DNA of 64,000 nt. Source: Candidatus Aminicenantes bacterium. Its GTDB lineage: Bacteria > Acidobacteriota > Aminicenantia > Aminicenantales > Saccharicenantaceae. Both the position numbers and the translations under genes were made by a program. The DNA lies in assembly GCA_034679465.1 (NCBI GenBank), contig JAXDAV010000010.1, positions 1,963-65,962 of the forward strand. The letters are read 5' to 3'. The notes beneath the pieces were generated by a model. It saw only the letters and a list, made by a program, of their open reading frames with translations, made no database searches and had not been told where the DNA came from. Below, in pieces: positions 1 to 64,000 of this stretch; position 1 is the stretch's first letter, and every line of letters starts with the position of its first letter.

Positions 1-52
1 CGTTTTTCAGATTAGCGACTAGCCGTTGATAAGACGCTGGAGGGAAAGGAAA

Positions 53-559
53 ATGCCGCCACGGGAGAAAGAGAGGCAGGGCATGTTTAGGCCGGTTCTA
101 ATTCTTCTTCTGTCCTTATCGTCCATCCACTGCGGCCCGGGTGAATCAACCCCGAGAGAGGCGGGAGCTTCCGTGGAGAGAATGCAGGAGATATCTCAAA
201 CCCCATACGAGATATGCGATAAGGAAGGCTTTGCTAATGGGGGGAGTAGTAGGTTAGATCAAATTGAGAAGCCCTATGTCGTGCGACAAGTCCGAGGCCG
301 CATCTTTTGGGAAGCCGGCTGGCCTGGAAAGAAAGGACCTCTGTTCGAGATCCGCAAAATCGGGAAGAACACAAGAATCCGAGGAGTTCACGCAGACTTG
401 GATGGGTATTTCGTCATGAAGAACGTCCGCGAAGGCCGATATTGTTTTCAGGTCAGTGAGTATGCGTTCACATCAATTATCGGATTCATCTTCGTCGATA
501 AACACGCTGATCCAAAAAAGGAGATCTTCATTGAAATGGGCCCGGACATCGTCCCTTAG
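53..559 (+). CDS. exported CarboxypepD_reg-like (beta-sandwich) domain protein
   Basis: ORF 26..559. It has a hydrophobic signal-like segment MFRPVLILLLSLSSIHC. VHADLDGYFVMKNVREGRYCFQV resembles the carboxypeptidase-regulatory-like domain motif. GGAGGGAAAGG precedes the ATG at 53 (alternative ATG at 83). The region is clearly AT-richer than the rest of the window. Confidence 0.5.
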   Translation: MPPREKERQGMFRPVLILLLSLSSIHCGPGESTPREAGASVERMQEISQTPYEICDKEGFANGGSSRLDQIEKPYVVRQVRGRIFWEAGWPGKKGPLFEIRKIGKNTRIRGVHADLDGYFVMKNVREGRYCFQVSEYAFTSIIGFIFVDKHADPKKEIFIEMGPDIVP

Positions 560-610
560 AACAGGCCTGCTCCTTAATACCGGGGCAGAGGGGATTAGAT
601 TTGGAAAAGG

Positions 611-1543
611 CTAGGCCGGCTTCTTGACGCGGAGGTCCGGAGAGACTTCCCTTTTGCCGAGGAACTCGTAGCTGATCGCCCCGAACTTGCACGACGAGAC
701 GCAGCGCAGGCAGCGGACGCAGTCGGCCGAATTGGCCTTCTCGTAGATCTTGATCTCGACCGGGCAATCCTTGTGACACTGGTTGCAGAGGGTGCATTTC
801 TCGTCGTCGACGGCCATGCGGAAGAGGCTCCCCCGATTGAACAACCCCCAGAACGCGCCGAGGGGGCAGACCGTCCGGCAGAAGGGCCGCTGGCTGAAGA
901 CGAACCAGCCCGCGAAGAGGGCGAGCAGGCCGAGCTTCCAGTAATACATGAGCCCGAGGAGCGGCCGCAGGTCCGCTTTGATGAGCATGAGCGGGATTCC
1001 GGCTTCGAGCGTCCCGGCCGGGCAGATCCACTTGCAGAACCAGGTCTGGCCGTAGCCGAACTCGTCGACGATGAGGAGCGGCAGGGCGACGACCATGACC
1101 GCCAGGACGACATAGCGGAAGTAGGTCATGAGGCGCGGGATCCTGAGCTTGGGCGTCCGGATCTTGTAGAAGAGCTCCTGGATGAAGCCGAAGGGGCAAA
1201 CCCAGCCGCAGGGCATGCGGCCGACGGCGCTGCCCACGGCGGCCATGAAGCCGGCGACATAGAGCCCGAACTTCTTCTCGGCGATGGACAGGTTGAAGCG
1301 CAGGCCGCCGAAGAAGGTCTGCATGGCCCCGATGGGGCAGGCGCCCATGGCCGAGGGGCAGGAATAGCAGTTGAGGGCGGGGACGCAAACGCCCTTGATG
1401 CCGCCCTGGAAGATCTCGCCCTTGAACCAGGACGGGATCCAGGCGTTGAGGCCTAAGGCGAAGGCGGCCTGGTACCAAGGCCTCTTGTCGCGGGGCTTCC
1501 GAGGCGGAGGGGCCTTCGGCGACGGGGCCATCGTCGCGCTCAC
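611..1543 (-). CDS. membrane polyferredoxin, 4Fe-4S binding protein (NapH/MauN/YccM-like)
   Basis: 310 aa. Repeated membrane Cys motifs CYSCPSAMGACPIG, CGWVCPFG, CKWICPAG, CRTVCPLG. Two C-terminal ferredoxin-type clusters, CTLCNQCHKDCP and CVRCLRCVSSC. The GTG at 1543 overlaps the upstream stop (GTGA); alternative ATG at 1531. Confidence 0.8.
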   Translation of the reverse strand: MSATMAPSPKAPPPRKPRDKRPWYQAAFALGLNAWIPSWFKGEIFQGGIKGVCVPALNCYSCPSAMGACPIGAMQTFFGGLRFNLSIAEKKFGLYVAGFMAAVGSAVGRMPCGWVCPFGFIQELFYKIRTPKLRIPRLMTYFRYVVLAVMVVALPLLIVDEFGYGQTWFCKWICPAGTLEAGIPLMLIKADLRPLLGLMYYWKLGLLALFAGWFVFSQRPFCRTVCPLGAFWGLFNRGSLFRMAVDDEKCTLCNQCHKDCPVEIKIYEKANSADCVRCLRCVSSCKFGAISYEFLGKREVSPDLRVKKPA

Positions 1544-1674
1544 CCGATCCCGATGCAGTCGAGGCAGACCGTGACGGCCTTCTCGAGGACGGTCCTGTAC
1601 TCGCCGAGGAGAAGCCCGGCGATCATGACGGCGAGCGAGATCCCGAGCAGGACCCAGGGCCGTCGGCGCTTCAC
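1540..1674 (-). CDS. small CXXC membrane protein (CD1871A-like)
   Basis: 44-codon ORF hidden in the 3' part of the 170-aa track ORF. The GTG start overlaps the thioredoxin stop (GTGA at 1671-1674). It has one TM helix (WVLLGISLAVMIAGLLLG) and the C-terminal VCLDCIGIG ending typical of these mini-proteins, which usually sit next to polyferredoxins. Confidence 0.6.
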   Translation of the reverse strand: MKRRRPWVLLGISLAVMIAGLLLGEYRTVLEKAVTVCLDCIGIG

Positions 1675-2300
1675 CGGCCGGTCCCCGCGACGAGTGCCTT
1701 GACGGCGGCGTCGAGCTCGGCGACGTGCTCGTCCTTGAAGCCGACGTGGGCGTGGGTGATCGTGCCCGTGGCGTCGAAGATGTAAACGACCGGGATCTCC
1801 TGGACGCCGTATTGCTTCTTCATGTCCTTGGCCGTCGCGCAGGATGCGGCCGGCGAGGCGCCCGAGGGCGGATCGGCCAGCATGGGGTAGGTGATCTTGA
1901 GCTTGGCATAGAACGGCTTGACGACCTTGCCGCCGGCCTCGTCGAGGGCGATGCCGAGCAGGACGAGTCCCCCCTCGGTCTGACCGGGGGCGGGCTTGTA
2001 GGTCTCGCTGAGCCTCTGCATGTGCGGCATGGCCTTGCGGCAGGGCACGCACCAGGTGGCCCAGAAGTCGATGAGGACGGCGGCCGGGCGGGTCTTGACG
2101 GTCTTCGTCTCGCCCGCGACCGTCTCGGTCACGATGAGGGTCAGCCTTCCTTCCTCCGTGGTGACCGTATAGTCCTTGCCGTCGATGTTCTTGAGGGAGA
2201 ACGGGATGAGCTTGTCGCCGGGCTTCATGACCGCGAACGAAGGGGCGGACAGAGCGAGGATGAGGGCGCCGGCGCAGACAAGCTTGAGGTGCGGTTTCAT
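1671..2300 (-). CDS. TlpA/ResA-family thiol-disulfide oxidoreductase (exported thioredoxin fold)
   Basis: 209 aa. Signal peptide MKPHLKLVCAGALILALSAPSFA. Active site DFWATWCVPC. Confidence 0.85.
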   Translation of the reverse strand: MKPHLKLVCAGALILALSAPSFAVMKPGDKLIPFSLKNIDGKDYTVTTEEGRLTLIVTETVAGETKTVKTRPAAVLIDFWATWCVPCRKAMPHMQRLSETYKPAPGQTEGGLVLLGIALDEAGGKVVKPFYAKLKITYPMLADPPSGASPAASCATAKDMKKQYGVQEIPVVYIFDATGTITHAHVGFKDEHVAELDAAVKALVAGTGR

Positions 2301-2365
2301 GTCTCCCAGTTTAGCGGCCCACGCAGGTTATTTCAAGACAAGGGACACATAAGAACGGGGACAGG

Positions 2366-2929
2366 TCAAAACCTGTAGGCCAGCCCCAGGCCGGCGGCGA
2401 ACCCGCCGATCCTGGCTTCGAGCGGGTCATCGCCCGGGGTCCGCAGGGTACAGGATCTGTACCCGGCGAAGGCATCGAGCCAGAGCGGGCCGTCGAGCCG
2501 GGCCATGATCCCGGCCTGCCCAAGGAAGCCCAAGCCTCCGTCGCTCACCGAGCCGATCGGATTCTTCTCACGAAAGAAAAAGTAGGCGGCCGCCAGGCCG
2601 ATATAGGGCCGGAGCTTCGTCTGGCCGAACTGGGCCCTCAGCCCCGCGAAGACCGGCACGATGCGGACCTCGGTCTCCTCCTCGGAGATCGTGGTGAGCC
2701 CCGATTTGGAAAAGCGCTCGACGCCGGCCCAGGCGCGGAGAGGCCCGGAGAGCGGGACGGAGGTTTCCAGGCCGAGGAGCAGGCCGCTCCCGTAGACGTC
2801 TTTGAAGACGGAGTCGGACGGCAGGAAATAGCCGCCCTTGACCGCGATGAGCGCCCCGTCGCCCCGGGCCGCGCCGGCGAACAGGACAAAGAAGAGGACC
2901 GCCAGGCCCGCTCTCTTCAGCTTGTTCAT
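2366..2929 (-). CDS. outer-membrane beta-barrel protein (porin-family/OmpW-like size)
   Basis: ATG at 2929 gives signal peptide MNKLKRAGLAVLFFVLFAGAARG. It has an alternating amphipathic strand pattern and a terminal GLAYRF aromatic residue. The first 25 codons of the 212-aa track ORF run into the MITE and are discounted. Confidence 0.7.
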   Translation of the reverse strand: MNKLKRAGLAVLFFVLFAGAARGDGALIAVKGGYFLPSDSVFKDVYGSGLLLGLETSVPLSGPLRAWAGVERFSKSGLTTISEEETEVRIVPVFAGLRAQFGQTKLRPYIGLAAAYFFFREKNPIGSVSDGGLGFLGQAGIMARLDGPLWLDAFAGYRSCTLRTPGDDPLEARIGGFAAGLGLAYRF

Positions 2930-2966
2930 CGCGCCGATTCTATGGTTCCCCGTACGGCTTGTCAAC

Positions 2967-3200
2967 CTAATGGGGTCGGACCTCAGCAATATGAATGTTA
3001 TCAATGAGATAAGTCCATTTTTTGGGCTCTAAATCGCTTATAACGGCCGTTTTGGGGCCCGAAAATGAAAATCCAACGCCGCGAATTATTGCGGTTTTTC
3101 ATTTTCGAGGCTAAAAACACTGGTTTTAAGGCTTTTTGAGCCCAAAAAACTGTATTATCTAATTGAATATAAAAGAATTGCTGAGGTCCGACCCCATTAG
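2967..3200. mobile_element. MITE-like element, 234 bp, AT-rich, with perfect 24-bp terminal inverted repeats
   Basis: CTAATGGGGTCGGACCTCAGCAAT (2967-2990) is the exact reverse complement of 3177-3200. The interior is an extended imperfect palindrome (TTTTTTGGGCTC / GAGCCCAAAAAA; CGAAAATGAAAA / TTTTTCATTTTCG). It has no coding capacity and contrasts strongly in composition with the flanks. Confidence 0.75.
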
Positions 3201-6145
3201 CGGACGACGAGGCTGATCGGGGTGATGACCGTCAATCCGCCGGAGGTCCCCTGGACCTGGATCGTATAGGTCCCGGCCGGGGTCCCCTGGTTCTGTGCCT
3301 CGTTCGGCCCGCCCGCGCCGCAGCCGGCGAGCCCGATGGCGAAAAGGACGAGGGCCGCGGCGGCCATCCGGCGGCGGGCCGGGGCACTAGACAGCGTCCG
3401 GCGGGAGAGGGCCCAGGCGACCAAGGCCGCCAGGAGAAGGCCCAGGCCCAAAGCGGGCGGCACGAGACCGGCCCGCCCGGCCGCGGCCGCGCCGAAAGCG
3501 GCCGTCCGGGCGGTCGTCCTCAGCGTCAGGGTCGTCGCCGCGGGGGAAGCGCCGGGCGTCACGCTCGCCGGCGCGAAGGACGCCGTACAGCCGCGCGGCA
3601 TCCCCAGGCAGCTGAGCGCCACGGCGGCCGTGAAGGGACCGTGCCGCGGCGCCAGCTCGATGACGCTGGTCGCCGATCCGCCCGCGTCGACGCTCAGGTC
3701 GGGGTCGGCCGCGGTCATCGTGAAGTCGGCGACCGGAAAGGCGATGACCTGCGAGAGCCCGCCGGCCGGGGCCGGATTGAAGATGACGGCCTCGATGGCG
3801 CCGGCCGTCGAGAGGTTCTGCGCCGTCACCGCGCCCCGGACCTCGGTGGAGCTGACGTGCGTCGTCGGGAGGTCGATGCCGTTCCAGCGGACGATCGTGT
3901 TGGAGACGAAGCTCGTCCCGCGGCACGTCAGGGTGAAGCCGGCCCCGCCCGCGTTCGCTTCGGTCGGGCTGACCGAGGTCAGGGTCGGCAGGGGGTTGTT
4001 GACGGGGAATTGGACGGCGTTGCTCAGGAAGCCGCCGGGGTTGCGAACGACGACCGGGACGGTCCTGCCCACCGCCAGGTCGGCCGCGCTGATCTGAGCG
4101 TCCAGGCGCGAGCTCGAGACGAACGTCGTCGGGCGGTCGCTCCCTTCCCAGGTCACGACGGCCCCGTTCTCGAACTGGGCCCCGGTCACGGCCAGGACCA
4201 GGTCGGCGCGGCCCGCGGCGGCGCTCCCGGGGGCCAGGGACGTGATCCTGTGGCCCAGCACGGTCGGGGCGTTCATGTCGCCCGCGAGGGGCGCCCGGGC
4301 GGATTCGCCGCGGCCGTCCTCGAACGCGCAGTGAAAGCTGTGCTCGCCCGTGGGAAGCAGGGTCGAGTAGCTGTACCATCCGCTGGCGGCTTGGCCCGAG
4401 ATCAGGGTCATGGCATGGGGGACGCCGTCGAGGACGATGTCCTTCACCGCCGGCGCGTCGCCGTCGGGGTCGACGTAGCGGACGGTGAACGTGTACGTGT
4501 CCGCGACCCCGCCGCTCAGGGGACTGACCCCTGGCGTTTGGAGCAGTGGCGGATGGTTGAAGGCGGCTCCGAGGTAGGTGTAATCGACGTAGGCGTATCC
4601 CTGCCGGGCATCGATCGTCTGGGGGACGTTCGACGACGCGGCCTCGGTGTCCGGGTCGGTCGTCCGGTCGATGATCTTGAAGGCGCTGAGCGTCGCCGCC
4701 TCCCCGCCGGCGTTGTCCAAGACCCCCAGGTAGTAGCGCTGAGGGCCGGCGGCCAGGATGTCCGTGAGGTCCAGGGCGAACGTCGCCTCGACCGCCGTCG
4801 ACGAGCCGTCGAAGGCATATTCTCCGCCATCGTTCGTCAGGGCCTCCGGGACCCAGGTGGTCGACGGCGTCGTCGCCGTCGGGTTCGAGCGGCCGAGGGA
4901 AAGCCTGATCTGGTTCCTCTTGGCATGGTTGATGGTGAACTCGCCGATCATCAGCGGCGCATAGCTGTTCCTCGCCGTCAGCACGAAGACCATGTCGCTC
5001 TGGAAGGCCGCGACGCGCCCGACCGAGGGGCCGCCGACGACGGCCGACGGATATCTGAGGGCGTCATAGGCCAGCCAGGTGAAGCCGCCCTCGCGCCACC
5101 CCGACCCCCAGGAGTTGGCGATCCGGAAGGCGCCCTTCTCCCCCGCATCGACGACCCCGTTCGAGTTGATGTCCGTCCAGATGGCGTCGTTGTAGCCGAC
5201 GATGGTCATCGCGTGACTGCCCTGAACGCCGTCGAGCCAGTAGGCGATGGCCTTCCCCACCGCGGCGTCGTCGTCGGAAGTCGAGGCGTCGTCCCGGACG
5301 GTCCCGAAGACCCAGGAGGTGATGTAGGTCCCGAAGACGACGACGTAGCCGTCGGTCAGGAGCTCCTTGACCAGATCGAGCCCGATGTCCGTGTCGACGT
5401 CATAGACATACTGGATGGCCTTCGTCCGGGCGCCGAGGGCGTTCTTCCAGGCGCCGGGGTCCAGGCACCAACCGAGATAGCTCGAATCGTAGGGGAATTC
5501 GGCCCAGGTCGCGGCCCCGTGCTTTTCGATGAGGGCATAGCTCCCGGTGAAGCTCGAGCCGCTGTCGGTCCCGCCGTTGACCAGGTTGTAGGTCCATTTC
5601 GGCGAATATTTGTTGGTGTTGTCGGAGGGGCTCCGGATGTCCAAATTGCGCTGAAAGGCCGTCATGTGCGAGAGCTGGGTGTAGGTCGTGGCGAAGGCGA
5701 CGCACGCGCCGAGACTGCCCTGGCTCCGGATCGGCGGGAAGTGGCGCAGGAGGCTGTTGTCGACGCTGACGGGCAGATCGCCGGCCAGGAGGTCGTTCGG
5801 GGCGGCGGCGAGGACGGCCGCCCCGGGAACGTCCAGGAAGCCCCTGGTCTCGAAGCCGATCGGCTCGACGACCCGGGGGTCGAGCGCCGGCCTGCCTCTC
5901 CGGGCCCGGACCTCGTTGACGCGCTCGAAGCCCAGGGGGTTGAGGCCGACGCGGGTGATGCGCGGCCAGGCGGAGATGATTCGCTCGACCTCGCTGGCGT
6001 CGAGCGGGATGAGGCCTGTCGCCGGCGGGGCGCCGGCCTCCCGATCCTGGGCCGCGGGCCCTCCGCCTCCGGCGATGAACAACCCGCCCAGGACCAGGAT
6101 CGTCGCCCGCACGGCGATCTTGCGCCTGCGTCCCCTGCTTCCCAT
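3197..6145 (-). CDS. secreted papain-family (C1) cysteine peptidase with IPT/TIG-like repeats and an unusual hydrophobic C-terminal region
   Basis: Catalytic motifs SQGSLGACVAFATTY (Gln/Cys), HAMTIVGYND (His) and ANSWGSGWREGGF (Asn). N-terminal signal/TM segment IAVRATILVLGGLFIAGGG. Two IPT/TIG-like repeats. ATG at 6145 chosen; GTG at 6166 is also possible. The stop TAA (3197-3199) lies inside the MITE terminal repeat. Confidence 0.8.
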   Translation of the reverse strand: MGSRGRRRKIAVRATILVLGGLFIAGGGGPAAQDREAGAPPATGLIPLDASEVERIISAWPRITRVGLNPLGFERVNEVRARRGRPALDPRVVEPIGFETRGFLDVPGAAVLAAAPNDLLAGDLPVSVDNSLLRHFPPIRSQGSLGACVAFATTYTQLSHMTAFQRNLDIRSPSDNTNKYSPKWTYNLVNGGTDSGSSFTGSYALIEKHGAATWAEFPYDSSYLGWCLDPGAWKNALGARTKAIQYVYDVDTDIGLDLVKELLTDGYVVVFGTYITSWVFGTVRDDASTSDDDAAVGKAIAYWLDGVQGSHAMTIVGYNDAIWTDINSNGVVDAGEKGAFRIANSWGSGWREGGFTWLAYDALRYPSAVVGGPSVGRVAAFQSDMVFVLTARNSYAPLMIGEFTINHAKRNQIRLSLGRSNPTATTPSTTWVPEALTNDGGEYAFDGSSTAVEATFALDLTDILAAGPQRYYLGVLDNAGGEAATLSAFKIIDRTTDPDTEAASSNVPQTIDARQGYAYVDYTYLGAAFNHPPLLQTPGVSPLSGGVADTYTFTVRYVDPDGDAPAVKDIVLDGVPHAMTLISGQAASGWYSYSTLLPTGEHSFHCAFEDGRGESARAPLAGDMNAPTVLGHRITSLAPGSAAAGRADLVLAVTGAQFENGAVVTWEGSDRPTTFVSSSRLDAQISAADLAVGRTVPVVVRNPGGFLSNAVQFPVNNPLPTLTSVSPTEANAGGAGFTLTCRGTSFVSNTIVRWNGIDLPTTHVSSTEVRGAVTAQNLSTAGAIEAVIFNPAPAGGLSQVIAFPVADFTMTAADPDLSVDAGGSATSVIELAPRHGPFTAAVALSCLGMPRGCTASFAPASVTPGASPAATTLTLRTTARTAAFGAAAAGRAGLVPPALGLGLLLAALVAWALSRRTLSSAPARRRMAAAALVLFAIGLAGCGAGGPNEAQNQGTPAGTYTIQVQGTSGGLTVITPISLVVR

Positions 6146-6205
6146 GATCGACCTGCGAAACTCCACTTCTCTTATTTAGTCTATTAAGACGGACCCTGTT
6201 TGAAA

Positions 6206-6244
6206 TGTCAAGGTTTGACAGTCGCACCGACCCTCCCATAGAAT
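6206..6244 (+). promoter_or_regulatory. sigma70-like promoter of xylB with an overlapping palindrome
   Basis: TTGACA (6215-6220), 18-nt spacer, TAGAAT (6239-6244), 21 nt before the ATG. The -35 box is the right arm of the palindrome TGTCAA-GGT-TTGACA (6206-6220), a possible operator. Confidence 0.4.
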
Positions 6245-6265
6245 CGGGGGAAAGCGAGGTCGCAA

Positions 6266-7786
<1,521 letters not shown>

Positions 7787-7798
7787 GACGTCCCGCGG

Positions 7799-8845
7799 TC
7801 AGCCCAGCGCGCGGGCCGTTTCGTACATGGCCAGGACGTTCTCGACCGGCGTCAGGGCCTGGATGTTGTGGCAGGGCGCCAGGATGTAGCCGCCGCCGGC
7901 GCCGAGGAGGCGCAGGTTGTCCTCGACCTCGCGCCGGACCTCGTCGACCGTCCCGAACGGCAGGGTGTACTGGTTGTCCATGCCGCCGTGGAGGACGACG
8001 CGGGGCCCGAACTCGGCCTTGAGCCGCTCCCGCTCCATGCCCGGACAGCGCCACTGGAGAGGATTGAGGAGATCGATCCCCAGCCCGATCATGTCGGGGA
8101 TGATCCGCCAGCAGCTGCCGTCGTTGTGGTGGAAGGCGTGGGCGCCGGCCTGGTGGGCCAGGTCGATCATCCGCTTCATCCCGGGCAGGAGGAACTCGCG
8201 GATGTGCCGGACCGAGATCATGAGGTCGGTCTGCCCGCCCATGTCCTCGGCGACGTAGGAGATGTCGACCCGGCCGGGAACGGCCTCGTAGATCCGGACG
8301 GCGCACTCGTAGGCCAGGTCGAAGAGCTTGCCCAGGCCGTAGTGGGCGATCTCGGGGTTCTCGACGAGGTCGACGAAGGCCTGCTCCGCGCCCCGCAGCT
8401 CCTTGTAGATGAGGAAAGGCTCGGAGCCGCCGCCGCGGATGGGATGGCCGGCCGCGCCTGCGGCCTGGGCCGGAATGTCCGAGAAGTCCCACCAGTCGGC
8501 GCGGGGCCAGACATAGCTCTTTTCGATCTCCGCGACGGTCTTGAAGCCGGCCAGGGGGGAATGGACGCACTCCCGGTAGGCGCCCGGGCCGTAATCGACG
8601 ATCCGGAAACGGCGGCCGAACGCGTCCCGCCCCCGGCGCGGGCCGGCGTAGCGGGGCCGGAGCCGGACCTCATAGTCGATGCCGAGCCGGTCGAGCATCC
8701 GGCGCCGGGTCCGACAGCCGAGGCGCTTCATCAGCTTGCGGTCGAACTCGGGCGTCGCCCAGTAGTCGGTCGGGAGGCGGTCGGGCTTCTGGCGGGCGAA
8801 AAGGGCCAGCCAGCGCTCGCGGGAGGTCATGGCGTCCCGGCGCAT
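7799..8845 (-). CDS. uroporphyrinogen decarboxylase (URO-D) family protein
   Basis: 348 aa. MTSRERWLALFARQKPDRLPTDYW at the N-terminus and ...GGGYILAPCHNIQALTPVENVLAMYETA at the C-terminus are characteristic of URO-D/MtaA-like enzymes. Alternative ATG at 8830. Confidence 0.7.
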   Translation of the reverse strand: MRRDAMTSRERWLALFARQKPDRLPTDYWATPEFDRKLMKRLGCRTRRRMLDRLGIDYEVRLRPRYAGPRRGRDAFGRRFRIVDYGPGAYRECVHSPLAGFKTVAEIEKSYVWPRADWWDFSDIPAQAAGAAGHPIRGGGSEPFLIYKELRGAEQAFVDLVENPEIAHYGLGKLFDLAYECAVRIYEAVPGRVDISYVAEDMGGQTDLMISVRHIREFLLPGMKRMIDLAHQAGAHAFHHNDGSCWRIIPDMIGLGIDLLNPLQWRCPGMERERLKAEFGPRVVLHGGMDNQYTLPFGTVDEVRREVEDNLRLLGAGGGYILAPCHNIQALTPVENVLAMYETARALG

Positions 8846-8846
8846 G

Positions 8847-10418
8847 TCAGTGCTTGTGCAGGTCCTTGTGCATGATCTGGCGGATCTCGTGGAGCCGGTC
8901 GTGGGCCGGCAGGCCCGCCAGCCGCCTGTTCATGAACTCGTCGTTCTCGGCCTCGAGCCTCCGGGCCGTGTAGTCGATGACGCTCGGCGGGAAGACCCCG
9001 CCGCGCTCGTAGAGTCCGCGCTTCTCGAGGAGGACTCGGGCGGACTCGACGCAGCTCGGCGGCAGGACGGGCAGGCGGTCGAGCAGGGCTTTGTCGGCGA
9101 AAATGTTGCCCTTGACGTAGAGCTTCTCGGCCAACTCGAGGGACTGCGAGCCCCCGGACAGGGACTCGCCGCCGTCGAAGGCCCACCCGGCGGCCATGGC
9201 GATCCCGGCCAGGGTCAGATGGATGATGGCGCTGCCGTCGGGGCTGCGGATCTCGACCGTCTGGCGGCCGCCCCGCTCGTCGACGAAATCGACCTTCTCG
9301 GCTGGGTTGACCCGCCGGGCCAGGCCCGCGGCGCCCGTCCAGCCGAGCGGCACCCGGATGAGGACGCTGCGGTTGAGGTCGCTCCAGCAGATCCGCGTCG
9401 GCGCCTCCTGGTTGGGGACGAGGCGCAGATAGGCCGACGAGACCGTGTTGCCGAAGGCGGTCAGGGAATCGGCGTATTCGCATAGGCCGCCGATGAGCTT
9501 GCGGGCCTCGACCGACAGGCCGCCGTCCGGGCCGCGCATGAGGTTCCGTCCGTCCCTGGCCAGCTCGAGGTGGAAGTGGAGGCCGCTGCCGGCGATGCCC
9601 TCCTCGAGCTTGGGCGTGAACGTGGCGATGGCGCCGTGGCGGAAGGCGGTATTGCGGATGATCCAGCGGCCGAGGACGAGGTCGTCGGCCGCCTCCTCGA
9701 TGGGCCGGGTCGCGAACTCGATCTCGAGCTGCTCGGCCAGGCGGCCGGCGATCTCGGGGAGGTCGCTCTTGACGGCGTCGATGACGCCGTTCTCACCGTG
9801 GGCGTATTTGACCGCTCCGGTCGCCCGGGCGATGTGGCGGACCATCTCGTGGAGGATGGGGCCGCTCTTGCTGAACGGGGCGGAGCCGTGGTAGCCCCGG
9901 CCGCCCTCGACCGGGTAGGAGCGGTCGGCGGGCATCGTGAGCAGGAAGAACTCGAGCTCGCCCATGGCCTTGAGCTCGAGCCCGGAGACCTTGCGGAACA
10001 GGGCCGCGGCCCGGGACAGGATGCCGTCGTAGGTGAAGGACGCGGGCGTGCCGTCCTGGGCCAGATAGCGGCAGACGAAGTCGAGACTGCCCTCGTCGAA
10101 CGGGTTGAAGAAGGCGGAGCGGTAGAGGGGGACGATGTAGAGGTCGGAGAGCCCCATGTCCACCATGCCCTTGAAGAGCGACGAGCCGTCGGCCCGCTCG
10201 CCCTCGGCCAGGACGGACTCGATGTGATAGCGGTCGGTCACCGGGACGGTGAGCTCCTTGAGCTTGCCGTCGATCGCCAGATAGTGGAACGTGACCCGCT
10301 CGATCCTCTCCGACTCGATGACCTTCAGGATGTCGGCCCGGTCGAAGTCCGCGGCCGGCTTGTCCAGGAGGATCGAAAGGGGGTTGCCCAGGGCATAACG
10401 CGGGGTCTTGATCGCCAT
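8847..10418 (-). CDS. glutamine synthetase family protein
   Basis: 523 aa. GS catalytic-domain motifs GELEFFLL, GSGLHFHLEL and NRSVLIRVP. Confidence 0.8.
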   Translation of the reverse strand: MAIKTPRYALGNPLSILLDKPAADFDRADILKVIESERIERVTFHYLAIDGKLKELTVPVTDRYHIESVLAEGERADGSSLFKGMVDMGLSDLYIVPLYRSAFFNPFDEGSLDFVCRYLAQDGTPASFTYDGILSRAAALFRKVSGLELKAMGELEFFLLTMPADRSYPVEGGRGYHGSAPFSKSGPILHEMVRHIARATGAVKYAHGENGVIDAVKSDLPEIAGRLAEQLEIEFATRPIEEAADDLVLGRWIIRNTAFRHGAIATFTPKLEEGIAGSGLHFHLELARDGRNLMRGPDGGLSVEARKLIGGLCEYADSLTAFGNTVSSAYLRLVPNQEAPTRICWSDLNRSVLIRVPLGWTGAAGLARRVNPAEKVDFVDERGGRQTVEIRSPDGSAIIHLTLAGIAMAAGWAFDGGESLSGGSQSLELAEKLYVKGNIFADKALLDRLPVLPPSCVESARVLLEKRGLYERGGVFPPSVIDYTARRLEAENDEFMNRRLAGLPAHDRLHEIRQIMHKDLHKH

Positions 10419-10431
10419 CGCGCCACTCTCC

Positions 10432-11802
10432 TTAGCGGTGCTCGTCCCCCGAGGGGGACGCGTAGAGCAGATAGGGCCGGCGGAGGGCGGCGAAGGCCTC
10501 GAGGCCGGGCCGGATGTTGGCCAGGATCGTCGCCACCGTCTCCCCGGCCTCGAGGGACTTGCGGACCGAGGCCGTGCCCATGACCTTGTCGAAGTACGTG
10601 GGATGGAAGGCGAACTCGTCGGGGCACATCTCCCGCACGGTCCTGAGGATGTGGAGGACGGTCGCGACGGAGCGGAAGGCCGCCCGGTCGGTCACATGGA
10701 CCTGGCAGCCGCCGCAGAGCTCGCCCTGGAACTTGGAGAACCAGGGGGTGAACCAGGCCTCGCGGAACCGGACCCCGGGCAGGTCCAGGGCGTTCAGCCG
10801 CGCGGCCAGCTCGTGGCCGTCGATCCAGGGGGCGCCGAACAGCTCGAAGGGCTTCGTCGTGCCCCGGCCCTCGGACATGTTCGTGCCCTCGATCGCCACC
10901 AGCCCGGGGTAGACGACGGCCGTCTCGAGCGTCGGCATGTTCGGCGACGGGATGACCCACGGGAGCCCGGTCTCGTCGAACCACATCGTCCGGACCCAGC
11001 CCTCCATGGGCACGACCGTGAGCCTGGCCGCGCGGGCCAGGAACTTGTCGTTGAACAGCTGGGCCAGCTCCCCGGCCGTCATGCCGTGGCGCAGGGGGAT
11101 GGGAAAGAGCCCGATGAAGGAGCTGAGCTCGGGGTATTCGAGGATGGCCCCTTCCAGGTCGACGCCGTTGACCGGCGCCGGGCGGTCGAGGACGATGAAA
11201 TCGAGGCCGGCCTCGGCCGCGGCCTGCATGGCGTAGGCCATCGTGGCGACGTAGGTGTAGACGCGCGTCCCGACGTCCTGGATGTCGAAGACCAAAACGT
11301 CGACGCCCGTGACCATGGCCGCTTCCGGGACCTTGCCGGTTTCCTGGGTGTCGAACGAGCGCATGTATTCGTCGATGTTCCTGAGCATGCCCGGGGCGGG
11401 CTTCTGCGACTGCCCGTAGAGGCTGAAGACCGGGAGCCCGTAGGCTTCGTCGTAATAGAACGGCACGTATTCGCCGGCCTGGGCGTTGCCCCGGACGCCG
11501 TGCTCGGGACCGTAGAGGGCGACGAGGTCGATCGCCGGGTTCGAGCGAAAGAGCTCGATGGTCGAGCGGAGGTCCGCTCCCGTCCCGGTCGGGTTCGTGA
11601 TCAGGCCGACCCGCTTGCCCTTGACGAGATCGAGGTGCTTGGCCAGGAAAACCTCGACCCCGGGCTTGACCCGGACCGCGGCGTCCGGGGCCGGCGCGGC
11701 CGGGCGCTTCTCCGGCCCGGCGCATCCGGCCACGAACAGACCCAGCCCCAGGACCAGGCCGAGCCCCTTCCCGATCGTCGGAGGTACCGGTCGTATGCTC
11801 AT
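10432..11802 (-). CDS. DUF1343/NamZ-like exo-beta-N-acetylmuramidase family lipoprotein
   Basis: 456 aa. Lipobox LFVAGC. GLITNPTG and VFDIQDVGTRVYTY motifs are typical of DUF1343. Confidence 0.75.
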   Translation of the reverse strand: MSIRPVPPTIGKGLGLVLGLGLFVAGCAGPEKRPAAPAPDAAVRVKPGVEVFLAKHLDLVKGKRVGLITNPTGTGADLRSTIELFRSNPAIDLVALYGPEHGVRGNAQAGEYVPFYYDEAYGLPVFSLYGQSQKPAPGMLRNIDEYMRSFDTQETGKVPEAAMVTGVDVLVFDIQDVGTRVYTYVATMAYAMQAAAEAGLDFIVLDRPAPVNGVDLEGAILEYPELSSFIGLFPIPLRHGMTAGELAQLFNDKFLARAARLTVVPMEGWVRTMWFDETGLPWVIPSPNMPTLETAVVYPGLVAIEGTNMSEGRGTTKPFELFGAPWIDGHELAARLNALDLPGVRFREAWFTPWFSKFQGELCGGCQVHVTDRAAFRSVATVLHILRTVREMCPDEFAFHPTYFDKVMGTASVRKSLEAGETVATILANIRPGLEAFAALRRPYLLYASPSGDEHR

Positions 11803-11877
11803 GCTCGTGTCCTTTCGCGCCGCTCGTTGCCGCCCGCTCAGGATAACAAGACCGGCGCGGCCGAGTCAAACCGGCTC

Positions 11878-11906
11878 TTGATTCCCCCCTGGGAAAAGAT
11901 TATAAA
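11878..11906 (+). promoter_or_regulatory. sigma70-like promoter of the phosphatase/kinase-like/TLC operon
   Basis: TTGATT (11878-11883), 17-nt spacer, TATAAA (11901-11906), 13 nt before the ATG at 11920. Confidence 0.4.
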
Positions 11907-11919
11907 GGAACGGGAAACA

Positions 11920-13773
11920 ATGCCTAGCCGCAGACACGGTCGTCGGGGGAAGCATCTGGTCTTCGGGGCCCTGGCCGCCCTGGCCTTGGCTCTCCTGGTC
12001 CGCCTCGCCCCGGCCGCCGAGATCCCCTTCGAATGGACGGGCGTCGACCGCGTCGTGGCCGTCGCCGACGTTCACGGCGACTATGAGCGGTTCGTCTACA
12101 TCCTCGCCCACCCCCAGGTGGGGCTCATCGACAACGACCTCCGCTGGATCGGCGGCCGGGCCCATCTCGTCCAGCTCGGCGACGTCGCGGACCGGGGCCC
12201 CCACGCCCGCCGGATCTTCGAGATGCTCATGCGCCTCGAGAAGGAGGCCGCGGCCGCCGGCGGGATGGTCCACGTGTTGCTCGGGAACCACGAGGAGATG
12301 AACATCACCGGGATCGCCCTGGACTACCCGGGCTACGTCCTCCCCGAGCAGTTCGTGTCTTTTCTGCCCGAGGACTTCCGGAGGGAGAAGGAGTTCGAGT
12401 ACGTCAGGTCGCTCCCGGCCGGGGACCGGAAGAGAGCCGAGGCCGAAGGCCTGGACATCTTCGCCGATTTCGGGTTGCACAATTTCTGGCGGAAGGTCAT
12501 CGAGGTCAAGGATCCCGACGCCCGCCGGGCCTACGTCCTGGGCTTCAACGAGGCCGTCGGCGACTGGCTCGTCCGGAAGAACGCCATCATCAGGATCAAC
12601 GGGGTCATCTATGTCCACGGCGGCGTCGGCGAAGGCCTCTCCCGATGGCCGCTGGGCGAGATCAACGCCGTCATGCGGGCCGAGCTCGAGTACTTCCAGG
12701 GCGTCGTGCGCGACCCGAAGCGGGCGTCCCAGGACTTCAAGCCGAGGCTCGTCTACGACCCCGAAAGCCCGCTCTGGTCCCGCGGCCTGGCCGAGAGCGG
12801 CCAGGCGACCCAGGCCGACGTCGACAGGATCCTGGCCAATCTGGGGGCCAAGGCCATGGTCGTCGGCCACAGCTTCTTCAGCTATCGGGGCGGCCGGAGC
12901 CAGGTCGTCTCGAAGGACCACGTGGCCCGCTTCGAGGACAAGGTCTGGGTCATGGACACGGGCATCTCCGGGAGCTACGGCGGCGTCCCGTCGGCCCTCA
13001 TCTACGAGAACGGCGGGTTTCGGCTCTGGGGCGAGAGCGAGGAGGTCGCGGCCCAGAGCGGCATCAGGCCGCCCCCCCTCAAACCGCTGACGCGCCGGGA
13101 GATGGAAACGTTCCTCCGCACGGCCTCGATCACCGGCCGCGGTCCCGGGCCGCCCGGGCGGACCGACGCCTGGCTCCTGACCATGGCCTCGGGGGACGTC
13201 GTCATCCCGGCCCTCTTCAAGTACATCGACCGCCGGCGGCCCGAGCCGCTTGCCGACAGCTACCGCTACGAGCTCGCCGCCTACGCCCTCAGCAAGTACC
13301 TCGACGTCGGCTTCGTCCCGCCGATCGTCGAACGGACCGTCGAGGGCGTCCCGGGGGCGGTCCAGGTCTTCGTCACCGACGCCATGTCGGAGGCGGAGCG
13401 CAAGGACAAGAGAGCCGAGCCGCCCGATCCCGGGGAATTCGACCGGGCCATGGCCGACCTCCTGGTCTTCCTGGGCCTGGCCTACGACGACTGCCACCGC
13501 GACGCGGACACCCTGATCAGCCTGGACACGGGCCGGGTCTACCGGGTCGATTTTTCCGAGGCCTTCGCGCCGGCGAAGGGCCTCCCCGCCCGCTGCCCCA
13601 TCCTCCGGTGCTCGAGCCTGCTCTACCGCAAGCTCCAGGGGTGGAACGACCGGACCGTCGCCGATTACGTGGGCCGGTACCTCAATCGGGAGGAGACCGC
13701 CGCGCTCAACGCGCGCCGGCGGGCGATCGTCCGGGCGATCAAGATCGCGGGGGAGAGGAACGTCCTGTTTTGA
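11920..13773 (+). CDS. exported PPP/calcineurin-like metallophosphatase fused to a divergent PI3/PI4-kinase-like domain
   Basis: The real start is ATG 11920, inside the 1121-aa track ORF. Signal peptide HLVFGALAALALALLVRLAPAAE. Phosphatase motifs ADVHGD, GDVADRG, GNHE, VHGG, VVGHS. The C-terminal ~230 aa are paralogous to the next two small proteins (IPALFKY, YELAAYALSKYLDVGFVPP, DDCHRDADTLI, RVDFSEAF, end NVLF). Confidence 0.75.
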   Translation: MPSRRHGRRGKHLVFGALAALALALLVRLAPAAEIPFEWTGVDRVVAVADVHGDYERFVYILAHPQVGLIDNDLRWIGGRAHLVQLGDVADRGPHARRIFEMLMRLEKEAAAAGGMVHVLLGNHEEMNITGIALDYPGYVLPEQFVSFLPEDFRREKEFEYVRSLPAGDRKRAEAEGLDIFADFGLHNFWRKVIEVKDPDARRAYVLGFNEAVGDWLVRKNAIIRINGVIYVHGGVGEGLSRWPLGEINAVMRAELEYFQGVVRDPKRASQDFKPRLVYDPESPLWSRGLAESGQATQADVDRILANLGAKAMVVGHSFFSYRGGRSQVVSKDHVARFEDKVWVMDTGISGSYGGVPSALIYENGGFRLWGESEEVAAQSGIRPPPLKPLTRREMETFLRTASITGRGPGPPGRTDAWLLTMASGDVVIPALFKYIDRRRPEPLADSYRYELAAYALSKYLDVGFVPPIVERTVEGVPGAVQVFVTDAMSEAERKDKRAEPPDPGEFDRAMADLLVFLGLAYDDCHRDADTLISLDTGRVYRVDFSEAFAPAKGLPARCPILRCSSLLYRKLQGWNDRTVADYVGRYLNREETAALNARRRAIVRAIKIAGERNVLF

Positions 13774-13799
13774 CGGCTGACGCGGGAAGGAGGGAGGCG

Positions 13800-15257
13800 A
13801 TGTCCAGACCGTCGGACGACCCGGCCGCCCTCCCGGGCGCGGCCCGCTATAATCTGGGCTACAGGTTCCTGCGGCTGTTCGCCGACATCCGGCCCGGAGA
13901 GGCGTCCAAGGCCCTGCTGCTGGCCCTGAACATCTTCCTCCTCCTCCTGGCCTATTACATCCTCAAGCCCCTGCGCGAGTCCCTGCTCCTCGTCGACAAG
14001 AGCTCCCCCGTCATCAAGAGCATGCTCGGCGGCGCCCAGGCCGTCCTGTTCGTCTTCGTCATCAAGGGCTTCAGCCGCCTGGCCTCCAAGGTCCCCCGCC
14101 ACACCCTGATCACCTGGACAACGTCCTTCTTCATCTCCAACCTGGTCGTGTTCTATGTCCTCCACGCCGGCGGCCTGGCCGTCAAGCCGATGGGCATCCT
14201 GTTCTTCATCTGGGTCGGGATCTTCAACTATTTCGTCATCGCCCAGTTCTGGGGCTTCGCCAACGACCTCTATGCCGACGAGGCCGGCAAGCGGACCTTC
14301 CCGCTCGTCGCCCTCGGCGCGACCCTGGGGGGCCTCATCGCCACCCTGCCGTTCATGAAGCGGCTCCGGGACGTCCTCGGCGGCCGTTGGGAATTCAAGC
14401 TCATGCTCATCGCGGGCCTCGTGCTCGCCCTCTGCATCGTCCTGGCCCGCCTCATCCACCGCCGCGACGTCCGCAAGACCCGCCTGGACCGGGAGAACGG
14501 CGTGGCCGGCGCCGAGGAGAAGGCCAAGGTCCAGGAACAGCCGCTCGAGGCCAGCGGCGGCTTCAGGCTCGTCTTCAAGAGCCGCTATCTCTTCCTCATC
14601 GCGCTCATGATCGGTCTCTACAATTTCGTCAACGCGACCGGGGAGTTCATCATCTCCACGGTCACGGTCGATCATTCGATCGAGGCCGCGGACACGGCGG
14701 CGGCCGCGCCGGCGGCCGGACAGAGCGAAGCGGACGCCCCGCTCCGGCAAACGGAGAGCAAGGCCATCCACAACGCCTTCATGGACTATCAGCTCCTGAC
14801 CAATCTGATCGCCCTCGTCATCCAGCTCCTCCTCGTCTCGAGGATCTTCAAGTGGGTCGGGGTCGGGGGGGCGCTCCTCTTCCTGCCCATCCTGGCCCTC
14901 GGCGGCTACGCGCTCATCTCGTTCGGGGCGACCGTCGTCCTGGTCCGCTGGGTCAAGGCCCTGGAGAACGGCACGGACTACTCCCTCCAGAACACGACCA
15001 AGGCGGCGCTGTTCCTGGTCACCCGGCGCGAGGAAAAGTACAAAGCCAAGGCGGCCATCGACACGTTCTTCGTCCGCGGCGGGGACACGCTCTCGGCCCT
15101 GGCCGTGCTCGTCGGGACGCAGATGCTGGGGCTCCGGATCGAGCGCTACGCGATCCTCAATGTCGCCGCGGTCGCCCTCCTTCTCGTCATCTGCGTCAGG
15201 ATCATCGCCGCCTACAAGAGGAGGAAGGAGCGGATGGACCGGGACGAAGGTCTATGA
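13800..15257 (+). CDS. TLC/Npt-like nucleotide (ATP/ADP translocase family) carrier
   Basis: ATG 13800 lies after GGAAGGAGGGAGG. 485 aa and polytopic. The N-terminal LLLALNIFLLLLAYYILKPLRESLLL matches the conserved first helix of TLC-type carriers. The 5' part of the 870-aa track ORF is an out-of-context extension. Confidence 0.65.
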   Translation: MSRPSDDPAALPGAARYNLGYRFLRLFADIRPGEASKALLLALNIFLLLLAYYILKPLRESLLLVDKSSPVIKSMLGGAQAVLFVFVIKGFSRLASKVPRHTLITWTTSFFISNLVVFYVLHAGGLAVKPMGILFFIWVGIFNYFVIAQFWGFANDLYADEAGKRTFPLVALGATLGGLIATLPFMKRLRDVLGGRWEFKLMLIAGLVLALCIVLARLIHRRDVRKTRLDRENGVAGAEEKAKVQEQPLEASGGFRLVFKSRYLFLIALMIGLYNFVNATGEFIISTVTVDHSIEAADTAAAAPAAGQSEADAPLRQTESKAIHNAFMDYQLLTNLIALVIQLLLVSRIFKWVGVGGALLFLPILALGGYALISFGATVVLVRWVKALENGTDYSLQNTTKAALFLVTRREEKYKAKAAIDTFFVRGGDTLSALAVLVGTQMLGLRIERYAILNVAAVALLLVICVRIIAAYKRRKERMDRDEGL

Positions 15258-15294
15258 TTCGGCCGGGCCGTTGGCCTTGAGGGGAGGACCACCC

Positions 15295-16131
15295 ATGAGA
15301 CGCATCCTGGCCTTCGTTGTCTCGGCCTTGGCTTTGGGGGCCGCGCCGCCCGCCGGGCTGGCCCAGTTCCTGCCCGAGGAGATCGCCCTGAGGCCGGCCC
15401 TGGAGGAGTTCCTCCTGACGGCCGAGATCGTCCGCTTCGAGGAGATCGGCGAGGGGGTGACCAAGCCCTACAAGCTCTTCCTCCGGAAGGACGGGGTCGA
15501 GCGCCCGGCCGCCTGGAAGGACCCGAAGGGCCTGCAGGGCGGGTTCCTCGAGGGCTGGCAGTACGAGATCGCCGCCTATCGCCTCGACAAGCTCATCGGC
15601 CTGAACATGGTCCCCCCGGCCGTCGAGCGCGAATTCCGGGGCAAGCCGGGGGCCCTCGTCCTCTGGGCCGAGTGCGAATACAGCCTGCTCAAGGTCATGG
15701 AGCGGGGCATCGAGATCCCCGAAGAGGCCGGGGACCGGACCGACAAGATGAAGTACCTGACCCGGGCCTGGGACAGCCTCATCGCCAACGAGGACCGGAC
15801 CCAGCAGAACGTCCTCTACACCGGGGACTGGCGGACGATCCTCATCGACCATTCCCGGGCCTTCCGCTGCGGCGGCAAGTTCTCCGAGAAGCTGATGTTC
15901 GGCCGCAACGGCATCCAGAAGACCGCCCAGGGGGCCCCGCTCGCCTTCCGCCGCCTGCCGCGCGGATTCGTCGAGAGGATCAGGGCCCTGACCGTCGGGA
16001 GCGTCCGCAAGGCCGTGGGCCAGACCCTCACCGACCGAGAGATCAAGGCCGTCATCGTCCGCCGCGACCTCCTGCTCAAGGAGATCGGCCGGATGATCGA
16101 AGAGCAGGGCGAAGAGGCGGTGCTCTATTGA
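15295..16131 (+). CDS. exported PI3/PI4-kinase-like (protein-kinase-like fold) domain protein
   Basis: Signal peptide MRRILAFVVSALALGAAPPAGLAQ. Motifs AAWKD (candidate Lys), YEIAAYRLDKLIGLNMVPP, IANEDRTQQNVL and ILIDHSRAF. It ends in AVLY. Confidence 0.6.
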   Translation: MRRILAFVVSALALGAAPPAGLAQFLPEEIALRPALEEFLLTAEIVRFEEIGEGVTKPYKLFLRKDGVERPAAWKDPKGLQGGFLEGWQYEIAAYRLDKLIGLNMVPPAVEREFRGKPGALVLWAECEYSLLKVMERGIEIPEEAGDRTDKMKYLTRAWDSLIANEDRTQQNVLYTGDWRTILIDHSRAFRCGGKFSEKLMFGRNGIQKTAQGAPLAFRRLPRGFVERIRALTVGSVRKAVGQTLTDREIKAVIVRRDLLLKEIGRMIEEQGEEAVLY

Positions 16132-16139
16132 AGGCCAAG

Positions 16140-17030
16140 ATGAAGGCGAAGACGGGAGCGGCGCTGGCGGTCCTCGCCGCGCTCCTGCCGCTCGGCGCCC
16201 TCCTTCTGGCCTGCGTCGACGCCGGCGGCCCCGCGGCCGGCGGCCCGGACGGACCGCCTCCCCTGCAGTTCCTCCCCGAGGAGATCGGGCGGCGGGCCGA
16301 GTGGGAGGAGTTCCTGTCCAAGGCCGAGATCCTCGAAAGAGAGAGCAGGCAGATCAGGGGGTCCGAGGCCGTGACCTCGCCCTGGGTCCTCATGCTCGAG
16401 CTCGGCGGGGTCAGGCACAGGGCCCTCTGGAAGAACGCGCAGGGCCGCATGGGCGGCTACTGGGAAGGCTGGGCCTACGAGGTGGCCGCCTACCGCCTCG
16501 ACAAGCACCTCGGGCTGGGCATGGTCCCCCCCACCGTCGAGCGCCGCTTCCGCGGCGACCGGGGGTCGTGCCAGTACTGGGTCGACGACACGATGTCGCT
16601 CAAGGACAAGGAGGCCAAGCGGATCAAGACGCCTCCGGCCAAGGTCCCGGGCTGGAACCGGGCGACCTACAAACAGCGGTTCTTCGACAACCTCATCGCC
16701 AACGAGGACCGGCACTCGAACCAGGTCCTGATCACCCAGGACTGGCGGATGATCCTCATCGATCACTCCCGGTCCTTCCGGACGGCGGGCAAGTTCGTCC
16801 GCGGCCTCATCTTCTCGGCCAAGAGCCCCGCGGGGCCGATGCTCATGAGCGAGCTGCCGCGCCCGCTCGTCGAGAAGCTCCGGGCCCTGGACGCCGCCGC
16901 GCTCAGGTCCGCGGTCGGCGAGTACCTCACCGGCGAGGAGATCGGCGCCGTCCTCGTCCGGCGGGAGCTCATCCTGGCGGAGATCGATCGGCTGGTGAGG
17001 GCCAACGGGGAGGACAAGGTCCTCTACTGA
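16140..17030 (+). CDS. PI3/PI4-kinase-like domain lipoprotein (paralog of 15295..16131)
   Basis: Lipoprotein signal MKAKTGAALAVLAALLPLGALLLAC. Motifs ALWKN, YEVAAYRLDKHLGLGMVPP, IANEDRHSNQVL and ILIDHSRSF. It ends in KVLY. Confidence 0.6.
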   Translation: MKAKTGAALAVLAALLPLGALLLACVDAGGPAAGGPDGPPPLQFLPEEIGRRAEWEEFLSKAEILERESRQIRGSEAVTSPWVLMLELGGVRHRALWKNAQGRMGGYWEGWAYEVAAYRLDKHLGLGMVPPTVERRFRGDRGSCQYWVDDTMSLKDKEAKRIKTPPAKVPGWNRATYKQRFFDNLIANEDRHSNQVLITQDWRMILIDHSRSFRTAGKFVRGLIFSAKSPAGPMLMSELPRPLVEKLRALDAAALRSAVGEYLTGEEIGAVLVRRELILAEIDRLVRANGEDKVLY

Positions 17031-17031
17031 T

Positions 17032-17049
17032 CAGCCCGGGCTATTCATA
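17032..17049. repeat. 18-nt fragment identical to the core of repeat element A1
   Basis: CAGCCCGGGCTATTCATA at 17032-17049 is identical to 36305-36322. It spans the convergent gap and the last 3 codons plus stop of the RsbW-like gene. Confidence 0.7.
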
Positions 17050-17478
17050 GGACGTGAGGGCAAGGTCCTTGCGGACCGTCAGGACGTTTTGCCCGTCCGT
17101 CCGCCGGTAGGTCAGCCCGTCCATCAGGGTCTTGTAGAAATAGACGCCCAGGCCGCCGGGGGTGCCGCGGCGCCGCTGGACCGTCAGGTCGGGGTCTTTT
17201 GTCCGGACCGGATCGAAGGGGACGCCCCGGTCCCGGACCTCGATGAAGAGCGATTCCCCGCTCCGCCAGATCCGCACGGCCATGTCGCCCGGCCGGCCCT
17301 GGGGATAGGCGTAGCGGACGATGTTGACGCAGATCTCGTGGAGGGCCAGCTCGATCTTGAACCGGTCCTGCTCGTCGAAGGGCAGGCCGGCGATGGCCTC
17401 CCGCAGGAAGCCCCGGAGGCGGTCGATCTCCTCGAGCCGGGCCGGGACGCGGAGCTCCTTGACCTCCGGCTCGCTCAC
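17041..17478 (-). CDS. RsbW/SpoIIAB-like anti-sigma regulatory kinase (HATPase_c)
   Basis: 145 aa. ELALHEICVNIVRYAY (N-box region), FIEVRDRGVPFD (G1) and GGLGVYFYKTLMD (G2). Confidence 0.8.
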   Translation of the reverse strand: MSEPEVKELRVPARLEEIDRLRGFLREAIAGLPFDEQDRFKIELALHEICVNIVRYAYPQGRPGDMAVRIWRSGESLFIEVRDRGVPFDPVRTKDPDLTVQRRRGTPGGLGVYFYKTLMDGLTYRRTDGQNVLTVRKDLALTSYE

Positions 17479-17500
17479 GCTCGTCCCCTGTCCCCGGCCC

Positions 17501-19177
17501 TCAAGGGTTCCGCTTGACGATGACCAGGGTCATGTCGTCGCCGGCCTCGGAGCAGCCGCTGAAGGCGAGGACGTCCTCGAAGATCCGGTCCATGATGGCC
17601 CGGGCCGGCAGGCCGCGGAGCTCCCGGACTTTGTCCCCCAGGCGCCCGTCGCCGTACTCCTCGCTCTCGCCCCTGCGGCTCTCGACGATCCCGTCGGTGT
17701 AGAAGCAGACGATGTCTCCGGGGCGGAGGGCGACGGTCCGCCGGCCGTAGGCCTGGTCCGGGAGCATCCCCAGGCAGAGCCCGGTGCTCTCGAGGGCCTG
17801 GACCCGGCCCTGGGCCCCGACCAGCAGGGGCGGATTGTGACCGGCGTTGACGAAGGTCGCCTCGTCCCTGCTCCGGTCGATGATGGCCAGGAAAAAGGAG
17901 ATGAAGAGGTGGCTGTCCGAGCTGACATGGACGAAGTCGTTGAGCTTGGCCGCGAGCTCGCCGAGATCGACGGCGCCCGGGAACCTCTCGTGCAGGGCCC
18001 CGCGCAGCGAGGCCATGAGCAGGGAGGCGCTGACCCCGACGCCCGAGACGTCGGCGACGACGACGGCCAGCCGGTCCTTGTCGATGGGGATATAATCGTA
18101 GTAGTCCCCGCCGACGCGCCGGCAGGCCCGGGCGCTGCCGCTGATCTCGTAGGGGGCGAAATCCGGTTCGGCGCGGGGCAGGAAGTTCTTCTGGATCTGC
18201 ACGGCCAGGGCCATCTCGCGCTCGTACTGGAGGGCCTTGATGGACTCGTCGATGAGCCGGGCGTTCTCGATCTTGACGGCGGCCAGGTTGGCCAGGAGCG
18301 TCAGCAGCCGCAGGTCGTCCTCGCCGAATTGCTCCAGGAGCGAGACCCGGTCGCAGTAGACGAGGCCGATGATGTCCTGGTTGTTCCAGAGCGGGACGCA
18401 CATGGCCGAGTGGATCTGGGCCTGGACGACGCTCGCCTGGCCCCGGAGCCCCTCCTCGGCCTGGATGTCGGAGATGAGGATGGCCGAGTTCCGTTCCAGG
18501 GCCTCGCGGACGATCGTCTGGCTGACGAAGATGCTCTGGGTCCGCAGGGCCGCGTTCTGGACGCGGACGACCTTGGGCTCGAGGGCCTGGGTGGACTCGT
18601 TCTTGAGCATCAGGACGCCCCGGTCCATGGGCAGGTTCTGGATGAGCACGTCCATGATGTGGTCGAGCAGCTTCTCCAGCGGCATGTGATAGATGAGGGC
18701 CTGGCTGACCGCCCCCATGACCGCCATGATCTTCTGGTCCTGCCTCAGCCGCTCCATGTCGACCCCGCCCGCGGGGGTCTTCAGGATGCCCGTGGCCGGG
18801 GGCTTCTTGAGGATGTCCTTGACCTGGATGATCGTGTTGGAGCTGTGGGTGAAGGTCGTCCCCTCGACGGTCTCGACGGAGGGCTGGAAGTCCTTGTCGA
18901 AATAGAACCGCGTCGAGCCGACGAGGACCTCGTCGCCGCGGGCCAGGTCGATCTCGCCGCTGACGCGGCGGCCGTTGGCGAAGGTGCCGTTCTTGCTGCC
19001 CTGGTCGACCAGGGCGTAGCCCCGGTCGGTCGGGACGATGATGGCATGACAGCCCGAGCTGAACTGGTCGGACAGGACGATGTCGTTGGTCGAGGCCCGG
19101 CCGATCCGGACCGGGTCGCGGCCGAGGGGATAGGTCGAGGGCTCGCCCGATTTCGGATAGATATACAGGATGGCCAT
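17501..19177 (-). CDS. FHA-GAF-PP2C (SpoIIE/RsbU-type) phosphatase
   Basis: 558 aa. N-terminal FHA (RIGRASTNDIVLSD..SSGCHAII..GSKNGTFANG). Central GAF-like region. C-terminal SpoIIE motifs GGDYYDY and VADVSGVGVSASLLMA. Confidence 0.85.
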   Translation of the reverse strand: MAILYIYPKSGEPSTYPLGRDPVRIGRASTNDIVLSDQFSSGCHAIIVPTDRGYALVDQGSKNGTFANGRRVSGEIDLARGDEVLVGSTRFYFDKDFQPSVETVEGTTFTHSSNTIIQVKDILKKPPATGILKTPAGGVDMERLRQDQKIMAVMGAVSQALIYHMPLEKLLDHIMDVLIQNLPMDRGVLMLKNESTQALEPKVVRVQNAALRTQSIFVSQTIVREALERNSAILISDIQAEEGLRGQASVVQAQIHSAMCVPLWNNQDIIGLVYCDRVSLLEQFGEDDLRLLTLLANLAAVKIENARLIDESIKALQYEREMALAVQIQKNFLPRAEPDFAPYEISGSARACRRVGGDYYDYIPIDKDRLAVVVADVSGVGVSASLLMASLRGALHERFPGAVDLGELAAKLNDFVHVSSDSHLFISFFLAIIDRSRDEATFVNAGHNPPLLVGAQGRVQALESTGLCLGMLPDQAYGRRTVALRPGDIVCFYTDGIVESRRGESEEYGDGRLGDKVRELRGLPARAIMDRIFEDVLAFSGCSEAGDDMTLVIVKRNP

Positions 19178-19215
19178 GGGCGATTCCTCTGCCTCATTCT
19201 AAAGGAGTTGAAGGG

Positions 19216-21765
19216 TCATTTCAACCTCAGGGCCCGCTTCAGCCGGAGGACCCGTTCGCCGTCCGGCAGGTCCTCGATGAGGGGGAAGAGAAGCTCCTTG
19301 TCCTCCCTGTCGAGGAGGTTGTCGAGGTGCTCGAGGGCGTAGTCGACCGACTTGGGCGTCCCCTGGAGGATGTGCTGGTAATCGTTGATGATGTCCTCCC
19401 GGGGATAGAGGAGCGTCAGCAGGTCGAAGACGCGGCGGAGCCGGATGATGAGCGCCGCCCGGGCCTCGTCCGGCGGGCCGGGCGGGCCGAGGACGGCGTC
19501 GCAGGCCTTCCGGATCAGGAAGCGGAGCTCGGGCCGGAGGTCGCGCTCGCGGAACCGGACCCGGGCGCGCTCCGCCCGGATCTTGTAGAGCGCGTCGATG
19601 AGGGCCTGCTCCATGTCCTCGCGCCGGCGGGCCAGCTCGGCGACCAGGATGTCGGCGGCCTTCTGAGACCCGATCCGGGCCAGGACCTCCGGGACGGCCC
19701 GGCGCACCTCCAGGGGCTCGTCCGCCGAGCGGAGCAGCGGGGCGAGGCGGCCCACGATCTCGGGGCCGTAGGCCGCCAGGGCCGTTTGGGCCTCGACGAT
19801 CGTCATGGGGTTGGCCAGGTGCCGCAGGATGATCGGCACGTGCTCGGGCCGCCGGTGGACGGAGGCGCCGTTCAGGGCGTACAGGACGACCTCGACCGAG
19901 GCGTCCTGGAGGAGCCGGGCCAGGGCGTCCATCGTCGGGGGACTCGGGGCCATCCGGCAGATGCTGTTGGCGGCCTCGATCCGCTCGACCTCGGAGGGCG
20001 AGTCGATGATCCGGCCGAGGCTCTCGTCCATGATCTTCTGGTAGGCGGGCAGGAGATAGATGAGGTCGATCTCCTTCTGGAACTCGGCGTCGGTGATGGT
20101 CTCCTCGAGGCCCGGATAGAGGCCGCCCGCGGCGCCGACGTCGAACAGGGCGTCCATGGCCCGGGCCTTGAGCTCGTTGCGCTTGATCCCCAACAGCTCC
20201 TGGAGCTCGGGGGTCAGGTTCTTCGACCGGACCAGGTTGAAGAGGTTCATGTAGTAGAGGGTCGTGCTTCGCTCGCGGCTCTGGACGGCGTCGAAGACCT
20301 CGCGGACGAGCTTCTCGTCGAGGTGGGCGTCGATGACGGTCCGGCCCTCCTGCCAGATCCGGCCGAGGTCCTTCTTCAGGACGGCCGGGTATTCCCGATA
20401 GACCGACCGGGTCAGGACCAGCCAGAGGGCGAGAAAGGCGAGGACGACGAGACCCGTCTCGCGGACGACGGACAGCGGATCGAGCCGGTACTCGAACACC
20501 CTCCAGGCGTTGAGGACGAGCCAGAGGACCGCGGCCGTTCCGGTCGCGATCTTGTTGACGAGGACGTCGATGAACACCTTGGCCCGGTACTTGACGGACG
20601 CGGAGACGGGGATGTAGAGGAGCTCGCGCACGGACTGGCCGAGGGTGTTGTCGAACATCTTGTCCCCGCCGCGGGCGACCCAGGCCCAGGCCAGCAGGAG
20701 GCCGAGGGGAATGACGAACACGGTCGCCGAGACGGCCAGGAGAAAGGCCGGGGCGACGGCCATGGCCCAGCGGATGCCGTAGGACTTGAGGACGCGGCCG
20801 GTCGTGAGCAGGTGGAAGGCCGCGGAAACGGCCAGGATCACCAGGAAGAAGAGGGCGATGAACGAGGTCCGGGCCTGGCCGCTCGTGAAAAGGCTCATGA
20901 CGACCCACTTGAACTGGTAGTTGATGAGCGAGCCGGCGATGATGGCCGAGGCCACCATTGCCGCGAGCCGGCGCAGATAGCGGTCGTTCCGGACGGCCCG
21001 GAAGCTCTCCCAGGCGCCGACCTTGGCGGGCACGGCCAGGCGCTCGTCGCCGGCGACGGCGTCGGTCCGCCGCTTCTCGGCGTAGACGGCGTTGACCGCG
21101 GCGATGGCCAGGGCGAGCAGGAACGGACAGACGAGGAGGAGGTCCTCCGGCGGGATGAGCCGGGCGACGGTCATGAGGGCGGCCGCGGCCGCGCCGGCGA
21201 TGCCGCCGAAGAGCCCGCCGGTGACGAAGAGGCCGACCAGCCGCTTGGCCTCATGGGGGTCGAAGGCGTCGTTGACCGCGATCCAGAACTGGGTCACGGA
21301 CATGGCGATGAAGATGTCGGCCCAGAAGCAGAAGGCGATGACGAAGACCGGGAAATGGTCCCAGATCATCATGCGGGCCCAGAGCAGGAAGAAGACCCCC
21401 GAGGAGTCGGCGACCGGGGTTGAGTACAGGGACTTCTGGTGGACGTCGAAGATGAACCAGAAGACGAGGAGGCCGGAGATGAAGAACAGGAGCGAGGCCG
21501 TGAGGTAGGTCCGGCGGGGCAGGCGGTCGAGGAGGCGGGCGTTGACGGCCACGACGAGGCCGATGAGCAGGGCCGTGGCCAGGTCGGCGAAGGGCCACCA
21601 GCCGGGCCTGGCGCCGATCAGGAAGCTCTCTTTGACCGGCTTGACGATGTAGAAGGTGGCGGTGATCAGGAAGAAGAGCGCCGACAGGGCCAGGGCGGCC
21701 CGGGCCTCATGGCCGCGGACGTCGCCCAGGCGCTTCAGGATCCGTTCGAGCCGGCCGTCGGCCAA
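19216..21765 (-). CDS. TLC-like carrier fused to a C-terminal HEAT/ARM-like helical repeat domain
   Basis: 849 aa. The N-terminal FFLITATFYIVKPVKESFLIG helix motif resembles that of 13800..15257 and is followed by a polytopic membrane region. The last ~350 aa are soluble and alpha-helical with a repeat character (LARLLQDASVEVVLYALN.., ILRHLANP.., VPEVLARIGSQKAADILV..). Confidence 0.65.
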   Translation of the reverse strand: MADGRLERILKRLGDVRGHEARAALALSALFFLITATFYIVKPVKESFLIGARPGWWPFADLATALLIGLVVAVNARLLDRLPRRTYLTASLLFFISGLLVFWFIFDVHQKSLYSTPVADSSGVFFLLWARMMIWDHFPVFVIAFCFWADIFIAMSVTQFWIAVNDAFDPHEAKRLVGLFVTGGLFGGIAGAAAAALMTVARLIPPEDLLLVCPFLLALAIAAVNAVYAEKRRTDAVAGDERLAVPAKVGAWESFRAVRNDRYLRRLAAMVASAIIAGSLINYQFKWVVMSLFTSGQARTSFIALFFLVILAVSAAFHLLTTGRVLKSYGIRWAMAVAPAFLLAVSATVFVIPLGLLLAWAWVARGGDKMFDNTLGQSVRELLYIPVSASVKYRAKVFIDVLVNKIATGTAAVLWLVLNAWRVFEYRLDPLSVVRETGLVVLAFLALWLVLTRSVYREYPAVLKKDLGRIWQEGRTVIDAHLDEKLVREVFDAVQSRERSTTLYYMNLFNLVRSKNLTPELQELLGIKRNELKARAMDALFDVGAAGGLYPGLEETITDAEFQKEIDLIYLLPAYQKIMDESLGRIIDSPSEVERIEAANSICRMAPSPPTMDALARLLQDASVEVVLYALNGASVHRRPEHVPIILRHLANPMTIVEAQTALAAYGPEIVGRLAPLLRSADEPLEVRRAVPEVLARIGSQKAADILVAELARRREDMEQALIDALYKIRAERARVRFRERDLRPELRFLIRKACDAVLGPPGPPDEARAALIIRLRRVFDLLTLLYPREDIINDYQHILQGTPKSVDYALEHLDNLLDREDKELLFPLIEDLPDGERVLRLKRALRLK

Positions 21766-21793
21766 TCGACCCCCTCGTCAGGCCCGGGCGAGC

Positions 21794-22141
21794 TCAAGCC
21801 CTGCCGAAGCTCTCCAGGGCCCGGTCGCAGTCCTCATGGATGTCGAGGACCTTGTCCAGCATCGTGATCTTGAAGATGAGAAGGAGCTTGTCGGAGATCC
21901 GGCAGAGCTTGAGCTTGCCGCCAAGGTGCTGGGTCGAGATGTAGGAGGCCAGGATCTGGCCCACGCCGAAGCTGTCGATGAACTCCACGCCGCCGAGGTC
22001 GAGCAGCAGGTTCCTCCGCCCCCGGTCGAGCTGGGCCTCGACGAGGCTGTGGAGGGTCTCCTGGATGGTGTCGGCGCGGCGGATTTCGCCTTGGATGTCG
22101 AAGATGACGATGTTGCCCAGCTCGCGCGTCTTGATGACCAT
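21794..22141 (-). CDS. STAS-domain anti-sigma-factor antagonist (RsbV/SpoIIAA-like)
   Basis: ATG at 22141 (MVIKTRELGNIVIFDIQGEI..). LLLDLGGVEFIDSFGVGQIL contains the conserved phosphorylatable DSxG Ser context. Confidence 0.8.
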   Translation of the reverse strand: MVIKTRELGNIVIFDIQGEIRRADTIQETLHSLVEAQLDRGRRNLLLDLGGVEFIDSFGVGQILASYISTQHLGGKLKLCRISDKLLLIFKITMLDKVLDIHEDCDRALESFGRA

Positions 22142-22252
22142 GGTGTCGGCTATGTGTTTATCAGAAGGGCCGGCCAAAGTCAATTGAAGGGGTCAAACCC
22201 ACTTGACGCGAAGGACCCTCCTGGGAGAAAAGATTACTGGAAAGGAGCCGCC

Positions 22253-22444
22253 ATGCCTCTCGTCGAGATCCACCTGCTCGAAGGCCGCACGGACGAACAG
22301 AAAAAGGCCCTGCTCGCGGCGGTCACGGCCGCCGTGCGCGACTCGATCGACGCCCCGCTCGAATCGATCCGCGTCTGGGTCCAGGAGTTCAGCCCGCGGG
22401 AATACATGATCGCCGGCGTTCTCGCGGCCGATCGGAAGAAATAG
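22253..22444 (+). CDS. 4-oxalocrotonate tautomerase family enzyme
   Basis: 63 aa starting MPLVEIHLLEGRTDEQKKALL (catalytic Pro1 after Met removal). AGGAG precedes the ATG. Confidence 0.85.
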   Translation: MPLVEIHLLEGRTDEQKKALLAAVTAAVRDSIDAPLESIRVWVQEFSPREYMIAGVLAADRKK

Positions 22445-22484
22445 CCGGACGTCCGGCGGGACGGAAGCCGGGAGAAGTCCCGGG

Positions 22485-23978
22485 CTAGGCGGACCTTCGG
22501 GCGAAGCGCTTGCGGACGAGATAGACCGGGATCCCCAGGAGCACGATGAGCAGCCCGGGGAAGGTGTACTTCGTCTTGAAGATCAGCAGGTCGACGGCGA
22601 TCGCCGCGGCGCAGAGGATGTAGAGGGCGGGCACGACGGGATAGCCCCAGGCCTTGTACGGCCGCTCCCAATCGGGCCGCTTCTTCCGCAGGATGAAGAT
22701 CCCGGAGACGACCAGCACGAAGAAGATGAGGACGGCGAAGACGACGTAGTCCAGCAGGTCGCTGTAGGTCCCCGACAGGCAGAGGAGCGAGGCCCAGAGG
22801 CCCTGGACGACGAGGGCCGTGCCCGGGACCGACTTCCGGTTGAGCTTGCCGGTGGCGTCGAAGAACAGGCCGTCCTTGGCCATGGCGTAGTAGACCCGGG
22901 CCCCGGACAGGATCAGGCCGTTGTTGCAGCCGAAGGTCGCGATCATGATCAGGACGGCCATGATGACGGCCGCGGCCGGGCCGAAGATCATCCCGGCGGC
23001 GGCGGTGCCGACCCGGTCGAACTGGGCGAACTGGATGCCCCGGCCGACGACGTCGGCCGCTTCGGGACTGCCCTGGACGGGCAGGATGAGGATGTAGGCG
23101 AGATTGGCCAGGAAATAGAGGAAGATGACGGTCCCGGCCCCGAGGACGAGGCTCAGGGGGATGTTCTTCCGGGGGTTCTTGACCTCCCCGGCGATGTAGG
23201 TCACGCTGTACCACTCATCCGAGGCAAAGAGCGACCCGACCATGGCCGCGCCGATGGCCGCCAGGACCATCAGGCCGGACAGCGGCTCGACCGAGACGAT
23301 CTGGCCGCCGGCCATGTGGGTCCAGCTGGCCTTCCAGAAGACGGCCCAGTTGGCCTTGATGGCCGCCGCGTTGGCCCCGAAGACGAACCCGAGCAGGATG
23401 AGGCCGCCGAGGGCGACCGTCTTGGTCACGGTGAAGATCCCCTGGATCGTCTTGCCGGTCCGGACGCCGCGCGTGTTGAGCCAGGTCAGGACGACGATGC
23501 TGGCGATGGCCAGCAGCTGGGCGGCCGAGATCTTCAGGCCGAAGACCGTGGCCAGGATGTGCCGCTCGCTGAACCAGGGGACGATGAGGCCGGTGAACTT
23601 GGCGAAGGCGACGGCGACCGCGGCGATCGTCCCGGTCATGATGACCATGAAGGTCGTCCAGCCGTAGAGAAAGCCGATGAGCGGGCTGTAGGCCTCGCGG
23701 AGATAGACGTAGAGCCCGCCGGCGTGGGGCATCATGCCGGCCAGCTCGCCGTAGCTCAGGGCGCCGATGACCGTGAGGACGCCGGTGATGAGCCAGACGA
23801 GGAGCAGGAGCCCGGGCGAGCCGACCGTGCGGGCGATGTCGGCGCTGACGATGAAGATGCCCGACCCGATCATGGCCCCCATGACGATCATCATGGCGTC
23901 AAAGAGCGACATCTCGCGCTTGAAGCCGGCGGATTCCGGGGCGGAAACGGGGGCGGGGGCGGGGGCTCGATCGCTCAT
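22485..23978 (-). CDS. APC-superfamily amino acid permease
   Basis: ATG 23978 overlaps the upstream stop (ATGA). N-terminal [23 protein letters not shown]. 12-TM-type hydrophobic profile. The remainder of the 992-aa track ORF is an out-of-frame extension over the neighbouring gene. Confidence 0.85.
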
Positions 23979-25426
23979 GTCTTCCTCCTCAGCTTGCTCT
24001 TCCGGATGCCGTAGGCGAAGTAGATGACCAGGCCGAGCGCCATCCAGATGATCAGGCGCAGCCAGGTGTCCCAGGGCAGGCCTGACATCAGGTAGAGGCA
24101 GGACAGGATGCCCAGGACCGGGACGAACGGGACGAGGGGGGTCTTGAACGGCCGGGGGATGTCGGGACGGGTGTAGCGGAGGACCAGGACGCCGCCGCAG
24201 ACGATGACGAAGGCGAAGAGCGTCCCGATGCTGACCAGCTCGCCGACGATGCCCATGGGCAGGAGCGCGGCGGCGACGCCGACGACGAGGCCGGTGGCGA
24301 TCGTCGTGACGTGGGGCGTCCCGTGCTTGGGGTGGACCTTGGCCGCCGCGGCCGGCAGGAGACCGTCCTTGGCCATGGTGTAGAAGATCCGCGGCTGGCC
24401 CATCAGCTGGACCATCATGACCGACATCAGGCCGACGATGGCCGCGATCTTGACCAGCGGGGAGAGCCAGAAGAGCCGCATGGCGTCGATGGCCACGGCC
24501 ACGGGGGCCGGGACGTTGAGCTCGGTGTAGTGGACGACGCCGGTCAGGACGAGGGAGAAGGCGATGTAGATGGCCGTGCAGGCGAAGAGGGAGCCGAGGA
24601 TGCCGATGGGCATGTCCCGCTTCGGGTTCTTGGCCTCCTGGGCGGCCGTCGAAACGGCGTCGAAGCCGAGGTAGGCGAAGAACATCACCCCGGCGCCGCG
24701 CAGGATGCCGCTCAGGCCGAAGAAGCCGAACTGGCCCTGGTTCGGGGGGATGAACGGCTTCCACAGGTCGGGCTTGATGAAGAAGACCCCGGCCGCGATG
24801 AAGACGAGGATGATGCTGATCTTCAGGAAGACGATGATCGAGTTGACCGTCGCCGATTCGCGGATGCCGCGGACGAGGATGTAGGTGATGAGGGCGATGA
24901 CGAGGGCGGCCGGCAGGTTGATGACGGCGCCCGTCTTCGTCCAGACGCCGCTCTGGGGATCGAACGAATAGGGCGCGCCGGCCAGGGCCGCGGGGAAGCG
25001 AACGCCGATGCCGTTGAGGAAGCTGACGACGTAGCCCGACCAGCCGATGGCCACCGTCGTCGCGCCCAGGGAGTATTCGAGGATGAGGTCCCAGCCGATG
25101 ATCCAGGCGAAGATCTCGCCCAGGGTCGAGTAGGCGTAGGTGTAGGCGCTGCCGGCGATGGGGATGAGCGAGGCGAACTCGGCGTAGCACAGGCCGGCGA
25201 AGGCGCAGGTCAGGCCGGCCAGCATGAACGACAGGGTCACGGCCGGGCCGGCGTACTGGGCGGCGGCGTGGCCGGTGATGACGAAGATGCCGGCGCCGAC
25301 GATGGCCCCGACGCCGAGGAAGATGAGGTGCCAGGGGCCGAGGACCCGCTTGAGGCCGGAGGATTCCGACGAGGCCTCTTGCGACAGCTGCTCGAGGCTT
25401 TTCACGGCGAACAGGACGCTCTTCAT
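23975..25426 (-). CDS. APC-superfamily (cationic amino acid transporter-like) permease
   Basis: 483 aa. [12 protein letters not shown] and [20 protein letters not shown] motifs. Confidence 0.85.
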
Positions 25427-25434
25427 GGACGCGA

Positions 25435-25463
25435 TTTATAACACAGCAAAAAGAGGGGGTCAA
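25435..25463 (-). promoter_or_regulatory. sigma70-like promoter of the permease operon; the -35 box is supplied by a solo repeat-A terminus
   Basis: On the minus strand: TTGACC (25458-25463), 17-nt spacer, TATAAA (25435-25440), only 8 nt before ATG 25426. This implies a near-leaderless transcript. Confidence 0.35.
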
Positions 25464-25466
25464 ACC
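25448..25466. repeat. solo terminus of repeat family A
   Basis: AAAAAGAGGGGGTCAAACC matches the left end of A2 (AAAAAGACGGGGTCAAACC) at 18 of 19 positions and is followed by an AT-rich stretch, as in A1 and A2. Confidence 0.55.
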
Positions 25467-25498
25467 TTAATTCTTATAATTTTTTCCGCAGCCAATAG

Positions 25499-25626
25499 AA
25501 GAAGGGACCGGGTCTTCGCAAGCCTTCTCGAGGCGATCGTCCCCGGAAGGCATGTCCTTCTCGAGATGTGGGGACAGACCTGAAACTCGTATCGCCTCCG
25601 GCATTGCGAAGACCCGGTCCCTTCTT
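25499..25626. repeat. repeat family B copy 1: 23-bp perfect inverted repeats around an 82-bp core
   Basis: AAGAAGGGACCGGGTCTTCGCAA (25499-25521) is the exact reverse complement of 25604-25626. The core has its own sub-palindromes (GAGGCGAT/ATCGCCTC; CCTTCTCGAG twice). Confidence 0.75.
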
Positions 25627-25627
25627 T

Positions 25628-28600
25628 TTATGTTCGCTTCGCGCCGCCGAACCAGCTGTACAGCACCGGCAGGACCAGGAGCGTCAGGATGGTCGAGGAG
25701 ATCAGGCCGCCGACCACGACGATGGCGAGCGGCCGCTGGATCTCCGACCCGGGGCCCTGGGCGAAGAGCAGCGGCACGAGGCTGAGGACGGTGATGGTCG
25801 CCGTCATCAGCACGGGCCGCAGGCGGTTGAGACAGCCCCGGACGATCGCCTCGCCGCCCGGCATCCCCTCCTCCTGGAGCTGGCTGATGTACGAGAGGAG
25901 CACGATCCCGTTCAGGACCGCGATGCCGAAGAGAGCGATGAACCCGACGGACGCCGGCACGGACAGATAGAGCCCGGAGAGGTAGAGGGCCAGGACGCCG
26001 CCGATGAGGGCGAACGGCAGGTCGAGGAGGACCAGGAGCGACAGCCGCAGCGAGCCGAAGGTCAGGAAGAGCAGGAGCACGACGAGGCCGATCGTCGCCG
26101 GCAGGATGACCGCCAGCCGCTGCATGGCCCGCTGCTGGTTCTCGAACTGGCCGCCCCAGGTCAGGAAATAGCCCGGCGGCAGGCGAACCTCGCGGGCGAT
26201 CGCGGCCCGGGCCTCGGCGACGAAGCCGCCGAGGTCGCGGCCGCTGATATTGCACTCGACCCCGATCCGGCGCTGGCCGGCCTCGCGGCTGATCTGGCTC
26301 GGGCCCTCGATCATGGCGATCTCCGCGACCTGGCTGAGGGGCACCCGGGCCCCGCCCGGCGTCCGGACGAGGATGGCCCCGATCGCCTCGGCGGAATCCC
26401 GCCGCGCCTCCGGGTAGCGGATCTGCAGGTCGAAGTAGCGGTCGCCCTCGTAGAGCTGGGTCACCGTCTTGCCGCCGACCGCCGCTTCGACCACGGACTG
26501 GACGTCCTCGACGTTGAGGCCGAGGCGGGCGATCCGGGCCCGGTCGGGCCGGACCGTGATATAGGGCTGCCCGGCGACGCGCTCGACGTTGATGTCGGTC
26601 GCCCCCGGGATGTGCCCCAGCACGGCGGAGATCTCGTCGGCCCGGGACTTGAGCACGTCGAGGTCCTCGCCGAAGAGCTTGACGATGAGCTGGGCCCGCG
26701 TCCCGGCCACGAGCTCGTCGATGCGGCAGGCGATGGGCTGGCTGAACGAAAAGGCCATGCCCGGGAAATCCTCCAGGGCCTCCCGCATCAAGTCGGTCAG
26801 CTCCTCCCGGGAGCGGGCCGAGGTCCACTCCCGGCGCGGCTTGAGCATGCCGACATAGCCCGTCTTCTCGACGCCCCGGGCCTCCAGGGCGACCCCGGTC
26901 TGCCCCGTCTTGCCGATGATCGTCACGATCTCGGGGAACTGCATCAGGCGGGCCTCGACCTTGCGGCTCATGGCCAGGGATTCGGCGAGGGAGATGCCGG
27001 GCAGGAACTGGATGTCGGTGTCGAGCGCCCCCTCGTCCATGATGGGCATGAACTCGGTCCCGAGCCGCGGGATGAGGGCCGCCGTCCCGGCCAGCAGCAG
27101 CACGGCCGCCGCGACGACGATCGCCTTGCGCCGCAGGCCCCAGCGCAGGACCGGCAGATAGACCTTCTTCGCGCCCTCGATGAGGAGGCTCTTCTTGTCC
27201 GGCTGGGGCTTGAGGACGAAGTGGCAGAAGGCCGGGATGGCCCCGAGCGAGAGCAGGAGCGAGGCGAGCAGGGCGATGATGTGGGTGAAGGCCAGGGGCA
27301 GGAACATCTTGCCCTCGATCCCCTGCAGGGCGATGATCGGGATGAACGTCAGGGCGATGATGAGCTCGCCGAAGATCGAGGGCTTGCGGACCTCGAGGAC
27401 GGCCTTGAGGACGGTCGGCAACTTCCGGGCCCCGGCCCCGGCCTCGGAGAGATGGCGCTGGACGTTCTCCACCTGGATGATGGTCGCGTCGATGATCATG
27501 CCGATCGAGATGGCCAGCCCGCCGAGGGACATGAGATTGGCCGAGAGCCCGAACAGGCGCATCATGATGAAGGTGAACAGGGCCGAGAGAGGTAGGGCCA
27601 GGACGACGATGAAGGCCCCGCGGAAGCTGCGCAGGAAGAGGTACAGCACGAACACGACCAGCACGGAGCCGATGAGCAGGGCCTCGGTGACCGTGTGGAT
27701 GGCCCGGTTGATGATGTCCGACCGCCGGTAGTACGGCTCGATGCGCAGGCCGTGCGGCAGGACGCCCGAGGCGTTGATCTCCTCGACCCGGGCTTCGATC
27801 GCCCTCACGACCTCGCGGCCGTTGGCGCCGCGGAGCATCATGGCCACGCCCCCGACGACTTCGCCGGCGCCGTCCTTGACCGCGCCGCCCTGCCGGACGG
27901 CCGTCCCGGCCGTGACCTCGGCGACGTCCCGGACGAGGACGGGCGTCCCGCCCTGCGTCTTGAGGGCCACCGCGCCGATGTCCCCGACCGTCTGGAGGAG
28001 CCCGATGCCGCGCACGAGATACTGCTGTTCGCCTCGCTCGAGGACGTTCCCGCCGACGTTGAGGTTGTTCCGGCGCAAGGCCTCGCCGATGTCGCCCAGG
28101 GTCAGGTCGTAGGCCAGGAGCTTTTCCGGGTCCACGGTGACGTGGTACTGCTTGATGTATCCGCCGAACGAGTTGATCTCGTTGACGCCGGGGATGGACT
28201 TGAGCAGGGGCGACAGGATCCAGTCCTGGACGGTCCGCGCCTCGGTCAGGAACTCGGTCTCGTCCATCCCGGCGGGCGGCGCCCCGGCGAGGGTGTACTG
28301 GTAGATCTCGCCCATGGCCGTCGAGACGGGCCCCATGGCGATCTCCGTGCCTTCGGGGACCCGCTCCCGGGCCTCGTAGAGGCGCTCGAGGACGACCTGG
28401 CGGGCGAAATAGATGTCGACGCCGTCCTCGAAGACGACGGTGACGACCGACAGCCCCGACTTGGAGACGGACCGGACCTGTTCGAGCCGGGGCAGGCCGC
28501 GCATGGCCGTCTCGACCGGGAAGGTGACGAACCGCTCGACCTCGGGCGGCGACAGCCCGGGCGAGGTCGACAGGACCTCGACCTGGACGTTGGTCACGTC

Positions 28601-28726
28601 GGGGAACGCGTCGATGGGGATCCGCAGAAGGGACCACACGCCGAGGGCGATGAGGAGGGCCACCCCGATGAGGACGAGGGCCCGCTTCCGCAGGGCCGAT
28701 CCGATGAGGGCGTCAATGATGCCCAT
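25628..28726 (-). CDS. CusA/CzcA-family heavy-metal efflux RND permease
   Basis: ATG 28726 (MGIIDALIGSALRKRALVLIGV..). About 1030 aa. IPIDAFPDVTNVQVEVLS and a typical RND 12-TM layout. It overlaps the adaptor gene by 14 nt. Confidence 0.9.
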   Translation of the reverse strand: MGIIDALIGSALRKRALVLIGVALLIALGVWSLLRIPIDAFPDVTNVQVEVLSTSPGLSPPEVERFVTFPVETAMRGLPRLEQVRSVSKSGLSVVTVVFEDGVDIYFARQVVLERLYEARERVPEGTEIAMGPVSTAMGEIYQYTLAGAPPAGMDETEFLTEARTVQDWILSPLLKSIPGVNEINSFGGYIKQYHVTVDPEKLLAYDLTLGDIGEALRRNNLNVGGNVLERGEQQYLVRGIGLLQTVGDIGAVALKTQGGTPVLVRDVAEVTAGTAVRQGGAVKDGAGEVVGGVAMMLRGANGREVVRAIEARVEEINASGVLPHGLRIEPYYRRSDIINRAIHTVTEALLIGSVLVVFVLYLFLRSFRGAFIVVLALPLSALFTFIMMRLFGLSANLMSLGGLAISIGMIIDATIIQVENVQRHLSEAGAGARKLPTVLKAVLEVRKPSIFGELIIALTFIPIIALQGIEGKMFLPLAFTHIIALLASLLLSLGAIPAFCHFVLKPQPDKKSLLIEGAKKVYLPVLRWGLRRKAIVVAAAVLLLAGTAALIPRLGTEFMPIMDEGALDTDIQFLPGISLAESLAMSRKVEARLMQFPEIVTIIGKTGQTGVALEARGVEKTGYVGMLKPRREWTSARSREELTDLMREALEDFPGMAFSFSQPIACRIDELVAGTRAQLIVKLFGEDLDVLKSRADEISAVLGHIPGATDINVERVAGQPYITVRPDRARIARLGLNVEDVQSVVEAAVGGKTVTQLYEGDRYFDLQIRYPEARRDSAEAIGAILVRTPGGARVPLSQVAEIAMIEGPSQISREAGQRRIGVECNISGRDLGGFVAEARAAIAREVRLPPGYFLTWGGQFENQQRAMQRLAVILPATIGLVVLLLFLTFGSLRLSLLVLLDLPFALIGGVLALYLSGLYLSVPASVGFIALFGIAVLNGIVLLSYISQLQEEGMPGGEAIVRGCLNRLRPVLMTATITVLSLVPLLFAQGPGSEIQRPLAIVVVGGLISSTILTLLVLPVLYSWFGGAKRT

Positions 28727-29900
28727 GCTCGTCCTCCAGGCTGCCCTTGCGGAACTCCGAGCGGAGAAGGAAGCTGCCCGACGTGACGACGGTCTCCCCC
28801 GCCGCAAGGCCGTCGAGGATCTCGACCGTCCCGCCGAGCTTCTCGCCGGTCCGGACCTCGCGCCGGACGAAGGTCCTCTCCCCCGTCTTGACGAAGACGA
28901 CGGTGTGGCCCTCGTCGCTCTGGACGGACGCCTCGGGGACGACCAGGGCCGGGCGCTCGCCGCTCGCGGCGAGCGAGGCCTGGACGTACATCCCGACCTT
29001 CAGCGTCCCTCCGGGATTGGCGATCTCGACCCGGCCTTCGACCGTCCGCGTCGCGGGGTCGAGGGCGTCGCCGATCAGGACCAGCCGGCCCCGGGATTCC
29101 CGGCCCGGATGGGCCACCGGGCTCAACACGACCTCCGCCCCCGCTTCAAGCGCGCCGATATCCTTCTCCTGGATGTGGAGGCAGGCCCAGAGCGTCGACG
29201 GGTCGGCCAGCCGGAACAGGCTCGTGCCGAGCTCGACCGCGTCGCCGCTGACGACGCCGCTCTCGAGCACGGTCCCGCCGATCGGCGCGTGAACGGCGAG
29301 CAGCGGCCGGGGTTCGGCCCCGCCCTCGAGACGCCCGATCTCCGGCGCGGGCACTCCCAGCAGCGCCAGCCGCTCGCGGGCGCCGGCCAGGATGGCCCGG
29401 GCCGGGGCTTCCTCGGCCTCGTCGCCGGCGTGCCTCTCAACCCGGGCCGCGGCCTGCCTGTATTCAGCCTGCAGGGTCAGGAAATCGGGGCTGTAGATCT
29501 CGGCCAGGAGCTGGCCGGCGCGGACGCGATCGCCGCGGACCGCAAGCACGCGCTCGAGCCGGCCCGGCGTGCGGGCCGTGAGATGGACGACCCGGCGGGC
29601 GTTCCACTCGAGCTCGCCGGTGGCCGTGACGCGCCGGGCCACGGTGCGCACGGCCGCGATCTCGATCCGGATGTCGGCGGCGGCGACGGCCGCGGCCGAC
29701 AGCGTCACGGACGCGGGGGCCCCGGCTTCGTGGGCCGCGTGCTCTTCCGGGGTTTCGCCCTCGTGCGAATGGACCGCGACGCCGGCCGCGGGGGCGCCCT
29801 TGCCGCGGCAGGCGGCCGTGAGGATGAGGAGGGGGATGAGGGCCGGGATCACGGCCCAGACGATGCCTCGGGACAGCTTGTTCATGGGGTTCTCCGTCAT
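28713..29900 (-). CDS. efflux RND periplasmic adaptor subunit (CzcB/CusB-like)
   Basis: 395 aa. Lipoprotein-like N-terminus (LILTAAC). Barrel-sandwich/HlyD-like sequence. ATG 29900 overlaps the TolC-like stop (ATGA). Confidence 0.85.
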   Translation of the reverse strand: MTENPMNKLSRGIVWAVIPALIPLLILTAACRGKGAPAAGVAVHSHEGETPEEHAAHEAGAPASVTLSAAAVAAADIRIEIAAVRTVARRVTATGELEWNARRVVHLTARTPGRLERVLAVRGDRVRAGQLLAEIYSPDFLTLQAEYRQAAARVERHAGDEAEEAPARAILAGARERLALLGVPAPEIGRLEGGAEPRPLLAVHAPIGGTVLESGVVSGDAVELGTSLFRLADPSTLWACLHIQEKDIGALEAGAEVVLSPVAHPGRESRGRLVLIGDALDPATRTVEGRVEIANPGGTLKVGMYVQASLAASGERPALVVPEASVQSDEGHTVVFVKTGERTFVRREVRTGEKLGGTVEILDGLAAGETVVTSGSFLLRSEFRKGSLEDEHGHH

Positions 29901-31141
29901 TCCGCGGATTCGCCGGCGACCTCGAGGTCGGCCAGGGCGAGATTGTAGAGGAACAGGGCGCGCAGGTGCTCGACCTGGGCCAGCACGTAGGTCCGGTGGA
30001 GGTCGAGCAGGCTGAACGCTTCGGTCCGGCCGTAACGGAAATACTCGAGCTGGATGCCGAGCTCGTCCTCGAGCTCCCGAAGCAGGCTCTTTTCATAGAC
30101 CAGGACCTGCTCCTCGGCCGACTTCGCCGCGACATAGGCGCTCTCGACCGCCGTCCGGACGCGCCGTTCCAGAGCGCTCGCGACGATGCGGCCGGCCTCC
30201 GCTTCGGCCGAGGCTTCCATGACCTCTCCCCTGGCCCGGCCGGGCCTGAGGAACGGCATGGTCAGCCCGAACGAGACGCCCCAGCCGTTCAGCCGGACGC
30301 TCGGGAGCAGGAGCCCGGCCAGGAAGTCGGGCTTGCGGCTGAGGCCGGCCAGCTTCACGGCGGCGTCGGCCCTCTCGATGCCGAGCGCGGCCAGCCTGAA
30401 CGACGGCAGGGTCGAGCGGGCCCGTTCGACCAGCGCCGCCGGATCGAGCCGGAGCGGCAGGAACGGCAGGGGCGTCGCGAGCGCGGCGGTCTCGCCGGGC
30501 TCGCGTCCCAGGAGCTCGTCGAGCGCGAGGCCGGCCGTCCGCTCCTCCTTGGCTTGCTCGAGGATCTGGTTCCTCAGACGGGCCTGCTCGGCCCGGGCCC
30601 GCAGCACGTCGGCGTAAGCGGCCGCGCCGGTCCGATACTTCGAGCGGAGGTCTTCGAGCAGGCTGTCGAGGCGCGCGGCCGACCGCTCGAGCGCCTGAGA
30701 GGCCCCGCGGGCGAAGGCCGCAGTCCAGTAGGCTCTCTTCACCCGGGCCGTGAGGAGGAGCCTGACGCGGTCGAGCTCCGCGGCGGCCATGTCCTCCCCG
30801 GTCCGGCCTATTTCGCCGCGCAGGGAGCGCTTGCCCGGGTATTCGAAGGCCTGCTCGATGCCGAGGTGGACCTCGGCCTGGTCCCCCTCCTTCCTGAGCC
30901 CGGGCAGGGGCAGGCCCTCGAGGCTGGCCTGGGCCTGGGGCTCGGGGCGGGACTTGAGCTGGAGCGTCCGGCCGCGGGCGGCCTCGACGCGCGCTTCGGC
31001 GGCCAGGACCTCGGGATTCCGGGCCAGGGCGGTTTCCACGGCCTTCTCGAGCGTCAGACCGCTTTCCTGGGCCGAAAAGGCCGGCATCATGATGGCGAGC
31101 GCCGCGGCCACGGCGAGAGCGAACGGTCTTTTGACCGGCAT
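29897..31141 (-). CDS. TolC-family outer-membrane efflux protein (CzcC-like)
   Basis: ATG 31141 is preceded by AAGGAGG. Signal peptide MPVKRPFALAVAAALAIMMPAFSAQ. Two-repeat helical OEP pattern. Confidence 0.85.
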   Translation of the reverse strand: MPVKRPFALAVAAALAIMMPAFSAQESGLTLEKAVETALARNPEVLAAEARVEAARGRTLQLKSRPEPQAQASLEGLPLPGLRKEGDQAEVHLGIEQAFEYPGKRSLRGEIGRTGEDMAAAELDRVRLLLTARVKRAYWTAAFARGASQALERSAARLDSLLEDLRSKYRTGAAAYADVLRARAEQARLRNQILEQAKEERTAGLALDELLGREPGETAALATPLPFLPLRLDPAALVERARSTLPSFRLAALGIERADAAVKLAGLSRKPDFLAGLLLPSVRLNGWGVSFGLTMPFLRPGRARGEVMEASAEAEAGRIVASALERRVRTAVESAYVAAKSAEEQVLVYEKSLLRELEDELGIQLEYFRYGRTEAFSLLDLHRTYVLAQVEHLRALFLYNLALADLEVAGESAE

Positions 31142-31187
31142 GGCAATCCTCCTTGTCAGAGCGTCGGGGCGGAAACCGGGACGAGGC

Positions 31188-31493
31188 TCAGACGAGGGAG
31201 GACTTGGGAGGGGGCGTGAGGTCCTCGACAATCAGGGCGAGGAGCCGACCCTCGGGGGATCGTTCGACGAGGTCCATCGCGTCCGCGGCCGCCGGAAGGT
31301 CGTCGGCCCCGGGGTCGGCGAAGACAGCCAGGAAGCAGAGGCAGACGGAATCGCCGCCCGGATGGGGCTGGACATGGCCGAACTCCCCGCCCCGGGTGGG
31401 GCAATGGACGGGGCAATGCTCCTCGGCGTAATAAAAATGGAACAGGCAGGACGCGAAAAGGACGATGAAGGCGAGGACCGCGATCCTTTTCAT
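31188..31493 (-). CDS. hypothetical small Cys/His-rich membrane-anchored protein upstream of czcCBA-like genes
   Basis: ATG 31493 gives MKRIAVLAFIVLFASCLFHFYY (TM/signal), then EEHCPVHCPTRGGEFGHVQPHPGGDSVCLC. No Shine-Dalgarno sequence is seen. Coding status is uncertain. Confidence 0.35.
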   Translation of the reverse strand: MKRIAVLAFIVLFASCLFHFYYAEEHCPVHCPTRGGEFGHVQPHPGGDSVCLCFLAVFADPGADDLPAAADAMDLVERSPEGRLLALIVEDLTPPPKSSLV

Positions 31494-31532
31494 GCTCGAG
31501 GCAATTATGCCACGGGCCCCCTCCGGCGTCAA

Positions 31533-31554
31533 CATCGCATTCGCATCGCATTCG
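31533..31554. repeat. perfect tandem duplication, 2 x 11 bp (CATCGCATTCG)
   Basis: 31533-31543 equals 31544-31554. It lies in the divergent intergenic region between 31493(-) and 31652(+). Confidence 0.8.
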
Positions 31555-31563
31555 GGCGCACGC

Positions 31564-31586
31564 GCCGTCTGAGCCGTCTGAGCCGC
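31564..31586. repeat. tandem 9-bp repeat GCCGTCTGA, 2.5 copies
   Basis: GCCGTCTGA GCCGTCTGA GCCGC lies immediately upstream of the putative -35 position of the 31652 gene. The related GCCGTCTGGG occurs twice at 58543-58569. Confidence 0.75.
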
Positions 31587-31615
31587 TTTCCTCCCCCGCC
31601 GGCTTTTGTTAGAAT
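31587..31615 (+). promoter_or_regulatory. extended -10 promoter of the SDR/PAP2/CPBP operon
   Basis: TGTTAGAAT (31607-31615), with a weak -35 TTTCCT at 31587-31592. The same TGTTAGAAT box precedes tRNA-Gly. Confidence 0.35.
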
Positions 31616-31651
31616 CGGGGGGCCCCGAACCTGGCTGTTGGGAGCCGGATT

Positions 31652-32659
31652 ATGAAAGCACTGGTCACGGGCGCCAGCGGGTTCATCGGGCGGCGGTTGG
31701 CCGCGACCCTCGCCCGCCGCGGCCACGATGTCGCCGGCCTCATCCGCCGGACGAGCGACACCCGATCTTTGGACGGGACGTCCGTCCGGCTCGTCTTCGG
31801 GGACCTCGATGATCCGTCTTCCCTCGCCGCCGCCCTGGCGGACCGCGATCACGTCTTCCATCTGGCCGGGCTCGTCCAGACGGCCCGCGAGGGGGCCTTC
31901 GAAGCGGCCAACAGGGAAGGGACGCGGCGCCTCGTCGAGGCCTGCCTCCGCGCGGCGCCGAAGCTCGAGCGCTTCGTCCTCGTCTCCAGCATCGCCGCCG
32001 CCGGGCCGAGCGGGCCGGACAGACCGGGGACCGAGGCCGACGACCCCCGCCCCGTTTCGGCTTACGGCCGCAGCAAGCTGGCCGCCGAACGCGTCGTCCT
32101 GGAGGCCGCGGGCCGCCTGCCGGTGACGGTCCTCCGGCCGCCGAACGTCCTCGGGCCGGGCTCGAAGGAGCTGGAGCGGGCGATCGCCCTCCTGAAATGG
32201 CGGATCGTCCCGGCGATCGGCGACGACAGGCCGCGGACCAGCCTCGTCGACGTCGACGATCTGGTCGAAGCCCTGATCCTGGCCGCGACGGACGTCCGCG
32301 GCGTCGGCGAGGTCTATTACGTGACGGACGGGCATTCCTATGCCTGGCCCGAGATCACGGCGGCGCTGGCCGGCGAGCTGGACCTGGGGCGGCCCCGGAT
32401 CCGGGTCCCGTTCGGCGCCCAGATCCTGGCAGCCGGGTTGTCCGAAGCGGCGGCGCGCCTCGCCGGGCGGCCGCCTGTGCTGACCCGCGCGATCGTCCGG
32501 GCCGGCCGGGGCCTGTTCTGGCTCTACGACGGCTCGAAGATCCGCCGCGAGCTGGGGTTCCGGCCGCGGTCGACGATGCGCGACTCGGTCCGCCGCGCGG
32601 TCGCGGCGGCCGGGCGGACGAAAGGCCGCGGGCGCGCGGGCGAGGAGCCGGCTCCGTGA
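31652..32659 (+). CDS. NAD-dependent epimerase/dehydratase (extended SDR), paralog 1
   Basis: 335 aa. MKALVTGASGFIGRRL Rossmann motif. SAYGRSK (YxxxK). Confidence 0.85.
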   Translation: MKALVTGASGFIGRRLAATLARRGHDVAGLIRRTSDTRSLDGTSVRLVFGDLDDPSSLAAALADRDHVFHLAGLVQTAREGAFEAANREGTRRLVEACLRAAPKLERFVLVSSIAAAGPSGPDRPGTEADDPRPVSAYGRSKLAAERVVLEAAGRLPVTVLRPPNVLGPGSKELERAIALLKWRIVPAIGDDRPRTSLVDVDDLVEALILAATDVRGVGEVYYVTDGHSYAWPEITAALAGELDLGRPRIRVPFGAQILAAGLSEAAARLAGRPPVLTRAIVRAGRGLFWLYDGSKIRRELGFRPRSTMRDSVRRAVAAAGRTKGRGRAGEEPAP

Positions 32660-33573
32660 CGGCGCCAAGGCGGGTCCGCCGGCTCGGTCTCGATCTCGGG
32701 CTGACCGACGCGGTCACCCTGGGCGGGCTTCTCTTCTTCACGGTCATCGCGGCCGTCTTCCACGGACGCCTCGCCCGGCCCGCCGCGGTCATCGGCGTCA
32801 ACCTCCTCTTCGTCCTGGCCTATGTCGCCTCCCTGGCCGTCAGGCCGCGCCTGAGCGGGCCCTGGCCCCGCTTCATCGTTCGGACGGCGACGGTCCAGCT
32901 GACGTTCCTCCAGGTTTACAAGGCCGCCAACGATCTCCAGCTCGCCTTTTTTCCCTGGCAGGACGACCGGGTCCTGGCCTGGGAGCAGGCGATCTTCGGC
33001 GTCCAGCCGCTCGTCGCCATCCAGAAATACTACACGCCCGCGCTCAACGAGTGGATGTTCTTCGTCTACGTCTTCTACGTCGCCATCTATCCGGCGCTCG
33101 GCGCGGTCATCTTCTTCAAGCACGGCGAAGCGGCCAACGAGGACTACCTGTTCCGGCTGGGCCTGGTGAATTTCGTCTGCGGCCTGGGCTTCCTGCTCTT
33201 CCCGGTGGCCAGCCCGATGTATTGGGAGAAGATCCGCCCGCTGCTGACCGAACCCCTGCCGGCCCGGTTCTTCGGCGCGGCGGCCGAGTGGATCCGGGCC
33301 CACATCCACCAGCCGGGCGGCTCAATCCCCAGCCCGCACTGCGCGGTGGCCACGGTCATGTGGTTCATGTCCCGGAAATACACGCGCCACGGCTTTCTCT
33401 GGCTCGCCCCGATCATCCTGTCCCTCTACGTCTCGACGGTTTACGGCCGCTTCCACTATGCCTCCGACATGATCATCGGCATCGCGGCCGGCGCCCTGGT
33501 CGTCCTCATCGCCCCGGCCATCGGACGGGCCTGGGACGGGCGGTCGAGCGCCGGCGGGAGGGAGCTGACGTGA
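32656..33573 (+). CDS. polytopic PAP2_C/sphingomyelin-synthase-like lipid phosphotransferase family protein
   Basis: GTG 32656 overlaps the upstream stop (GTGA). Multiple TM helices. GGSIPSPHCAV and GRFHYASDMIIG resemble the S-x-H and H-Y-x-x-D motifs of PAP2_C enzymes; the KxxxxxxRP motif is not seen. Confidence 0.55.
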   Translation: MTAPRRVRRLGLDLGLTDAVTLGGLLFFTVIAAVFHGRLARPAAVIGVNLLFVLAYVASLAVRPRLSGPWPRFIVRTATVQLTFLQVYKAANDLQLAFFPWQDDRVLAWEQAIFGVQPLVAIQKYYTPALNEWMFFVYVFYVAIYPALGAVIFFKHGEAANEDYLFRLGLVNFVCGLGFLLFPVASPMYWEKIRPLLTEPLPARFFGAAAEWIRAHIHQPGGSIPSPHCAVATVMWFMSRKYTRHGFLWLAPIILSLYVSTVYGRFHYASDMIIGIAAGALVVLIAPAIGRAWDGRSSAGGRELT

Positions 33574-34571
33574 GCCGCGTCCTGATCACGGGGGCCAACG
33601 GGTTCATCGGCTCCAATCTCTGCCGCTGGCTCCTCGGCCGGGGCTGGGAGGTCGACGCCCTCGTCCGCGAGTCGTCCGATCTGCATTTCCTCGAAGGGCT
33701 CGGCCTGCGCCTCATCCGGGGCGACCTCCGCTTCTCCGAGCGGATCGATCTGCCGGCCGGGACGACCCATATCGTCCACGCGGCCTCGCTCGTGTCCGAC
33801 ATCGCGGGCGACGACGAGTGCAGCCGGAACATCTTCGACATGAGCCGGAGCCTGGTGGCCAGGATCCGGGCCGCCGGCCTGCCCCTCCGGCGGTTCGTTT
33901 ACATCTCGACGGCCCTGACGCTCGGTTACGGCCGGCTCGACATCTCCGAGGAGCGTCGCGGCCGGCCGGCGGCGTTCCTCCCCTATGTCCGGCACAAGAT
34001 CCGGACGGAGAACGAACTCCGCGACCAGCACCAGCGCCGCGGCTTCCCCGCCGTCATCCTCCGCCCCGGCGACGTCTTCGGGCCGAACGATCGTGTCACC
34101 TGCGCCCGGCTCCTGCCGAGCTGCGAAGGCGGCCTGCCTCTGGTCGTCGGCACGGGCCGGTGGCGCTTCGGCTACTGCTATGTGGAGAACCTCTGCCGGG
34201 CCGCGGAGCTGGCCCTGGCCACCCCCGGAATCGAGGGCCGGGCCTACACGGTGACCAACGGCGTCCTGCCCACCTGGAGGGAGTTCTTCCGGGCCATGCA
34301 GAAAGGCCTGGGGAGGCGGCAGAAGGTCTATGTCCCCGTTTCCCTCGTCAAGGCCGCGGCCCGCATCTCCCGGGCCGCCGAGGGGATCTGGCCCCGCTAC
34401 GAGGGCCGGATCAACCCCTACCGGATCCGGCGGATCACCACGGAGACGACCTACGATATCTCGAAGACGGTCGCCGAGCTGGGCTACGCGCCCGACGACG
34501 ATCTCGAAAGGCAGTTCGCCGCGATCCTGGCCTGGTACAAGAAGGAGAAAGCCTGTGGCTGGCTGGCTTGA
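33570..34571 (+). CDS. NAD-dependent epimerase/dehydratase (extended SDR), paralog 2
   Basis: GTG 33570 overlaps the upstream stop (GTGA). VLITGANGFIGSNL. LPYVRHK (YxxxK). Confidence 0.8.
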   Translation: MSRVLITGANGFIGSNLCRWLLGRGWEVDALVRESSDLHFLEGLGLRLIRGDLRFSERIDLPAGTTHIVHAASLVSDIAGDDECSRNIFDMSRSLVARIRAAGLPLRRFVYISTALTLGYGRLDISEERRGRPAAFLPYVRHKIRTENELRDQHQRRGFPAVILRPGDVFGPNDRVTCARLLPSCEGGLPLVVGTGRWRFGYCYVENLCRAAELALATPGIEGRAYTVTNGVLPTWREFFRAMQKGLGRRQKVYVPVSLVKAAARISRAAEGIWPRYEGRINPYRIRRITTETTYDISKTVAELGYAPDDDLERQFAAILAWYKKEKACGWLA

Positions 34572-35265
34572 GCGGGCGGCGGGGCCGGGCGGCCTCGTCC
34601 TGGCCCTCGTTTATGCGGAGCTGGCCGTCGCCCTGACCCTTCTCGCCACGGGCCTTCACTTCCGCCGCCGGCGTGAGGGGGCCGGCGAGATCGAGGCCGT
34701 GCGCCTCTACTTCGCGGCCTTCTTCGTCCTTCTCCTCGCCGTCCCGTGCCTCTTCGTCGTCCTGGCGGCAGAGAGGCCGCTCGACGCGCTGGCGTCGTTC
34801 GGGTGGACCTTCGGCCGGGCGGGCCTGGGCGCGGCGTTGGTCCTGGCCGGCCTGCCGCTCGCCGTGCTGGCCGGATTCCTGGGATCGCGCGACCCGGCCA
34901 TGCGGAAGATGTACCCGCTCGCCAAGGCCGCCTGCGCGGACGCCCGGACCTTCGCGGCCTACGAGCTGTCCTATCTCGTCCTCTATTACCTGCCGTGAGA
35001 GTCCGTCTTCCGGGGCGTCCTGTTCCTCCCCCTCGTCCCGGCGATCGGGCTCATCCCCGCCCTGGCCGTGCAGACCATCGTCTCGACCGTCCTTCACATC
35101 GGCCACCCCGACACGGAGGTCCATGCGGCGGCGGGCGCCGGGGTGGTCTTCGGCCTGATCGCCTTCTTCACCGGGTCGTTCCTCTACCCCTTCATCCTCC
35201 ACGCGGCGACCGGGGTGGCCACGGATGCGTTCCTGTTCCTCCGCGCGCGGCGGGGCGGGTCTTGA
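34555..35265 (+). pseudogene. CPBP-family (CAAX/Abi-like) intramembrane protease interrupted by one in-frame TGA
   Basis: Track ORFs 34330..34998 and 35068..35265 share one frame. Read-through gives ..LVLYYLP-TGA-ESVFRGVLF.., i.e. the stop sits at the first position of the conserved (E/W)ExxFRG motif. Downstream are STVLHIGH and FILHAATG (the His motifs). GTG 34555 is the probable start. Confidence 0.6.
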
Positions 35266-36275
35266 GGATCCTCGTCACCGGCGCGACCGGGTTCGTCGGC
35301 GCGGTCCTCATGCCCCGTCTCGTCGAGCGTTACGGACGCCAGGCCGTCGACGCCTTCGTCCTCCCGGGCGACGGGATCCCGGCGACGTGGCGGGAGGCGG
35401 GCGTGCGGATCTTTCCCGGCGATATCGCCGATGAGGCCGCGGTGGCGGCGGCGGTGCGGGGACACGACCGGGTCATCCACATGGCGGGCGTCATCTCCTA
35501 CTGGAAGGAGGATGCCGGGAAGCTGAAGGCGGTGAACGAGGACGGGGTCCGGGCCGTCGTCGAGGCCTCGCTCGCGTCCGGCGTCGGGCGCCTCGTCCAC
35601 ATCTCGTCCGTCGGCGCGGTGGGCTTCCGCGCGGACGGCGCGCCGGCCGATGAGACGACGCCTTACAACTGGCCCCCGGACATCCTCTATATGGCCTCGA
35701 AGCGCCGGGGCCAGGACATCGTCGAGCGGGCGGCGCGGAAGCGCGGCCTCCGGGCGGTCATCCTCAACCCGGGCTCGATCATGGGGCCGGGCGACCACGA
35801 TCCGGCGACGCCGCACAACCGGCTTTACGGGATGATCGGCCGCCGGGTCCAGATCGGCTCGTTCGCCGGCGGCCTGGCCATCGTCGACGTCCGGGACCTC
35901 GCCGCGCTCATCCTCAAGGCGGTCGAGGGACGCGGCCGCGACGGAGAAAGCTACCTGGTCGTCGGGGCCAACCTGCCCTACGCCGAGGTCGTCCGGCGCA
36001 TCAGCCGGGCCTGCGGGCGGAGGGCCTATCCCTTCCGGGTCCCGGGACCCCTGTTCACGACGGCCGGCCGCGTGTTCGAGCTGGCGGCGTGCCGGACCGG
36101 GCGGCGGCCTCTCCTCACCGCGGCCTACGGCCGGCTGAGCGGCTGGACGGCCTTTTATGACAACGCCAAGAGCCGCCGGGAATTCGACCACCGCTACATC
36201 GACGCCGATGCGACGATCGCCGACGGCTGGGCCTACTACCGGGATGCGTTCGGGGTCAAACCTATACGTTTTTAA
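35262..36275 (+). CDS. NAD-dependent epimerase/dehydratase (extended SDR), paralog 3
   Basis: TTG 35262 overlaps the upstream stop (TTGA) and is needed to include ILVTGATGFVG. ILYMASK (YxxxK). The last 7 codons plus stop (GVKPIRF*) are encoded by repeat A1. Confidence 0.75.
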   Translation: MRILVTGATGFVGAVLMPRLVERYGRQAVDAFVLPGDGIPATWREAGVRIFPGDIADEAAVAAAVRGHDRVIHMAGVISYWKEDAGKLKAVNEDGVRAVVEASLASGVGRLVHISSVGAVGFRADGAPADETTPYNWPPDILYMASKRRGQDIVERAARKRGLRAVILNPGSIMGPGDHDPATPHNRLYGMIGRRVQIGSFAGGLAIVDVRDLAALILKAVEGRGRDGESYLVVGANLPYAEVVRRISRACGRRAYPFRVPGPLFTTAGRVFELAACRTGRRPLLTAAYGRLSGWTAFYDNAKSRREFDHRYIDADATIADGWAYYRDAFGVKPIRF

Positions 36276-36395
36276 TTTTTCATTCGTTCAGGCCGGAACT
36301 CACCCAGCCCGGGCTATTCATAAAAACGCCTCGGTTCGTGAATAATCCACGCCGGTTGCCCTGAAAAAAAGTAAAAACGTATAGGTTTGACCCCG
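36251..36395. repeat. repeat family A copy 1 (MITE-like), 145 bp with 24-bp perfect terminal inverted repeats
   Basis: CGGGGTCAAACCTATACGTTTTTA (36251-36274) is the exact reverse complement of 36372-36395. It has an AT-rich core and lies between convergent genes. Confidence 0.8.
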
Positions 36396-36397
36396 TC

Positions 36398-38269
36398 TTA
36401 ACGGACGCGGACGGGCAGGACCACGCGGGACGGGCAGGCCTTGGACCGGTAGACGCGCTGAGTCGCCGGCCGGTAATCCGAGGCCTTGGCCTCGAAGATG
36501 TTCTCGACGAACGTCTGCGGATTCCGGTCGATCAGCGGGAACCAGGTGCTCTGGACCTGGACCATGATCTTGTGGCCTTTGAGGAAGCGGTGGTCCGCGC
36601 CGTGGAGGTCGATCATGAACTCCGTCGCCTGGCCGGGCCGGAGCGGCTCCGGCCGCTCGAAGCTCCGATGGAAGCGCCCGCGGAAAACCTCGTTGGCGAC
36701 CATCAGCTGGTAGCCGCCCATGGTCGGCTCGGCCGGATAGTCCTCGGGATAGACGTCGATGAGCTTGACCACCCAGTCGCTGTCCGTGCCGGTCGTCGAG
36801 GCGAACAGGCGGGCCGTGATGTCGCCGGTCACGGTGACGTCGGCCTTCAGGGGCTCCGTCTCCCAGCTGAGCACGTCGGGCCTGAGGTGGGCGAAGCGCT
36901 GGTCGCCGACGAGCCACGTCCGCCAGCCCGAGCCGCGCGAGTCGTAGGTCGGTTCGATCGGCCGGGGACGGTAGGGCACCGGACGCGCCGGGTCGGAAAC
37001 GTAGCTGTCGAAAGCGCCGGCGTCATCCGCGTCCGGAGGGTCGAACGACAGCCGCCCGTCCTCACGGAAATACAGGCTGCGCTCCTCGGTGAGGCGCCGG
37101 GGCGGCCAGGCCTCGTACGTCTGCCAGGCGTTCGTCCCGGTCTCGAACGTGACCGCCTCGGGGGCCGTCCAGCCGGCCTTGTCCTTCAGGTAATGGGCGA
37201 AGAACGGGGCCTGGATCCTGGCCCGGTAGTAGGCCGACGTGTCGCTGCCGAATTTGATCCGTCCGAGCGCGTCCCCTCCCGTGCGCATCCAGCCGCCATG
37301 GTTCCAGGGCCCGGCGACGAAGAAGCTCTCCCCCCGGGCGTCGAAAGGCTCGAGCGTCCTGTAGATCTTCTGCGGGCCGTAGAGGTCTTCCTGGTCCCAC
37401 CAGCCGGCCACGTGGAGCGTCGGGACCGTCACCCGCTTCAGGTAGGGGGCCATGGCCTGCCTCTGCCAGAAGGCGTCGTAGTTCGGGTGGGCGACGAAAT
37501 CGTTCCAGCTGGGGATCCGGCCGAGGAGGATGCGCTCGTTGACCGCGCCGAGCGGACCGAGCCGGAGGTACCATTCGAAGGTGTCGTAGCGGTCGAAGCG
37601 GAAGGCGAAGCTCTCCTTGGTCGTCTCCATCATGGCCGCGTACTCGAACCCGTAGCTCAGCCGGAAGGCCCCGTTGTGATGGAAGTCGTCGCCGAGATAC
37701 ATGTCGGCCGGCGAGGCCTGGGGCGAGACCGCCCGAACGGCGGGGTGCGGGTCGATCATGGCCATGGCCGTGAGCCAGCCGTCGTAGGAGACGCCCATGA
37801 GGCCGGCCCGGCCGTTGTGGCCGGGGACGCGGGCCAGGAGCCAGGCCACGGTATCGTAGGCGTCGGTCGACTCGTCCACGGCCCGGGGGTCTTGCGGGTC
37901 GCGCGGCGGCCGCATCATGACGAAGGTCCCCTCGGACTTGAACCGGCCGCGGATGTCCTGGACGACGAAGATGTAGCCGTCGGCCACGAGCTCGCGATAG
38001 GGCTCGGCCTGAAGGAACTGGGCCGAATCCGGCGCGCCGTAGGGGGTCCGGCGGAGCAGGAACGGCAGCGGCCCCGCCGCGGCCTTGGGAGCGAAGACGA
38101 CCGTGTGGAGCTTCACCCCGTCCCGCATCGGGACCATCGCCCGGCTGACCGTGAATTCCGGGGCCGCGCCGCCGGCCCGTCCGTTCCCAGCGAGGCCGGC
38201 GGCGGCCGCGACCAGGGCCGCGGCCAGGACGGGATAGAAGCTCTTCATCCGGCGCCGCTGAGCGTTCAT
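36398..38269 (-). CDS. CocE/NonD-family hydrolase (X-Pro dipeptidyl-peptidase S15-like)
   Basis: 623 aa. Signal peptide. LLRRTPYG, GVSYDGW (nucleophile elbow) and a C-terminal beta-sandwich domain pattern. Confidence 0.8.
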   Translation of the reverse strand: MNAQRRRMKSFYPVLAAALVAAAAGLAGNGRAGGAAPEFTVSRAMVPMRDGVKLHTVVFAPKAAAGPLPFLLRRTPYGAPDSAQFLQAEPYRELVADGYIFVVQDIRGRFKSEGTFVMMRPPRDPQDPRAVDESTDAYDTVAWLLARVPGHNGRAGLMGVSYDGWLTAMAMIDPHPAVRAVSPQASPADMYLGDDFHHNGAFRLSYGFEYAAMMETTKESFAFRFDRYDTFEWYLRLGPLGAVNERILLGRIPSWNDFVAHPNYDAFWQRQAMAPYLKRVTVPTLHVAGWWDQEDLYGPQKIYRTLEPFDARGESFFVAGPWNHGGWMRTGGDALGRIKFGSDTSAYYRARIQAPFFAHYLKDKAGWTAPEAVTFETGTNAWQTYEAWPPRRLTEERSLYFREDGRLSFDPPDADDAGAFDSYVSDPARPVPYRPRPIEPTYDSRGSGWRTWLVGDQRFAHLRPDVLSWETEPLKADVTVTGDITARLFASTTGTDSDWVVKLIDVYPEDYPAEPTMGGYQLMVANEVFRGRFHRSFERPEPLRPGQATEFMIDLHGADHRFLKGHKIMVQVQSTWFPLIDRNPQTFVENIFEAKASDYRPATQRVYRSKACPSRVVLPVRVR

Positions 38270-38361
38270 GGCGATCTCCTTCCGGCGATGATATCGCCGG
38301 CCCCGGCGCGCGTCAACCGCCTTCTTCCGCCTTCCTCCCGCCGGTCCCTCCTTCCCGTCAA

Positions 38362-38390
38362 TTGACAGGAGGGGGAGCAGGGCCTAGAAT
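38362..38390 (+). promoter_or_regulatory. sigma70-like promoter of ispH
   Basis: TTGACA (38362-38367), 17-nt spacer, TAGAAT (38385-38390), 21 nt before the ATG. The boxes and -10-to-ATG distance are the same as at xylB. Confidence 0.45.
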
Positions 38391-38411
38391 CGAAGCACCG
38401 GGAAACGCCCC

Positions 38412-39287
38412 ATGAAGATCGTTCTGTCCGAGACGCTCAGCTACTGCTTCGGGGTCCGCAAGACCCTCGAGCTGACCGACCGGCTCCTCGCCGACCGCCC
38501 CGACCGGACCTATTACATGCTCGGCGAGATCGTCCATAACGAGCACGTCATCGAGGCCCTGCGGGCCAAGGGCCTGCGCCTCGTCCAGACCCTCGACGAC
38601 GTCCCTCCGGGCGGCGTCGTCATCCTTCAGAGCCACGGCTCGACCCGGGCGCGCTATGCCGAGCTCGCCGCGCGCGGCCTCGAGTTCGTCGACGCCACGT
38701 GCCCCATGGTCCGGATCATCCACGACCGGATCCGCGAGGTCGAGGCCCAAGGCCGCGTTCCGGTGGTCATCGGCCAGGTCGGCCACGAGGAAGTCCGGGG
38801 CATCGTCGGCCAGGTCTCCCGGGCCCTCGTCGTCAAGTCGCCCGAGGAGGTGACGCCCGAGCTCTTCGAGGGCGTCGGCCGGGCCGGCGTCGTCGCCCAA
38901 TCCACCTTCGTCGAGGAGGAGGCCCGCCGGATCGTCGAGCGCATCTGCGGCCTCGTCCCCGACGTCGTCTTTCACGATACCATCTGCCGGCCGACCAAGA
39001 CGCGCCAGCGCGAGGTCGAGCGGCACACGCGCAAGGCCGACTGGGTCATCGTCATCGGTTCCCGCCACAGCGCCAACACCAGGCACCTGTTCAACATCGC
39101 CCGGGCCATCAACCCGCGGACCCACCTGATCGACCGGCCGGAGAGCGTCGAAGACATCGCCATCCCGGAGGGGGCGACCGTCTTCATCGCCTCGGGCGCG
39201 TCGACGCCCCTGGAGCTCATCGTCGAAGTCGTCCGGCGCCTCGAAACCCGGGGCGCGTCGGGCGCCGGGAAGGACGGCCGGGCGTGA
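38412..39287 (+). CDS. ispH: 4-hydroxy-3-methylbut-2-enyl diphosphate reductase
   Basis: 291 aa. The three cluster cysteines occur in YCFGV, DATCPMV and DTICRPT contexts. SANTRHL motif. Confidence 0.9.
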   Translation: MKIVLSETLSYCFGVRKTLELTDRLLADRPDRTYYMLGEIVHNEHVIEALRAKGLRLVQTLDDVPPGGVVILQSHGSTRARYAELAARGLEFVDATCPMVRIIHDRIREVEAQGRVPVVIGQVGHEEVRGIVGQVSRALVVKSPEEVTPELFEGVGRAGVVAQSTFVEEEARRIVERICGLVPDVVFHDTICRPTKTRQREVERHTRKADWVIVIGSRHSANTRHLFNIARAINPRTHLIDRPESVEDIAIPEGATVFIASGASTPLELIVEVVRRLETRGASGAGKDGRA

Positions 39288-40351
39288 CCTTCGAGGCCTT
39301 CTTCGCCTCCGCGGGCCGGCGCCTCCGCCGCGACCTGGACGAGTTCCTGGCCGCCAAGCGCGGCGACCTCGCGGGCCTGAGGCCTTGGGGAAGCGACGTC
39401 CTGAGGCGGCTCGGCGCGTTCGCCCGGAAAGGCAAGATGCTCCGGGGCGGGCTCGTCGCGCTCGGCTGCGAGATGGCCGGCGGCCGGGCCGGCGCGGCCG
39501 CCGCCGTCCGGGCCGGCACCGCCTTCGAGCTCATCCAGTCGGGCCTTCTCATCCACGACGACATCATGGACCGCGACGCCCGGCGGCGCGGCGGCCCGTC
39601 CATCCACGCGCAGTACGCGCGCCTCGCGCCGCGCCCCGGCGGGGCCGAGGCGGACCACTTCGGGACGAGCATGGCCATCTGCGCCGGCGAGATCGCCGTC
39701 TTCCTCGCTTTCGAGGCCTTGGCCGGCGTTCCCGGCCCGCCGAAGCGGGTGACCGCCGTTCAGAAGCTCTTCGCCGCGGAGTTCGGGCGCGTCGGCCTCG
39801 GCCAGATGCTCGATATCGAGGCCGGAGCGGCCCGGAAACGGCTGTCCGAGCGGAAGGTCCTCGGGATCTACCGGGCCAAGACGGCCCGCTATTCGTTCGG
39901 CCTGCCGCTCGCCGCGGGCTGGATCCTCGGCGGCGGCTGGCCCGGGGCCCTCCCGGCCCTGGAGCGGCTCGGCGTCGATCTCGGCCTGGTCTTCCAGATC
40001 AAGGACGACGAGATCGGGCTGTTCGGGAGCGCGGCGACCACGGGAAAGCCGGTCGGCTCCGATATCCGCCAGGGCAAGATGACGCTCTACGCGATCGGCC
40101 TCCTCGACCGGGCCGGCGGGCCCGAAGCCGACCGTCTGAGGGCCGTGTTCGGCCGTCCGGACGCGACGGAGGAGGACATTCGATATGTCCGGGACCTCGC
40201 GGAGAGCCTCGGAGTCCGGGAAAGGGTCCGGCGGGTCATGGCCCGCCAGGCCCGCAGGGCCGGGGATGAGATCCGGACCCTTCCCGTCCGGCAACGGCAT
40301 CGCGACCTCCTGAGAGGGTTGCTCGACTACAGCCTGAACCGGAGGCGCTGA
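39284..40351 (+). CDS. polyprenyl diphosphate synthase (trans-IPPS; product chain length not determinable)
   Basis: GTG 39284 overlaps the ispH stop (GTGA). First Asp-rich motif LIHDDIMDRDARRRG. Second motif FQIKDDEIGLFG. Confidence 0.8.
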   Translation: MTFEAFFASAGRRLRRDLDEFLAAKRGDLAGLRPWGSDVLRRLGAFARKGKMLRGGLVALGCEMAGGRAGAAAAVRAGTAFELIQSGLLIHDDIMDRDARRRGGPSIHAQYARLAPRPGGAEADHFGTSMAICAGEIAVFLAFEALAGVPGPPKRVTAVQKLFAAEFGRVGLGQMLDIEAGAARKRLSERKVLGIYRAKTARYSFGLPLAAGWILGGGWPGALPALERLGVDLGLVFQIKDDEIGLFGSAATTGKPVGSDIRQGKMTLYAIGLLDRAGGPEADRLRAVFGRPDATEEDIRYVRDLAESLGVRERVRRVMARQARRAGDEIRTLPVRQRHRDLLRGLLDYSLNRRR

Positions 40352-40371
40352 AGGGCCCCTGTGCCGGCGGG

Positions 40372-40426
40372 GGGTGAGATCTCACCCGGCGAATCACCCT
40401 TTGGGGTGATTGACCCCCTGGGGGGG
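40372..40426 (+). promoter_or_regulatory. cluster of hairpins/palindromes in the leader of the PilZ gene
   Basis: GGGTGAGATCTCACCC (40372-40387, perfect 16-nt palindrome). AATCACCC-TTTG-GGGTGATT (40392-40411). CCCCCTGGGGG (40414-40424). The first two share GGGTGA/TCACCC arms, so alternative pairings are possible. Confidence 0.4.
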
Positions 40427-40479
40427 CGGAGAGAGGATGGTCGCGATACGACCGTAGCCTCGTTGGGAGGAATTGGACG

Positions 40480-40857
40480 ATGGACAATCGCAAAGACAAG
40501 CGGTTCATGGAACGGAACACCGTATTCATCAAATCGACCTCGAGCGGCGCCGAGGCCTACTACGGCCACGGGATCAACGCCCACACCCACGACCTTTCCC
40601 TCTCCGGGGCCCGCATCTGCACGCCTCACTACTTCCCTGTCGGCAGTGTCGTCCGCATCGTCATCGATCTCGAGCGGACCCACCAGTCCATCAAGGTGGA
40701 CGGCGAGATCAAGTGGACGAAGAAGAGCGAAGAGGACGACGACCTCTTCGAGAGCGGCGTCGAATTCCTGCACAGCATCTCCCAGACCCTGCTCTCCCTG
40801 ATCAAGCACCTCTACGCGGAGCGCAACGGCGGCATCCCGACGGCCATCACGCACTGA
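40480..40857 (+). CDS. PilZ-domain (c-di-GMP binding) protein
   Basis: 125 aa. N-terminal KDKRFMER (RxxxR-like) and HDLSLSGARI (D/NxSxxG) motifs. Confidence 0.75.
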   Translation: MDNRKDKRFMERNTVFIKSTSSGAEAYYGHGINAHTHDLSLSGARICTPHYFPVGSVVRIVIDLERTHQSIKVDGEIKWTKKSEEDDDLFESGVEFLHSISQTLLSLIKHLYAERNGGIPTAITH

Positions 40858-40964
40858 TCGGGCCCGCAAGCCGCCGCGCGGCTGCGGCCCACGCGTCCAC
40901 ACGCGTCCCCGCGCTCTGTTCCCGGCGGCCGGGTTTTGCCCTATAATCGGGGGAACGCAGGACC

Positions 40965-42281
40965 ATGAGCGAGCTTTCGTCCTTCCTCTCGGCCGAAACC
41001 GGACCCCTCGGCGCCCGGGTCGAAGAGCTTGTCCGGGAGCACGCGAGCCTCTGGCGCTCGGCCCCGGCCGAGCCGGCGGGGCCCCGGAAGCGCTACAGCC
41101 GGTCGGACAAGAAGGTCGTCGAGCGGGAGCTCTCGGGGCTCGTGAACGGCCTCGCCTCGGAGGACGTGAGAACGGCCTTCCTCGAGGGCTCTCTCGACGC
41201 GGCCCGGCTCGAGGAGCTCGCGGCCGGGCTCCGGCCGGGTTTCAAGCGGCTGCTCCGGCTCATCGACCTGCCGCTCGATCGCGTCTATGACGCCCGCTTC
41301 ATCGATTCGACCCGGCGGTTCATCCGGGCGGCCCGCGATTTCGATCCGGGACTCAGTCTGGCCTCCGCCTATCAGGCCCTGCGGAACGTCTGGATCATGA
41401 ACTCGCTCCAGTTCGACCTGGGCCTGCCGGTCGAGCACCACGACGCGGTCTTCGCCTACAGCATGGTCTATCCGTACCTCGACAACCTGCTCGACGACGC
41501 CCGGACCGCCGTCGCCGGAAAGCTCAGCTTCGTCGCCAGGCTCCGGGGCTGGCTCGAAGGGGACGCCCCGGCCGCGGAGTCGGCCGATGAGGAGAGAATC
41601 ATCTCTCTCATCCGGCTCATCGAGGGCCGCTTTCCGCGTCCCGGATTCCCCGGCGTCTACGCGGCCCTGCTGGCCATCTACAACGCCCAGGTGAAGAGCC
41701 TGCTTCAGCAGCGGCCCGACGCGGCGGCGTCCGCAGACGAAATCCTGGCCATCAGCCTGGAAAAGGGCGGCGCCTCGGTCCTCGCCGACGGCTATCTGGT
41801 CGCCGGCGCGCTCCGGCCGGAGGACGAGGATTTCTGCTTCGGATTCGGGACCTTCCTGCAGCTGGCCGACGACCTCCAGGACATCGCCGAGGATTCGCGG
41901 AGCGGGCATCGGACCCTGTTCTCGACGGGCGAGGGCGGCCCGCCGCTCGACCCGACGGCCCTCCGGCTCGAATCCTACCTGGAGTCCGTGCTGGAGAGAG
42001 CGAGACGGGGAACGGCCCCGGGCCGGGACGCGCTGTGCCGGGCGATCGGGGGCGGGCTCGGGCTGATGTTCCGCGAGTCGGCCGGCAAGCACCGCGGACG
42101 GTTCCGGGGGTCTTTCGTGCGCCGGGCCAAGCGCGCCTTCCCGGTGCGCTTCTCGTACCTGCGGAAGATGCGGCGGCGGCTGCAGACGAAGGTGCCGGCC
42201 GGCTGCGACCGTCTGTCCGATCTCGACCCGGGCCTGGTCGCCCTCATGGCCCTGTCGTCGCGGGCCTTCGCCCTCGACTGA
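40965..42281 (+). CDS. putative class IB (YtpB/BalTS-like, DUF2600) terpene synthase
   Basis: 438 aa and all-helical by composition. Asp-rich motifs PYLDNLLDD (aa 170-178) and DDLQDIAED (aa 302-310). It lies downstream of ispH and a polyprenyl synthase. TATAAT at 40942-40947. Confidence 0.5.
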   Translation: MSELSSFLSAETGPLGARVEELVREHASLWRSAPAEPAGPRKRYSRSDKKVVERELSGLVNGLASEDVRTAFLEGSLDAARLEELAAGLRPGFKRLLRLIDLPLDRVYDARFIDSTRRFIRAARDFDPGLSLASAYQALRNVWIMNSLQFDLGLPVEHHDAVFAYSMVYPYLDNLLDDARTAVAGKLSFVARLRGWLEGDAPAAESADEERIISLIRLIEGRFPRPGFPGVYAALLAIYNAQVKSLLQQRPDAAASADEILAISLEKGGASVLADGYLVAGALRPEDEDFCFGFGTFLQLADDLQDIAEDSRSGHRTLFSTGEGGPPLDPTALRLESYLESVLERARRGTAPGRDALCRAIGGGLGLMFRESAGKHRGRFRGSFVRRAKRAFPVRFSYLRKMRRRLQTKVPAGCDRLSDLDPGLVALMALSSRAFALD

Positions 42282-42299
42282 GGCCCCGGGCGGAGACGG

Positions 42300-43214
42300 C
42301 TACTTGGCGATCGGCTGAACGGTCTTGGAGTCCCGGGATGCCTTCCAGGCGACGCCCACGGCCTTCGGATCGCCGGCCGTCCGGATCGAGCCGGTGATCC
42401 GGTCGCCCGCGACCTGGCCCTCGTAGAGCGACGAGACCATCTTCCCGTCGACCTCCGACTCGAGCCGGAAGCTGAGAGCGTCCCCGACGAGCTTCACGTC
42501 GCCGATCGAAACGGGCCAGTCGCCCTCCTTGACCGTCGCGGTCACGACCTGGAACTCCTGCCCGGCCTCGAAGGTGTAATGCTTCTGGCCGGCGCCGCCG
42601 GGAACGTCCCACTCCCACCGTCCGGTCACGTTGGCCGGGACGACCCAGAAGTGGACGTCGCGCTCGTCGCCGAACGTCGATGCGACCACGGAGGTCTTGT
42701 CGGGCCGCCACTCCCCCATCTCGAAGCTGTGCGAGACGAGGCGCGTGCCCGGCCGGAGGTCGGCCAGCAGCTTGGGGCGGAGACGCAGGTTGACCGAGGT
42801 CAGGAGATACATGGTGATGACGGTCGCGTCCTTGAACTCCGCTTCGAAGAGGTCCTGCTGGATGAAGCGGACCTTGCCGGTGAGCCCGGCCTGGGCCGCG
42901 TTCTCCTTGCTCTCATCGATGCGGAGGGGATCGATGTCGATGCCGATGGCCTTGACCCCGAACTTCTTGGCCGCCGCGATGACGATCCGCCCGTCGCCGC
43001 AGCCGAGGTCGTAGAGGACGTCGCCGTCCTTGACGCCCGCCAGGCGGAGCATCTCGTCGACGACCTCGGGCGGGGTCGGAACGTAGGGGACATCGTAGCC
43101 CCTGAAAGGCTGCCAGACCGGGTCTTGGTAAAGGTCCTGGGCCGGGACGGGCAGCGGCGGCGATGCCGCCAGGACGGCCAGGGCCAGAACGACGGGAACC
43201 AGAGCTTTGTTCAT
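42300..43214 (-). CDS. class I SAM-dependent methyltransferase with N-terminal signal peptide and extra C-terminal beta domain
   Basis: Signal peptide MNKALVPVVLALAVLAASPPLPVPAQ. Motif I VLYDLGCGDGRIV. IDIDP acidic loop. Confidence 0.7.
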   Translation of the reverse strand: MNKALVPVVLALAVLAASPPLPVPAQDLYQDPVWQPFRGYDVPYVPTPPEVVDEMLRLAGVKDGDVLYDLGCGDGRIVIAAAKKFGVKAIGIDIDPLRIDESKENAAQAGLTGKVRFIQQDLFEAEFKDATVITMYLLTSVNLRLRPKLLADLRPGTRLVSHSFEMGEWRPDKTSVVASTFGDERDVHFWVVPANVTGRWEWDVPGGAGQKHYTFEAGQEFQVVTATVKEGDWPVSIGDVKLVGDALSFRLESEVDGKMVSSLYEGQVAGDRITGSIRTAGDPKAVGVAWKASRDSKTVQPIAK

Positions 43215-43285
43215 CGCGTCCCTCCTCGCTCAAGAGATGCGGCCATGATAGTCCCCGGGCGCGGAGGTGTCAATCCGGGCCGGGG

Positions 43286-43948
43286 TCAAGCCACGACCTG
43301 CCCGTCGAAGAGGCGGATCGTCCGCCCGGACCGGGCCGCGATGTGGTCGTTGTGGGTGACCATGACGATGGTCCGGCCGGCGCGCCAGAGGCCGGTCAGC
43401 AGGGCCATGATCTCCTCGCCGCTCTTCGAGTCGAGGTTGCCCGTGGGCTCGTCGGCGAGCAGGATGGGAGGATCGTTGGCCAGGGCCCGGGCCAGGGCGA
43501 TGCGCTGCTGCTGGCCGCCCGACAGCTCGGTGGGCCGGTGCTCGCGCCAGTCGTAGAGGCCCACGGCGTTGAGCAGCTCGGCGACCCGCTCGCGGCGCTT
43601 CTTCCCGTTCCGGCCGTCGAACAGCAGGGGCAGCTCCACGTTCTCCCAGGCCGTGGCGTAGGGCAGGAGGTTGAAGCTCTGGAAGACGAAGCCGATCTTG
43701 CGGTTGCGCACCGCGGCCAGCTCGTCGAAGGTCAGGCCGGCCACGTTGTCGCCGTCGAGCCGATAGCCGCCCGCCGTCGGGGTGTCCAGACAGCCGACGA
43801 TGTTCATCAGCGTCGATTTGCCCGATCCCGAAGGACCCATGACGGAGACGAACTCGCCCCGGCCGATCGTCAGGGTGACGCCCCGGAGGGCCTCCAGGGA
43901 CTGACTGCCCGTTCTGTAGACCTTGGTGATGCCTACGAGCTCGATCAT
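43286..43948 (-). CDS. ABC transporter ATP-binding protein (MacB/LolD type)
   Basis: 220 aa. Walker A GPSGSGKST. Signature LSGGQQQR. Walker B ILLADEP. Confidence 0.9.
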   Translation of the reverse strand: MIELVGITKVYRTGSQSLEALRGVTLTIGRGEFVSVMGPSGSGKSTLMNIVGCLDTPTAGGYRLDGDNVAGLTFDELAAVRNRKIGFVFQSFNLLPYATAWENVELPLLFDGRNGKKRRERVAELLNAVGLYDWREHRPTELSGGQQQRIALARALANDPPILLADEPTGNLDSKSGEEIMALLTGLWRAGRTIVMVTHNDHIAARSGRTIRLFDGQVVA

Positions 43949-43971
43949 GCTACCCTTCTATTCACAGCGCT

Positions 43972-45222
43972 CTATTCATAGCGCAGCGACTCGATCGGAT
44001 CGGCCTTCGAGGCCCGGAGGGCCGGGAAGATCCCGGCGAGAAAGCACAGGACCGACAGCACGGCCATATAGACGAGGAAGGTCGACAGCGAGAACTCCGG
44101 CCGCAGGAGATAGGCCTCGAGGCCGAACGAGTCGTAGTCGAGCGGGACCAGCCGGACGAGATGGACGACGTTGAAGGCCAGGAGGAAGCCCCAGAAGGTG
44201 CCTTGGGCGAAGACGAACAGGGTCTCGAGCAGGAACTGCCCGACGATCGTCCGCCGACGGGCCCCGAGGGCCAGCTTGATGCCGATCTCTTTGGTCCGCT
44301 CCTTGGCCGCCGCGTACATCAGATTGGTCACGCCGACGGCGCCGATGAGGAGCGTCAGGGCCCCCATGATCCCGAGGAAGGCCTCGATGCCCTTGAAGAC
44401 GGCCTCGCCCTGCCGGTAGTCCTCGATCGTGTTCCAGAAGCTCAGGGCGTAGCGGTCCGCCGGATCGAAGCGGTACTTGCGGCCGAGGAGGGTCTTGACC
44501 CGGTCCTCGATGAGCGACGACTGCGAGGCCTGGCGCGGCTGGATGTGGATCTGGTTGAGATGGCGCTGGTTGTCGATCTGCCGGAACGCCAGGAACGGCA
44601 GGTAGACCTGGTCGGCGTCCGGCCCCTGGTACATCGAATCCTGGATCTTCTTCTGGAGGACCCCGACCACGGTGAAGGGGACGCGGTTGATGACGATGGA
44701 CTTTCCGACGGGGTCTTCGGCCCCGAACAGGTCCGCGGCCACCTTCCAACCGATGAAGGCGACCTTCCGGCCCCCGCGGTCGTCCTCGGCGTTGAGGAAG
44801 CGGCCGCCCAGGCGCGGCACCTGGGTCCGCATGAAGGCGAAATCGGCCGTCGTGCCGTGGACCGTGCGATTGATCTCCTTGCCCCCGGCCGACACCGGCC
44901 ACGAGCTGTATGATTCGGGGGCGATGCGGAGGATCTCGGGGACGCGCGCCCGCAGGTCATCGACGTCCTCGGGATAGAGCCGGACGGCCCGGCCCTTGGG
45001 CAGGCCCTCGAAGTCCGCCGAGGTCTGCCCGCCGTAGACCATGATCAGCGTCTCGCCGAGGCCGCTGAAGGCGACGCGGGCCTGGGTGCTCAGGCCCCGG
45101 CCGAAAGCCATGAGCAGAAGGATCGAGAGCGTGCCCCAGAACAGGGCGAAGGTGATGAGCGAGGCCCGCCGGCGCCGCTTGCGGTACTCGCTCCAGAAGA
45201 AACGGGGCAGAGTCAGGTTCAC
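43972..45222 (-). CDS. ABC transporter permease (MacB_PCD + FtsX domains)
   Basis: 416 aa. N-terminal TM, a large periplasmic domain, then a C-terminal FtsX-like 3-TM bundle (KEIGIKLALGARRR). Confidence 0.85.
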   Translation of the reverse strand: MNLTLPRFFWSEYRKRRRRASLITFALFWGTLSILLLMAFGRGLSTQARVAFSGLGETLIMVYGGQTSADFEGLPKGRAVRLYPEDVDDLRARVPEILRIAPESYSSWPVSAGGKEINRTVHGTTADFAFMRTQVPRLGGRFLNAEDDRGGRKVAFIGWKVAADLFGAEDPVGKSIVINRVPFTVVGVLQKKIQDSMYQGPDADQVYLPFLAFRQIDNQRHLNQIHIQPRQASQSSLIEDRVKTLLGRKYRFDPADRYALSFWNTIEDYRQGEAVFKGIEAFLGIMGALTLLIGAVGVTNLMYAAAKERTKEIGIKLALGARRRTIVGQFLLETLFVFAQGTFWGFLLAFNVVHLVRLVPLDYDSFGLEAYLLRPEFSLSTFLVYMAVLSVLCFLAGIFPALRASKADPIESLRYE

Positions 45223-45234
45223 GGCCTCGCCCTC

Positions 45235-46485
45235 CTATTTCCTCAAGGCCTCGATGGGATCGGTCGAAGCGGCCGTTCGGGCCGGGATGAGGCCGGAGAT
45301 GACGCCGATCGCGAGCAGGACGAGGACGGTCGAGACGGCGACGAGGGGGTTGAGGACCGGGACGCCGACGAAGCCGGCGAAGCCCATGTCTCCGGTCGAG
45401 CCCCGGGTCAGGGCCTCGACCGTCGCCAGGACGCCGGCCGCGAGGCCGAAGCCGGCCAGGCCGCCGATGAGCATGATGGCCAGCGACTCGGTGAAGAACT
45501 GGAGGAGGATCGTCCGGCGGCGGGCCCCGACGGCCAGCTTGATCCCGATCTCGCGGGTCCGCTCCTCGACGACGACCCGCATGATCGAGGCCACGCCCAC
45601 GCCGCCGACCAGGAGCGTGAACGTTCCGATGACGCCGAGGAAGATGGTGAAGGCCAGGAAGAACGTCGTGAACTGCCGTTCGAATTCCATGGTGTCCCAG
45701 ACGCGCAGGGCGTCCGGGTCGGCCGGGTCGAAGCCGGCGAGCTGGGCCAGGTGGGCTTTGACGCCCTCCATGACCGCCTGGCTCCGGTCCCTGTCCAGGG
45801 GCCGGAAGATGATGTTGGAGACGTGCTTCGCGCCGTAGAGCGATGCGTACGTCGTCCAGGGGATGAAGGCGCAGCGCTCGTCGCGCTGGCCGTTGTAGTT
45901 GGACGACTGGAGCTTCGTCCGCATCACGCCGACGACCGTGAAGGGCACGCCGTCGATGAAGACGGTCCGGCCGACGGGCTCTTCCCCGGCGAAGAGGTCC
46001 GCGGCCAGGACGTCCCCGATGAAGCAGACCCGCTTGCGATCGGCCATGTCCTCGGGGTCGATGAACCGGCCCTTCCCGGGGATGGTGTTCCGCATGCGCT
46101 CGAACGAGGGATTGACGCCGCGGACGGTGTTCCGGAACTCCTTCCGGGCGTAGCGGATGAGCCGGCTGCCGACGAACTCGGGACTGAGGGCCTCGATGCG
46201 CGGGACCTTCTCCGGGATGGCCTCGGCCGCCTCCGGCGTGATCCGCACGGCCTTACCCCGGACGAAGCCCTGCCAGGGCAGGGTCGTCCGCGACGGAAAG
46301 ACGAGGACGATGCCGCTGCCCAGGCCGTGGAAGCGCTTGATCTGGGCCTTGGACACGGAGTCGCCGAAAGCCAGGAGGAGGGCGACCGAGAAGGTCCCCC
46401 AGACGACGCCGGAGAGGGTCAGGGCGGTCCGCAGGGGCTGGCGGACGAGATCCCGGAAGAGATTGCGGAAGAAGATGGCGATCAC
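45235..46485 (-). CDS. ABC transporter permease (MacB_PCD + FtsX domains), paralog
   Basis: 416 aa. Same architecture as its neighbour (REIGIKLAVGARRR). Confidence 0.85.
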   Translation of the reverse strand: MIAIFFRNLFRDLVRQPLRTALTLSGVVWGTFSVALLLAFGDSVSKAQIKRFHGLGSGIVLVFPSRTTLPWQGFVRGKAVRITPEAAEAIPEKVPRIEALSPEFVGSRLIRYARKEFRNTVRGVNPSFERMRNTIPGKGRFIDPEDMADRKRVCFIGDVLAADLFAGEEPVGRTVFIDGVPFTVVGVMRTKLQSSNYNGQRDERCAFIPWTTYASLYGAKHVSNIIFRPLDRDRSQAVMEGVKAHLAQLAGFDPADPDALRVWDTMEFERQFTTFFLAFTIFLGVIGTFTLLVGGVGVASIMRVVVEERTREIGIKLAVGARRRTILLQFFTESLAIMLIGGLAGFGLAAGVLATVEALTRGSTGDMGFAGFVGVPVLNPLVAVSTVLVLLAIGVISGLIPARTAASTDPIEALRK

Positions 46486-47561
46486 TTGATCTCGCGGGGC
46501 GGCCTCTCCACGACCATGTCCCCTTCTCTGAGCCCGTCCAGGATCTCGATGTTGAGGCCGTCGGACAGGCCGGTCCGGACCTCGACCTTTTTCGAGGCCT
46601 CTCCGTCGGGGACCTCGACGAACCTCTTGCCGTCCTCGAAGAGGAGGAGCCGCTCCGGGATGAGGACAACCTGCCGGCGCTCGCGGATCTGGATGCTGGC
46701 CGTGGCCGAGAACCCGGCCCGGAGGGTCGTTCCGGCGGCGGGGTCGATGAGGATGCGGATGTCGAAGAGGGTGGCGTTCCCCTCCTTCTTGGCCTTGGGG
46801 AAGATGCGGTCGACGCGGCCCGGGATCCTGGCGTCGGGCAGGGCGCCGATCTGGATCTCGGCCGCCATGCCGTCGGCGATCTTGCCGACGTCGATCTCGT
46901 CGACCGTGCCTTTGAACAGAAGGCTGGCCATGTCGGCCAGGGAGCAGAGCTCCGTGCCCGGCTGGAAGTTGGTCAGCGGAACGACCGGATCGCCCTGGAA
47001 GACGCTCTGGGACAGGATGATGCCGCTGATCGGCGAGTTGATCAGGGAGTTGATGTCCCTGTTGGACATGCGGATGCGGCCCTTCTCGAGCAGCTCGAGG
47101 CGCTCCGCGGAGGTCCGGTATCGCAGCTCGGCTTCCCGATAGGCCCCCTCGACGGCGTCCATTTCCGACTTGGAGACCAGGTTCGCCCTATAGAGCTCGA
47201 GCTGGCGGGTCCAATCGCCCTTGAGCTTCGCCATCGTCACCTCGGCCAGCTCCATGGACCGGCGGGCCTCGACGTACTCGAGAGGGGTCGGGTTGGGCGA
47301 GATCTTGAAGAGCGGGGCCCCCGCCTTGACCGTATCGCCGACCTTGAACAGGACCTCGGCGACGATCCCGGGGATGGTCGACTTGACCTTGATCTCCTGC
47401 TCCGGTTCGATCGTCCCGACGGCCAGGGCCTTTTCCCGGATGTCGCCGCGGGCGGCGGCGACGAGCTTGGTTTCCGCCTTCTTCCGCCCGCAGGCGAAGA
47501 GGAAATAGAAGAACGTCAGGAGTAGGACGAGGGCAACGCCGCGGAAGGCCCATTTTTTCAT
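46482..47561 (-). CDS. efflux periplasmic adaptor (HlyD/MacA family)
   Basis: 359 aa. N-terminal TM. Lipoyl/barrel-sandwich and coiled-coil hairpin pattern. Its stop overlaps the start of the downstream permease gene (4-nt overlap). Confidence 0.85.
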   Translation of the reverse strand: MKKWAFRGVALVLLLTFFYFLFACGRKKAETKLVAAARGDIREKALAVGTIEPEQEIKVKSTIPGIVAEVLFKVGDTVKAGAPLFKISPNPTPLEYVEARRSMELAEVTMAKLKGDWTRQLELYRANLVSKSEMDAVEGAYREAELRYRTSAERLELLEKGRIRMSNRDINSLINSPISGIILSQSVFQGDPVVPLTNFQPGTELCSLADMASLLFKGTVDEIDVGKIADGMAAEIQIGALPDARIPGRVDRIFPKAKKEGNATLFDIRILIDPAAGTTLRAGFSATASIQIRERRQVVLIPERLLLFEDGKRFVEVPDGEASKKVEVRTGLSDGLNIEILDGLREGDMVVERPPREIK

Positions 47562-47688
47562 GGTTCACCTCAGACTTCGACGCACGATCCGATAGACGAA
47601 GCCGCGGCCGGGAAGGTTCCCGCCCCCGGGCGGAAACCCGCCCGTCGGCCGGACGCCCGGCGGGGCGAAGCGATGCGTCCGGGAGGTC

Positions 47689-49146
47689 TCAGGGCGTTCG
47701 GTCGGCCTGGGTCAGGACGACCTCGACCCTGCGGTTCCGGGCCCGGTTGGCCTCGGTGTCGTTGGGCGCGACCGGGTTCTCCGGCCCGAAGCCCTGGTAC
47801 TTCATCCGGCCGGTCGAGATGCCCTGGGCCATCAGGAACTCGTAGACGGAGCGGGCCCGGTCCATGGACAGGCGCATGTTGAGGTCGGCCGATCCGGTCG
47901 AATCGGTGTAGCCCTCGATGCTCAGGTTCATCTTCGGGAAGACCGTGAGGATCCCGGCCAGCTTGGCCACGGTGATCTGGGAGGCCGGCTTGAGGGTGGC
48001 CTTGCCGACGTCGAAGAGGATGCCGGACAGGCTGACGATGACGCCGCGCGCGGACTCCGTCGTCTCCGCGACCGACGAGAGGGCCCCCTTCAACAGGCCG
48101 GCCAGTTCGTCGCGCTCCCTTTTGATCGCGTCGCGCTCGGCGGCCAGGGCGGCCGCCTGCGTGGCCAGCTCGTCGCGTTCCGCGGCCAGGCCGGAGGCCT
48201 GCTTGGCCAGGGCGGCCGTTTCGATGGCCAGGGCCTCGCGCTGGGTCCGGACCTCCCCGAGCTCGCGGGCGATGCGGTCCGCTTCGCTCTCGGCCGTGGC
48301 CGCGCGCTGTTCGAGCGCCGCTCTCTCGGCCAGGCGCTTGGCCTCGGCCTCGGCCGCCGCCTCAGCTTCCTTGGCCTTGATCGTGTCCTTGATCGCCTGG
48401 GAGGCGAGCTGGGCGGCGACGCGGGCCTGGTCGGCCATGACCTTCTTGTTGCCGGTCGAAGCCATGGCCTTGCCGTAGGCGATCCGGGCCCCGTCCATGG
48501 CCCTGGGGTTCACGGCGGCGGCGTCGAGCCGCGCGGCGATCTCCATGGCCTTCGCGGCCTGCTTGACGGCCGCGGGGGTGGGGTCGTTGTATTGGATGCC
48601 GGCGATCGACCCGATGGCCGGTTTGTAGTCCGTCGCGAAATCCTTGAAGAGGAAGGGCGTGTTGGCGATGTTCAATCCCCGGAATTCACCGGAGACGAAG
48701 ACGACCAGCTCGGTCGGCCTGGTGACGGTGGCGAACGGCTCGGCGGTCACCATCAGAGCGAGGGTCCTCTTGCCGGTGTACGCCTGGACGGATCCGGAGG
48801 CGCTCTTCTGGTCGGCGACGACCTCGCCCAGGTTCTCGACGGTGCCGTCGGGGGTGACGGCCCAGAGGACGTAGGCGGTGATATCGCCGGCGAAGAGGAC
48901 GGCGGGCTCCATCCTCCTATAGCGGGCCCTGATCGAAACCTGGCCCTGGTCAAAGCCGATCTCCGCGGTCATCGTGGCTCCGGAGGGGGCCCGGGCGCTC
49001 TTGACGAAGGGGACCTCGAAGGACCTGCCCGGCTGGAGCGTCAAGGCCGTCAGCTGGACCTCGGCCCCGGACAGGGCCGGCGGGACGGCGAGGACGGTCA
49101 GGGCGAGGACGGTCAGGGCGAGAGCGGCCAACAGGCGTTTGGACAT
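47689..49146 (-). CDS. OmpA-family protein with N-terminal beta domain and long Ala/Glu-rich coiled coil
   Basis: ATG 49146 (MSKRLLAALALTVLALTVLAVPPALSG signal peptide). C-terminal OmpA_C motifs GYTDSTGS..NMRLSMDRA..NRRVEVVL. The upstream 440 codons of the 929-aa track ORF cross a tRNA gene and are rejected. Confidence 0.85.
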   Translation of the reverse strand: MSKRLLAALALTVLALTVLAVPPALSGAEVQLTALTLQPGRSFEVPFVKSARAPSGATMTAEIGFDQGQVSIRARYRRMEPAVLFAGDITAYVLWAVTPDGTVENLGEVVADQKSASGSVQAYTGKRTLALMVTAEPFATVTRPTELVVFVSGEFRGLNIANTPFLFKDFATDYKPAIGSIAGIQYNDPTPAAVKQAAKAMEIAARLDAAAVNPRAMDGARIAYGKAMASTGNKKVMADQARVAAQLASQAIKDTIKAKEAEAAAEAEAKRLAERAALEQRAATAESEADRIARELGEVRTQREALAIETAALAKQASGLAAERDELATQAAALAAERDAIKRERDELAGLLKGALSSVAETTESARGVIVSLSGILFDVGKATLKPASQITVAKLAGILTVFPKMNLSIEGYTDSTGSADLNMRLSMDRARSVYEFLMAQGISTGRMKYQGFGPENPVAPNDTEANRARNRRVEVVLTQADRTP

Positions 49147-49278
49147 GGGACCTCCTTGGGAAGCGCGCATCACCGGTTTAGTCGTTTTGAGAAGAGGATA
49201 GCACCGGGCGGCAACCCGGTCAAATGTCGGCATTCTTGCCCGTGAAGCCGCCCCGTCCTTGACCCCTGAACGGGGCCG

Positions 49279-49620
49279 ATGATAGCATGGCCCCGAGAGG
49301 GCAGGACGGGCATGAACGTCAAGCGGCTTGTTGCCTCCGATTTTCCCGGCATCGACGCGGCCAAATTCGACGAATGGAAATCGCTCCGGATCAAGGCGGA
49401 CCGTGACGTCAACATCGCGGTTGCCGTCTGGTGCGCGGCGGGGGTCCTTTCGCCCCTCATCAAGCCCTCTGGGCTCGGGCTCGCCGCGTTGGCCGCCTTT
49501 GCGATCGCGGAAATCGGGCTCTACCGGGCGACGCACGGGCGCCTGAGGCGGCTCTCGAAGGAGCTGGGTATGCCCGACAGGCTGAAGGCCTTGGAGAGGG
49601 ACGAGGGCGCCGGCCGCTGA
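49279..49620 (+). CDS. hypothetical small membrane protein
   Basis: 113 aa (or start at ATG 49312). Two hydrophobic segments (IAVAVWCAAGVL, LGLAALAAFAIAEIGL). No recognisable motif. Confidence 0.3.
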   Translation: MIAWPREGRTGMNVKRLVASDFPGIDAAKFDEWKSLRIKADRDVNIAVAVWCAAGVLSPLIKPSGLGLAALAAFAIAEIGLYRATHGRLRRLSKELGMPDRLKALERDEGAGR

Positions 49621-49640
49621 ACGATAAGAGGACCAGGCAG

Positions 49641-49726
49641 TGCCGGTGGAGGGAATCGAACCCACACCCTGGTTGCCCAAGACGGGATTTTGAGTCCCGC
49701 GCGTCTGCCAGTTCCGCCACACCGGC
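49641..49726 (-). tRNA. tRNA-Leu (anticodon CAA), long variable arm
   Basis: Reverse complement GCCGGTGTGGCGGAACTGGCAGACGCGCGGGACTCAAAATCCCG...GGGTTCGATTCCCTCCACCGGCA. It has a 7-bp acceptor stem, anticodon stem CGGGA/TCCCG with loop CTCAAAA, and a T-loop TTCGATT. It closely parallels E. coli tRNA-Leu. CCA is not encoded. Confidence 0.9.
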
Positions 49727-49737
49727 ACGGAGCGATA

Positions 49738-49766
49738 ACTATAGGGGAAAAAGCGTCCCGATTCAA
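49738..49766 (-). promoter_or_regulatory. sigma70-like promoter of tRNA-Leu
   Basis: On the minus strand: TTGAAT (49761-49766), 17-nt spacer, TATAGT (49738-49743), 11 nt before the tRNA 5' end. Confidence 0.45.
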
Positions 49767-49854
49767 GAATGGGGAGGGCCTGTCGGGAGCCGACTGGGAA
49801 CCCGGGGGCATCCCGTCCTTTGCCCCGTCTCCGCGCGTCTGATATAGTTGCGGC

Positions 49855-50448
49855 ATGCCCACGCCGGAACGCATCGCCAGGGTCGAGCGCGTCCTCGCCC
49901 ATCGCCAGGCCGACCTGCGGGTGGTCCTGGAGGGCGTGACCATCGCCCACAACGCCAGCGCGGTCATCCGGACCTGCGACGCGGCCGGCGTCCTCTATCT
50001 CGATCTCGTCGCCCCCAACCCGGAGCTCCTGCGCTTCAACGAGGCCATCTCGACCCGGGCCGACAAGTGGCTGGAGATCGGCGTCCACCCGACCCCGGCA
50101 GCCTGTCTGGGGCCTTTGAGGAAGGCGGGCTTCGAGATCGTCGCCACGCACCTCCGGAAGGACACGGTCCCCTACACGGAGATCGACTTCGCCAGGCCCG
50201 TCGTCCTCGTCTTCGGCAGTGAGGGCGAGGGCATCACGGACGAGTGTCTCGCCTTCGCCGACAAGGCGGTCCGCATCCCCATGTTCGGGATGGTCCAGAG
50301 CCTGAACCTCTCGGTCTCGGTCGCGGTCATCCTCTACGAGGCCTTGAGGCAGAGGGCGGCCAAGGGCTATCCGGAAACGTCCCGGCTGCCCGCGACGGAG
50401 CTCGAACGGCTCAGGAAGGAATGGCTGAGGCTCGGGGAAGAGACCTGA
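49855..50448 (+). CDS. trmH: SpoU/TrmH-family RNA 2'-O-methyltransferase
   Basis: 197 aa. HNASAVIRTCDAAGV, VLVFGSEGEGI and PMFGMVQSLNLSVSVAVILYE (trefoil-knot motifs). Confidence 0.8.
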   Translation: MPTPERIARVERVLAHRQADLRVVLEGVTIAHNASAVIRTCDAAGVLYLDLVAPNPELLRFNEAISTRADKWLEIGVHPTPAACLGPLRKAGFEIVATHLRKDTVPYTEIDFARPVVLVFGSEGEGITDECLAFADKAVRIPMFGMVQSLNLSVSVAVILYEALRQRAAKGYPETSRLPATELERLRKEWLRLGEET

Positions 50449-50457
50449 GAGCGAGGG

Positions 50458-50494
50458 AAAAAAGAGAGGGACACGCACCGGAGGCGCGTGTCCC
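50458..50494 (-). terminator. rho-independent terminator downstream of the HtrA-like gene
   Basis: 9-bp stem GGGACACGC/GCGTGTCCC (50468-50476 / 50486-50494). On the minus strand it is followed by CTCTTTTTT (the A-run at 50458-50463 on the plus strand). Confidence 0.6.
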
Positions 50495-50520
50495 CAAAGA
50501 AAGAGACCGGAGCAGGCCTC

Positions 50521-52122
50521 TTAGATCCGCCTCTCGCCGCCCTTCAGGGCGAAGCCCTTTGTGATCGGCCGCGCCAGCGGGAATCCGTCGGAGCTCCAGG
50601 TCCGCAGCTCCTTCTGGAGGGCGTCGGCGTGGCCCCGCCAGGATTCGAGGAAGTCCTTCAGGCCGTCCGACTCGAACAGCCCTCCGCTCTCCTCCTCGGC
50701 CACCTCGACCTCGAAGGCCAGGGCCTTCCGGTCCCTCAGGACCTCGACCTTGACCTTGACCTTCTCCCCTTTGGGCTTGTCCTGGACCAGGTCGATGAGC
50801 GTGTTCACCGTCTCCGCGCGCTTTCCGTCGACGCGGACGATGATGTCGCCGACCCGGAGCTTGGCCTTCTCCGCCGGACCGCCCTCGGTCAGCCGGTTGA
50901 TGATCAGGGCCGCGCCTTCCTTGACCCCGAAGTGCTCGGCCAGCTCCCGGTTGAGCTCACTGCAGTAGACGCCGATGAACTTCCTCGATTCAAAGGCCCT
51001 TGAGGGGGTCCGGGGCGCGGCCATGCGGGCGCCGGGCTTCCGCGGCGTCGGCGGGGCCGGCGGGACCCGCTCGAAGAACCCGGGGAAGCGCAGGGTCATC
51101 TCTTTCATGGCCGCGTCCTCGGCCATCTCCCCCAGCTTGACCTTGATGTCCATGGGCTTGCCGTCCCGTTCGATCTTCAGGACGATCTCCTGGCCCGGCT
51201 TCCTCTTCCGGATCTCGGCGGCGAGGACATCGGGCCCGGCGACGTCCCGGTCCCCGGCCCTGAGGACGATGTCGCCTTCCCGGAGCTTGGCCAGCTCGGC
51301 CGGGCTCTCCTCGTCGATCGAGCGGATGACCGCCCGCCCGTCCTCATCTTCTCCGATGCTGACGCCCAGCCAGCCGCGCTCGACGCGGCCCTTCTCCTTG
51401 ATCGCCGCGACGACGTCCTTGACCACCTCGACCGGGACGGCCTGGGCCATCCCCGACGAAGGGGCCTCGGCCCGGCTGCCCACGACGACGCCGGAGCCGG
51501 ACTGCTCCCGGTCGCGGAACTGGAAGACGACCGGCCTCTCGTCCATGTAGATGCCCCTCAGCAACCCGACCATGCGCCCCTCGGCGTCGACGACAGGCCC
51601 GCCGCTCGCGCCGGGTGTCACCCAGACGTTCAGCCGGATCTTGTCCTCGGCGACGGAGCTGACGATGCCCTGGACCACGGCCGCGGTCCGCTCGGGCGAG
51701 ACGCCGACGACGCAGATCCACGAACCGGGGGCCAGGTCGGAGGCCTTGCCGAGGCTGAGGGCGGGCAGGCCCGCGTCCTTGGCCTTGAGCAGGGCCAGCT
51801 GGGTCTCGGTGTCGAAGCCGAGGAACTCCGCCTCGACCGTCTTCCCTTCGGACGTCGTGACGGAGATCTTCTCCTCCCGCGGCGAAACGAGGGCCGTCGT
51901 GACCACGTAGCCGCCTTTTTCGACGACGACCCCGGTGGCCACCCGCCGCAGGCCGTTCCGGACCTCGACCCGGACGACCGAGGGATAGACCTTCTTGGCG
52001 ACGGCGGCGATGCCGGCATCGCTTCCGCCCGCTTTGGCCGCCGCGTCGTCGGCCCCGAACGAAGGGGCCAGCAGCGCGAGCGAAGCCAGGATCACAAGGG
52101 CCGGTTTGATCATCTTGTTCAT
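50521..52122 (-). CDS. HtrA/DegP-family serine protease with two PDZ domains
   Basis: 533 aa. Signal peptide. Trypsin-like TPGASGGPVVDAEGRMVGL (active-site Ser). Two PDZ-like segments (LREGDIVLRAGDRDV; LRVGDIIVRVDGKRA). Confidence 0.85.
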   Translation of the reverse strand: MNKMIKPALVILASLALLAPSFGADDAAAKAGGSDAGIAAVAKKVYPSVVRVEVRNGLRRVATGVVVEKGGYVVTTALVSPREEKISVTTSEGKTVEAEFLGFDTETQLALLKAKDAGLPALSLGKASDLAPGSWICVVGVSPERTAAVVQGIVSSVAEDKIRLNVWVTPGASGGPVVDAEGRMVGLLRGIYMDERPVVFQFRDREQSGSGVVVGSRAEAPSSGMAQAVPVEVVKDVVAAIKEKGRVERGWLGVSIGEDEDGRAVIRSIDEESPAELAKLREGDIVLRAGDRDVAGPDVLAAEIRKRKPGQEIVLKIERDGKPMDIKVKLGEMAEDAAMKEMTLRFPGFFERVPPAPPTPRKPGARMAAPRTPSRAFESRKFIGVYCSELNRELAEHFGVKEGAALIINRLTEGGPAEKAKLRVGDIIVRVDGKRAETVNTLIDLVQDKPKGEKVKVKVEVLRDRKALAFEVEVAEEESGGLFESDGLKDFLESWRGHADALQKELRTWSSDGFPLARPITKGFALKGGERRI

Positions 52123-52136
52123 CCCTTTGTCCTCTC

Positions 52137-52541
52137 CTAATAAATGATTTCCGAAGATGGCATCTCGGAAACCTGCTCCAGTATGTAAACCGTCCGCGGC
52201 TGGGCCTGGGCGTTCCGGAATTCGGACGCGTAGTCCATGGCCTCGAAGACGGGGAGGATGCGGCCGCGAGAGGGACCGCCCGAAAGCCCGTCGGGGTCCG
52301 CCGTCAGGGCCTGGCGCTCGGCCGTGGTCAACACGGTTTCCTTTTCGGGCAGGCCCGGATGGAAGAGGAGGACCGCGGCGATCAGGACGGCCGCCGAGCC
52401 GGCGAACGCGTAGCGGACGCGCGCCCGCCGGGCCAGGACCCGCTCCAGCCGGGCCGCCGGGAGCCGGCCCAGCACGACGGCTTCGAAATCCTCGGGGGCC
52501 TTGACCGTGCTCAATCCGCCGACGAGATCATGCCCTTCCAT
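52137..52541 (-). CDS. putative single-pass anti-sigma factor
   Basis: 134 aa. It overlaps the 3' end of the ECF sigma gene by 14 nt. It has a central TM (YAFAGSAAVLIAAVLLF). No zf-HC2 motif is present, so the call rests on position. Confidence 0.45.
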   Translation of the reverse strand: MEGHDLVGGLSTVKAPEDFEAVVLGRLPAARLERVLARRARVRYAFAGSAAVLIAAVLLFHPGLPEKETVLTTAERQALTADPDGLSGGPSRGRILPVFEAMDYASEFRNAQAQPRTVYILEQVSEMPSSEIIY

Positions 52542-53112
52542 GTTGATTCACCTCTTTGTCGGCCGGGAAGGATCCGCCCTCCCGGGCCTTTTCGAGCTTG
52601 CGCCGGAGCTGTTCCCGGCCCCGGCTGATCCGGGCCTTGACCGTGCCCACCGGCCTCTGGATGATCTCGGCGATCTCCTCCTGGGAGAAGCCTTCCATGT
52701 CCTTGAGGACGACCGGGACGCGGTAGCGGGGGTGGAGGCTGTCCAGGGCCTCGCGGAGATTGCGGACGAGGCCGGGGTCGGCCGGGTCCTCGTAGTAGGC
52801 GCCGCTCGAATAGCTGTTGGGGATGTCCTCCAGGGAGACCGTGGCCATCCGGCGGGACCGCCGGCACTCGGTCTTGGCCAGATTGGACGCGATCGTGTAG
52901 ATCCAGGCGGACAGGGGGGCGATGGGCTTGTACTTCTTGGCCTTGAAGAAGACCCGGAGGAACGTCTCCTGGCCGAGCTCCACGGCCTTCTGATAATCGC
53001 CCGTGAACTGATAGAGATAATTCACGATCCTGTCCTTATAAAGAGCCATGATCTGGCCGAACGCCCGCTCGTCTCCCTCCTGGACGCGCCGGATCAGCTC
53101 TTGTTCGTCCAT
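52528..53112 (-). CDS. ECF-type RNA polymerase sigma-70 factor
   Basis: 194 aa. Region 2 (FGQIMALYKDRIVNYLYQFTGDYQKAVELGQETFLRVF) and region 4 (EGFSQEEIAEIIQRPVGTVKARISRGREQL). Confidence 0.9.
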   Translation of the reverse strand: MDEQELIRRVQEGDERAFGQIMALYKDRIVNYLYQFTGDYQKAVELGQETFLRVFFKAKKYKPIAPLSAWIYTIASNLAKTECRRSRRMATVSLEDIPNSYSSGAYYEDPADPGLVRNLREALDSLHPRYRVPVVLKDMEGFSQEEIAEIIQRPVGTVKARISRGREQLRRKLEKAREGGSFPADKEVNQHGRA

Positions 53113-53179
53113 TCTCTGTCTTTAACTCCGGGGCGATTGATCCTGTTTCATTTTCGCCCATCTATTATATCAGGGAAAA

Positions 53180-53302
53180 AGAAGGGACCGGGTCTTCGCA
53201 AGGGTCGGGACATGGACCGTTTCGGCACGTGTCCCGGTTGTGCAAAAAGTGAACCAATACAAAAAATGGGACATGTCCCCTTGCGAAGACCCGGACCCTT
53301 CT
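53180..53302. repeat. repeat family B copy 2: 25-bp inverted repeats (1 mismatch) around a ~73-bp core
   Basis: AGAAGGGACCGGGTCTTCGCAAGGG (53180-53204) versus CCCTTGCGAAGACCCGGACCCTTCT (53278-53302). The core differs from B1 and contains GGGACATG twice. It lies between divergent ECF sigma genes. Confidence 0.75.
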
Positions 53303-53379
53303 CTTTTGGCCGGATTTGACGGAAAATGGCCCGGAATGGAACTTCGACCCATCCGAATCCGTCAACCGGGATGAATTGA

Positions 53380-53934
53380 GTGGATTTGGACGCGATCATC
53401 AGGGACTGCCTGGGAGGCAGCCAGAGCGCCTGGAAAACCCTTGTGGACGCGTACGCCAGGAGAATCTTTAATATGGCCTATCAGTTCTGCGGCAGCCGGG
53501 AGGAGGCGGAGGACCGGACCCAGGAGGTCTTCCTCAAGCTCCACGGCGCCCTGCCGAAGTACGATTTCGGCAAGAGCTTCACGGCCTGGTTCCTGACCCT
53601 GGCCAAGAACCATCTCATCGACGAGTACCGCCGGACCAAGTGGGAGAGGACCCAGCGCGACGATTTCGACGAGCGCGTCCTGTCCCAGTCGGCCGGCGGC
53701 GGCCCGGAGGACAGCACCATCAGCCGGGAAACCCGGGCCTTCGTCTGGGAAGGGCTCAACCGCCTGCCAGCGGAGATGCGGATGATCCTCATCCTGAGGG
53801 ACATTCAGGGCCGGAGCTACGAAGAAATCGCCGGCTCCCAGGGCCTGCCCCTGGGCACGGTCAAGTCGCGCGTCAACCGGGCGCGGATCCAGCTGGCCAA
53901 GGTCCTGAAGGAGCGACGGGGAGGCCACGGATGA
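53380..53934 (+). CDS. ECF-type RNA polymerase sigma-70 factor
   Basis: 184 aa with a GTG start. Region 2 (FNMAYQFCGSREEAEDRTQEVFLKLH) and region 4 (GRSYEEIAGSQGLPLGTVKSRVNRARIQL). Confidence 0.9.
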   Translation: MDLDAIIRDCLGGSQSAWKTLVDAYARRIFNMAYQFCGSREEAEDRTQEVFLKLHGALPKYDFGKSFTAWFLTLAKNHLIDEYRRTKWERTQRDDFDERVLSQSAGGGPEDSTISRETRAFVWEGLNRLPAEMRMILILRDIQGRSYEEIAGSQGLPLGTVKSRVNRARIQLAKVLKERRGGHG

Positions 53935-54446
53935 CCTGCGCACGCGTCGAAGGGCTCCTGTCCGCCTATCTCGAAGGGGCGCTCGCTCCGGGAGAGCGGG
54001 CCGAAGTGGAGGCCCACCTCGCCGCCTGCCCCGATTGCGCCGAGCTGGCCGGCCTGATCCGGGAGACGATGGCGGCCGCGGCCGGCTTCCCGGAGGTCGA
54101 GCCCTCGCCGGCGCTCCTGGCCCGGCTCTACGAGGTCCCCGGCGCGAAGCGGGAGAGGAAGCGCCTCGGCCGCCCGGTCTTCGAGTGGCTGACCCGGCCC
54201 GCGCTTCAGCCCGTCTATGCCGCGCTCACCGGCGTCTTCATCGTCCTGTCCTTCGTCCTCTTCCACCCGGAGGGACGGGGGATCCGGAAGAGAATCGACA
54301 TCGGGCTCCACCGCGGCGCGGCCGCCGTCGAGCGTCTCTGGGCCGGCGCCGGGACGATCAAGGGCGAGGTCGGCGCGTTCGCCGGCAACGTGATCAAGTC
54401 GTTCGACGCCCTGGGCCTGCTCAGGGACAGCGAGACCAATCCCTAG
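53931..54446 (+). CDS. zf-HC2 anti-sigma factor
   Basis: ATG 53931 overlaps the sigma stop (ATGA). MTCARVEGLLSAYLEGAL..AEVEAHLAACPDCAE (HxxxCxxC). One TM helix. Confidence 0.8.
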   Translation: MTCARVEGLLSAYLEGALAPGERAEVEAHLAACPDCAELAGLIRETMAAAAGFPEVEPSPALLARLYEVPGAKRERKRLGRPVFEWLTRPALQPVYAALTGVFIVLSFVLFHPEGRGIRKRIDIGLHRGAAAVERLWAGAGTIKGEVGAFAGNVIKSFDALGLLRDSETNP

Positions 54447-54468
54447 GTCCGACAACGGAGGAAACCAG

Positions 54469-54966
54469 ATGGAAGAAAAGACCGTCATCCCGCAGAGGCC
54501 GCTCAAGTCGCCGGGGTTCGCCGGCTTCCTGGGCATCTTCCCGTTCGGCGCCGGCGCGCTCTACAACGGGCAGTACACGAAGGCCCTGCTCCACTTCGTC
54601 ATCTTCGCCGGGCTCGTCAGCATGCAGGGCCGCGGCGGGGGGCAGCCGTTCATCGCCCTGCTCCTGGCCGGCTTCATCGTCTATCAGTTCTTCGACAACA
54701 TCGCCTCGGCCAAGGCGATCAACGCCGCCGCCGTCGGCGAGGCCCCGGCCGTGGCCGTCGTCGCGGCGCGGCCCGAGGCCGTGTCGTCCGGGTCGATCTT
54801 CTGGGGCATCGTCCTCATCGTCCTGGGCGTCCTGCTCATCCTGGCCAATTTCGAGGTCATTTCGTACGACAGGCTCTTCGACTTCTGGCCGGTCGCGGTC
54901 ATCCTCATCGGCTTCAAGCTCGTGCTCGATTCCGTGGCCGCCGGCAAGCCGAAGAAGACCGCCTAA
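54469..54966 (+). CDS. membrane protein with LiaI/LiaF-like (DUF5668-type) TM hairpin
   Basis: 165 aa. The C-terminal FWGIVLIVLGVLLILANF...FWPVAVILIGFKLV is paralogous to the next ORF. Confidence 0.6.
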   Translation: MEEKTVIPQRPLKSPGFAGFLGIFPFGAGALYNGQYTKALLHFVIFAGLVSMQGRGGGQPFIALLLAGFIVYQFFDNIASAKAINAAAVGEAPAVAVVAARPEAVSSGSIFWGIVLIVLGVLLILANFEVISYDRLFDFWPVAVILIGFKLVLDSVAAGKPKKTA

Positions 54967-54978
54967 CGGAGGTTCCCG

Positions 54979-55200
54979 ATGGCAAGCAAGACGCGAAGCG
55001 ATTCCCTCGTTTGGGGCGTCATCCTCATCGTCGTCGGCGTCCTGTTCCTGCTCCAGCAGCTCGACGTCGACGTCTTCGACCAGGTCTGGCGCTTCTGGCC
55101 CGTCATCCTGATCGTCTGGGGCGCCAACAAGCTCTGGCTCGGGCTGAAGGAGCGCGGCGAGCGCCAGGCGCCGGGCCCGGACAAGGGCCATGAGATTTAG
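54979..55200 (+). CDS. small LiaI/LiaF-like (DUF5668-type) membrane protein
   Basis: 73 aa. GGAGG precedes the ATG. VWGVILIVVGVLFLLQQL...FWPVILIVWGANKL. Confidence 0.6.
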   Translation: MASKTRSDSLVWGVILIVVGVLFLLQQLDVDVFDQVWRFWPVILIVWGANKLWLGLKERGERQAPGPDKGHEI

Positions 55201-56515
55201 GGACGTTGTCCTCGTCGTCGTCCTGATCCTGGCCGGGTTCGTCTTCTTCCAGTTCAAGACGGGCCAGTGGCGGTTCGACGGCGACTGGGCCTGGTTCGAC
55301 GACTGGAACTGGGGCTTTGACGGCCGCGAAGTGATCGCCGAGGACACGCGGACGTTCGAGGCCCCGCTGCCGCCGGCGATCGAGATCGCCAACGGCCACG
55401 GCCGGGTCGAGGTGCGGGGCGGGGACCAGGACTTCGCCCAGATGACGTTCAGAAAGGTCGTCTGGCGGAGGGACCCCGAGGAGGCCAAGTCCGTCGCCGC
55501 CCAGGTCAAGTACACGGCGACCGCGACGGCGGACACGCTGACCCTCTCCACCAACCGGGAGGAGTTCAGGCGGAAGAGCTTCGAGACGGCCTTCATCCTG
55601 ACCGTTCCCCGGTCGATGGTCGTCCGCGTCAGCAACGGGTACGGCCCCGTCCAGATCGAGCGGGTCAAGGAAGCCGCGGTGCGCAACCGTCACGGCCAGG
55701 TCCACGTCGCCGGCATCGACGGCCCTTGCGTGCTGGAGACGAGCCACGAGGACGTCGAGGCCCGGGAGATCATGGGATCCTGCCGGATCGTCAACAGCCA
55801 CGCCGACGTCCGGGCGTTCCTCGTCGGGGGCGACCTGTCCGTCGAGACGAGCTACGGCCGCGTCCGGGTCGAGGACGCCGGCGGCCGGGCCGACCTGCGC
55901 GCCAGGAACTCGGACGTCGAGGCCCGGCGCGTCACCGGGGCGGTCACGGTCGAGACGTCCTACGAAAAGGTCCTGCTCGACGACGTCGGGCCGGCCAAGG
56001 TGACCGGCCACAACATGGCGGTGGCCGCCCAGAACGTGCGGGGCGGCCTGGAGGTCCGGACGAGCCACCAGCCCGTCCGCGCGGCCGGCGTCCGCGGCGA
56101 TCTTCTCATCGACGCCCGCAATGCGGCGGTCACGGCGAGGGACATCGACGGGCCGGCGATCTCGGTCGAGACCTCGTACGAGAACGTCGTCCTCGACGAT
56201 TTCTCCGGGGACGTCAGCGTCGTCTGCCGCAACGGCGACGTCCATCTCGGGCCGCGCGACCTCAGGGGCGGCATGAACGTCCGCGGCGAGCACGGCCGCA
56301 TCGTCCTCCTCTGGCCGTCCGGCGGGACGGCCCGGCTCGAGGCCCGCTCCAGGGGCGGGTCCATCATCTGGGGCCTGGCGGGCGATCCCGACGTCAACGA
56401 AACCAACGGCGTCGCGGTGCTCAAGGCCTTTGCGGCGAGTACGGCGGCCCCCCTGATCTATCTCTCGACGAGCTACGACGACATCCGCATCGACGAGGCG
56501 GGCCGACGCTTCTGA
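55190..56515 (+). CDS. DUF4097-like beta-strand-repeat (putative adhesin / LiaG-like) protein
   Basis: 441 aa. N-terminal TM. Many repeats of the pattern x-G-x-V-x-V..(S/T)-x-x-G-x-(V/I) (e.g. NGHGRVEVRG, NRHGQVHVAG, TSYGRVRVED, TSYEKVLLDD, TSYENVVLDD). Confidence 0.65.
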   Translation: MRFRDVVLVVVLILAGFVFFQFKTGQWRFDGDWAWFDDWNWGFDGREVIAEDTRTFEAPLPPAIEIANGHGRVEVRGGDQDFAQMTFRKVVWRRDPEEAKSVAAQVKYTATATADTLTLSTNREEFRRKSFETAFILTVPRSMVVRVSNGYGPVQIERVKEAAVRNRHGQVHVAGIDGPCVLETSHEDVEAREIMGSCRIVNSHADVRAFLVGGDLSVETSYGRVRVEDAGGRADLRARNSDVEARRVTGAVTVETSYEKVLLDDVGPAKVTGHNMAVAAQNVRGGLEVRTSHQPVRAAGVRGDLLIDARNAAVTARDIDGPAISVETSYENVVLDDFSGDVSVVCRNGDVHLGPRDLRGGMNVRGEHGRIVLLWPSGGTARLEARSRGGSIIWGLAGDPDVNETNGVAVLKAFAASTAAPLIYLSTSYDDIRIDEAGRRF

Positions 56516-56517
56516 TC

Positions 56518-57417
56518 TCAGCCGTGCTTGGTCTTGCAGGCCTGGATGCGCTGGGCGATGACCCCGTTGACCTTGATGTTGAAGTACGAGATCAGGTTGG
56601 TCACGTCCTTCTTGAACTTGGTGACGTAGCGGACGAAGTCGGAGCGCTCCTTGTAGCGCAGGAGCGTTTCGAACTCGGCGACCGTGTCGTGGAGCTCGAT
56701 GACGAAATGGTTGATCGTCCGGTACTGGGCGTTGATCTCGATGAGGTCGTGGCCGGAGAGCTTGGCGAAATCGAGGTGCGGCGGCAGGCTCTGGAGGACG
56801 AGCAGGCTCTCGTTGTGGAGCTCGTTGACCGAGTCGGCGATCTCCTGGAAATAGGAGCCGAAGTCCTGGGCCTTCCTCAGCTTGGCCCCGGCCCGCTCGG
56901 ACAGGCGCGCGAACTGGGCCTTGAGCGAGACGACCGTGTCCTTGAGCCCGAAGTACTTGCGGACGGGGCTGTAGAGGTCCAGGAAATCGCGGCCGATGTA
57001 GATCTTGTCCTCGTAGCGCGACAGGAGCTCCTTGGGCTCGTGGGTGTAGAACTTGATCTCGAAGCGCCGGCCTTCGGAGTCCCGCTCCCGGAGGCGGGCC
57101 AGGACCAACCCGCCGTTCTGCTCAATGAAGTAGCTGCTGATGTCGACGAGCACGGAGTACTCGGCCAGGTTCTGGACGATGGCCTCCCGGAGGTAGTCGA
57201 GCAGGCGCTCGTTGCGGGTGATGAACTCGGAGATGGCCGCGTCCGGCGTCGGGTTGAGGACCGAATAGCTCGGCGAGAGAAGGTAGAGGACCGGGCCCTG
57301 GCCGAGCTCGAGGTGAAGGTTCTTGAGGACGCCCTGGTAGAGGTCGTCGAGAAGGATGGACTTGAGCGGCGGCAGGCCGGCCGGGTCCAGCTTGGAGAGC
57401 TCTTCCACTTCGTTCAT
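56518..57417 (-). CDS. hypothetical cytoplasmic protein, no recognisable motif
   Basis: 299 aa. Clean ORF with coding-like composition, richer in Leu/Lys/Glu/Tyr/Phe/Asn than its neighbours. No TM segment or signal peptide. Confidence 0.55.
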   Translation of the reverse strand: MNEVEELSKLDPAGLPPLKSILLDDLYQGVLKNLHLELGQGPVLYLLSPSYSVLNPTPDAAISEFITRNERLLDYLREAIVQNLAEYSVLVDISSYFIEQNGGLVLARLRERDSEGRRFEIKFYTHEPKELLSRYEDKIYIGRDFLDLYSPVRKYFGLKDTVVSLKAQFARLSERAGAKLRKAQDFGSYFQEIADSVNELHNESLLVLQSLPPHLDFAKLSGHDLIEINAQYRTINHFVIELHDTVAEFETLLRYKERSDFVRYVTKFKKDVTNLISYFNIKVNGVIAQRIQACKTKHG

Positions 57418-57465
57418 GGCGGCGACCTCTTTTCGAGCCGAGTGTAGACCCGGCCCGGGGAAAAG

Positions 57466-58269
57466 TCAACGGGCCGCGGCGGGGCGGCGGCGGAAGGTCC
57501 ACTCGTCGGAGGCGTACTTGGAGGCCTGGAGGAGCCGGACGGCCTCGAGGTCGGCCGGGCCCAGGACGAAGCGCTCGAAGCCGGTCCCGAAGAAGTCGGC
57601 GAAGCCCTGGACGAGCGGGCCGACGGCGGCGTCGAAATCGACGGGCCGGCCGAGGGCCTCGGAGAGCGAGGTCATCCCCAGGCTCTCGGCCGATTCGCCC
57701 GGCCGGGAGACGGCGGCGAGGAGGGGCTCGTCCTTCTCGAGCGGGATCGAGCCGTGCTGGAGGAAGAGCGGTCCGGTCCGCTTCTGGGCGCTGCCGACGA
57801 TCTTCCGGCCGCCGATCTCGATCTCGTCGCGGGCCGGGAAGGCGAAGCAGGGCATGGTCCCCCTGACGTAGGCCGGCGGCGAGGTCTCGGCCAGGCGGGC
57901 CGAGAGGCCCAGCCGTTCGAGGCCCGCGAGCAGGGCCCGCGAGATGAGGCGATAGGAATCGCGCAGGGTCTCGGTGAAAACCGAGGCGTCGGCCGAGGCC
58001 ACCGAGTAGGTCACCTCGCGGTCGTGCAGGACGAGCTTGCCGCCGGTCACGCGCCGGACGATGTCGATGCCGCGGGCCCGGCAGAAATCGACGTCGATGA
58101 CGCGGGAGGCCTCCTGGGAGTAGCCCAGGGACGCGGTCGGGCGCTCCCAGCGGTAGAAGCGGAGGAAGGTCCGGGAGGAGCCCGCCGCGAGGTCGAACAG
58201 GCGCTCGTCGACGGCCATGTTCCAGGCGCCGGGAAGCGGCTCCGGCTCGACGACCAGCTGCCAGCTCAT
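57466..58269 (-). CDS. lipoate-protein ligase / octanoyltransferase family (BPL_LplA_LipB) protein
   Basis: 267 aa. WNMAVDE, FLRFYRWERPTASLGYSQ, RRVTGGKLVLHD and GRKIVGSAQKR (catalytic Lys context). Confidence 0.8.
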   Translation of the reverse strand: MSWQLVVEPEPLPGAWNMAVDERLFDLAAGSSRTFLRFYRWERPTASLGYSQEASRVIDVDFCRARGIDIVRRVTGGKLVLHDREVTYSVASADASVFTETLRDSYRLISRALLAGLERLGLSARLAETSPPAYVRGTMPCFAFPARDEIEIGGRKIVGSAQKRTGPLFLQHGSIPLEKDEPLLAAVSRPGESAESLGMTSLSEALGRPVDFDAAVGPLVQGFADFFGTGFERFVLGPADLEAVRLLQASKYASDEWTFRRRPAAAR

Positions 58270-58294
58270 GGGGACCCTGACCTCGAGAAAAAAA

Positions 58295-58369
58295 TGGAGC
58301 GGGCAATGGGACTCGAACCCACAACACCCGGCTTGGGAAGCCGGTACTCTACCATTGAGCTATGCCCGC
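58295..58369 (-). tRNA. tRNA-Gly (anticodon CCC), CCA encoded
   Basis: Reverse complement GCGGGCATAGCTCAATGGTAGAGTACCGGCTTCCCAAGCCGGGTGTTGTGGGTTCGAGTCCCATTGCCCGCTCCA. Anticodon loop TTCCCAA. Nearly collinear with E. coli tRNA-Gly(CCC). Confidence 0.95.
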
Positions 58370-58383
58370 TCACAGGCCTTTGG

Positions 58384-58411
58384 ATTCTAACACAATCCCA
58401 GGACAGGTCAA
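58384..58411 (-). promoter_or_regulatory. extended -10 promoter of tRNA-Gly
   Basis: On the minus strand: TTGACC (58406-58411), 16-nt spacer ending in TGT, then TAGAAT (58384-58389), 14 nt before the tRNA 5' end. Confidence 0.5.
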
Positions 58412-58489
58412 GACGCGCGGGGCCGAACCCGGGCTTTTCAGCTTTCCGGGACGCGGGCGGCCAACCTGGATGGTTCACGGACCGGACGC

Positions 58490-58503
58490 TTTTATGAATA
58501 GCC
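58490..58503. repeat. 14-nt fragment of the repeat-A1 core (inverted)
   Basis: TTTTATGAATAGCC is the reverse complement of GGCTATTCATAAAA at 36312-36325. Flanking bases are also partly similar. Confidence 0.45.
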
Positions 58504-58542
58504 AGGCCAAAGGGGCGTGCCCAACTCAGAGAGCGTCAGGGA

Positions 58543-58569
58543 GCCGTCTGGGGCCTGCGGCCGTCTGGG
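58543..58569. repeat. direct repeat GCCGTCTGGG x2, spaced 17 bp start to start
   Basis: 58543-58552 and 58560-58569, just upstream of the bactofilin -35 box. The core GCCGTCTG is shared with the tandem repeat at 31564-31586. Confidence 0.5.
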
Positions 58570-58575
58570 TGCGCG

Positions 58576-58604
58576 TTGACAGGTCGCGCCCCCGCCCCTA
58601 TAAT
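58576..58604 (+). promoter_or_regulatory. sigma70-like promoter of the bactofilin gene
   Basis: TTGACA (58576-58581), 17-nt spacer, TATAAT (58599-58604). Confidence 0.5.
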
Positions 58605-58638
58605 CCGTATGGAACGCCCCGATTAGGGAGAAACGCCG

Positions 58639-59025
58639 ATGTCAGACGACCAGTCCACCTACCCCGACAGGCCTCTGGGCCCGGGTGTCACCCGGCTGGG
58701 AGCGACGACGGTCCTCACGGGCGATATCGAGGCTCACGAGGACATGCTCATCGAGGGGCGTGTCCATGGGAAGATCATTGTCCCGTCCGGGACGCTGACC
58801 ATCGCCAAGGGGGCCAAGGTCGAAGCCGAGGTCAAGACCCGGGCCTTCGTCCTCCACGGCGAGCTCAAAGGCACGGTCAGGGCCGGCGAGCGGGCCGTCA
58901 TCTCCGAGACGGCCGAGATGAACGGCGATGTGGTCACGCCCAAGATCACCATCGCCAGCGGCGCCCGCTTCTCCGGCGGCATCCGGATGAAAGAAAAAGA
59001 CGGGGTCAAACCTATACCTTTTTAA
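58639..59025 (+). CDS. bactofilin-family cytoskeletal protein
   Basis: 128 aa. Beta-helical repeat pattern (LTGDIEAHEDMLIEGRVHGKIIVPSGTLTIAKGAKVEAEVKTRAFVLHGELKGTVRAGERAVI..). The final GVKPIPF* is encoded by repeat A2. Confidence 0.8.
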   Translation: MSDDQSTYPDRPLGPGVTRLGATTVLTGDIEAHEDMLIEGRVHGKIIVPSGTLTIAKGAKVEAEVKTRAFVLHGELKGTVRAGERAVISETAEMNGDVVTPKITIASGARFSGGIRMKEKDGVKPIPF

Positions 59026-59090
59026 TTTCGGCCCGCGAGCGCCTCCGGTGCGGCGTAAAAACTAAAAATGTATAGGTTTGACCCCGTCTT
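58997..59090. repeat. repeat family A copy 2 (MITE-like), 94 bp; 28-bp terminal inverted repeats with 1 mismatch
   Basis: AAGACGGGGTCAAACCTATAC (58997-59017) is the exact reverse complement of 59070-59090. The match continues through TTTTTA after one mismatch. The termini match A1. Confidence 0.8.
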
Positions 59091-59099
59091 GAGATCAAG

Positions 59100-61103
<2,004 letters not shown>

Positions 61104-61155
61104 CGCCCCCCCGGGTCCTTGAAACCCCGGCCGGGATGGCGGACAATAGCCTCCC

Positions 61156-62955
61156 ATGGCGGAATTCGAGGAGCTCCGGAAGAGAGCGGCAGCCCTGCCG
61201 GCCAAGCCCGGCATCTATTTCTTCAAGAACGCAGCGGGCGAGGTCGTCTATATCGGCAAGGCCCGCTCGCTCCGCGACCGCGTCCGCTCCTATTTCCTGG
61301 CCAACCCCGACATCAAGGTCCGCAACATTCTCCGCGAGACGGCCGACATCGACTGCGTCCTGACCGGCTCGGAGAAGGAAGCCGCCTTCCTCGAGAACAA
61401 CTACGTCCAGCAGCACCAGCCCCGCTTCAATCTCCGGCTCAAAGACGACAAGAGCTTCCCCTATCTCAGGCTCACGGCCGGCGAGACCTGGCCGGGCGTC
61501 TATTTCAGCCGGCGCGTCGAGCCGGACGGCTCCCGCTATTTCGGCCCCTTCAGCCCCGCCGGCCGGGCCCGCTCGTCCATCCACCTCGTCAACAAATACT
61601 TCCGCGTCCGCGGCTGCGAGGACGCCGTGTTCCGCGGCCGCAGGCGCCCCTGTCTCGAATACGAGCTCAAGCTCTGCGCGGCGCCCTGCGTCGGCGCGAT
61701 CTCCGAGGCCGACTACCGCGAGAACGTCGAGAACGCCTGCCTTTTCCTCGAAGGCCGCATGCCCGAGCTGGCCCGCACCCTCAAAGCGCGCATGGGGCGG
61801 GCGGCCGCCGAGGAGAAATTCGAGGAGGCGGCCCGCTGGCGCGACCTCCTGCGCACTATCGAGGACATCCGCGACCGGCCCGGCGCGATCTCCACGGCCC
61901 TCGAGGACCAGGACGTCGTCGGCCTGGCCCGCGACGGCGGGCGCGCGGCGGTCTACGTCTTCTTCATGCGCCAGGGCAAGATCCGGAATTCGGCCGCCCG
62001 GCTCCTCGACGCCCCCGCCGGGACCCCGGACGCCGAGGTTCTGGGCGCGTTCCTGGCCGGCTTCTACGCGGACCGCGATCTCCCACCGCGCCTGCTCCTG
62101 ACCGCGCGGCCGGCGCAATCGACCGGGCTCCAAGCCCTCCTCGGCTGGGCCAAGGTCCGCGTCGTCGTCCCCCGCGGCGGGAAGAACCGCAAGCTCGTCG
62201 AGATGGCCGGCCGCAACGCCGAAGCCTTCCTGCGCAAGCAGGCCGGCGAGGCCGGGCCCCTGGAGGAGCTGAAGGCCGCCCTCCGGCTTCCGGTTCTGCC
62301 GCGCGTGATAGAGGGATTCGACATCTCCAACACCGGCGGCGAGGAATCGGTCGGCTCGCTCGTCGTCTTCCGCGACGGACGGCCCGACAAGGACTCCTAC
62401 CGCAAGTTCCTCATCCGGACGGTCGAGGGGCCGAACGATGTGGCCAGCCTCGGCGAGGTCATCACCCGGCGCTATCGCAAGCTCCTCGACGCAGGGGCGC
62501 CCCTCCCCGACCTGATCATGGTGGACGGCGGCAAGCCCCAGCTCGGGGCGGCGGAGAAGGCGCTGGACGCCCTCGGCCTGTCCCGGCTCCCACTCGTGGC
62601 CCTCGCCAAGAAGGAGGAGCTCCTGTTCACGCCCGCGGCCCGCGAGGGCATCCGCCTCGACCGGACATCAGGCCCGCTCAAGCTCCTCCAGGCCGTTCGC
62701 GACGAGACGCACCGGTTCGCCATCGCCTTCCACCGCGGCCGCCGCGAGAAGAGGAGCTTCGCCTCGCTTCTCGACGGCATTCCCGGCCTCGGCCCGAAGA
62801 AGAAGTCGGCGCTCCTCGCCCGCTACGGCGGCCTCGAGGCCATCCGCGACGCCCCCCGCTCCGACCTCGACGCGCTCATCGGCGCCGCCGCGGCCAAAAA
62901 GGTCCTGGAGAGGCTGAGAACGGAGACGGCGGCCGCCGCCAAAGTCAGAGAATGA
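61156..62955 (+). CDS. uvrC: excinuclease ABC subunit C
   Basis: 599 aa. GIY-YIG (PGIYFFKNAAGEVVYIGKA), UVR domain (FEEAARWRD), and the C-terminal Endo V-like and HhH region. Confidence 0.95.
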   Translation: MAEFEELRKRAAALPAKPGIYFFKNAAGEVVYIGKARSLRDRVRSYFLANPDIKVRNILRETADIDCVLTGSEKEAAFLENNYVQQHQPRFNLRLKDDKSFPYLRLTAGETWPGVYFSRRVEPDGSRYFGPFSPAGRARSSIHLVNKYFRVRGCEDAVFRGRRRPCLEYELKLCAAPCVGAISEADYRENVENACLFLEGRMPELARTLKARMGRAAAEEKFEEAARWRDLLRTIEDIRDRPGAISTALEDQDVVGLARDGGRAAVYVFFMRQGKIRNSAARLLDAPAGTPDAEVLGAFLAGFYADRDLPPRLLLTARPAQSTGLQALLGWAKVRVVVPRGGKNRKLVEMAGRNAEAFLRKQAGEAGPLEELKAALRLPVLPRVIEGFDISNTGGEESVGSLVVFRDGRPDKDSYRKFLIRTVEGPNDVASLGEVITRRYRKLLDAGAPLPDLIMVDGGKPQLGAAEKALDALGLSRLPLVALAKKEELLFTPAAREGIRLDRTSGPLKLLQAVRDETHRFAIAFHRGRREKRSFASLLDGIPGLGPKKKSALLARYGGLEAIRDAPRSDLDALIGAAAAKKVLERLRTETAAAAKVRE

Positions 62956-64000
62956 GGCGGACGGCCCAGCTCAGGACGAGAGCGACCCCGACGCTGAGGC
63001 CGACCGATAGGACGGCCCACTTCCTTCCGATCTCCTTCCAGAGAATGGCGCAGGTCGACAGGCAGGGGATGAAGAAGCTGACGAAGACCGTGAAGACCAC
63101 GATCTGCTCGCGGCTGATGACCGTCATGAGGCTCTGGTAGTCGACGCCGAGCGCCTGGAGCATCATGATGAGCGACAGCTCCTTGCGCAGGAAGCCGAAG
63201 ACGAGGGTGACGCCGAGCTCCTGGGGCAGGCCGAGGCCCTTGACGACGAGCGGGGCCAGGACGCTGTTGATCCAGCCGTCGGCCCGGAAATAGCCCAGCA
63301 GGCTCAGGACGAGACTGCCGGCGATGAGGAGCGGCCAGGCGAACCTGATGAACGAGTGGACCTGGAGCCAGGTCTTGCGCAGGATGGCGCCCGGGCGGGG
63401 GGCCTTCAGAGAGGGGATCTCCAGGATGAGGCCCGGGGACGGCTCCTTGAGGAAACGGCTGATGATCCACCCCAGCAGGGCGACGATGAGGATATTCATG
63501 ACGTAGAAGCCCATGGCCCAGAGCGGGCCCAGGTAAAAGGCGACCAGGGCCAGGACGATCGTCGTCCGGGCCGAGCACGGAATGAAGGGGATGAGGAGCG
63601 ACGTCAAGACGCGGTCGCGGCGGGACTCGAGGATCCGGGTGGAGACGACGGCCGGGACGTTGCAGCCGAAGCCGAGGATAAACGGCGAGACCGATTTGCC
63701 GTGGAGCCCGATGCGGTGCATGAAGGCGTCGAGGAGGAAGCCCGCCCGGGCGAGATAGCCGAAATCCTCAAGGGCGGCCATCAGGAACAGGAGGGGCAGG
63801 AAATACGGCAGGACGATGGCCACGCCGCCGCCGATCCCCTGGATGAGCCCTTCGGCGAGGTGGAACAGGAGCCCGTCCCCGAGGCGCGCCGCCAGCGCGG
63901 CCATCAGCGCGTCGAAGGGCCCGAGCAGGAGCGTTTCGAGCGGGTTGCCGACCTTGAAGATGATGACGAAGAAGGCCACGAAGACCGCGGCCAGGATGAC
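62945..64000 (-). CDS. feoB: ferrous iron transporter FeoB, C-terminal membrane portion (5' end outside the window)
   Basis: Gate/nucleoside-recognition-type membrane motifs (LEDFGYLARAGFLLDAFMHRIGLHGKSVSPFILGFGCNVPAV; FIPCSARTTI). The frame remains open to the window edge, and the G-domain is expected upstream of 64000. It overlaps the uvrC 3' end by 11 nt (convergent). Confidence 0.85.
   Translation of the reverse strand, partial: VILAAVFVAFFVIIFKVGNPLETLLLGPFDALMAALAARLGDGLLFHLAEGLIQGIGGGVAIVLPYFLPLLFLMAALEDFGYLARAGFLLDAFMHRIGLHGKSVSPFILGFGCNVPAVVSTRILESRRDRVLTSLLIPFIPCSARTTIVLALVAFYLGPLWAMGFYVMNILIVALLGWIISRFLKEPSPGLILEIPSLKAPRPGAILRKTWLQVHSFIRFAWPLLIAGSLVLSLLGYFRADGWINSVLAPLVVKGLGLPQELGVTLVFGFLRKELSLIMMLQALGVDYQSLMTVISREQIVVFTVFVSFFIPCLSTCAILWKEIGRKWAVLSVGLSVGVALVLSWAVRLIL

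Follow-up and report, generated by a model that had tools for sequence, protein, structure and literature searches.

A conserved gene cluster in Aminicenantes joins predicted exported Fam20/PI4KII-like kinases to a Shewanella-like phosphatase and carriers of the ATP/ADP family

An uncultured sediment bacterium of the Aminicenantes carries, within the 64,000 nucleotides analysed here (the window), a cluster that encodes two predicted exported kinases related to Fam20 and to type II PI4-kinases, a phosphatase, likewise predicted to be exported, fused to a third kinase-like domain, and carriers of the ATP/ADP family. The phosphatase, carrier and kinase genes are held together by selection across distant lineages. 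We propose that the cluster is a periplasmic module for phosphorylation and dephosphorylation to which the carrier would supply ATP, a reading that we consider about evenly balanced between right and wrong. We found no published account of a bacterial system of this kind.

Gene arrangement

The core of the cluster consists of four co-directional open reading frames on the plus strand, separated by gaps of 26, 37 and 8 nt; coordinates and gaps were identical to those of the original prediction when the DNA was read again. G1 (11920..13773, 617 aa) combines a signal peptide, a Shewanella-like PPP phosphatase and a Fam20/PI4KII-like domain. G2 (13800..15257, 485 aa) is a TLC/NTT-family carrier with no HEAT domain. 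G3 (15295..16131, 278 aa) and G4 (16140..17030, 296 aa) are Fam20/PI4KII-like kinases predicted to be exported, the former by a Sec-type signal and the latter as a lipoprotein. Direct reading of the plus strand upstream of G1 finds the promoter-like box TTGATT-N17-TATAAA (11878..11906) as it had been quoted, i.e. TTGATT at 11878-11883 and TATAAA at 11901-11906 with a spacer of 17 nt. A consensus promoter scan of the window does not list this box because the scan demands a T at position 6 of the -10 element. The box is more than a chance occurrence, since it recurs at the orthologous site in about 12 high-GC relatives among the Aminicenantes.

The kinase-like family

It had been claimed that the three soluble products share a paralogous domain, and the pairwise comparisons agree: G3 and G4 are 47% identical (E 6e-75), residues 392-617 of G1 match G4 with 33% identity (E 3e-21), G1 matches G3 with 29% identity (E 7e-12), and the three domains have similar C-terminal ends (NVLF, AVLY and KVLY). 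The motifs described as common to these domains were all found, except that in the loop of G4 (IANEDRHSNQVL) the Asn stands one position before the pattern noted.

The domain belongs to a large, unannotated family of about 2,400 clusters at 50% identity, one relative being fused to a TolB-type PD40 propeller. G3 and G4 scored below the cut-off for the Pfam Fam20C family and gave no match to PF00454 (PI3_PI4_kinase) at E<=1; weak PF00454 matches are seen in 62 of 92 family members. A search of the PDB with the family profile gave FAM20A (1.8e-14), Fam20B (1e-10), Fam20C (1e-9) and PI4KII-alpha (1.5e-6), and the alignment extends across the C-terminal helices up to the ...GE..VLY end. Foldseek with the AF2 model of G4 (pLDDT 89) ranked Fam20C/A/B best (E ~1e-8) and PI4KII next. 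In other words, profile and fold agree that the closest solved relatives are Fam20A/B/C, followed by the type II PI4-kinases. The earlier assignment to a type II PI4K-like branch of the kinase fold was therefore correct, with Fam20/PI4KII-like as the more exact description.

The Lys, the catalytic-loop Asp and the IDHS Asp show little or no variation, and the acid-x4-Glu pair is spaced as in the published description of Fam20 (PMC5865150). G3 retains the Lys, the E-x4-E pair, the NEDR loop and IDHSRAF. We conclude that the catalytic residues of G3 and G4 are intact and that both are Fam20/PI4KII-like kinases predicted to be exported.

The Fam20 proteins are animal kinases of the Golgi and secretory pathway, i.e. 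they bear signal peptides and work outside the cytosol, as is predicted for the bacterial proteins. Both groups have AE(I/V)AA(F/Y).LD..LG...VPP, N.DRH, D(N/H).(K/R).F, the acid-x4-Glu pair and the C-terminal helices in common. The bacterial proteins differ in their length of about 250 aa, in lacking the extra Fam20 segments (target-normalised TM-score 0.42-0.50) and in the clustering of their genes with those of a phosphatase and a carrier. In the literature, Fam20 is viewed as confined to eukaryotes or Metazoa (PMC9758233). The second-best matches, PI4KII alpha and beta, are in contrast lipid kinases of the cytosolic face without signal peptides.

Export signals

Signal peptides were called by a heuristic based on hydrophobicity and the lipobox. 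The N-termini of G1, G3 and G4 are basic and continue into a strongly hydrophobic stretch, which ends with ...GLAQ in G3; G4 has the lipobox LLAC and is probably lipid-anchored. The hydrophobic stretch is present in 73 of 73 close G4 homologues that start with Met (lipobox in 54 of 73) and in 95 of 115 diverse family representatives. Of the 33 copies of the G1 kinase-like domain that stand as separate genes, 32 have a hydrophobic N-terminus of their own. The signal peptides originally proposed for the three proteins are thus upheld by the heuristic and by conservation.

The phosphatase-kinase fusion

G1 (AF2 model, pLDDT 85) consists of a phosphatase part (~aa 35-370) and a kinase-like part (~aa 390-617). 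Pfam finds Metallophos on residues 44-200 (E 4e-9), and the best match of the N-terminal domain is the cold-active protein-tyrosine phosphatase of Shewanella (1v73/2z72) both in sequence (E 2.5e-31) and in fold (E 1.5e-17). The PPP motifs on which a PPP/ApaH-type phosphatase had been predicted (DVHG, GDVADRG and GNHE) are present, as is MDTG, and the enzyme is a Shewanella-like phosphatase (Shelph), not an ApaH-like one. G1 shares with the Shelphs the PPP signature and the bacterial (I/L/V)D(S/T)G-type motif (defined in PMC535813). Unlike them, it carries a kinase-fold domain in the same chain, shares an operon with a carrier gene and, in the window, has ADVHG and not GDxHG as its first motif.

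The fusion to a domain of kinase fold is also as predicted, and a fold search with the C-terminal domain matches PI4KII/Fam20; the catalytic Asp is missing. Because a conserved Cys occupies this position in G1 and its orthologues, the domain is, judging by its sequence, probably a pseudokinase, which retains the residues of the nucleotide pocket. The pairing of an active kinase with a paralogous pseudokinase, predicted here, is like that of Fam20C and Fam20A.

The conserved, non-canonical YDDC...DTL loop of the G1 domain suggests a retained but altered site. It thereby lends something to the view that the kinase folds use exported nucleotide for another chemistry, e.g. AMPylation or glutamylation, and that the PPP enzyme removes this modification or has a different substrate. 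Nucleotidylation was the alternative offered in the original prediction, and PMC7948968 cites atypical kinase folds that carry out other chemistries. Nevertheless, the Asp/Asn/Asp arrangement of G3 and G4 is the canonical Fam20-type one used for phosphotransfer and the partner enzyme is a phosphatase, and we regard another chemistry as very unlikely.

Carriers

The TLC/Npt-type carrier of the original prediction turned out to be a genuine member of the TLC/NTT family. G2 matches TLC (PF03219) with 67.7 bits (cut-off 21), and a profile built from G2 and TLC-HEAT N-domains aligns over the full length with 9j3n (3.6e-39) and 9j3j (1.8e-31), solved ATP/ADP carriers being its only matches in the PDB. 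FWGFAN, EAKR and KAKAAID are common to the profile and these NTT structures; in its Pfam domain, full-length alignment and hallmark motifs G2 resembles Tlc/Npt of Rickettsia and Chlamydia and plastid NTT1. Annotation pipelines name the G2 orthologues (76-90% identity) ATP:ADP antiporter; the score against the NCBIfam equivalog is far below the cut-off (59.5 vs 387 bits). A second carrier of 849 aa, encoded on the minus strand (19216..21765), is a TLC-HEAT fusion (TLC 1.6e-15, HEAT_2 1e-7) that is 25% identical to G2 and has the NTT-HEAT architecture. Both proteins are members of the ATP/ADP counter-exchange carrier family, and both are distant from the characterised NTTs. The latter exchange ATP for ADP plus phosphate, and the family also transports NAD and other nucleotides. 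NTT-HEAT fusions are widespread and functionally uncharacterised (PMC5381601). TLC-HEAT proteins occur in cyanobacteria as well (PMC5381601), from which Shelphs are reportedly absent (PMC535813), so the carrier must have further roles outside this module.

The characterised NTTs are all importers, into parasites or plastids (PMC5381601). This counts against the proposed module and speaks for scavenging, where the exported phosphatase would trim external nucleotides or phosphoesters, the TLC carrier would import nucleotide or phosphate products, and the kinase-like proteins would be accessories that bind or process nucleotides. The tightest adjacency, that of the carrier directly after the phosphatase, fits such a scheme, and dinucleoside polyphosphates are substrates of some bacterial PPPs (PMC535813). 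However, the phosphatase is nearest to a protein-tyrosine phosphatase and not to ApaH, MFS-type carriers do not use binding proteins, and the full phosphotransfer site of G3 and G4 is strongly conserved, yet scavenging provides no extracellular phosphate donor. We therefore think scavenging unlikely. The Aminicenantes carriers also differ from the characterised NTTs in their high divergence, in their proposed net direction, which is outward, and in their host, which is free-living and thus has no host cytosol as a nucleotide source.

Conserved neighbourhood

The genes for phosphatase, TLC carrier and kinases are linked across ~80 Aminicenantes genomes, and the order G1-G2-G3-G4 is constant even where the outer flanks are altered. 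Of 17 informative loci in a distant soil clade with different flanking genes, 16 keep the three kinds linked (a TLC gene lies within 2.5 kb in 16 and a kinase gene within 5 kb in all 17), in at least five gene orders; here the carrier that adjoins the phosphatase and kinase genes is of the TLC-HEAT type. Two distant phosphatase-kinase fusions in unrelated contexts both abut TLC-HEAT(-cNMP) genes. Phosphatase, carrier and kinase are the only gene families common to the 23 loci compared, and parts of the cluster occur both fused and split among relatives. The predicted synteny thus extends far past the close relatives and outlasts rearrangement, fusion and fission of the genes.

Inheritance by descent without functional coupling could be invoked, as the loci sampled within each clade are related and the long synteny of close relatives takes in unrelated genes such as GS and NamZ. 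This explanation is already disfavoured and seems barely credible: the three gene kinds persist although their flanks are replaced, they do so in several orders and as fusions and split genes, and the association recurs in two lineages with proteins that share only 25-45% identity.

Downstream of G4, on the minus strand, lie genes for an RsbW-like anti-sigma-type Ser kinase (17041..17478; HATPase_c_2, Pfam 6.8e-27), an FHA-GAF-PP2C (SpoIIE) phosphatase found by Pfam (17501..19177), the TLC-HEAT carrier and a STAS-domain protein of anti-anti-sigma type (21794..22183; Pfam STAS 1.1e-14). The RsbW-like gene adjoins G4 in nearly all Aminicenantes loci. The FHA-GAF-PP2C gene remains in the cluster and is moved upstream of G1 in more distant loci; the STAS gene, first of the minus-strand operon, is unchanged in position in L001, L002 and L173. 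The TLC-HEAT carrier and this partner-switching module are part of the same conserved neighbourhood.

The richness of the carriers in regulatory modules (HEAT, cNMP-binding, STAS/RsbW/PP2C) could point to a regulatory link, i.e. the exported kinases and phosphatase would control the carrier by modifying its periplasmic loops or a partner, the cargo would be unrelated to the kinase donor, and the kinases would have another source of donor or would be active only once released from the cell. The existence of orphan kinases with no carrier fits this view. Not every member of the kinase family has a carrier next to it; many, both single-domain proteins and fusions, have none, which counts against the proposed module. 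On the other hand, the regulatory modules are cytoplasmic, so periplasmic input is not needed, and a regulatory link leaves an extracytoplasmic enzyme without a phosphate donor. We hold it to be very unlikely.

A proposed periplasmic phosphorylation module

The computational tests set beforehand, on fold, signals, carrier and synteny, were all run and none refuted the idea of an extracytoplasmic phosphorylation module. In the proposed module, nucleotide would be moved outward to feed the kinases. The high cytoplasmic ATP/ADP ratio would set the direction of the carrier, with ATP passing out to the periplasm and ADP from the kinase reaction, possibly also phosphate from the phosphatase reaction, being taken back. 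G3 and G4 would phosphorylate an envelope substrate (protein, glycan or lipid), the phosphatase would reverse this, and, if the pair resembles Fam20A and Fam20C, the pseudokinase domain of G1 may serve to dock or activate G3/G4. Nucleotide export is costly and would be gated by the cytoplasmic HEAT domain, by STAS/RsbW/PP2C here and by a cNMP-binding domain elsewhere. Against the module we note that periplasmic ATP would leak via porins, that the carriers are divergent from characterised NTTs, that the NTT family has further cargoes such as NAD, that TLC-HEAT proteins also occur in cyanobacteria and that the signal peptides are called by a heuristic.

LpxT uses undecaprenyl pyrophosphate as donor, because ATP is unavailable in the periplasm. 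In this known case, phosphate is transferred at the periplasmic face of the bacterial inner membrane (PMC2229476). The Aminicenantes module, unlike LpxT, would bring in a nucleotide donor and, like Fam20, would depend on ATP delivered into a non-cytosolic compartment. Our findings suggest that some bacteria phosphorylate extracytoplasmic targets with nucleotide exported for that purpose.

Organization of the gene cluster

Four co-directional genes lie on the forward strand of the window. Homologues bear names such as Candidatus Aminicenantes and Acidobacteriota, which places the window in an uncultured Aminicenantes bacterium. The four genes are G1, which encodes an exported phosphatase joined to a kinase-like domain (617 aa, 11920-13773), G2, which encodes a carrier (485 aa, 13800-15257), and G3 (278 aa, 15295-16131) and G4 (296 aa, 16140-17030), both of which encode exported kinase-like proteins. 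Layout and intergenic gaps (26, 37 and 8 nt, in gene order) were re-read and agree with the original prediction that had been made from the sequence alone. No extra copies of the G1-G4 domains were found within the window beyond a second carrier, TLC-HEAT, at 19216-21765.

A promoter-like box, TTGATT-N17-TATAAA, is located 5' of G1 at 11878-11906 on the forward strand, where it had been predicted, and is kept at the equivalent site upstream of the G1 orthologue in about 12 high-GC relatives. Conservation of this kind, in a window of ~68% G+C, argues well for a genuine promoter. A consensus promoter scan leaves the box unreported because the -10 rule of the scan is stricter, and we judged it by conservation across relatives instead. 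A second promoter, TTGACT-18-TATCCT, runs on the reverse strand from 11869 to 11840 and is also conserved in relatives; the window sequence at 11840-11869 contains its reverse complement as the conserved string GAGTCAA...AGGATA(A/T)CA. This is the promoter of the divergent gene for a NamZ-like exo-beta-N-acetylmuramidase (10432-11802, reverse strand), so that the 117-nt intergenic region carries two conserved promoters back to back. The N-terminus of the NamZ-like protein is of the lipoprotein type (...FVAGC). NamZ and the glutamine synthetase (GS) gene were considered as parts of the system and rejected, since their synteny with the cluster is limited to close relatives.

Long antisense or out-of-frame 'shadow' ORFs of up to 1,121 aa run over the real genes (10408-13773, 11866-13497 and others). 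They are not genes and are typical of high-GC DNA; the same artefact also gave spurious 'conserved' ORF clusters in the comparison between loci.

The kinase-like family

G3 and G4 are 47% identical, and the C-terminal 230 residues of G1 form a paralogue of both (E 3e-21 with G4, E 7e-12 with G3), which bears out the predicted sharing of a domain of ~230 aa by the three proteins. Searched as single sequences against Pfam, they gave faint matches alone (HipA_2, Fam20C, FAM198). The family comprises 2,403 clusters at 50% identity with E<=1e-3 (1,085 with E<=1e-10), and essentially all of these are annotated as 'hypothetical'.

A profile built from 92 diverse members was searched against the PDB and reached FAM20A (E 1.8e-14), Fam20B, a xylosylkinase (E 1e-10), Fam20C (E about 1e-9), ceFam20 (E 2.8e-7) and PI4KII-alpha (E 1.5e-6). 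The alignment spans AE(I/V)AA(F/Y).LD..LG...VPP, the N.DRH catalytic loop and the D-x-x-(K/R)-x-F segment, and extends through the C-terminal helices to the ...GE..V(L/I)(Y/V) terminus; the inclusion of this C-terminal part explains why G1, G3 and G4 end alike. G4 gave a confident AlphaFold2 model (pLDDT 89.3, pTM 0.83), whose Foldseek matches are headed by Fam20C, Fam20A and Fam20B (E about 1e-8, TM about 0.6 on the query), followed by type II PI4-kinases and then by class I/III PI3-kinases. The Fam20 structures are covered only in part by the G4 fold, the TM-score normalised to the target being 0.42-0.50. In other words, profile and fold searches both arrive at Fam20 first and at PI4KII second, and the kinase-like fold of the original prediction is supported in a refined, Fam20-like form.

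Lys98, Glu114, Asp190 of the N.DR loop and Asp208 of the IDHS segment (G4 numbering) are invariant or nearly so, and another acidic residue lies five positions N-terminal of Glu114. Two functionally important acids with the same spacing are described for Fam20 (PMC5865150). G3 and G4 thus hold the Fam20 catalytic set, i.e. the ATP-binding Lys, the acid-x4-Glu pair, the catalytic-loop Asp (N.DRH) and the metal-binding Asp, and on the strength of these near-invariant residues they look catalytically competent.

The distance to the named families is considerable. Against the gathering cut-off of 26.8 bits for Pfam Fam20 (PF06702), G4 reaches 12 bits and G3 gives no match; two distant relatives narrowly clear the cut-off with 29.4 and 27.2 bits. 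PF00454 (PI3/PI4-kinase) shows no match at E<=1 for G1, G3 and G4; it gives weak matches in 62 of the 92 relatives (best 2e-7) and is found as a precomputed annotation on a few relatives. The family is therefore most aptly placed among the Fam20/PI4KII-like kinases as a new branch from bacteria. Three other assignments were rejected: the SCO1664 family (TIGR03843), with 47.7, 28.1 and 18.5 bits against a cut-off of 172.4; HipA, as the HipA_2 match is faint (E about 0.1) and HipA chains are absent from the profile matches and the top fold matches; and CotH, which is likewise absent from the PDB profile matches and the top fold matches.

Other architectures occur in the family, including a fusion to a PD40/TolB-like propeller, a 1,611-aa Bacteriovoracaceae protein and tandem copies (P0182, P0213, P0140, P0153). 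In P0153 two copies of the kinase-like domain follow a phosphatase.

The phosphatase and probable pseudokinase domains of G1

The N-terminal two thirds of G1 match the cold-active protein-tyrosine phosphatase of Shewanella (1v73/2z72/2zbm), both in sequence (E 2.5e-31) and in fold (E 1.5e-17). The PPP motifs, as defined in PMC535813, are present as ADVHG (with G changed to A), GDVADRG, GNHE and MDTG, and distant phosphatase-kinase fusions have the canonical GDVHG and IDTG. Matches to Rhizobiales-like and ApaH-type enzymes are marginal. The domain is a Shewanella-like (Shelph) PPP phosphatase; the PPP part of the original assignment stands, whereas its ApaH-type part does not.

The C-terminal domain (13087-13773) is modelled with a PI4KII/Fam20-like fold and retains the Lys, the acid-x4-Glu pair and the VDFS segment (VDFSEAF). 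In the catalytic loop, YDDC...D(T/I)L, a Cys stands at the position of the catalytic Asp, and this variant is kept across the orthologues (L008-L079) down to about 35% identity. Such conservation argues for a maintained variant and not decay, and the domain is probably a non-catalytic pseudokinase. The predicted divergent copy is thus indeed a paralogous kinase-like domain with an altered loop, but one in which the catalytic residue itself has been replaced. In distant phosphatase-kinase fusions from other lineages the canonical motifs N.DRN.GN and IDH(S/T)RAF are intact. The combination of G3 and G4 with the C-terminal domain of G1 recalls the pair of active kinase and pseudokinase formed by Fam20C and Fam20A.

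With rare exceptions the fused form of G1 is limited to closer relatives (at least about 48% identity). Elsewhere (L015, L021, L033, L173 and about 30 more loci) a phosphatase of about 350-390 aa and a pseudokinase of about 260 aa come from neighbouring, separate genes, each with its own signal.

Export of the soluble products

Export was called with a heuristic that considers a basic N-terminus, a hydrophobic 10-mer and a lipobox, and G1, G3 and G4 were all positive. G4 has the lipobox LLAC with Cys as residue 25. By the same heuristic a signal is present in 73/73 close G4 homologues, 54 of them with a lipobox, and in 95 of 115 diverse representatives of the family. Every row of the narrower family alignment has a hydrophobic leader with an A-x-A-Q end. 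In more distant Aminicenantes, where the pseudokinase is a separate gene, 32 of 33 such genes encode a hydrophobic N-terminus of their own. Gene fission with signals apparently regained is the strongest argument for export. Moreover, a TolB-type PD40 propeller, which is a periplasmic module, is joined to the domain in one relative. The signal peptides predicted on the three soluble products are in this way backed by family-wide conservation and by reacquisition after fission, and a cytoplasmic location was rejected on the same grounds.

The N-termini of the G1 orthologues (11920-11960 in the window) have a common (S/T)RR(K/Y)GR-like motif in front of the hydrophobic stretch. This could mean that the metal-containing phosphatase is exported by Tat instead of Sec.

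Exported kinases might also be effectors directed at a host. We judge this unlikely, given a free-living sediment lineage, one copy anchored as a lipoprotein and the linkage to an inner-membrane carrier.

The carriers G2 and TLC-HEAT

G2 scores 67.7 bits and TLC-HEAT 57.4 bits against Pfam TLC (PF03219), for which the cut-off is 21. Against the TIGR00769 equivalog for NTP/NDP exchange G2 stays far below the cut-off, with 59.5 of 387.2 bits. The G2 orthologues are the best-conserved proteins of the cluster (76-90% identical) and are named ATP:ADP antiporter or NTP/NDP exchange transporter by annotation pipelines. A profile of G2 and the N-terminal domains of TLC-HEAT proteins, searched against the whole PDB, matched the solved ATP/ADP carriers 9j3n (3.6e-39) and plastid NTT1 (9j3j, 1.8e-31), with nothing else at E<=0.01. 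The match is full-length and includes the common motifs (I/V)L(K/R)..(K/R)(E/D), FWGFAN, EAKR, YSL and K.KAKAAID; the comparison of G2 with 9j3j and 9j3n was made at the level of such motifs. Pfam score and full-length PDB match together make the predicted membership of G2 in the TLC/NTT family secure.

TLC-HEAT belongs to a reverse-strand operon (17041-22183) that also contains genes for a STAS protein, an FHA-GAF-PP2C phosphatase and an RsbW-like kinase, i.e. a partner-switching module around a membrane carrier. The operon is conserved beside G1-G4 across the Aminicenantes, which suggests that the carrier is gated in a phospho-dependent way. A rival explanation, unlikely compared with the proposal developed below, takes the link between carriers and enzymes to be purely regulatory. 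NTT and NTT-HEAT proteins of free-living bacteria, including one Aminicenantes sequence, were catalogued in 2017 with their function stated to be unknown (PMC5381601).

Gene linkage across genomes

A locus search with the narrower alignment returned Aminicenantes only, and distant lineages were reached via representative proteins and a metagenome scan seeded with distant fusions. As far down as about 55% identity, 82 Aminicenantes loci retain the order G1-G2-G3-G4 with the convergent RsbW-like gene next, and this order survives both the loss of the GS/NamZ flanks and a switch of side of the PP2C and TLC-HEAT genes. A complete cluster (STAS, TLC-HEAT, PP2C, split G1, TLC, two kinases, RsbW) was also seen in GCA_046760445.1 (L173), on a contig in a MAG labelled Candidatus Hydrothermarchaeota archaeon; the archaeal label is probably a binning or labelling error.

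Two distant phosphatase-kinase fusions lie in wholly different contexts, and a carrier adjoins them all the same (TLC-HEAT-cNMP in L086, TLC-HEAT in L087/L088). The fusion-seeded scan yielded 80 loci of a soil-type clade (G+C 55-71%), 17 of which were informative, with at least 3 kb on both sides. TLC-HEAT lies <=2.5 kb from the phosphatase gene in 16 of these 17 and a kinase-family gene <=5 kb away in all 17. Gene orders include PPP-TLC-KIN, KIN-PPP-TLC and a PPP~KIN fusion followed by TLC. When the ORFs of 23 loci from both lineages were clustered, only the phosphatase/kinase and TLC families were common to nearly all, and any other real gene was common to at most about six. The several gene orders and the differing flanks led us to reject chance or purely inherited adjacency. 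The parts also fuse and split within and between lineages, which is evidence of functional coupling in the classical sense. Synteny, which the original interpretation required, therefore extends well beyond the window, in the Aminicenantes and, for the phosphatase, TLC and kinase genes, in a distant soil clade.

No carrier was found nearby at four single-domain relatives and two fusions; at a third fusion the upstream side could not be assessed. Thus either the coupling differs from clade to clade, or those genomes have their carrier gene at another location.

Proposed function and comparison with known systems

What the genome comparison shows is a gene set kept by selection: kinases predicted to be exported and apparently active, a phosphatase likewise predicted to be exported, and carriers of the NTT family. 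NTTs are obligate exchangers, and the characterised members swap ATP for ADP plus phosphate. The carrier may supply nucleotide to the kinases: where the ATP/ADP ratio inside a free-living cell is high, an enzyme that uses up ATP on the outside, together with a phosphatase there, would yield both counter-substrates, ADP and phosphate. It fits this proposed supply that the immediate upstream neighbour of the carrier gene is almost always the phosphatase gene. An expensive export would then be gated by the HEAT domain on the cytoplasmic side, by the cNMP-binding domain of L086 and by the STAS, RsbW-like and FHA-GAF-PP2C genes that surround the TLC-HEAT gene in the window. An unlikely rival explanation is import or scavenging. 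Reverse action of the kinases, making ATP in the periplasm, was rejected by our own reasoning on thermodynamic grounds.

Among the nearest relatives of the kinases are enzymes that phosphorylate protein, sugar and lipid, so that the class of target (protein, glycan or lipid) is not deducible from them. A further, unlikely rival is that the family carries out non-phosphoryl chemistry. We give carrier-fed phosphorylation and dephosphorylation outside the cytoplasm about an even chance of being correct. Within the reach of computation the original interpretation is supported, and it has been sharpened to Fam20-like kinases, a Shelph phosphatase, a probable pseudokinase domain fused to it and a second carrier with a regulatory module.

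The textbook assumption is that ATP is absent outside the inner membrane, and known periplasmic phosphate transfers thus use lipid-linked donors. The donor of LpxT is understood to be a lipid-linked pyrophosphate. This enzyme, which phosphorylates lipid A in the periplasm (PMC2229476), is different from those of the cluster. Full-text literature searches gave no account of bacterial Fam20-like exported kinases or ATP-dependent periplasmic kinases, in keeping with the original statement that no characterised bacterial system of such composition was known. FAM20 is treated as specific to eukaryotes or Metazoa in a kinome survey (PMC9758233), and prokaryotic members go unmentioned in a Fam20 review and a paper on Fam20 evolution. 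The parts come from known superfamilies, but for the whole no bacterial counterpart has been described, and the closest parallel is the eukaryotic Golgi/ER, in which luminal kinases are fed by an ATP/ADP exchanger. It is conceivable, if somewhat short of an even chance, that in the periplasm of free-living bacteria Fam20-type kinases, with a PPP phosphatase alongside, draw on ATP exported deliberately via an NTT-type ATP/ADP exchanger, as a counterpart of phosphorylation in the eukaryotic secretory pathway.

If true, the common premise that ATP-dependent kinases are absent from the periplasm would fall, the NTT and NTT-HEAT carriers of free-living bacteria would gain their first function, and a bacterial origin of Fam20-like kinases would be indicated; the 'energy parasite' transporters would perhaps derive from carriers that first ran outward. 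The analysis defines a large bacterial family of Fam20/PI4KII-like exported kinases (about 2,400 clusters at 50% identity) and places the TLC and NTT-HEAT carriers of free-living bacteria in a functional context for the first time. As a candidate for ATP-driven, reversible phosphorylation in the bacterial envelope the cluster is concrete and testable, and although the organism is uncultured, the components of the cluster are all small and expressible.

Follow-up and report, generated by a model that had tools for sequence, protein, structure and literature searches.

In the canonical RsbW/SpoIIAB scheme of partner switching, the kinase holds its target and the STAS protein pulls the kinase off, the usual target class being the group-3 sigma factors. 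Many genomes encode partner-switching modules that lack a sigma factor, and the targets of these are mostly unknown. According to the available part of a review (PMC8256260), unphosphorylated STAS protein is itself the output of SypA/SypE of Vibrio fischeri, BtrU/V/W of Bordetella and RbaV of Rhodobacter, with a target that is either unknown or not a sigma factor. STAS folds needed for function or regulation are also described on transporters, namely the fused STAS domain of SLC26/SulP (same part of PMC8256260) and MlaB bound to the ABC transporter MlaFEDB (available part of PMC7367683). As for carriers of the NTT-HEAT family, the accessible text of Major, Embley and Williams 2017 (PMC5381601) gives no function, suggests a neighbouring or fused cyclic-nucleotide-binding domain as the regulator of transport, and contains neither “STAS” nor “anti-sigma”.

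Here we analyze a window of 64,000 nucleotides from an uncultured sediment bacterium, Candidatus Aminicenantes, in which four minus-strand genes at 17041-22141 encode a STAS protein, an NTT(TLC)-HEAT carrier, an FHA-GAF-PP2C phosphatase and an RsbW-like kinase. We propose, with a probability of roughly 0.55, that these genes are a partner-switching module dedicated to the NTT-HEAT carrier, which would take the place of a sigma factor as the output, the STAS protein alternating between the kinase and the tail of the carrier and thereby gating it. A literature search found no published description of such STAS control of an NTT-HEAT carrier.

Organization of the switch operon

Pfam domains identified all four genes in the order and at the positions given by an earlier sequence-only reading, which had also listed the intergenic gaps of 28, 38 and 22 nt correctly. 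The features are as follows.

21794..22141, minus strand: STAS-only protein of 115 aa, the phosphorylatable switch protein (Pfam STAS, 54.5 bits)
19216-21765, minus strand: NTT-HEAT protein, whole gene, 849 aa, TTG start (TLC and HEAT_2 matches)
20371..21765, minus strand: NTT-HEAT membrane domain, residues 1-465, with 12 long helices in an MFS/NTT-like fold
19216..20370, minus strand: cytoplasmic α-solenoid (HEAT-like) tail of NTT-HEAT, residues 466-849 plus stop, the predicted STAS docking site
17501..19177, minus strand: FHA-GAF-PP2C (SpoIIE-type) phosphatase of 558 aa (Pfam FHA, GAF and SpoIIE)
17041-17478, minus strand: RsbW/SpoIIAB-like serine kinase of 145 aa, GTG start (HATPase_c_2, 94.4 bits)
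22142..22252, no strand: divergent intergenic region of 111 nt between the STAS gene and a plus-strand tautomerase gene, the presumed operon promoter region
19196..19224, minus strand: promoter-like site TTGAAA-17-TAGAAT (10/12, a consensus match only) where the NTT-HEAT gene ends, immediately ahead of the PP2C start

The tautomerase gene (22253-22444, plus strand) lies between this operon and two upstream permease genes and sets it apart from them, so that the four genes constitute a unit of their own. The consensus scan gave the single promoter-like site listed above, against 0.3 expected from shuffled sequences, and none in 22142..22252; the promoter role presumed for this region is thus read from its position only.

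As the sequence-only reading had noted, the 3′ end of the operon converges on a second TLC-containing operon, the kinase gene ending 10 nt from the stop at 17030.

11920..17030, plus strand: convergent operon belonging to the same conserved supercluster (Pfam and NCBIfam matches)
11920-13773, plus strand: exported metallophosphoesterase fused to an SCO1664-like domain (Pfam/NCBIfam)
13800-15257, plus strand: TLC2 carrier, without a tail (Pfam TLC, 67.7 bits)
15295-16131, plus strand: first of two exported SCO1664/PI3-PI4/Fam20-like proteins (Pfam/NCBIfam)
16140-17030, plus strand: second exported SCO1664/PI3-PI4/Fam20-like protein (Pfam/NCBIfam)

Judged by eye, the proteins of the convergent operon have signal-peptide-like N-termini, one of them with a lipobox-like LLLAC. 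The adjacency of the two operons is conserved in most loci. The sequence-only reading had called two TLC-like carriers within 8 kb unusual for what looks like a free-living genome, yet TLC-like carriers are not unusual in such genomes: 157 of 401 sampled Acidobacteriota genomes matched, a tally that takes in G000 and one unpublished genome, G049, and the available text of Major et al. (PMC5381601) describes NTT genes as widespread among free-living bacteria.

Components of the switch

The STAS protein matches the NCBIfam anti-sigma factor antagonist model TIGR00377 at 60.7 bits (cut-off 53.45). Its Asp56-Ser57 pair sits within the motif FIDSFGVG, and residues D56, S57, G59 and G61 are invariant in an alignment of 33/33 orthologues; we take Ser57 to be the counterpart of the SpoIIAA/RsbV phospho-site. 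Orthologue alignment also backs the ATG at 22141 as the start codon, not the upstream TTG at 22183. A genome-wide profile search of the assembly, which is 95.7% complete, returned this STAS match only. No STAS domain fused either to a carrier or to HEAT repeats emerged from 550 candidates, which counts against the model proposed here; the one match was a 223-aa protein with STAS only.

The phosphatase consists of an FHA domain (residues 23-87, 61 bits), a GAF domain (residues 167-303, 59.3 bits) and a SpoIIE/PP2C domain (residues 367-556, 157.3 bits), no other SpoIIE match in the genome exceeding the cut-off. Its translation contains the acidic motifs GGDYYD, DVSG, TDG and GDD, presumably catalytic. 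Presumably, the protein removes the phosphate from STAS-P and also receives the inputs of the switch, a role for which FHA and GAF are candidates by their sequence.

The HATPase_c_2 match of the kinase extends over the full profile. Residues E48, N52, D83, G85, G108, G109 and G111, which we assume to represent the N, G1 and G2 motifs of ATP binding, are invariant in 25/25 orthologues, and the protein scores far under the cut-offs of the RsbW equivalog models (44.5 vs 145). The genome contains in addition 15 Hanks-type kinase matches.

The carrier adopts an ATP/ADP translocator fold and bears a HEAT tail

NTT-HEAT matches Pfam TLC over residues 13-351 (57.4 bits, cut-off 21) and HEAT_2 over residues 647-726 (32.6 bits, cut-off 27.7), and reaches 45.9 bits against the NCBIfam NTP/NDP exchanger model TIGR00769, whose cut-off is 387.2. 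The AlphaFold2 model (pLDDT 81.9, pTM 0.71) displays a solenoid of helical repeats at residues 474-845. Structural similarity search of the membrane domain using Foldseek ranked AtNTT1 and CpNTT1 structures as the top five, ahead of all other MFS transporters; the best matches are AtNTT1 (9j3l_A, E 7e-9, TMt 0.75) and Chlamydia pneumoniae NTT1 (9j3n_A), with E 7e-9 to 3e-8 and TMt 0.63-0.75 across the solved ATP/ADP translocators 9j3l and 9j3n. The tail shows sequence matches to alphaRep HEAT-like repeat proteins of the PDB (E 1.4e-5). PF03219 and PF13646 occur together in 113 of the 120 listed relatives, six lacking a HEAT entry and one a TLC entry. The likeness to the published NTT-HEAT group is one of architecture, the present tree holding Acidobacteriota sequences only.

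Linkage of the carrier to the switch genes

A synteny survey, as the sequence-only reading had proposed, showed that carrier and switch genes are strictly linked in 42 related loci. The STAS gene lies directly upstream of NTT-HEAT in all 38 testable loci, that is, those with at least 400 nt of room, whereas downstream there is a PP2C gene in 33/34 and a kinase gene in 32/33 loci. In the one exception, L013, a breakpoint falls inside the NTT-HEAT gene after residue 763. The STAS/NTT-HEAT pairing survives tandem duplication of the carrier, relocation of the kinase beyond the adjoining operon and, in one genus, unlinking of the PP2C. As the four-gene arrangement recurs in nearly all related loci, it is not due to chance.

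Of 151 genomes of the class, an identical set of 49 holds each of the four orthologues. The others hold none of the four, save a fragmented assembly (G501) with the PP2C only, and sixteen genomes of the same order are among those without all four. Orthologues were called at E <= 1e-80 for NTT-HEAT, <= 8.2e-36 for STAS (next best elsewhere 1.8e-26), <= 2.5e-117 for PP2C (split across two contig ends in G443) and <= 8.2e-38 for the kinase, for which the cut-off is not sharp, the best non-orthologue reaching 1.3e-33. Co-loss is weaker evidence than it looks, because adjacent genes go together for purely physical reasons. Genome G342 counts against the proposed model, since its STAS gene adjoins the PP2C gene with no NTT-HEAT between, the only carrier copy being on another contig.

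Homologues unlinked to a switch would speak against the carrier as output, and such homologues exist among distant NTT-HEAT proteins: partner-switching genes are found at 0/20 distant loci, and the link is therefore confined to one order-level clade. At these distant Acidobacteriota loci, a cNMP-binding protein is encoded directly downstream in 7/20 and a response regulator adjacent in 6/20, which fits a tail serving as a docking platform with swapped regulators.

Predicted docking of STAS onto the HEAT tail

For the STAS part of the complex predictions suggested by the sequence-only reading, full-length NTT-HEAT was modelled with STAS, which was placed in the groove of the HEAT tail. The ipSAE values were 0.66, 0.48 and 0.67 (median 0.66), compared to 0.00 for the best of three controls. 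The ipSAE mark is reached by 116/157 solved complexes and 2/215 mismatched pairs, rates that hold only roughly here because our own alignments were used. The partner pLDDT was at least 76. In the best run, the interface lies wholly in the tail (residues 471-495, 518-524, 624-628, 653-657, 766-777 and 797-801), and the STAS side includes residues 55-58 and 60-61 and thereby, in this run, Ser57, the invariant phospho-acceptor.

Among 10 divergent sequences linked to the switch, all or nearly all retain the tail contacts W471, D483, V/T487, R/K488, F491, D492 and Q797, whereas the 10 distant NTT-HEAT sequences do not. Two results count against the interface. The contacts shared among the three runs amount to at least 0%, so that at least two runs place STAS differently, and the mean identity of the interface does not exceed that of the rest of the tail (0.58 vs 0.65 in close relatives, 0.31 vs 0.37 in divergent ones). 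Altogether, the complex prediction supports, short of proof, a contact between STAS and the tail.

It is improbable that linkage reflects co-expression and inheritance only, with the switch controlling an unlinked cytoplasmic process and the carrier merely sharing its operon. Such an account gains from the evidence for physical contact being all computational, with a pose that is not reproducible across runs, and from the restriction of the clade to one order, within which vertical inheritance accounts for some of the synteny. However, the STAS and carrier genes stay adjacent despite duplications, inversions and altered surroundings, even where carrier identity has dropped to 29-38%; a STAS or kinase orthologue without the carrier occurs in 0/151 genomes; and the complex-prediction controls gave 0.00.

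Another rather improbable arrangement has the kinase, not STAS, acting on the carrier, either by phosphorylating the tail or by binding it in the manner of an anti-sigma factor, while STAS only removes the kinase. This would be the canonical RsbW/SpoIIAB logic, and a kinase orthologue is indeed present in all 49 carrier-holding genomes, its gene always within the same supercluster. Nevertheless, the kinase is the least tightly linked component, lying in several families 2.6 to 15 kb from the carrier, beyond the neighbouring operon, whereas STAS stays directly upstream. The confident pairing of STAS with the tail in the complex prediction also argues against it, as does the output of the non-sigma systems in the available part of the review (PMC8256260), which is unphosphorylated STAS.

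The sigma factor question

No sigma factor gene lies in or by the operon, in agreement with the sequence-only reading; the nearest Sigma70_r2 matches, at 52849-53043 and 53440-53643, are about 31 kb off. The genome contains 17 Sigma70_r2 matches, none near the operon, and only two Sigma70_r3 matches, both in RpoD-sized frames (553 and 519 aa). No group-3 sigma factor was found in the assembly, although at 95.7% completeness a sigma gene may be missing from it. Pfam scans of part of the flanks at 9 of 12 divergent same-order loci likewise detected no sigma domain, and the tblastn/blastp locus queries contained no sigma factor.

These results bear on whether NTT-HEAT might be a sensor (transceptor), its tail holding or releasing STAS according to transport state or substrate, and the output being the partner of the freed RsbW-like kinase, for instance one of the two RpoD-like or ECF sigma factors. 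We consider this unlikely. The synteny, the co-occurrence and the predicted STAS-tail contact fit it equally well, the Sigma70_r2 matches provide possible targets, and the switch persists in G342 without an adjacent carrier. On the other hand, neither the genome nor the scanned flanks yielded the group-3 sigma factor or sigma domain sought there, and the PP2C already possesses two input domains, FHA and GAF, so that a further sensor is not needed.

A proposed model for gating of the carrier

The carrier as output, suggested by the sequence-only reading, is thus retained in part: through its tail, NTT-HEAT is the likeliest partner of the switch, given the synteny, the co-occurrence in 49/151 genomes, the lack of another STAS, SpoIIE or group-3 sigma match and the predicted docking, yet the link is absent from distant homologues. 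In the preferred model, unphosphorylated STAS would sit on the concave face of the HEAT tail, near the helix that follows the last membrane helix, and its binding would alter carrier activity, either activating or inhibiting it. The RsbW-like kinase would take the same face of STAS and phosphorylate Ser57. As the phosphate would face the invariant acidic tail residues D483 and D492, we propose that STAS-P is released. FHA-GAF-PP2C would then reset STAS in response to a phospho-threonine protein and a small ligand.

The ATP/ADP translocator fold and the supercluster, with its second TLC carrier and its exported kinase-like and phosphatase proteins, make ATP/ADP the most likely cargo, and the carrier may supply ATP to the neighbouring exported kinase-like proteins. 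ATP/ADP exchanged across the inner membrane would feed the exported enzymes, with the switch as a valve. In its full form this idea is tentative and somewhat doubtful: NTT-HEAT and TLC2 would swap cytoplasmic ATP for ADP, fuelling the exported Fam20/PI3-PI4-kinase-like proteins and the phosphatase, while the module gates the supply by cytoplasmic phospho-threonine and small-molecule signals. If the carrier does move ATP for exported kinase-like enzymes, the locus would be a pointer to regulated extracytoplasmic phosphorylation in free-living bacteria. Should the valve operate, it would parallel, in bacteria, the way secretory-pathway kinases of eukaryotes are supplied with ATP, and would be the first post-translational partner-switch on a solute carrier.

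Comparison with known systems

Three parts of the module match RsbV-RsbW-RsbU and SpoIIAA-SpoIIAB-SpoIIE of Bacillus: an Asp-Ser STAS protein, a small HATPase_c_2 kinase and a phosphatase of the SpoIIE/PPM type whose N-terminus carries sensor domains. Unlike them, it has no sigma gene inside or around the operon, nor was a group-3 sigma factor found in the genome; a membrane carrier gene separates the STAS and phosphatase genes, and the kinase stays far under the equivalog cut-offs for RsbW and SpoIIAB. For SypA/SypE, BtrU/V/W and RbaV, the target is described in the accessible part of the review as unknown or as affecting gene expression or secretion; here, the specific candidate is the HEAT tail, encoded beside STAS and predicted to bind it through an interface that, in the best run, holds the phospho-serine, which makes it testable with few proteins. 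The STAS domain of SLC26/SulP and MlaB are not described in the parts of those sources at hand as being under a dedicated kinase-phosphatase pair, and they belong to other transporter folds without a HEAT tail.

Compared to AtNTT1 and Chlamydia pneumoniae NTT1, NTT-HEAT is alike in the fold of its membrane domain, despite an identity of only 17-19%, but the HEAT tail is absent from both. The NTT-HEAT and NTT-HEAT-cNBD fusions in the available text of PMC5381601 share the same architecture of N-terminal NTT/TLC and C-terminal HEAT, whereas the neighbouring regulator in the order-level clade described here is a STAS/kinase/PP2C switch. Through the present locus, the HEAT tail of this widespread family, called uncharacterised in that text, would gain a definite role as a docking platform whose regulator varies by lineage, STAS here and cNMP-binding or two-component proteins elsewhere.

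Organization and boundaries of the switch operon

The window lies on contig C10 of a 3.08-Mb assembly (82 contigs, 95.7% complete, ~68% G+C). Pfam domains and gene positions bore out the four minus-strand genes described in the sequence-only reading, as well as the gaps of 28, 38 and 22 nt between them and the 10 nt that separate the end of the kinase gene from the stop at which the plus-strand operon converges on it. The operon and its upstream neighbors are as follows.

Genes of the switch operon and its upstream flank
17041-17478, minus strand: RsbW-like kinase (Pfam HATPase_c_2, 94.4 bits)
17501-19177, minus strand: FHA-GAF-SpoIIE/PP2C phosphatase (Pfam FHA, GAF and SpoIIE)
19216-21765, minus strand: NTT-HEAT, a carrier of 849 residues (Pfam TLC, 57.4 bits, residues 13-351; HEAT_2, 32.6 bits, residues 647-726)
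21794-22141, minus strand: STAS protein (Pfam STAS, 54.5 bits)
22253-22444, plus strand: 63-residue protein of the 4-oxalocrotonate-tautomerase family (Pfam Tautomerase, 57.1 bits)
22485-23978 and 23975-25426, both minus strand: tandem APC-family amino-acid permeases (AA_permease_2, 187 and 183 bits)

Alignment of orthologues placed the STAS start at the ATG at 22141, an upstream TTG being not favored. The tautomerase gene, which diverges from STAS and converges on the permeases, forms the upstream boundary of the operon; as it sits between the operon and the permeases, the four genes stand as a separate unit. A promoter-like site, TTGAAA-17-TAGAAT (19196-19224, minus strand), which was picked out solely by its match to a sigma-70-like consensus at 10 of 12 positions, falls inside the NTT-HEAT gene, in its 3' end just ahead of the PP2C start, and could give the phosphatase and kinase a separate transcript. 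Both permease genes are kept upstream of the operon in many related loci, and so is, further upstream, the gene of a 1056-residue protein (25467-28637, minus strand; 44-69% identity) that has no Pfam or NCBIfam match.

The switch proteins retain their characteristic motifs. The acceptor pair D56-S57 of STAS is invariant in all 33 orthologues, as are residues E48, N52, D83, G85, G108, G109 and G111 of the kinase in 25 of 25. The phosphatase translation keeps the catalytic acidic motifs of PPM enzymes, and its FHA domain displays Gly-Arg, Ser-x-x-His and Asn-Gly-Thr, the usual FHA pattern. The 15 Hanks-type kinase matches in the same genome could supply phospho-threonine partners for this domain.

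NTT-HEAT has a nucleotide-transporter fold and an α-solenoid tail

The AlphaFold2 model of NTT-HEAT, computed from an alignment of 82 sequences (pLDDT 81.9, pTM 0.71), consists of 12 long helices (residues 18-465) followed by an α-solenoid (residues 474-845) with a disordered stretch at residues 529-558. Structural similarity search using Foldseek ranked AtNTT1 and Chlamydia pneumoniae NTT1, both ATP/ADP translocators of solved structure, at the top (E 7e-9 to 1.3e-7, TMt up to 0.75), above other MFS transporters. At the sequence level, the membrane part matches AtNTT1 weakly (E 0.008), and the tail resembles designed alphaRep HEAT-like repeats. With the NCBIfam NTP/NDP exchanger model the protein reached 45.9 bits, the cut-off being 387; given this low score beside the Foldseek and Pfam matches, NTT-HEAT shares the NTT fold and belongs to the Pfam family, yet is distant from the characterized carriers. 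A positive-inside count on the DSSP helices, which extend past the membrane, gave no topology; following established MFS/NTT topology, we take the tail to be cytoplasmic.

The carrier and the switch genes are linked within the order

A protein search returned 243 relatives of NTT-HEAT, the best 120 of which are 708-861 residues long and share 57-90% identity, and a scan with one genome per species gave 42 loci labeled as Aminicenantes or Acidobacteria, or else as mislabeled uncultured bacteria. The relatives of the window are all Aminicenantes/Acidobacteriota metagenome-assembled genomes. When these loci were searched by tblastn with the proteins of the window, counting only loci with enough flank, STAS was found immediately upstream of the carrier in 38 of 38 loci, PP2C downstream in 33 of 34 and the kinase downstream in 32 of 33. 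The exception, locus L013, has a breakpoint within the carrier gene: past residue 763 the reading frame (L013:10001-12700, plus strand) departs from the family alignment and runs into unrelated sequence, reflecting either a rearrangement or an assembly join within the gene.

At divergent loci of the same order (carrier 29-38% identity), STAS still immediately precedes the carrier gene, which may be single or a tandem pair, and PP2C is usually next, the kinase gene lying 2.6-15 kb off, beyond the neighboring operon. One genus (genome G315, L102:5395-7204, plus strand) has ATP sulfurylase and APS kinase genes between kinase and STAS, and its PP2C is on a separate contig. In genome G046, the FHA-GAF-PP2C gene is followed by genes for a Hanks-type Ser/Thr kinase (L094:5013-5999, minus strand) and a TPR protein (L094:2919-4928, minus strand), which occupy the place of the RsbW-like kinase in the window; this Hanks-type kinase is a possible source of phospho-threonine for the FHA domain. 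Two lone second copies of the carrier (L098 and L099) have no switch genes nearby. In genome G342 (L107:6435-10086, plus strand), STAS adjoins PP2C without an intervening carrier gene. The STAS domain there forms the end of a 636-residue open frame that lacks Pfam matches in its N-terminal part. This arrangement argues against the pairing being obligate.

In a profile search, 157 of 401 Acidobacteriota genomes gave matches, including the window's own genome and the unpublished G049. At 20 distant loci (carrier 24-27% identity), we scanned the 181 ORFs that a GC3-weighted greedy rule, which may overlook genes, selected in flanks of up to 5 kb, and found STAS, SpoIIE or HATPase_c_2 domains in 0 of the 20. 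Thus the link between TLC-HEAT and partner-switching genes, a point raised by the sequence-only reading, holds in related and same-order loci and fails in these distant ones. There, a small cNMP-binding protein is encoded immediately downstream of the carrier in seven loci, a response regulator adjoins it in six (five of them with a histidine kinase too), and a metallophosphoesterase and/or SCO1664-like gene is nearby in 11. A quick IQ-TREE phylogeny of 36 rows, in which 14 database proteins were tagged as switch-linked by orthology and not by their own context, split the 26 order-type carriers from the 10 distant ones with 100% SH-aLRT. It further resolved two paralogue clades, STAS-proximal and PP2C-proximal; the lone copies derive from the former, and the copy in the window falls within the latter.

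Across 151 genomes of the class, with handle lists matched by eye, orthologues of carrier, STAS, kinase and PP2C occupy an identical set of 49 genomes. Orthologues were delimited at E <= 1e-80 for the carrier, 8.2e-36 for STAS (next best elsewhere 1.8e-26), 2.5e-117 for PP2C (the G443 match being split over two contig ends) and 8.2e-38 for the kinase, a less sharp cut with the next best elsewhere at 1.3e-33. All four genes are missing from 16 genomes of the same order, among them seven of the nine genomes of a genus in which the remaining two carry the full set. Genome G501 has PP2C alone, located where a contig begins in an assembly of 360 contigs. Joint loss by single deletions is to be expected because the genes are adjacent; what the profile mainly shows is that a STAS or kinase orthologue is never kept without the carrier in the 151 genomes. 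In light of this joint retention, we rate a linkage that reflects co-expression only as very unlikely, the least probable of the readings considered here.

A single partner-switching module in the genome

The window's own genome has 17 Sigma70_r2 matches and two Sigma70_r3 matches, both of the latter in RpoD-sized frames; no SigB/SigF/FliA-type factor was found in this 95.7% complete assembly. Because it also has a single STAS and a single SpoIIE above the cut-off and no group-3 sigma factor, the module is the sole one of its kind in this genome, without an obvious sigma partner. The carrier might instead be the sensor and the kinase act on a distant target, for which the Sigma70_r2 matches offer candidates; we regard this as unlikely.

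The only other small HATPase_c_2 frame of the genome (30.9 bits) was rejected as part of the system; it belongs to a hydrogenase-like sensory cluster that has no STAS (L114, G000:C74:73000-82000; 1840-5204, minus strand). Two small HATPases are encoded there, together with a PHP-domain protein and an [FeFe]-hydrogenase-like protein that bears Fe-S domains. Related genomes also contain orphan STAS paralogues, and the five inspected (L108-L112) were uninformative as to a target, having mixed neighbors (peptidases, an MscS channel, a helicase, ARPP-1 and a GlmS-like protein). A search with the STAS protein, restricted to longer candidates and of a type whose empty results are weak evidence, found no STAS fused to a carrier or to HEAT repeats, the one match among 550 candidates being a 223-residue STAS-only protein.

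STAS is predicted to dock onto the HEAT tail

The docking of STAS on the tail, suggested earlier from sequence, was recovered by complex prediction: full-length NTT-HEAT with STAS gave ipSAE values of 0.66, 0.48 and 0.67 (median 0.66), compared to 0.00 for the best of three controls. Among 157 solved complexes 116 attain the mark, as do 2 among 215 mismatched pairs, counts that are approximate here since our own alignments were used. We know of no solved STAS-HEAT complex that the model might remember. The partner pLDDT is at least 76; contact agreement among runs is at least 0%, so the pose differs among runs. The prediction supports, rather than demonstrates, binding of STAS to NTT-HEAT.

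In the best run, all carrier contacts are in the tail (residues 471-495, 518-524, 624-628, 653-657, 766-777 and 797-801), facing STAS residues 22-41, 55-61, 64-74 and 88-98, which include D56, S57 and the invariant loop. Tail residue 492 pairs with STAS residue 57, and tail residues 487, 488 and 491 with STAS residue 60. Conservation of tail residues W471, D483, V/T487, R/K488, F491, D492 and Q797 is complete or nearly so among 10 divergent switch-linked sequences and extends to the two lone copies, but not to 10 distant sequences. The clade-invariant interface positions are only a subset: mean identity at the interface does not exceed that elsewhere in the tail (0.58 versus 0.65 in close relatives; 0.31 versus 0.37 in divergent ones).

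We propose, with a probability of roughly 55%, that STAS switches from kinase to HEAT tail and back, thereby controlling the carrier, and that the FHA-GAF-PP2C phosphatase determines how much free STAS there is. Once phosphorylated, Ser57 would point its phosphate at a pair of invariant tail aspartates, from which we infer that phosphorylated STAS would be released. Action of the kinase, instead of STAS, on the tail would suit the joint retention of kinase and carrier; set against the predicted STAS contact, it is very unlikely in our estimate.

A neighboring operon and comparison with known systems

The convergent operon is present in most loci.

11920-17030, plus strand: metallophosphoesterase fused to an SCO1664-like domain, the second, tail-less TLC carrier (TLC2) and two SCO1664-like proteins

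By eye, its products have signal-peptide-like N-termini, one with a lipobox-like LLLAC. The SCO1664-family proteins (TIGR03843) have no Pfam match of their own, and a distant homologue (L077:11776-12705) has weak matches to Fam20C and PI3_PI4_kinase. If these proteins were exported Fam20-like kinases fed by a nucleotide carrier, the switch would gate the periplasmic ATP supply.

In the titles and abstract beginnings covered, we found no description of a partner switch acting on a carrier. A review of STAS-only proteins, as far as consulted, lists non-sigma outputs with unknown targets, no carrier among them (PMC8256260). The NTT-HEAT fusion itself has the architecture of Major et al. 2017 (PMC5381601); in that paper, the terms "STAS" and "anti-sigma" are absent, the fusion is called widespread and uncharacterized, and cyclic-nucleotide-binding domains are reported as neighboring or fused to it.
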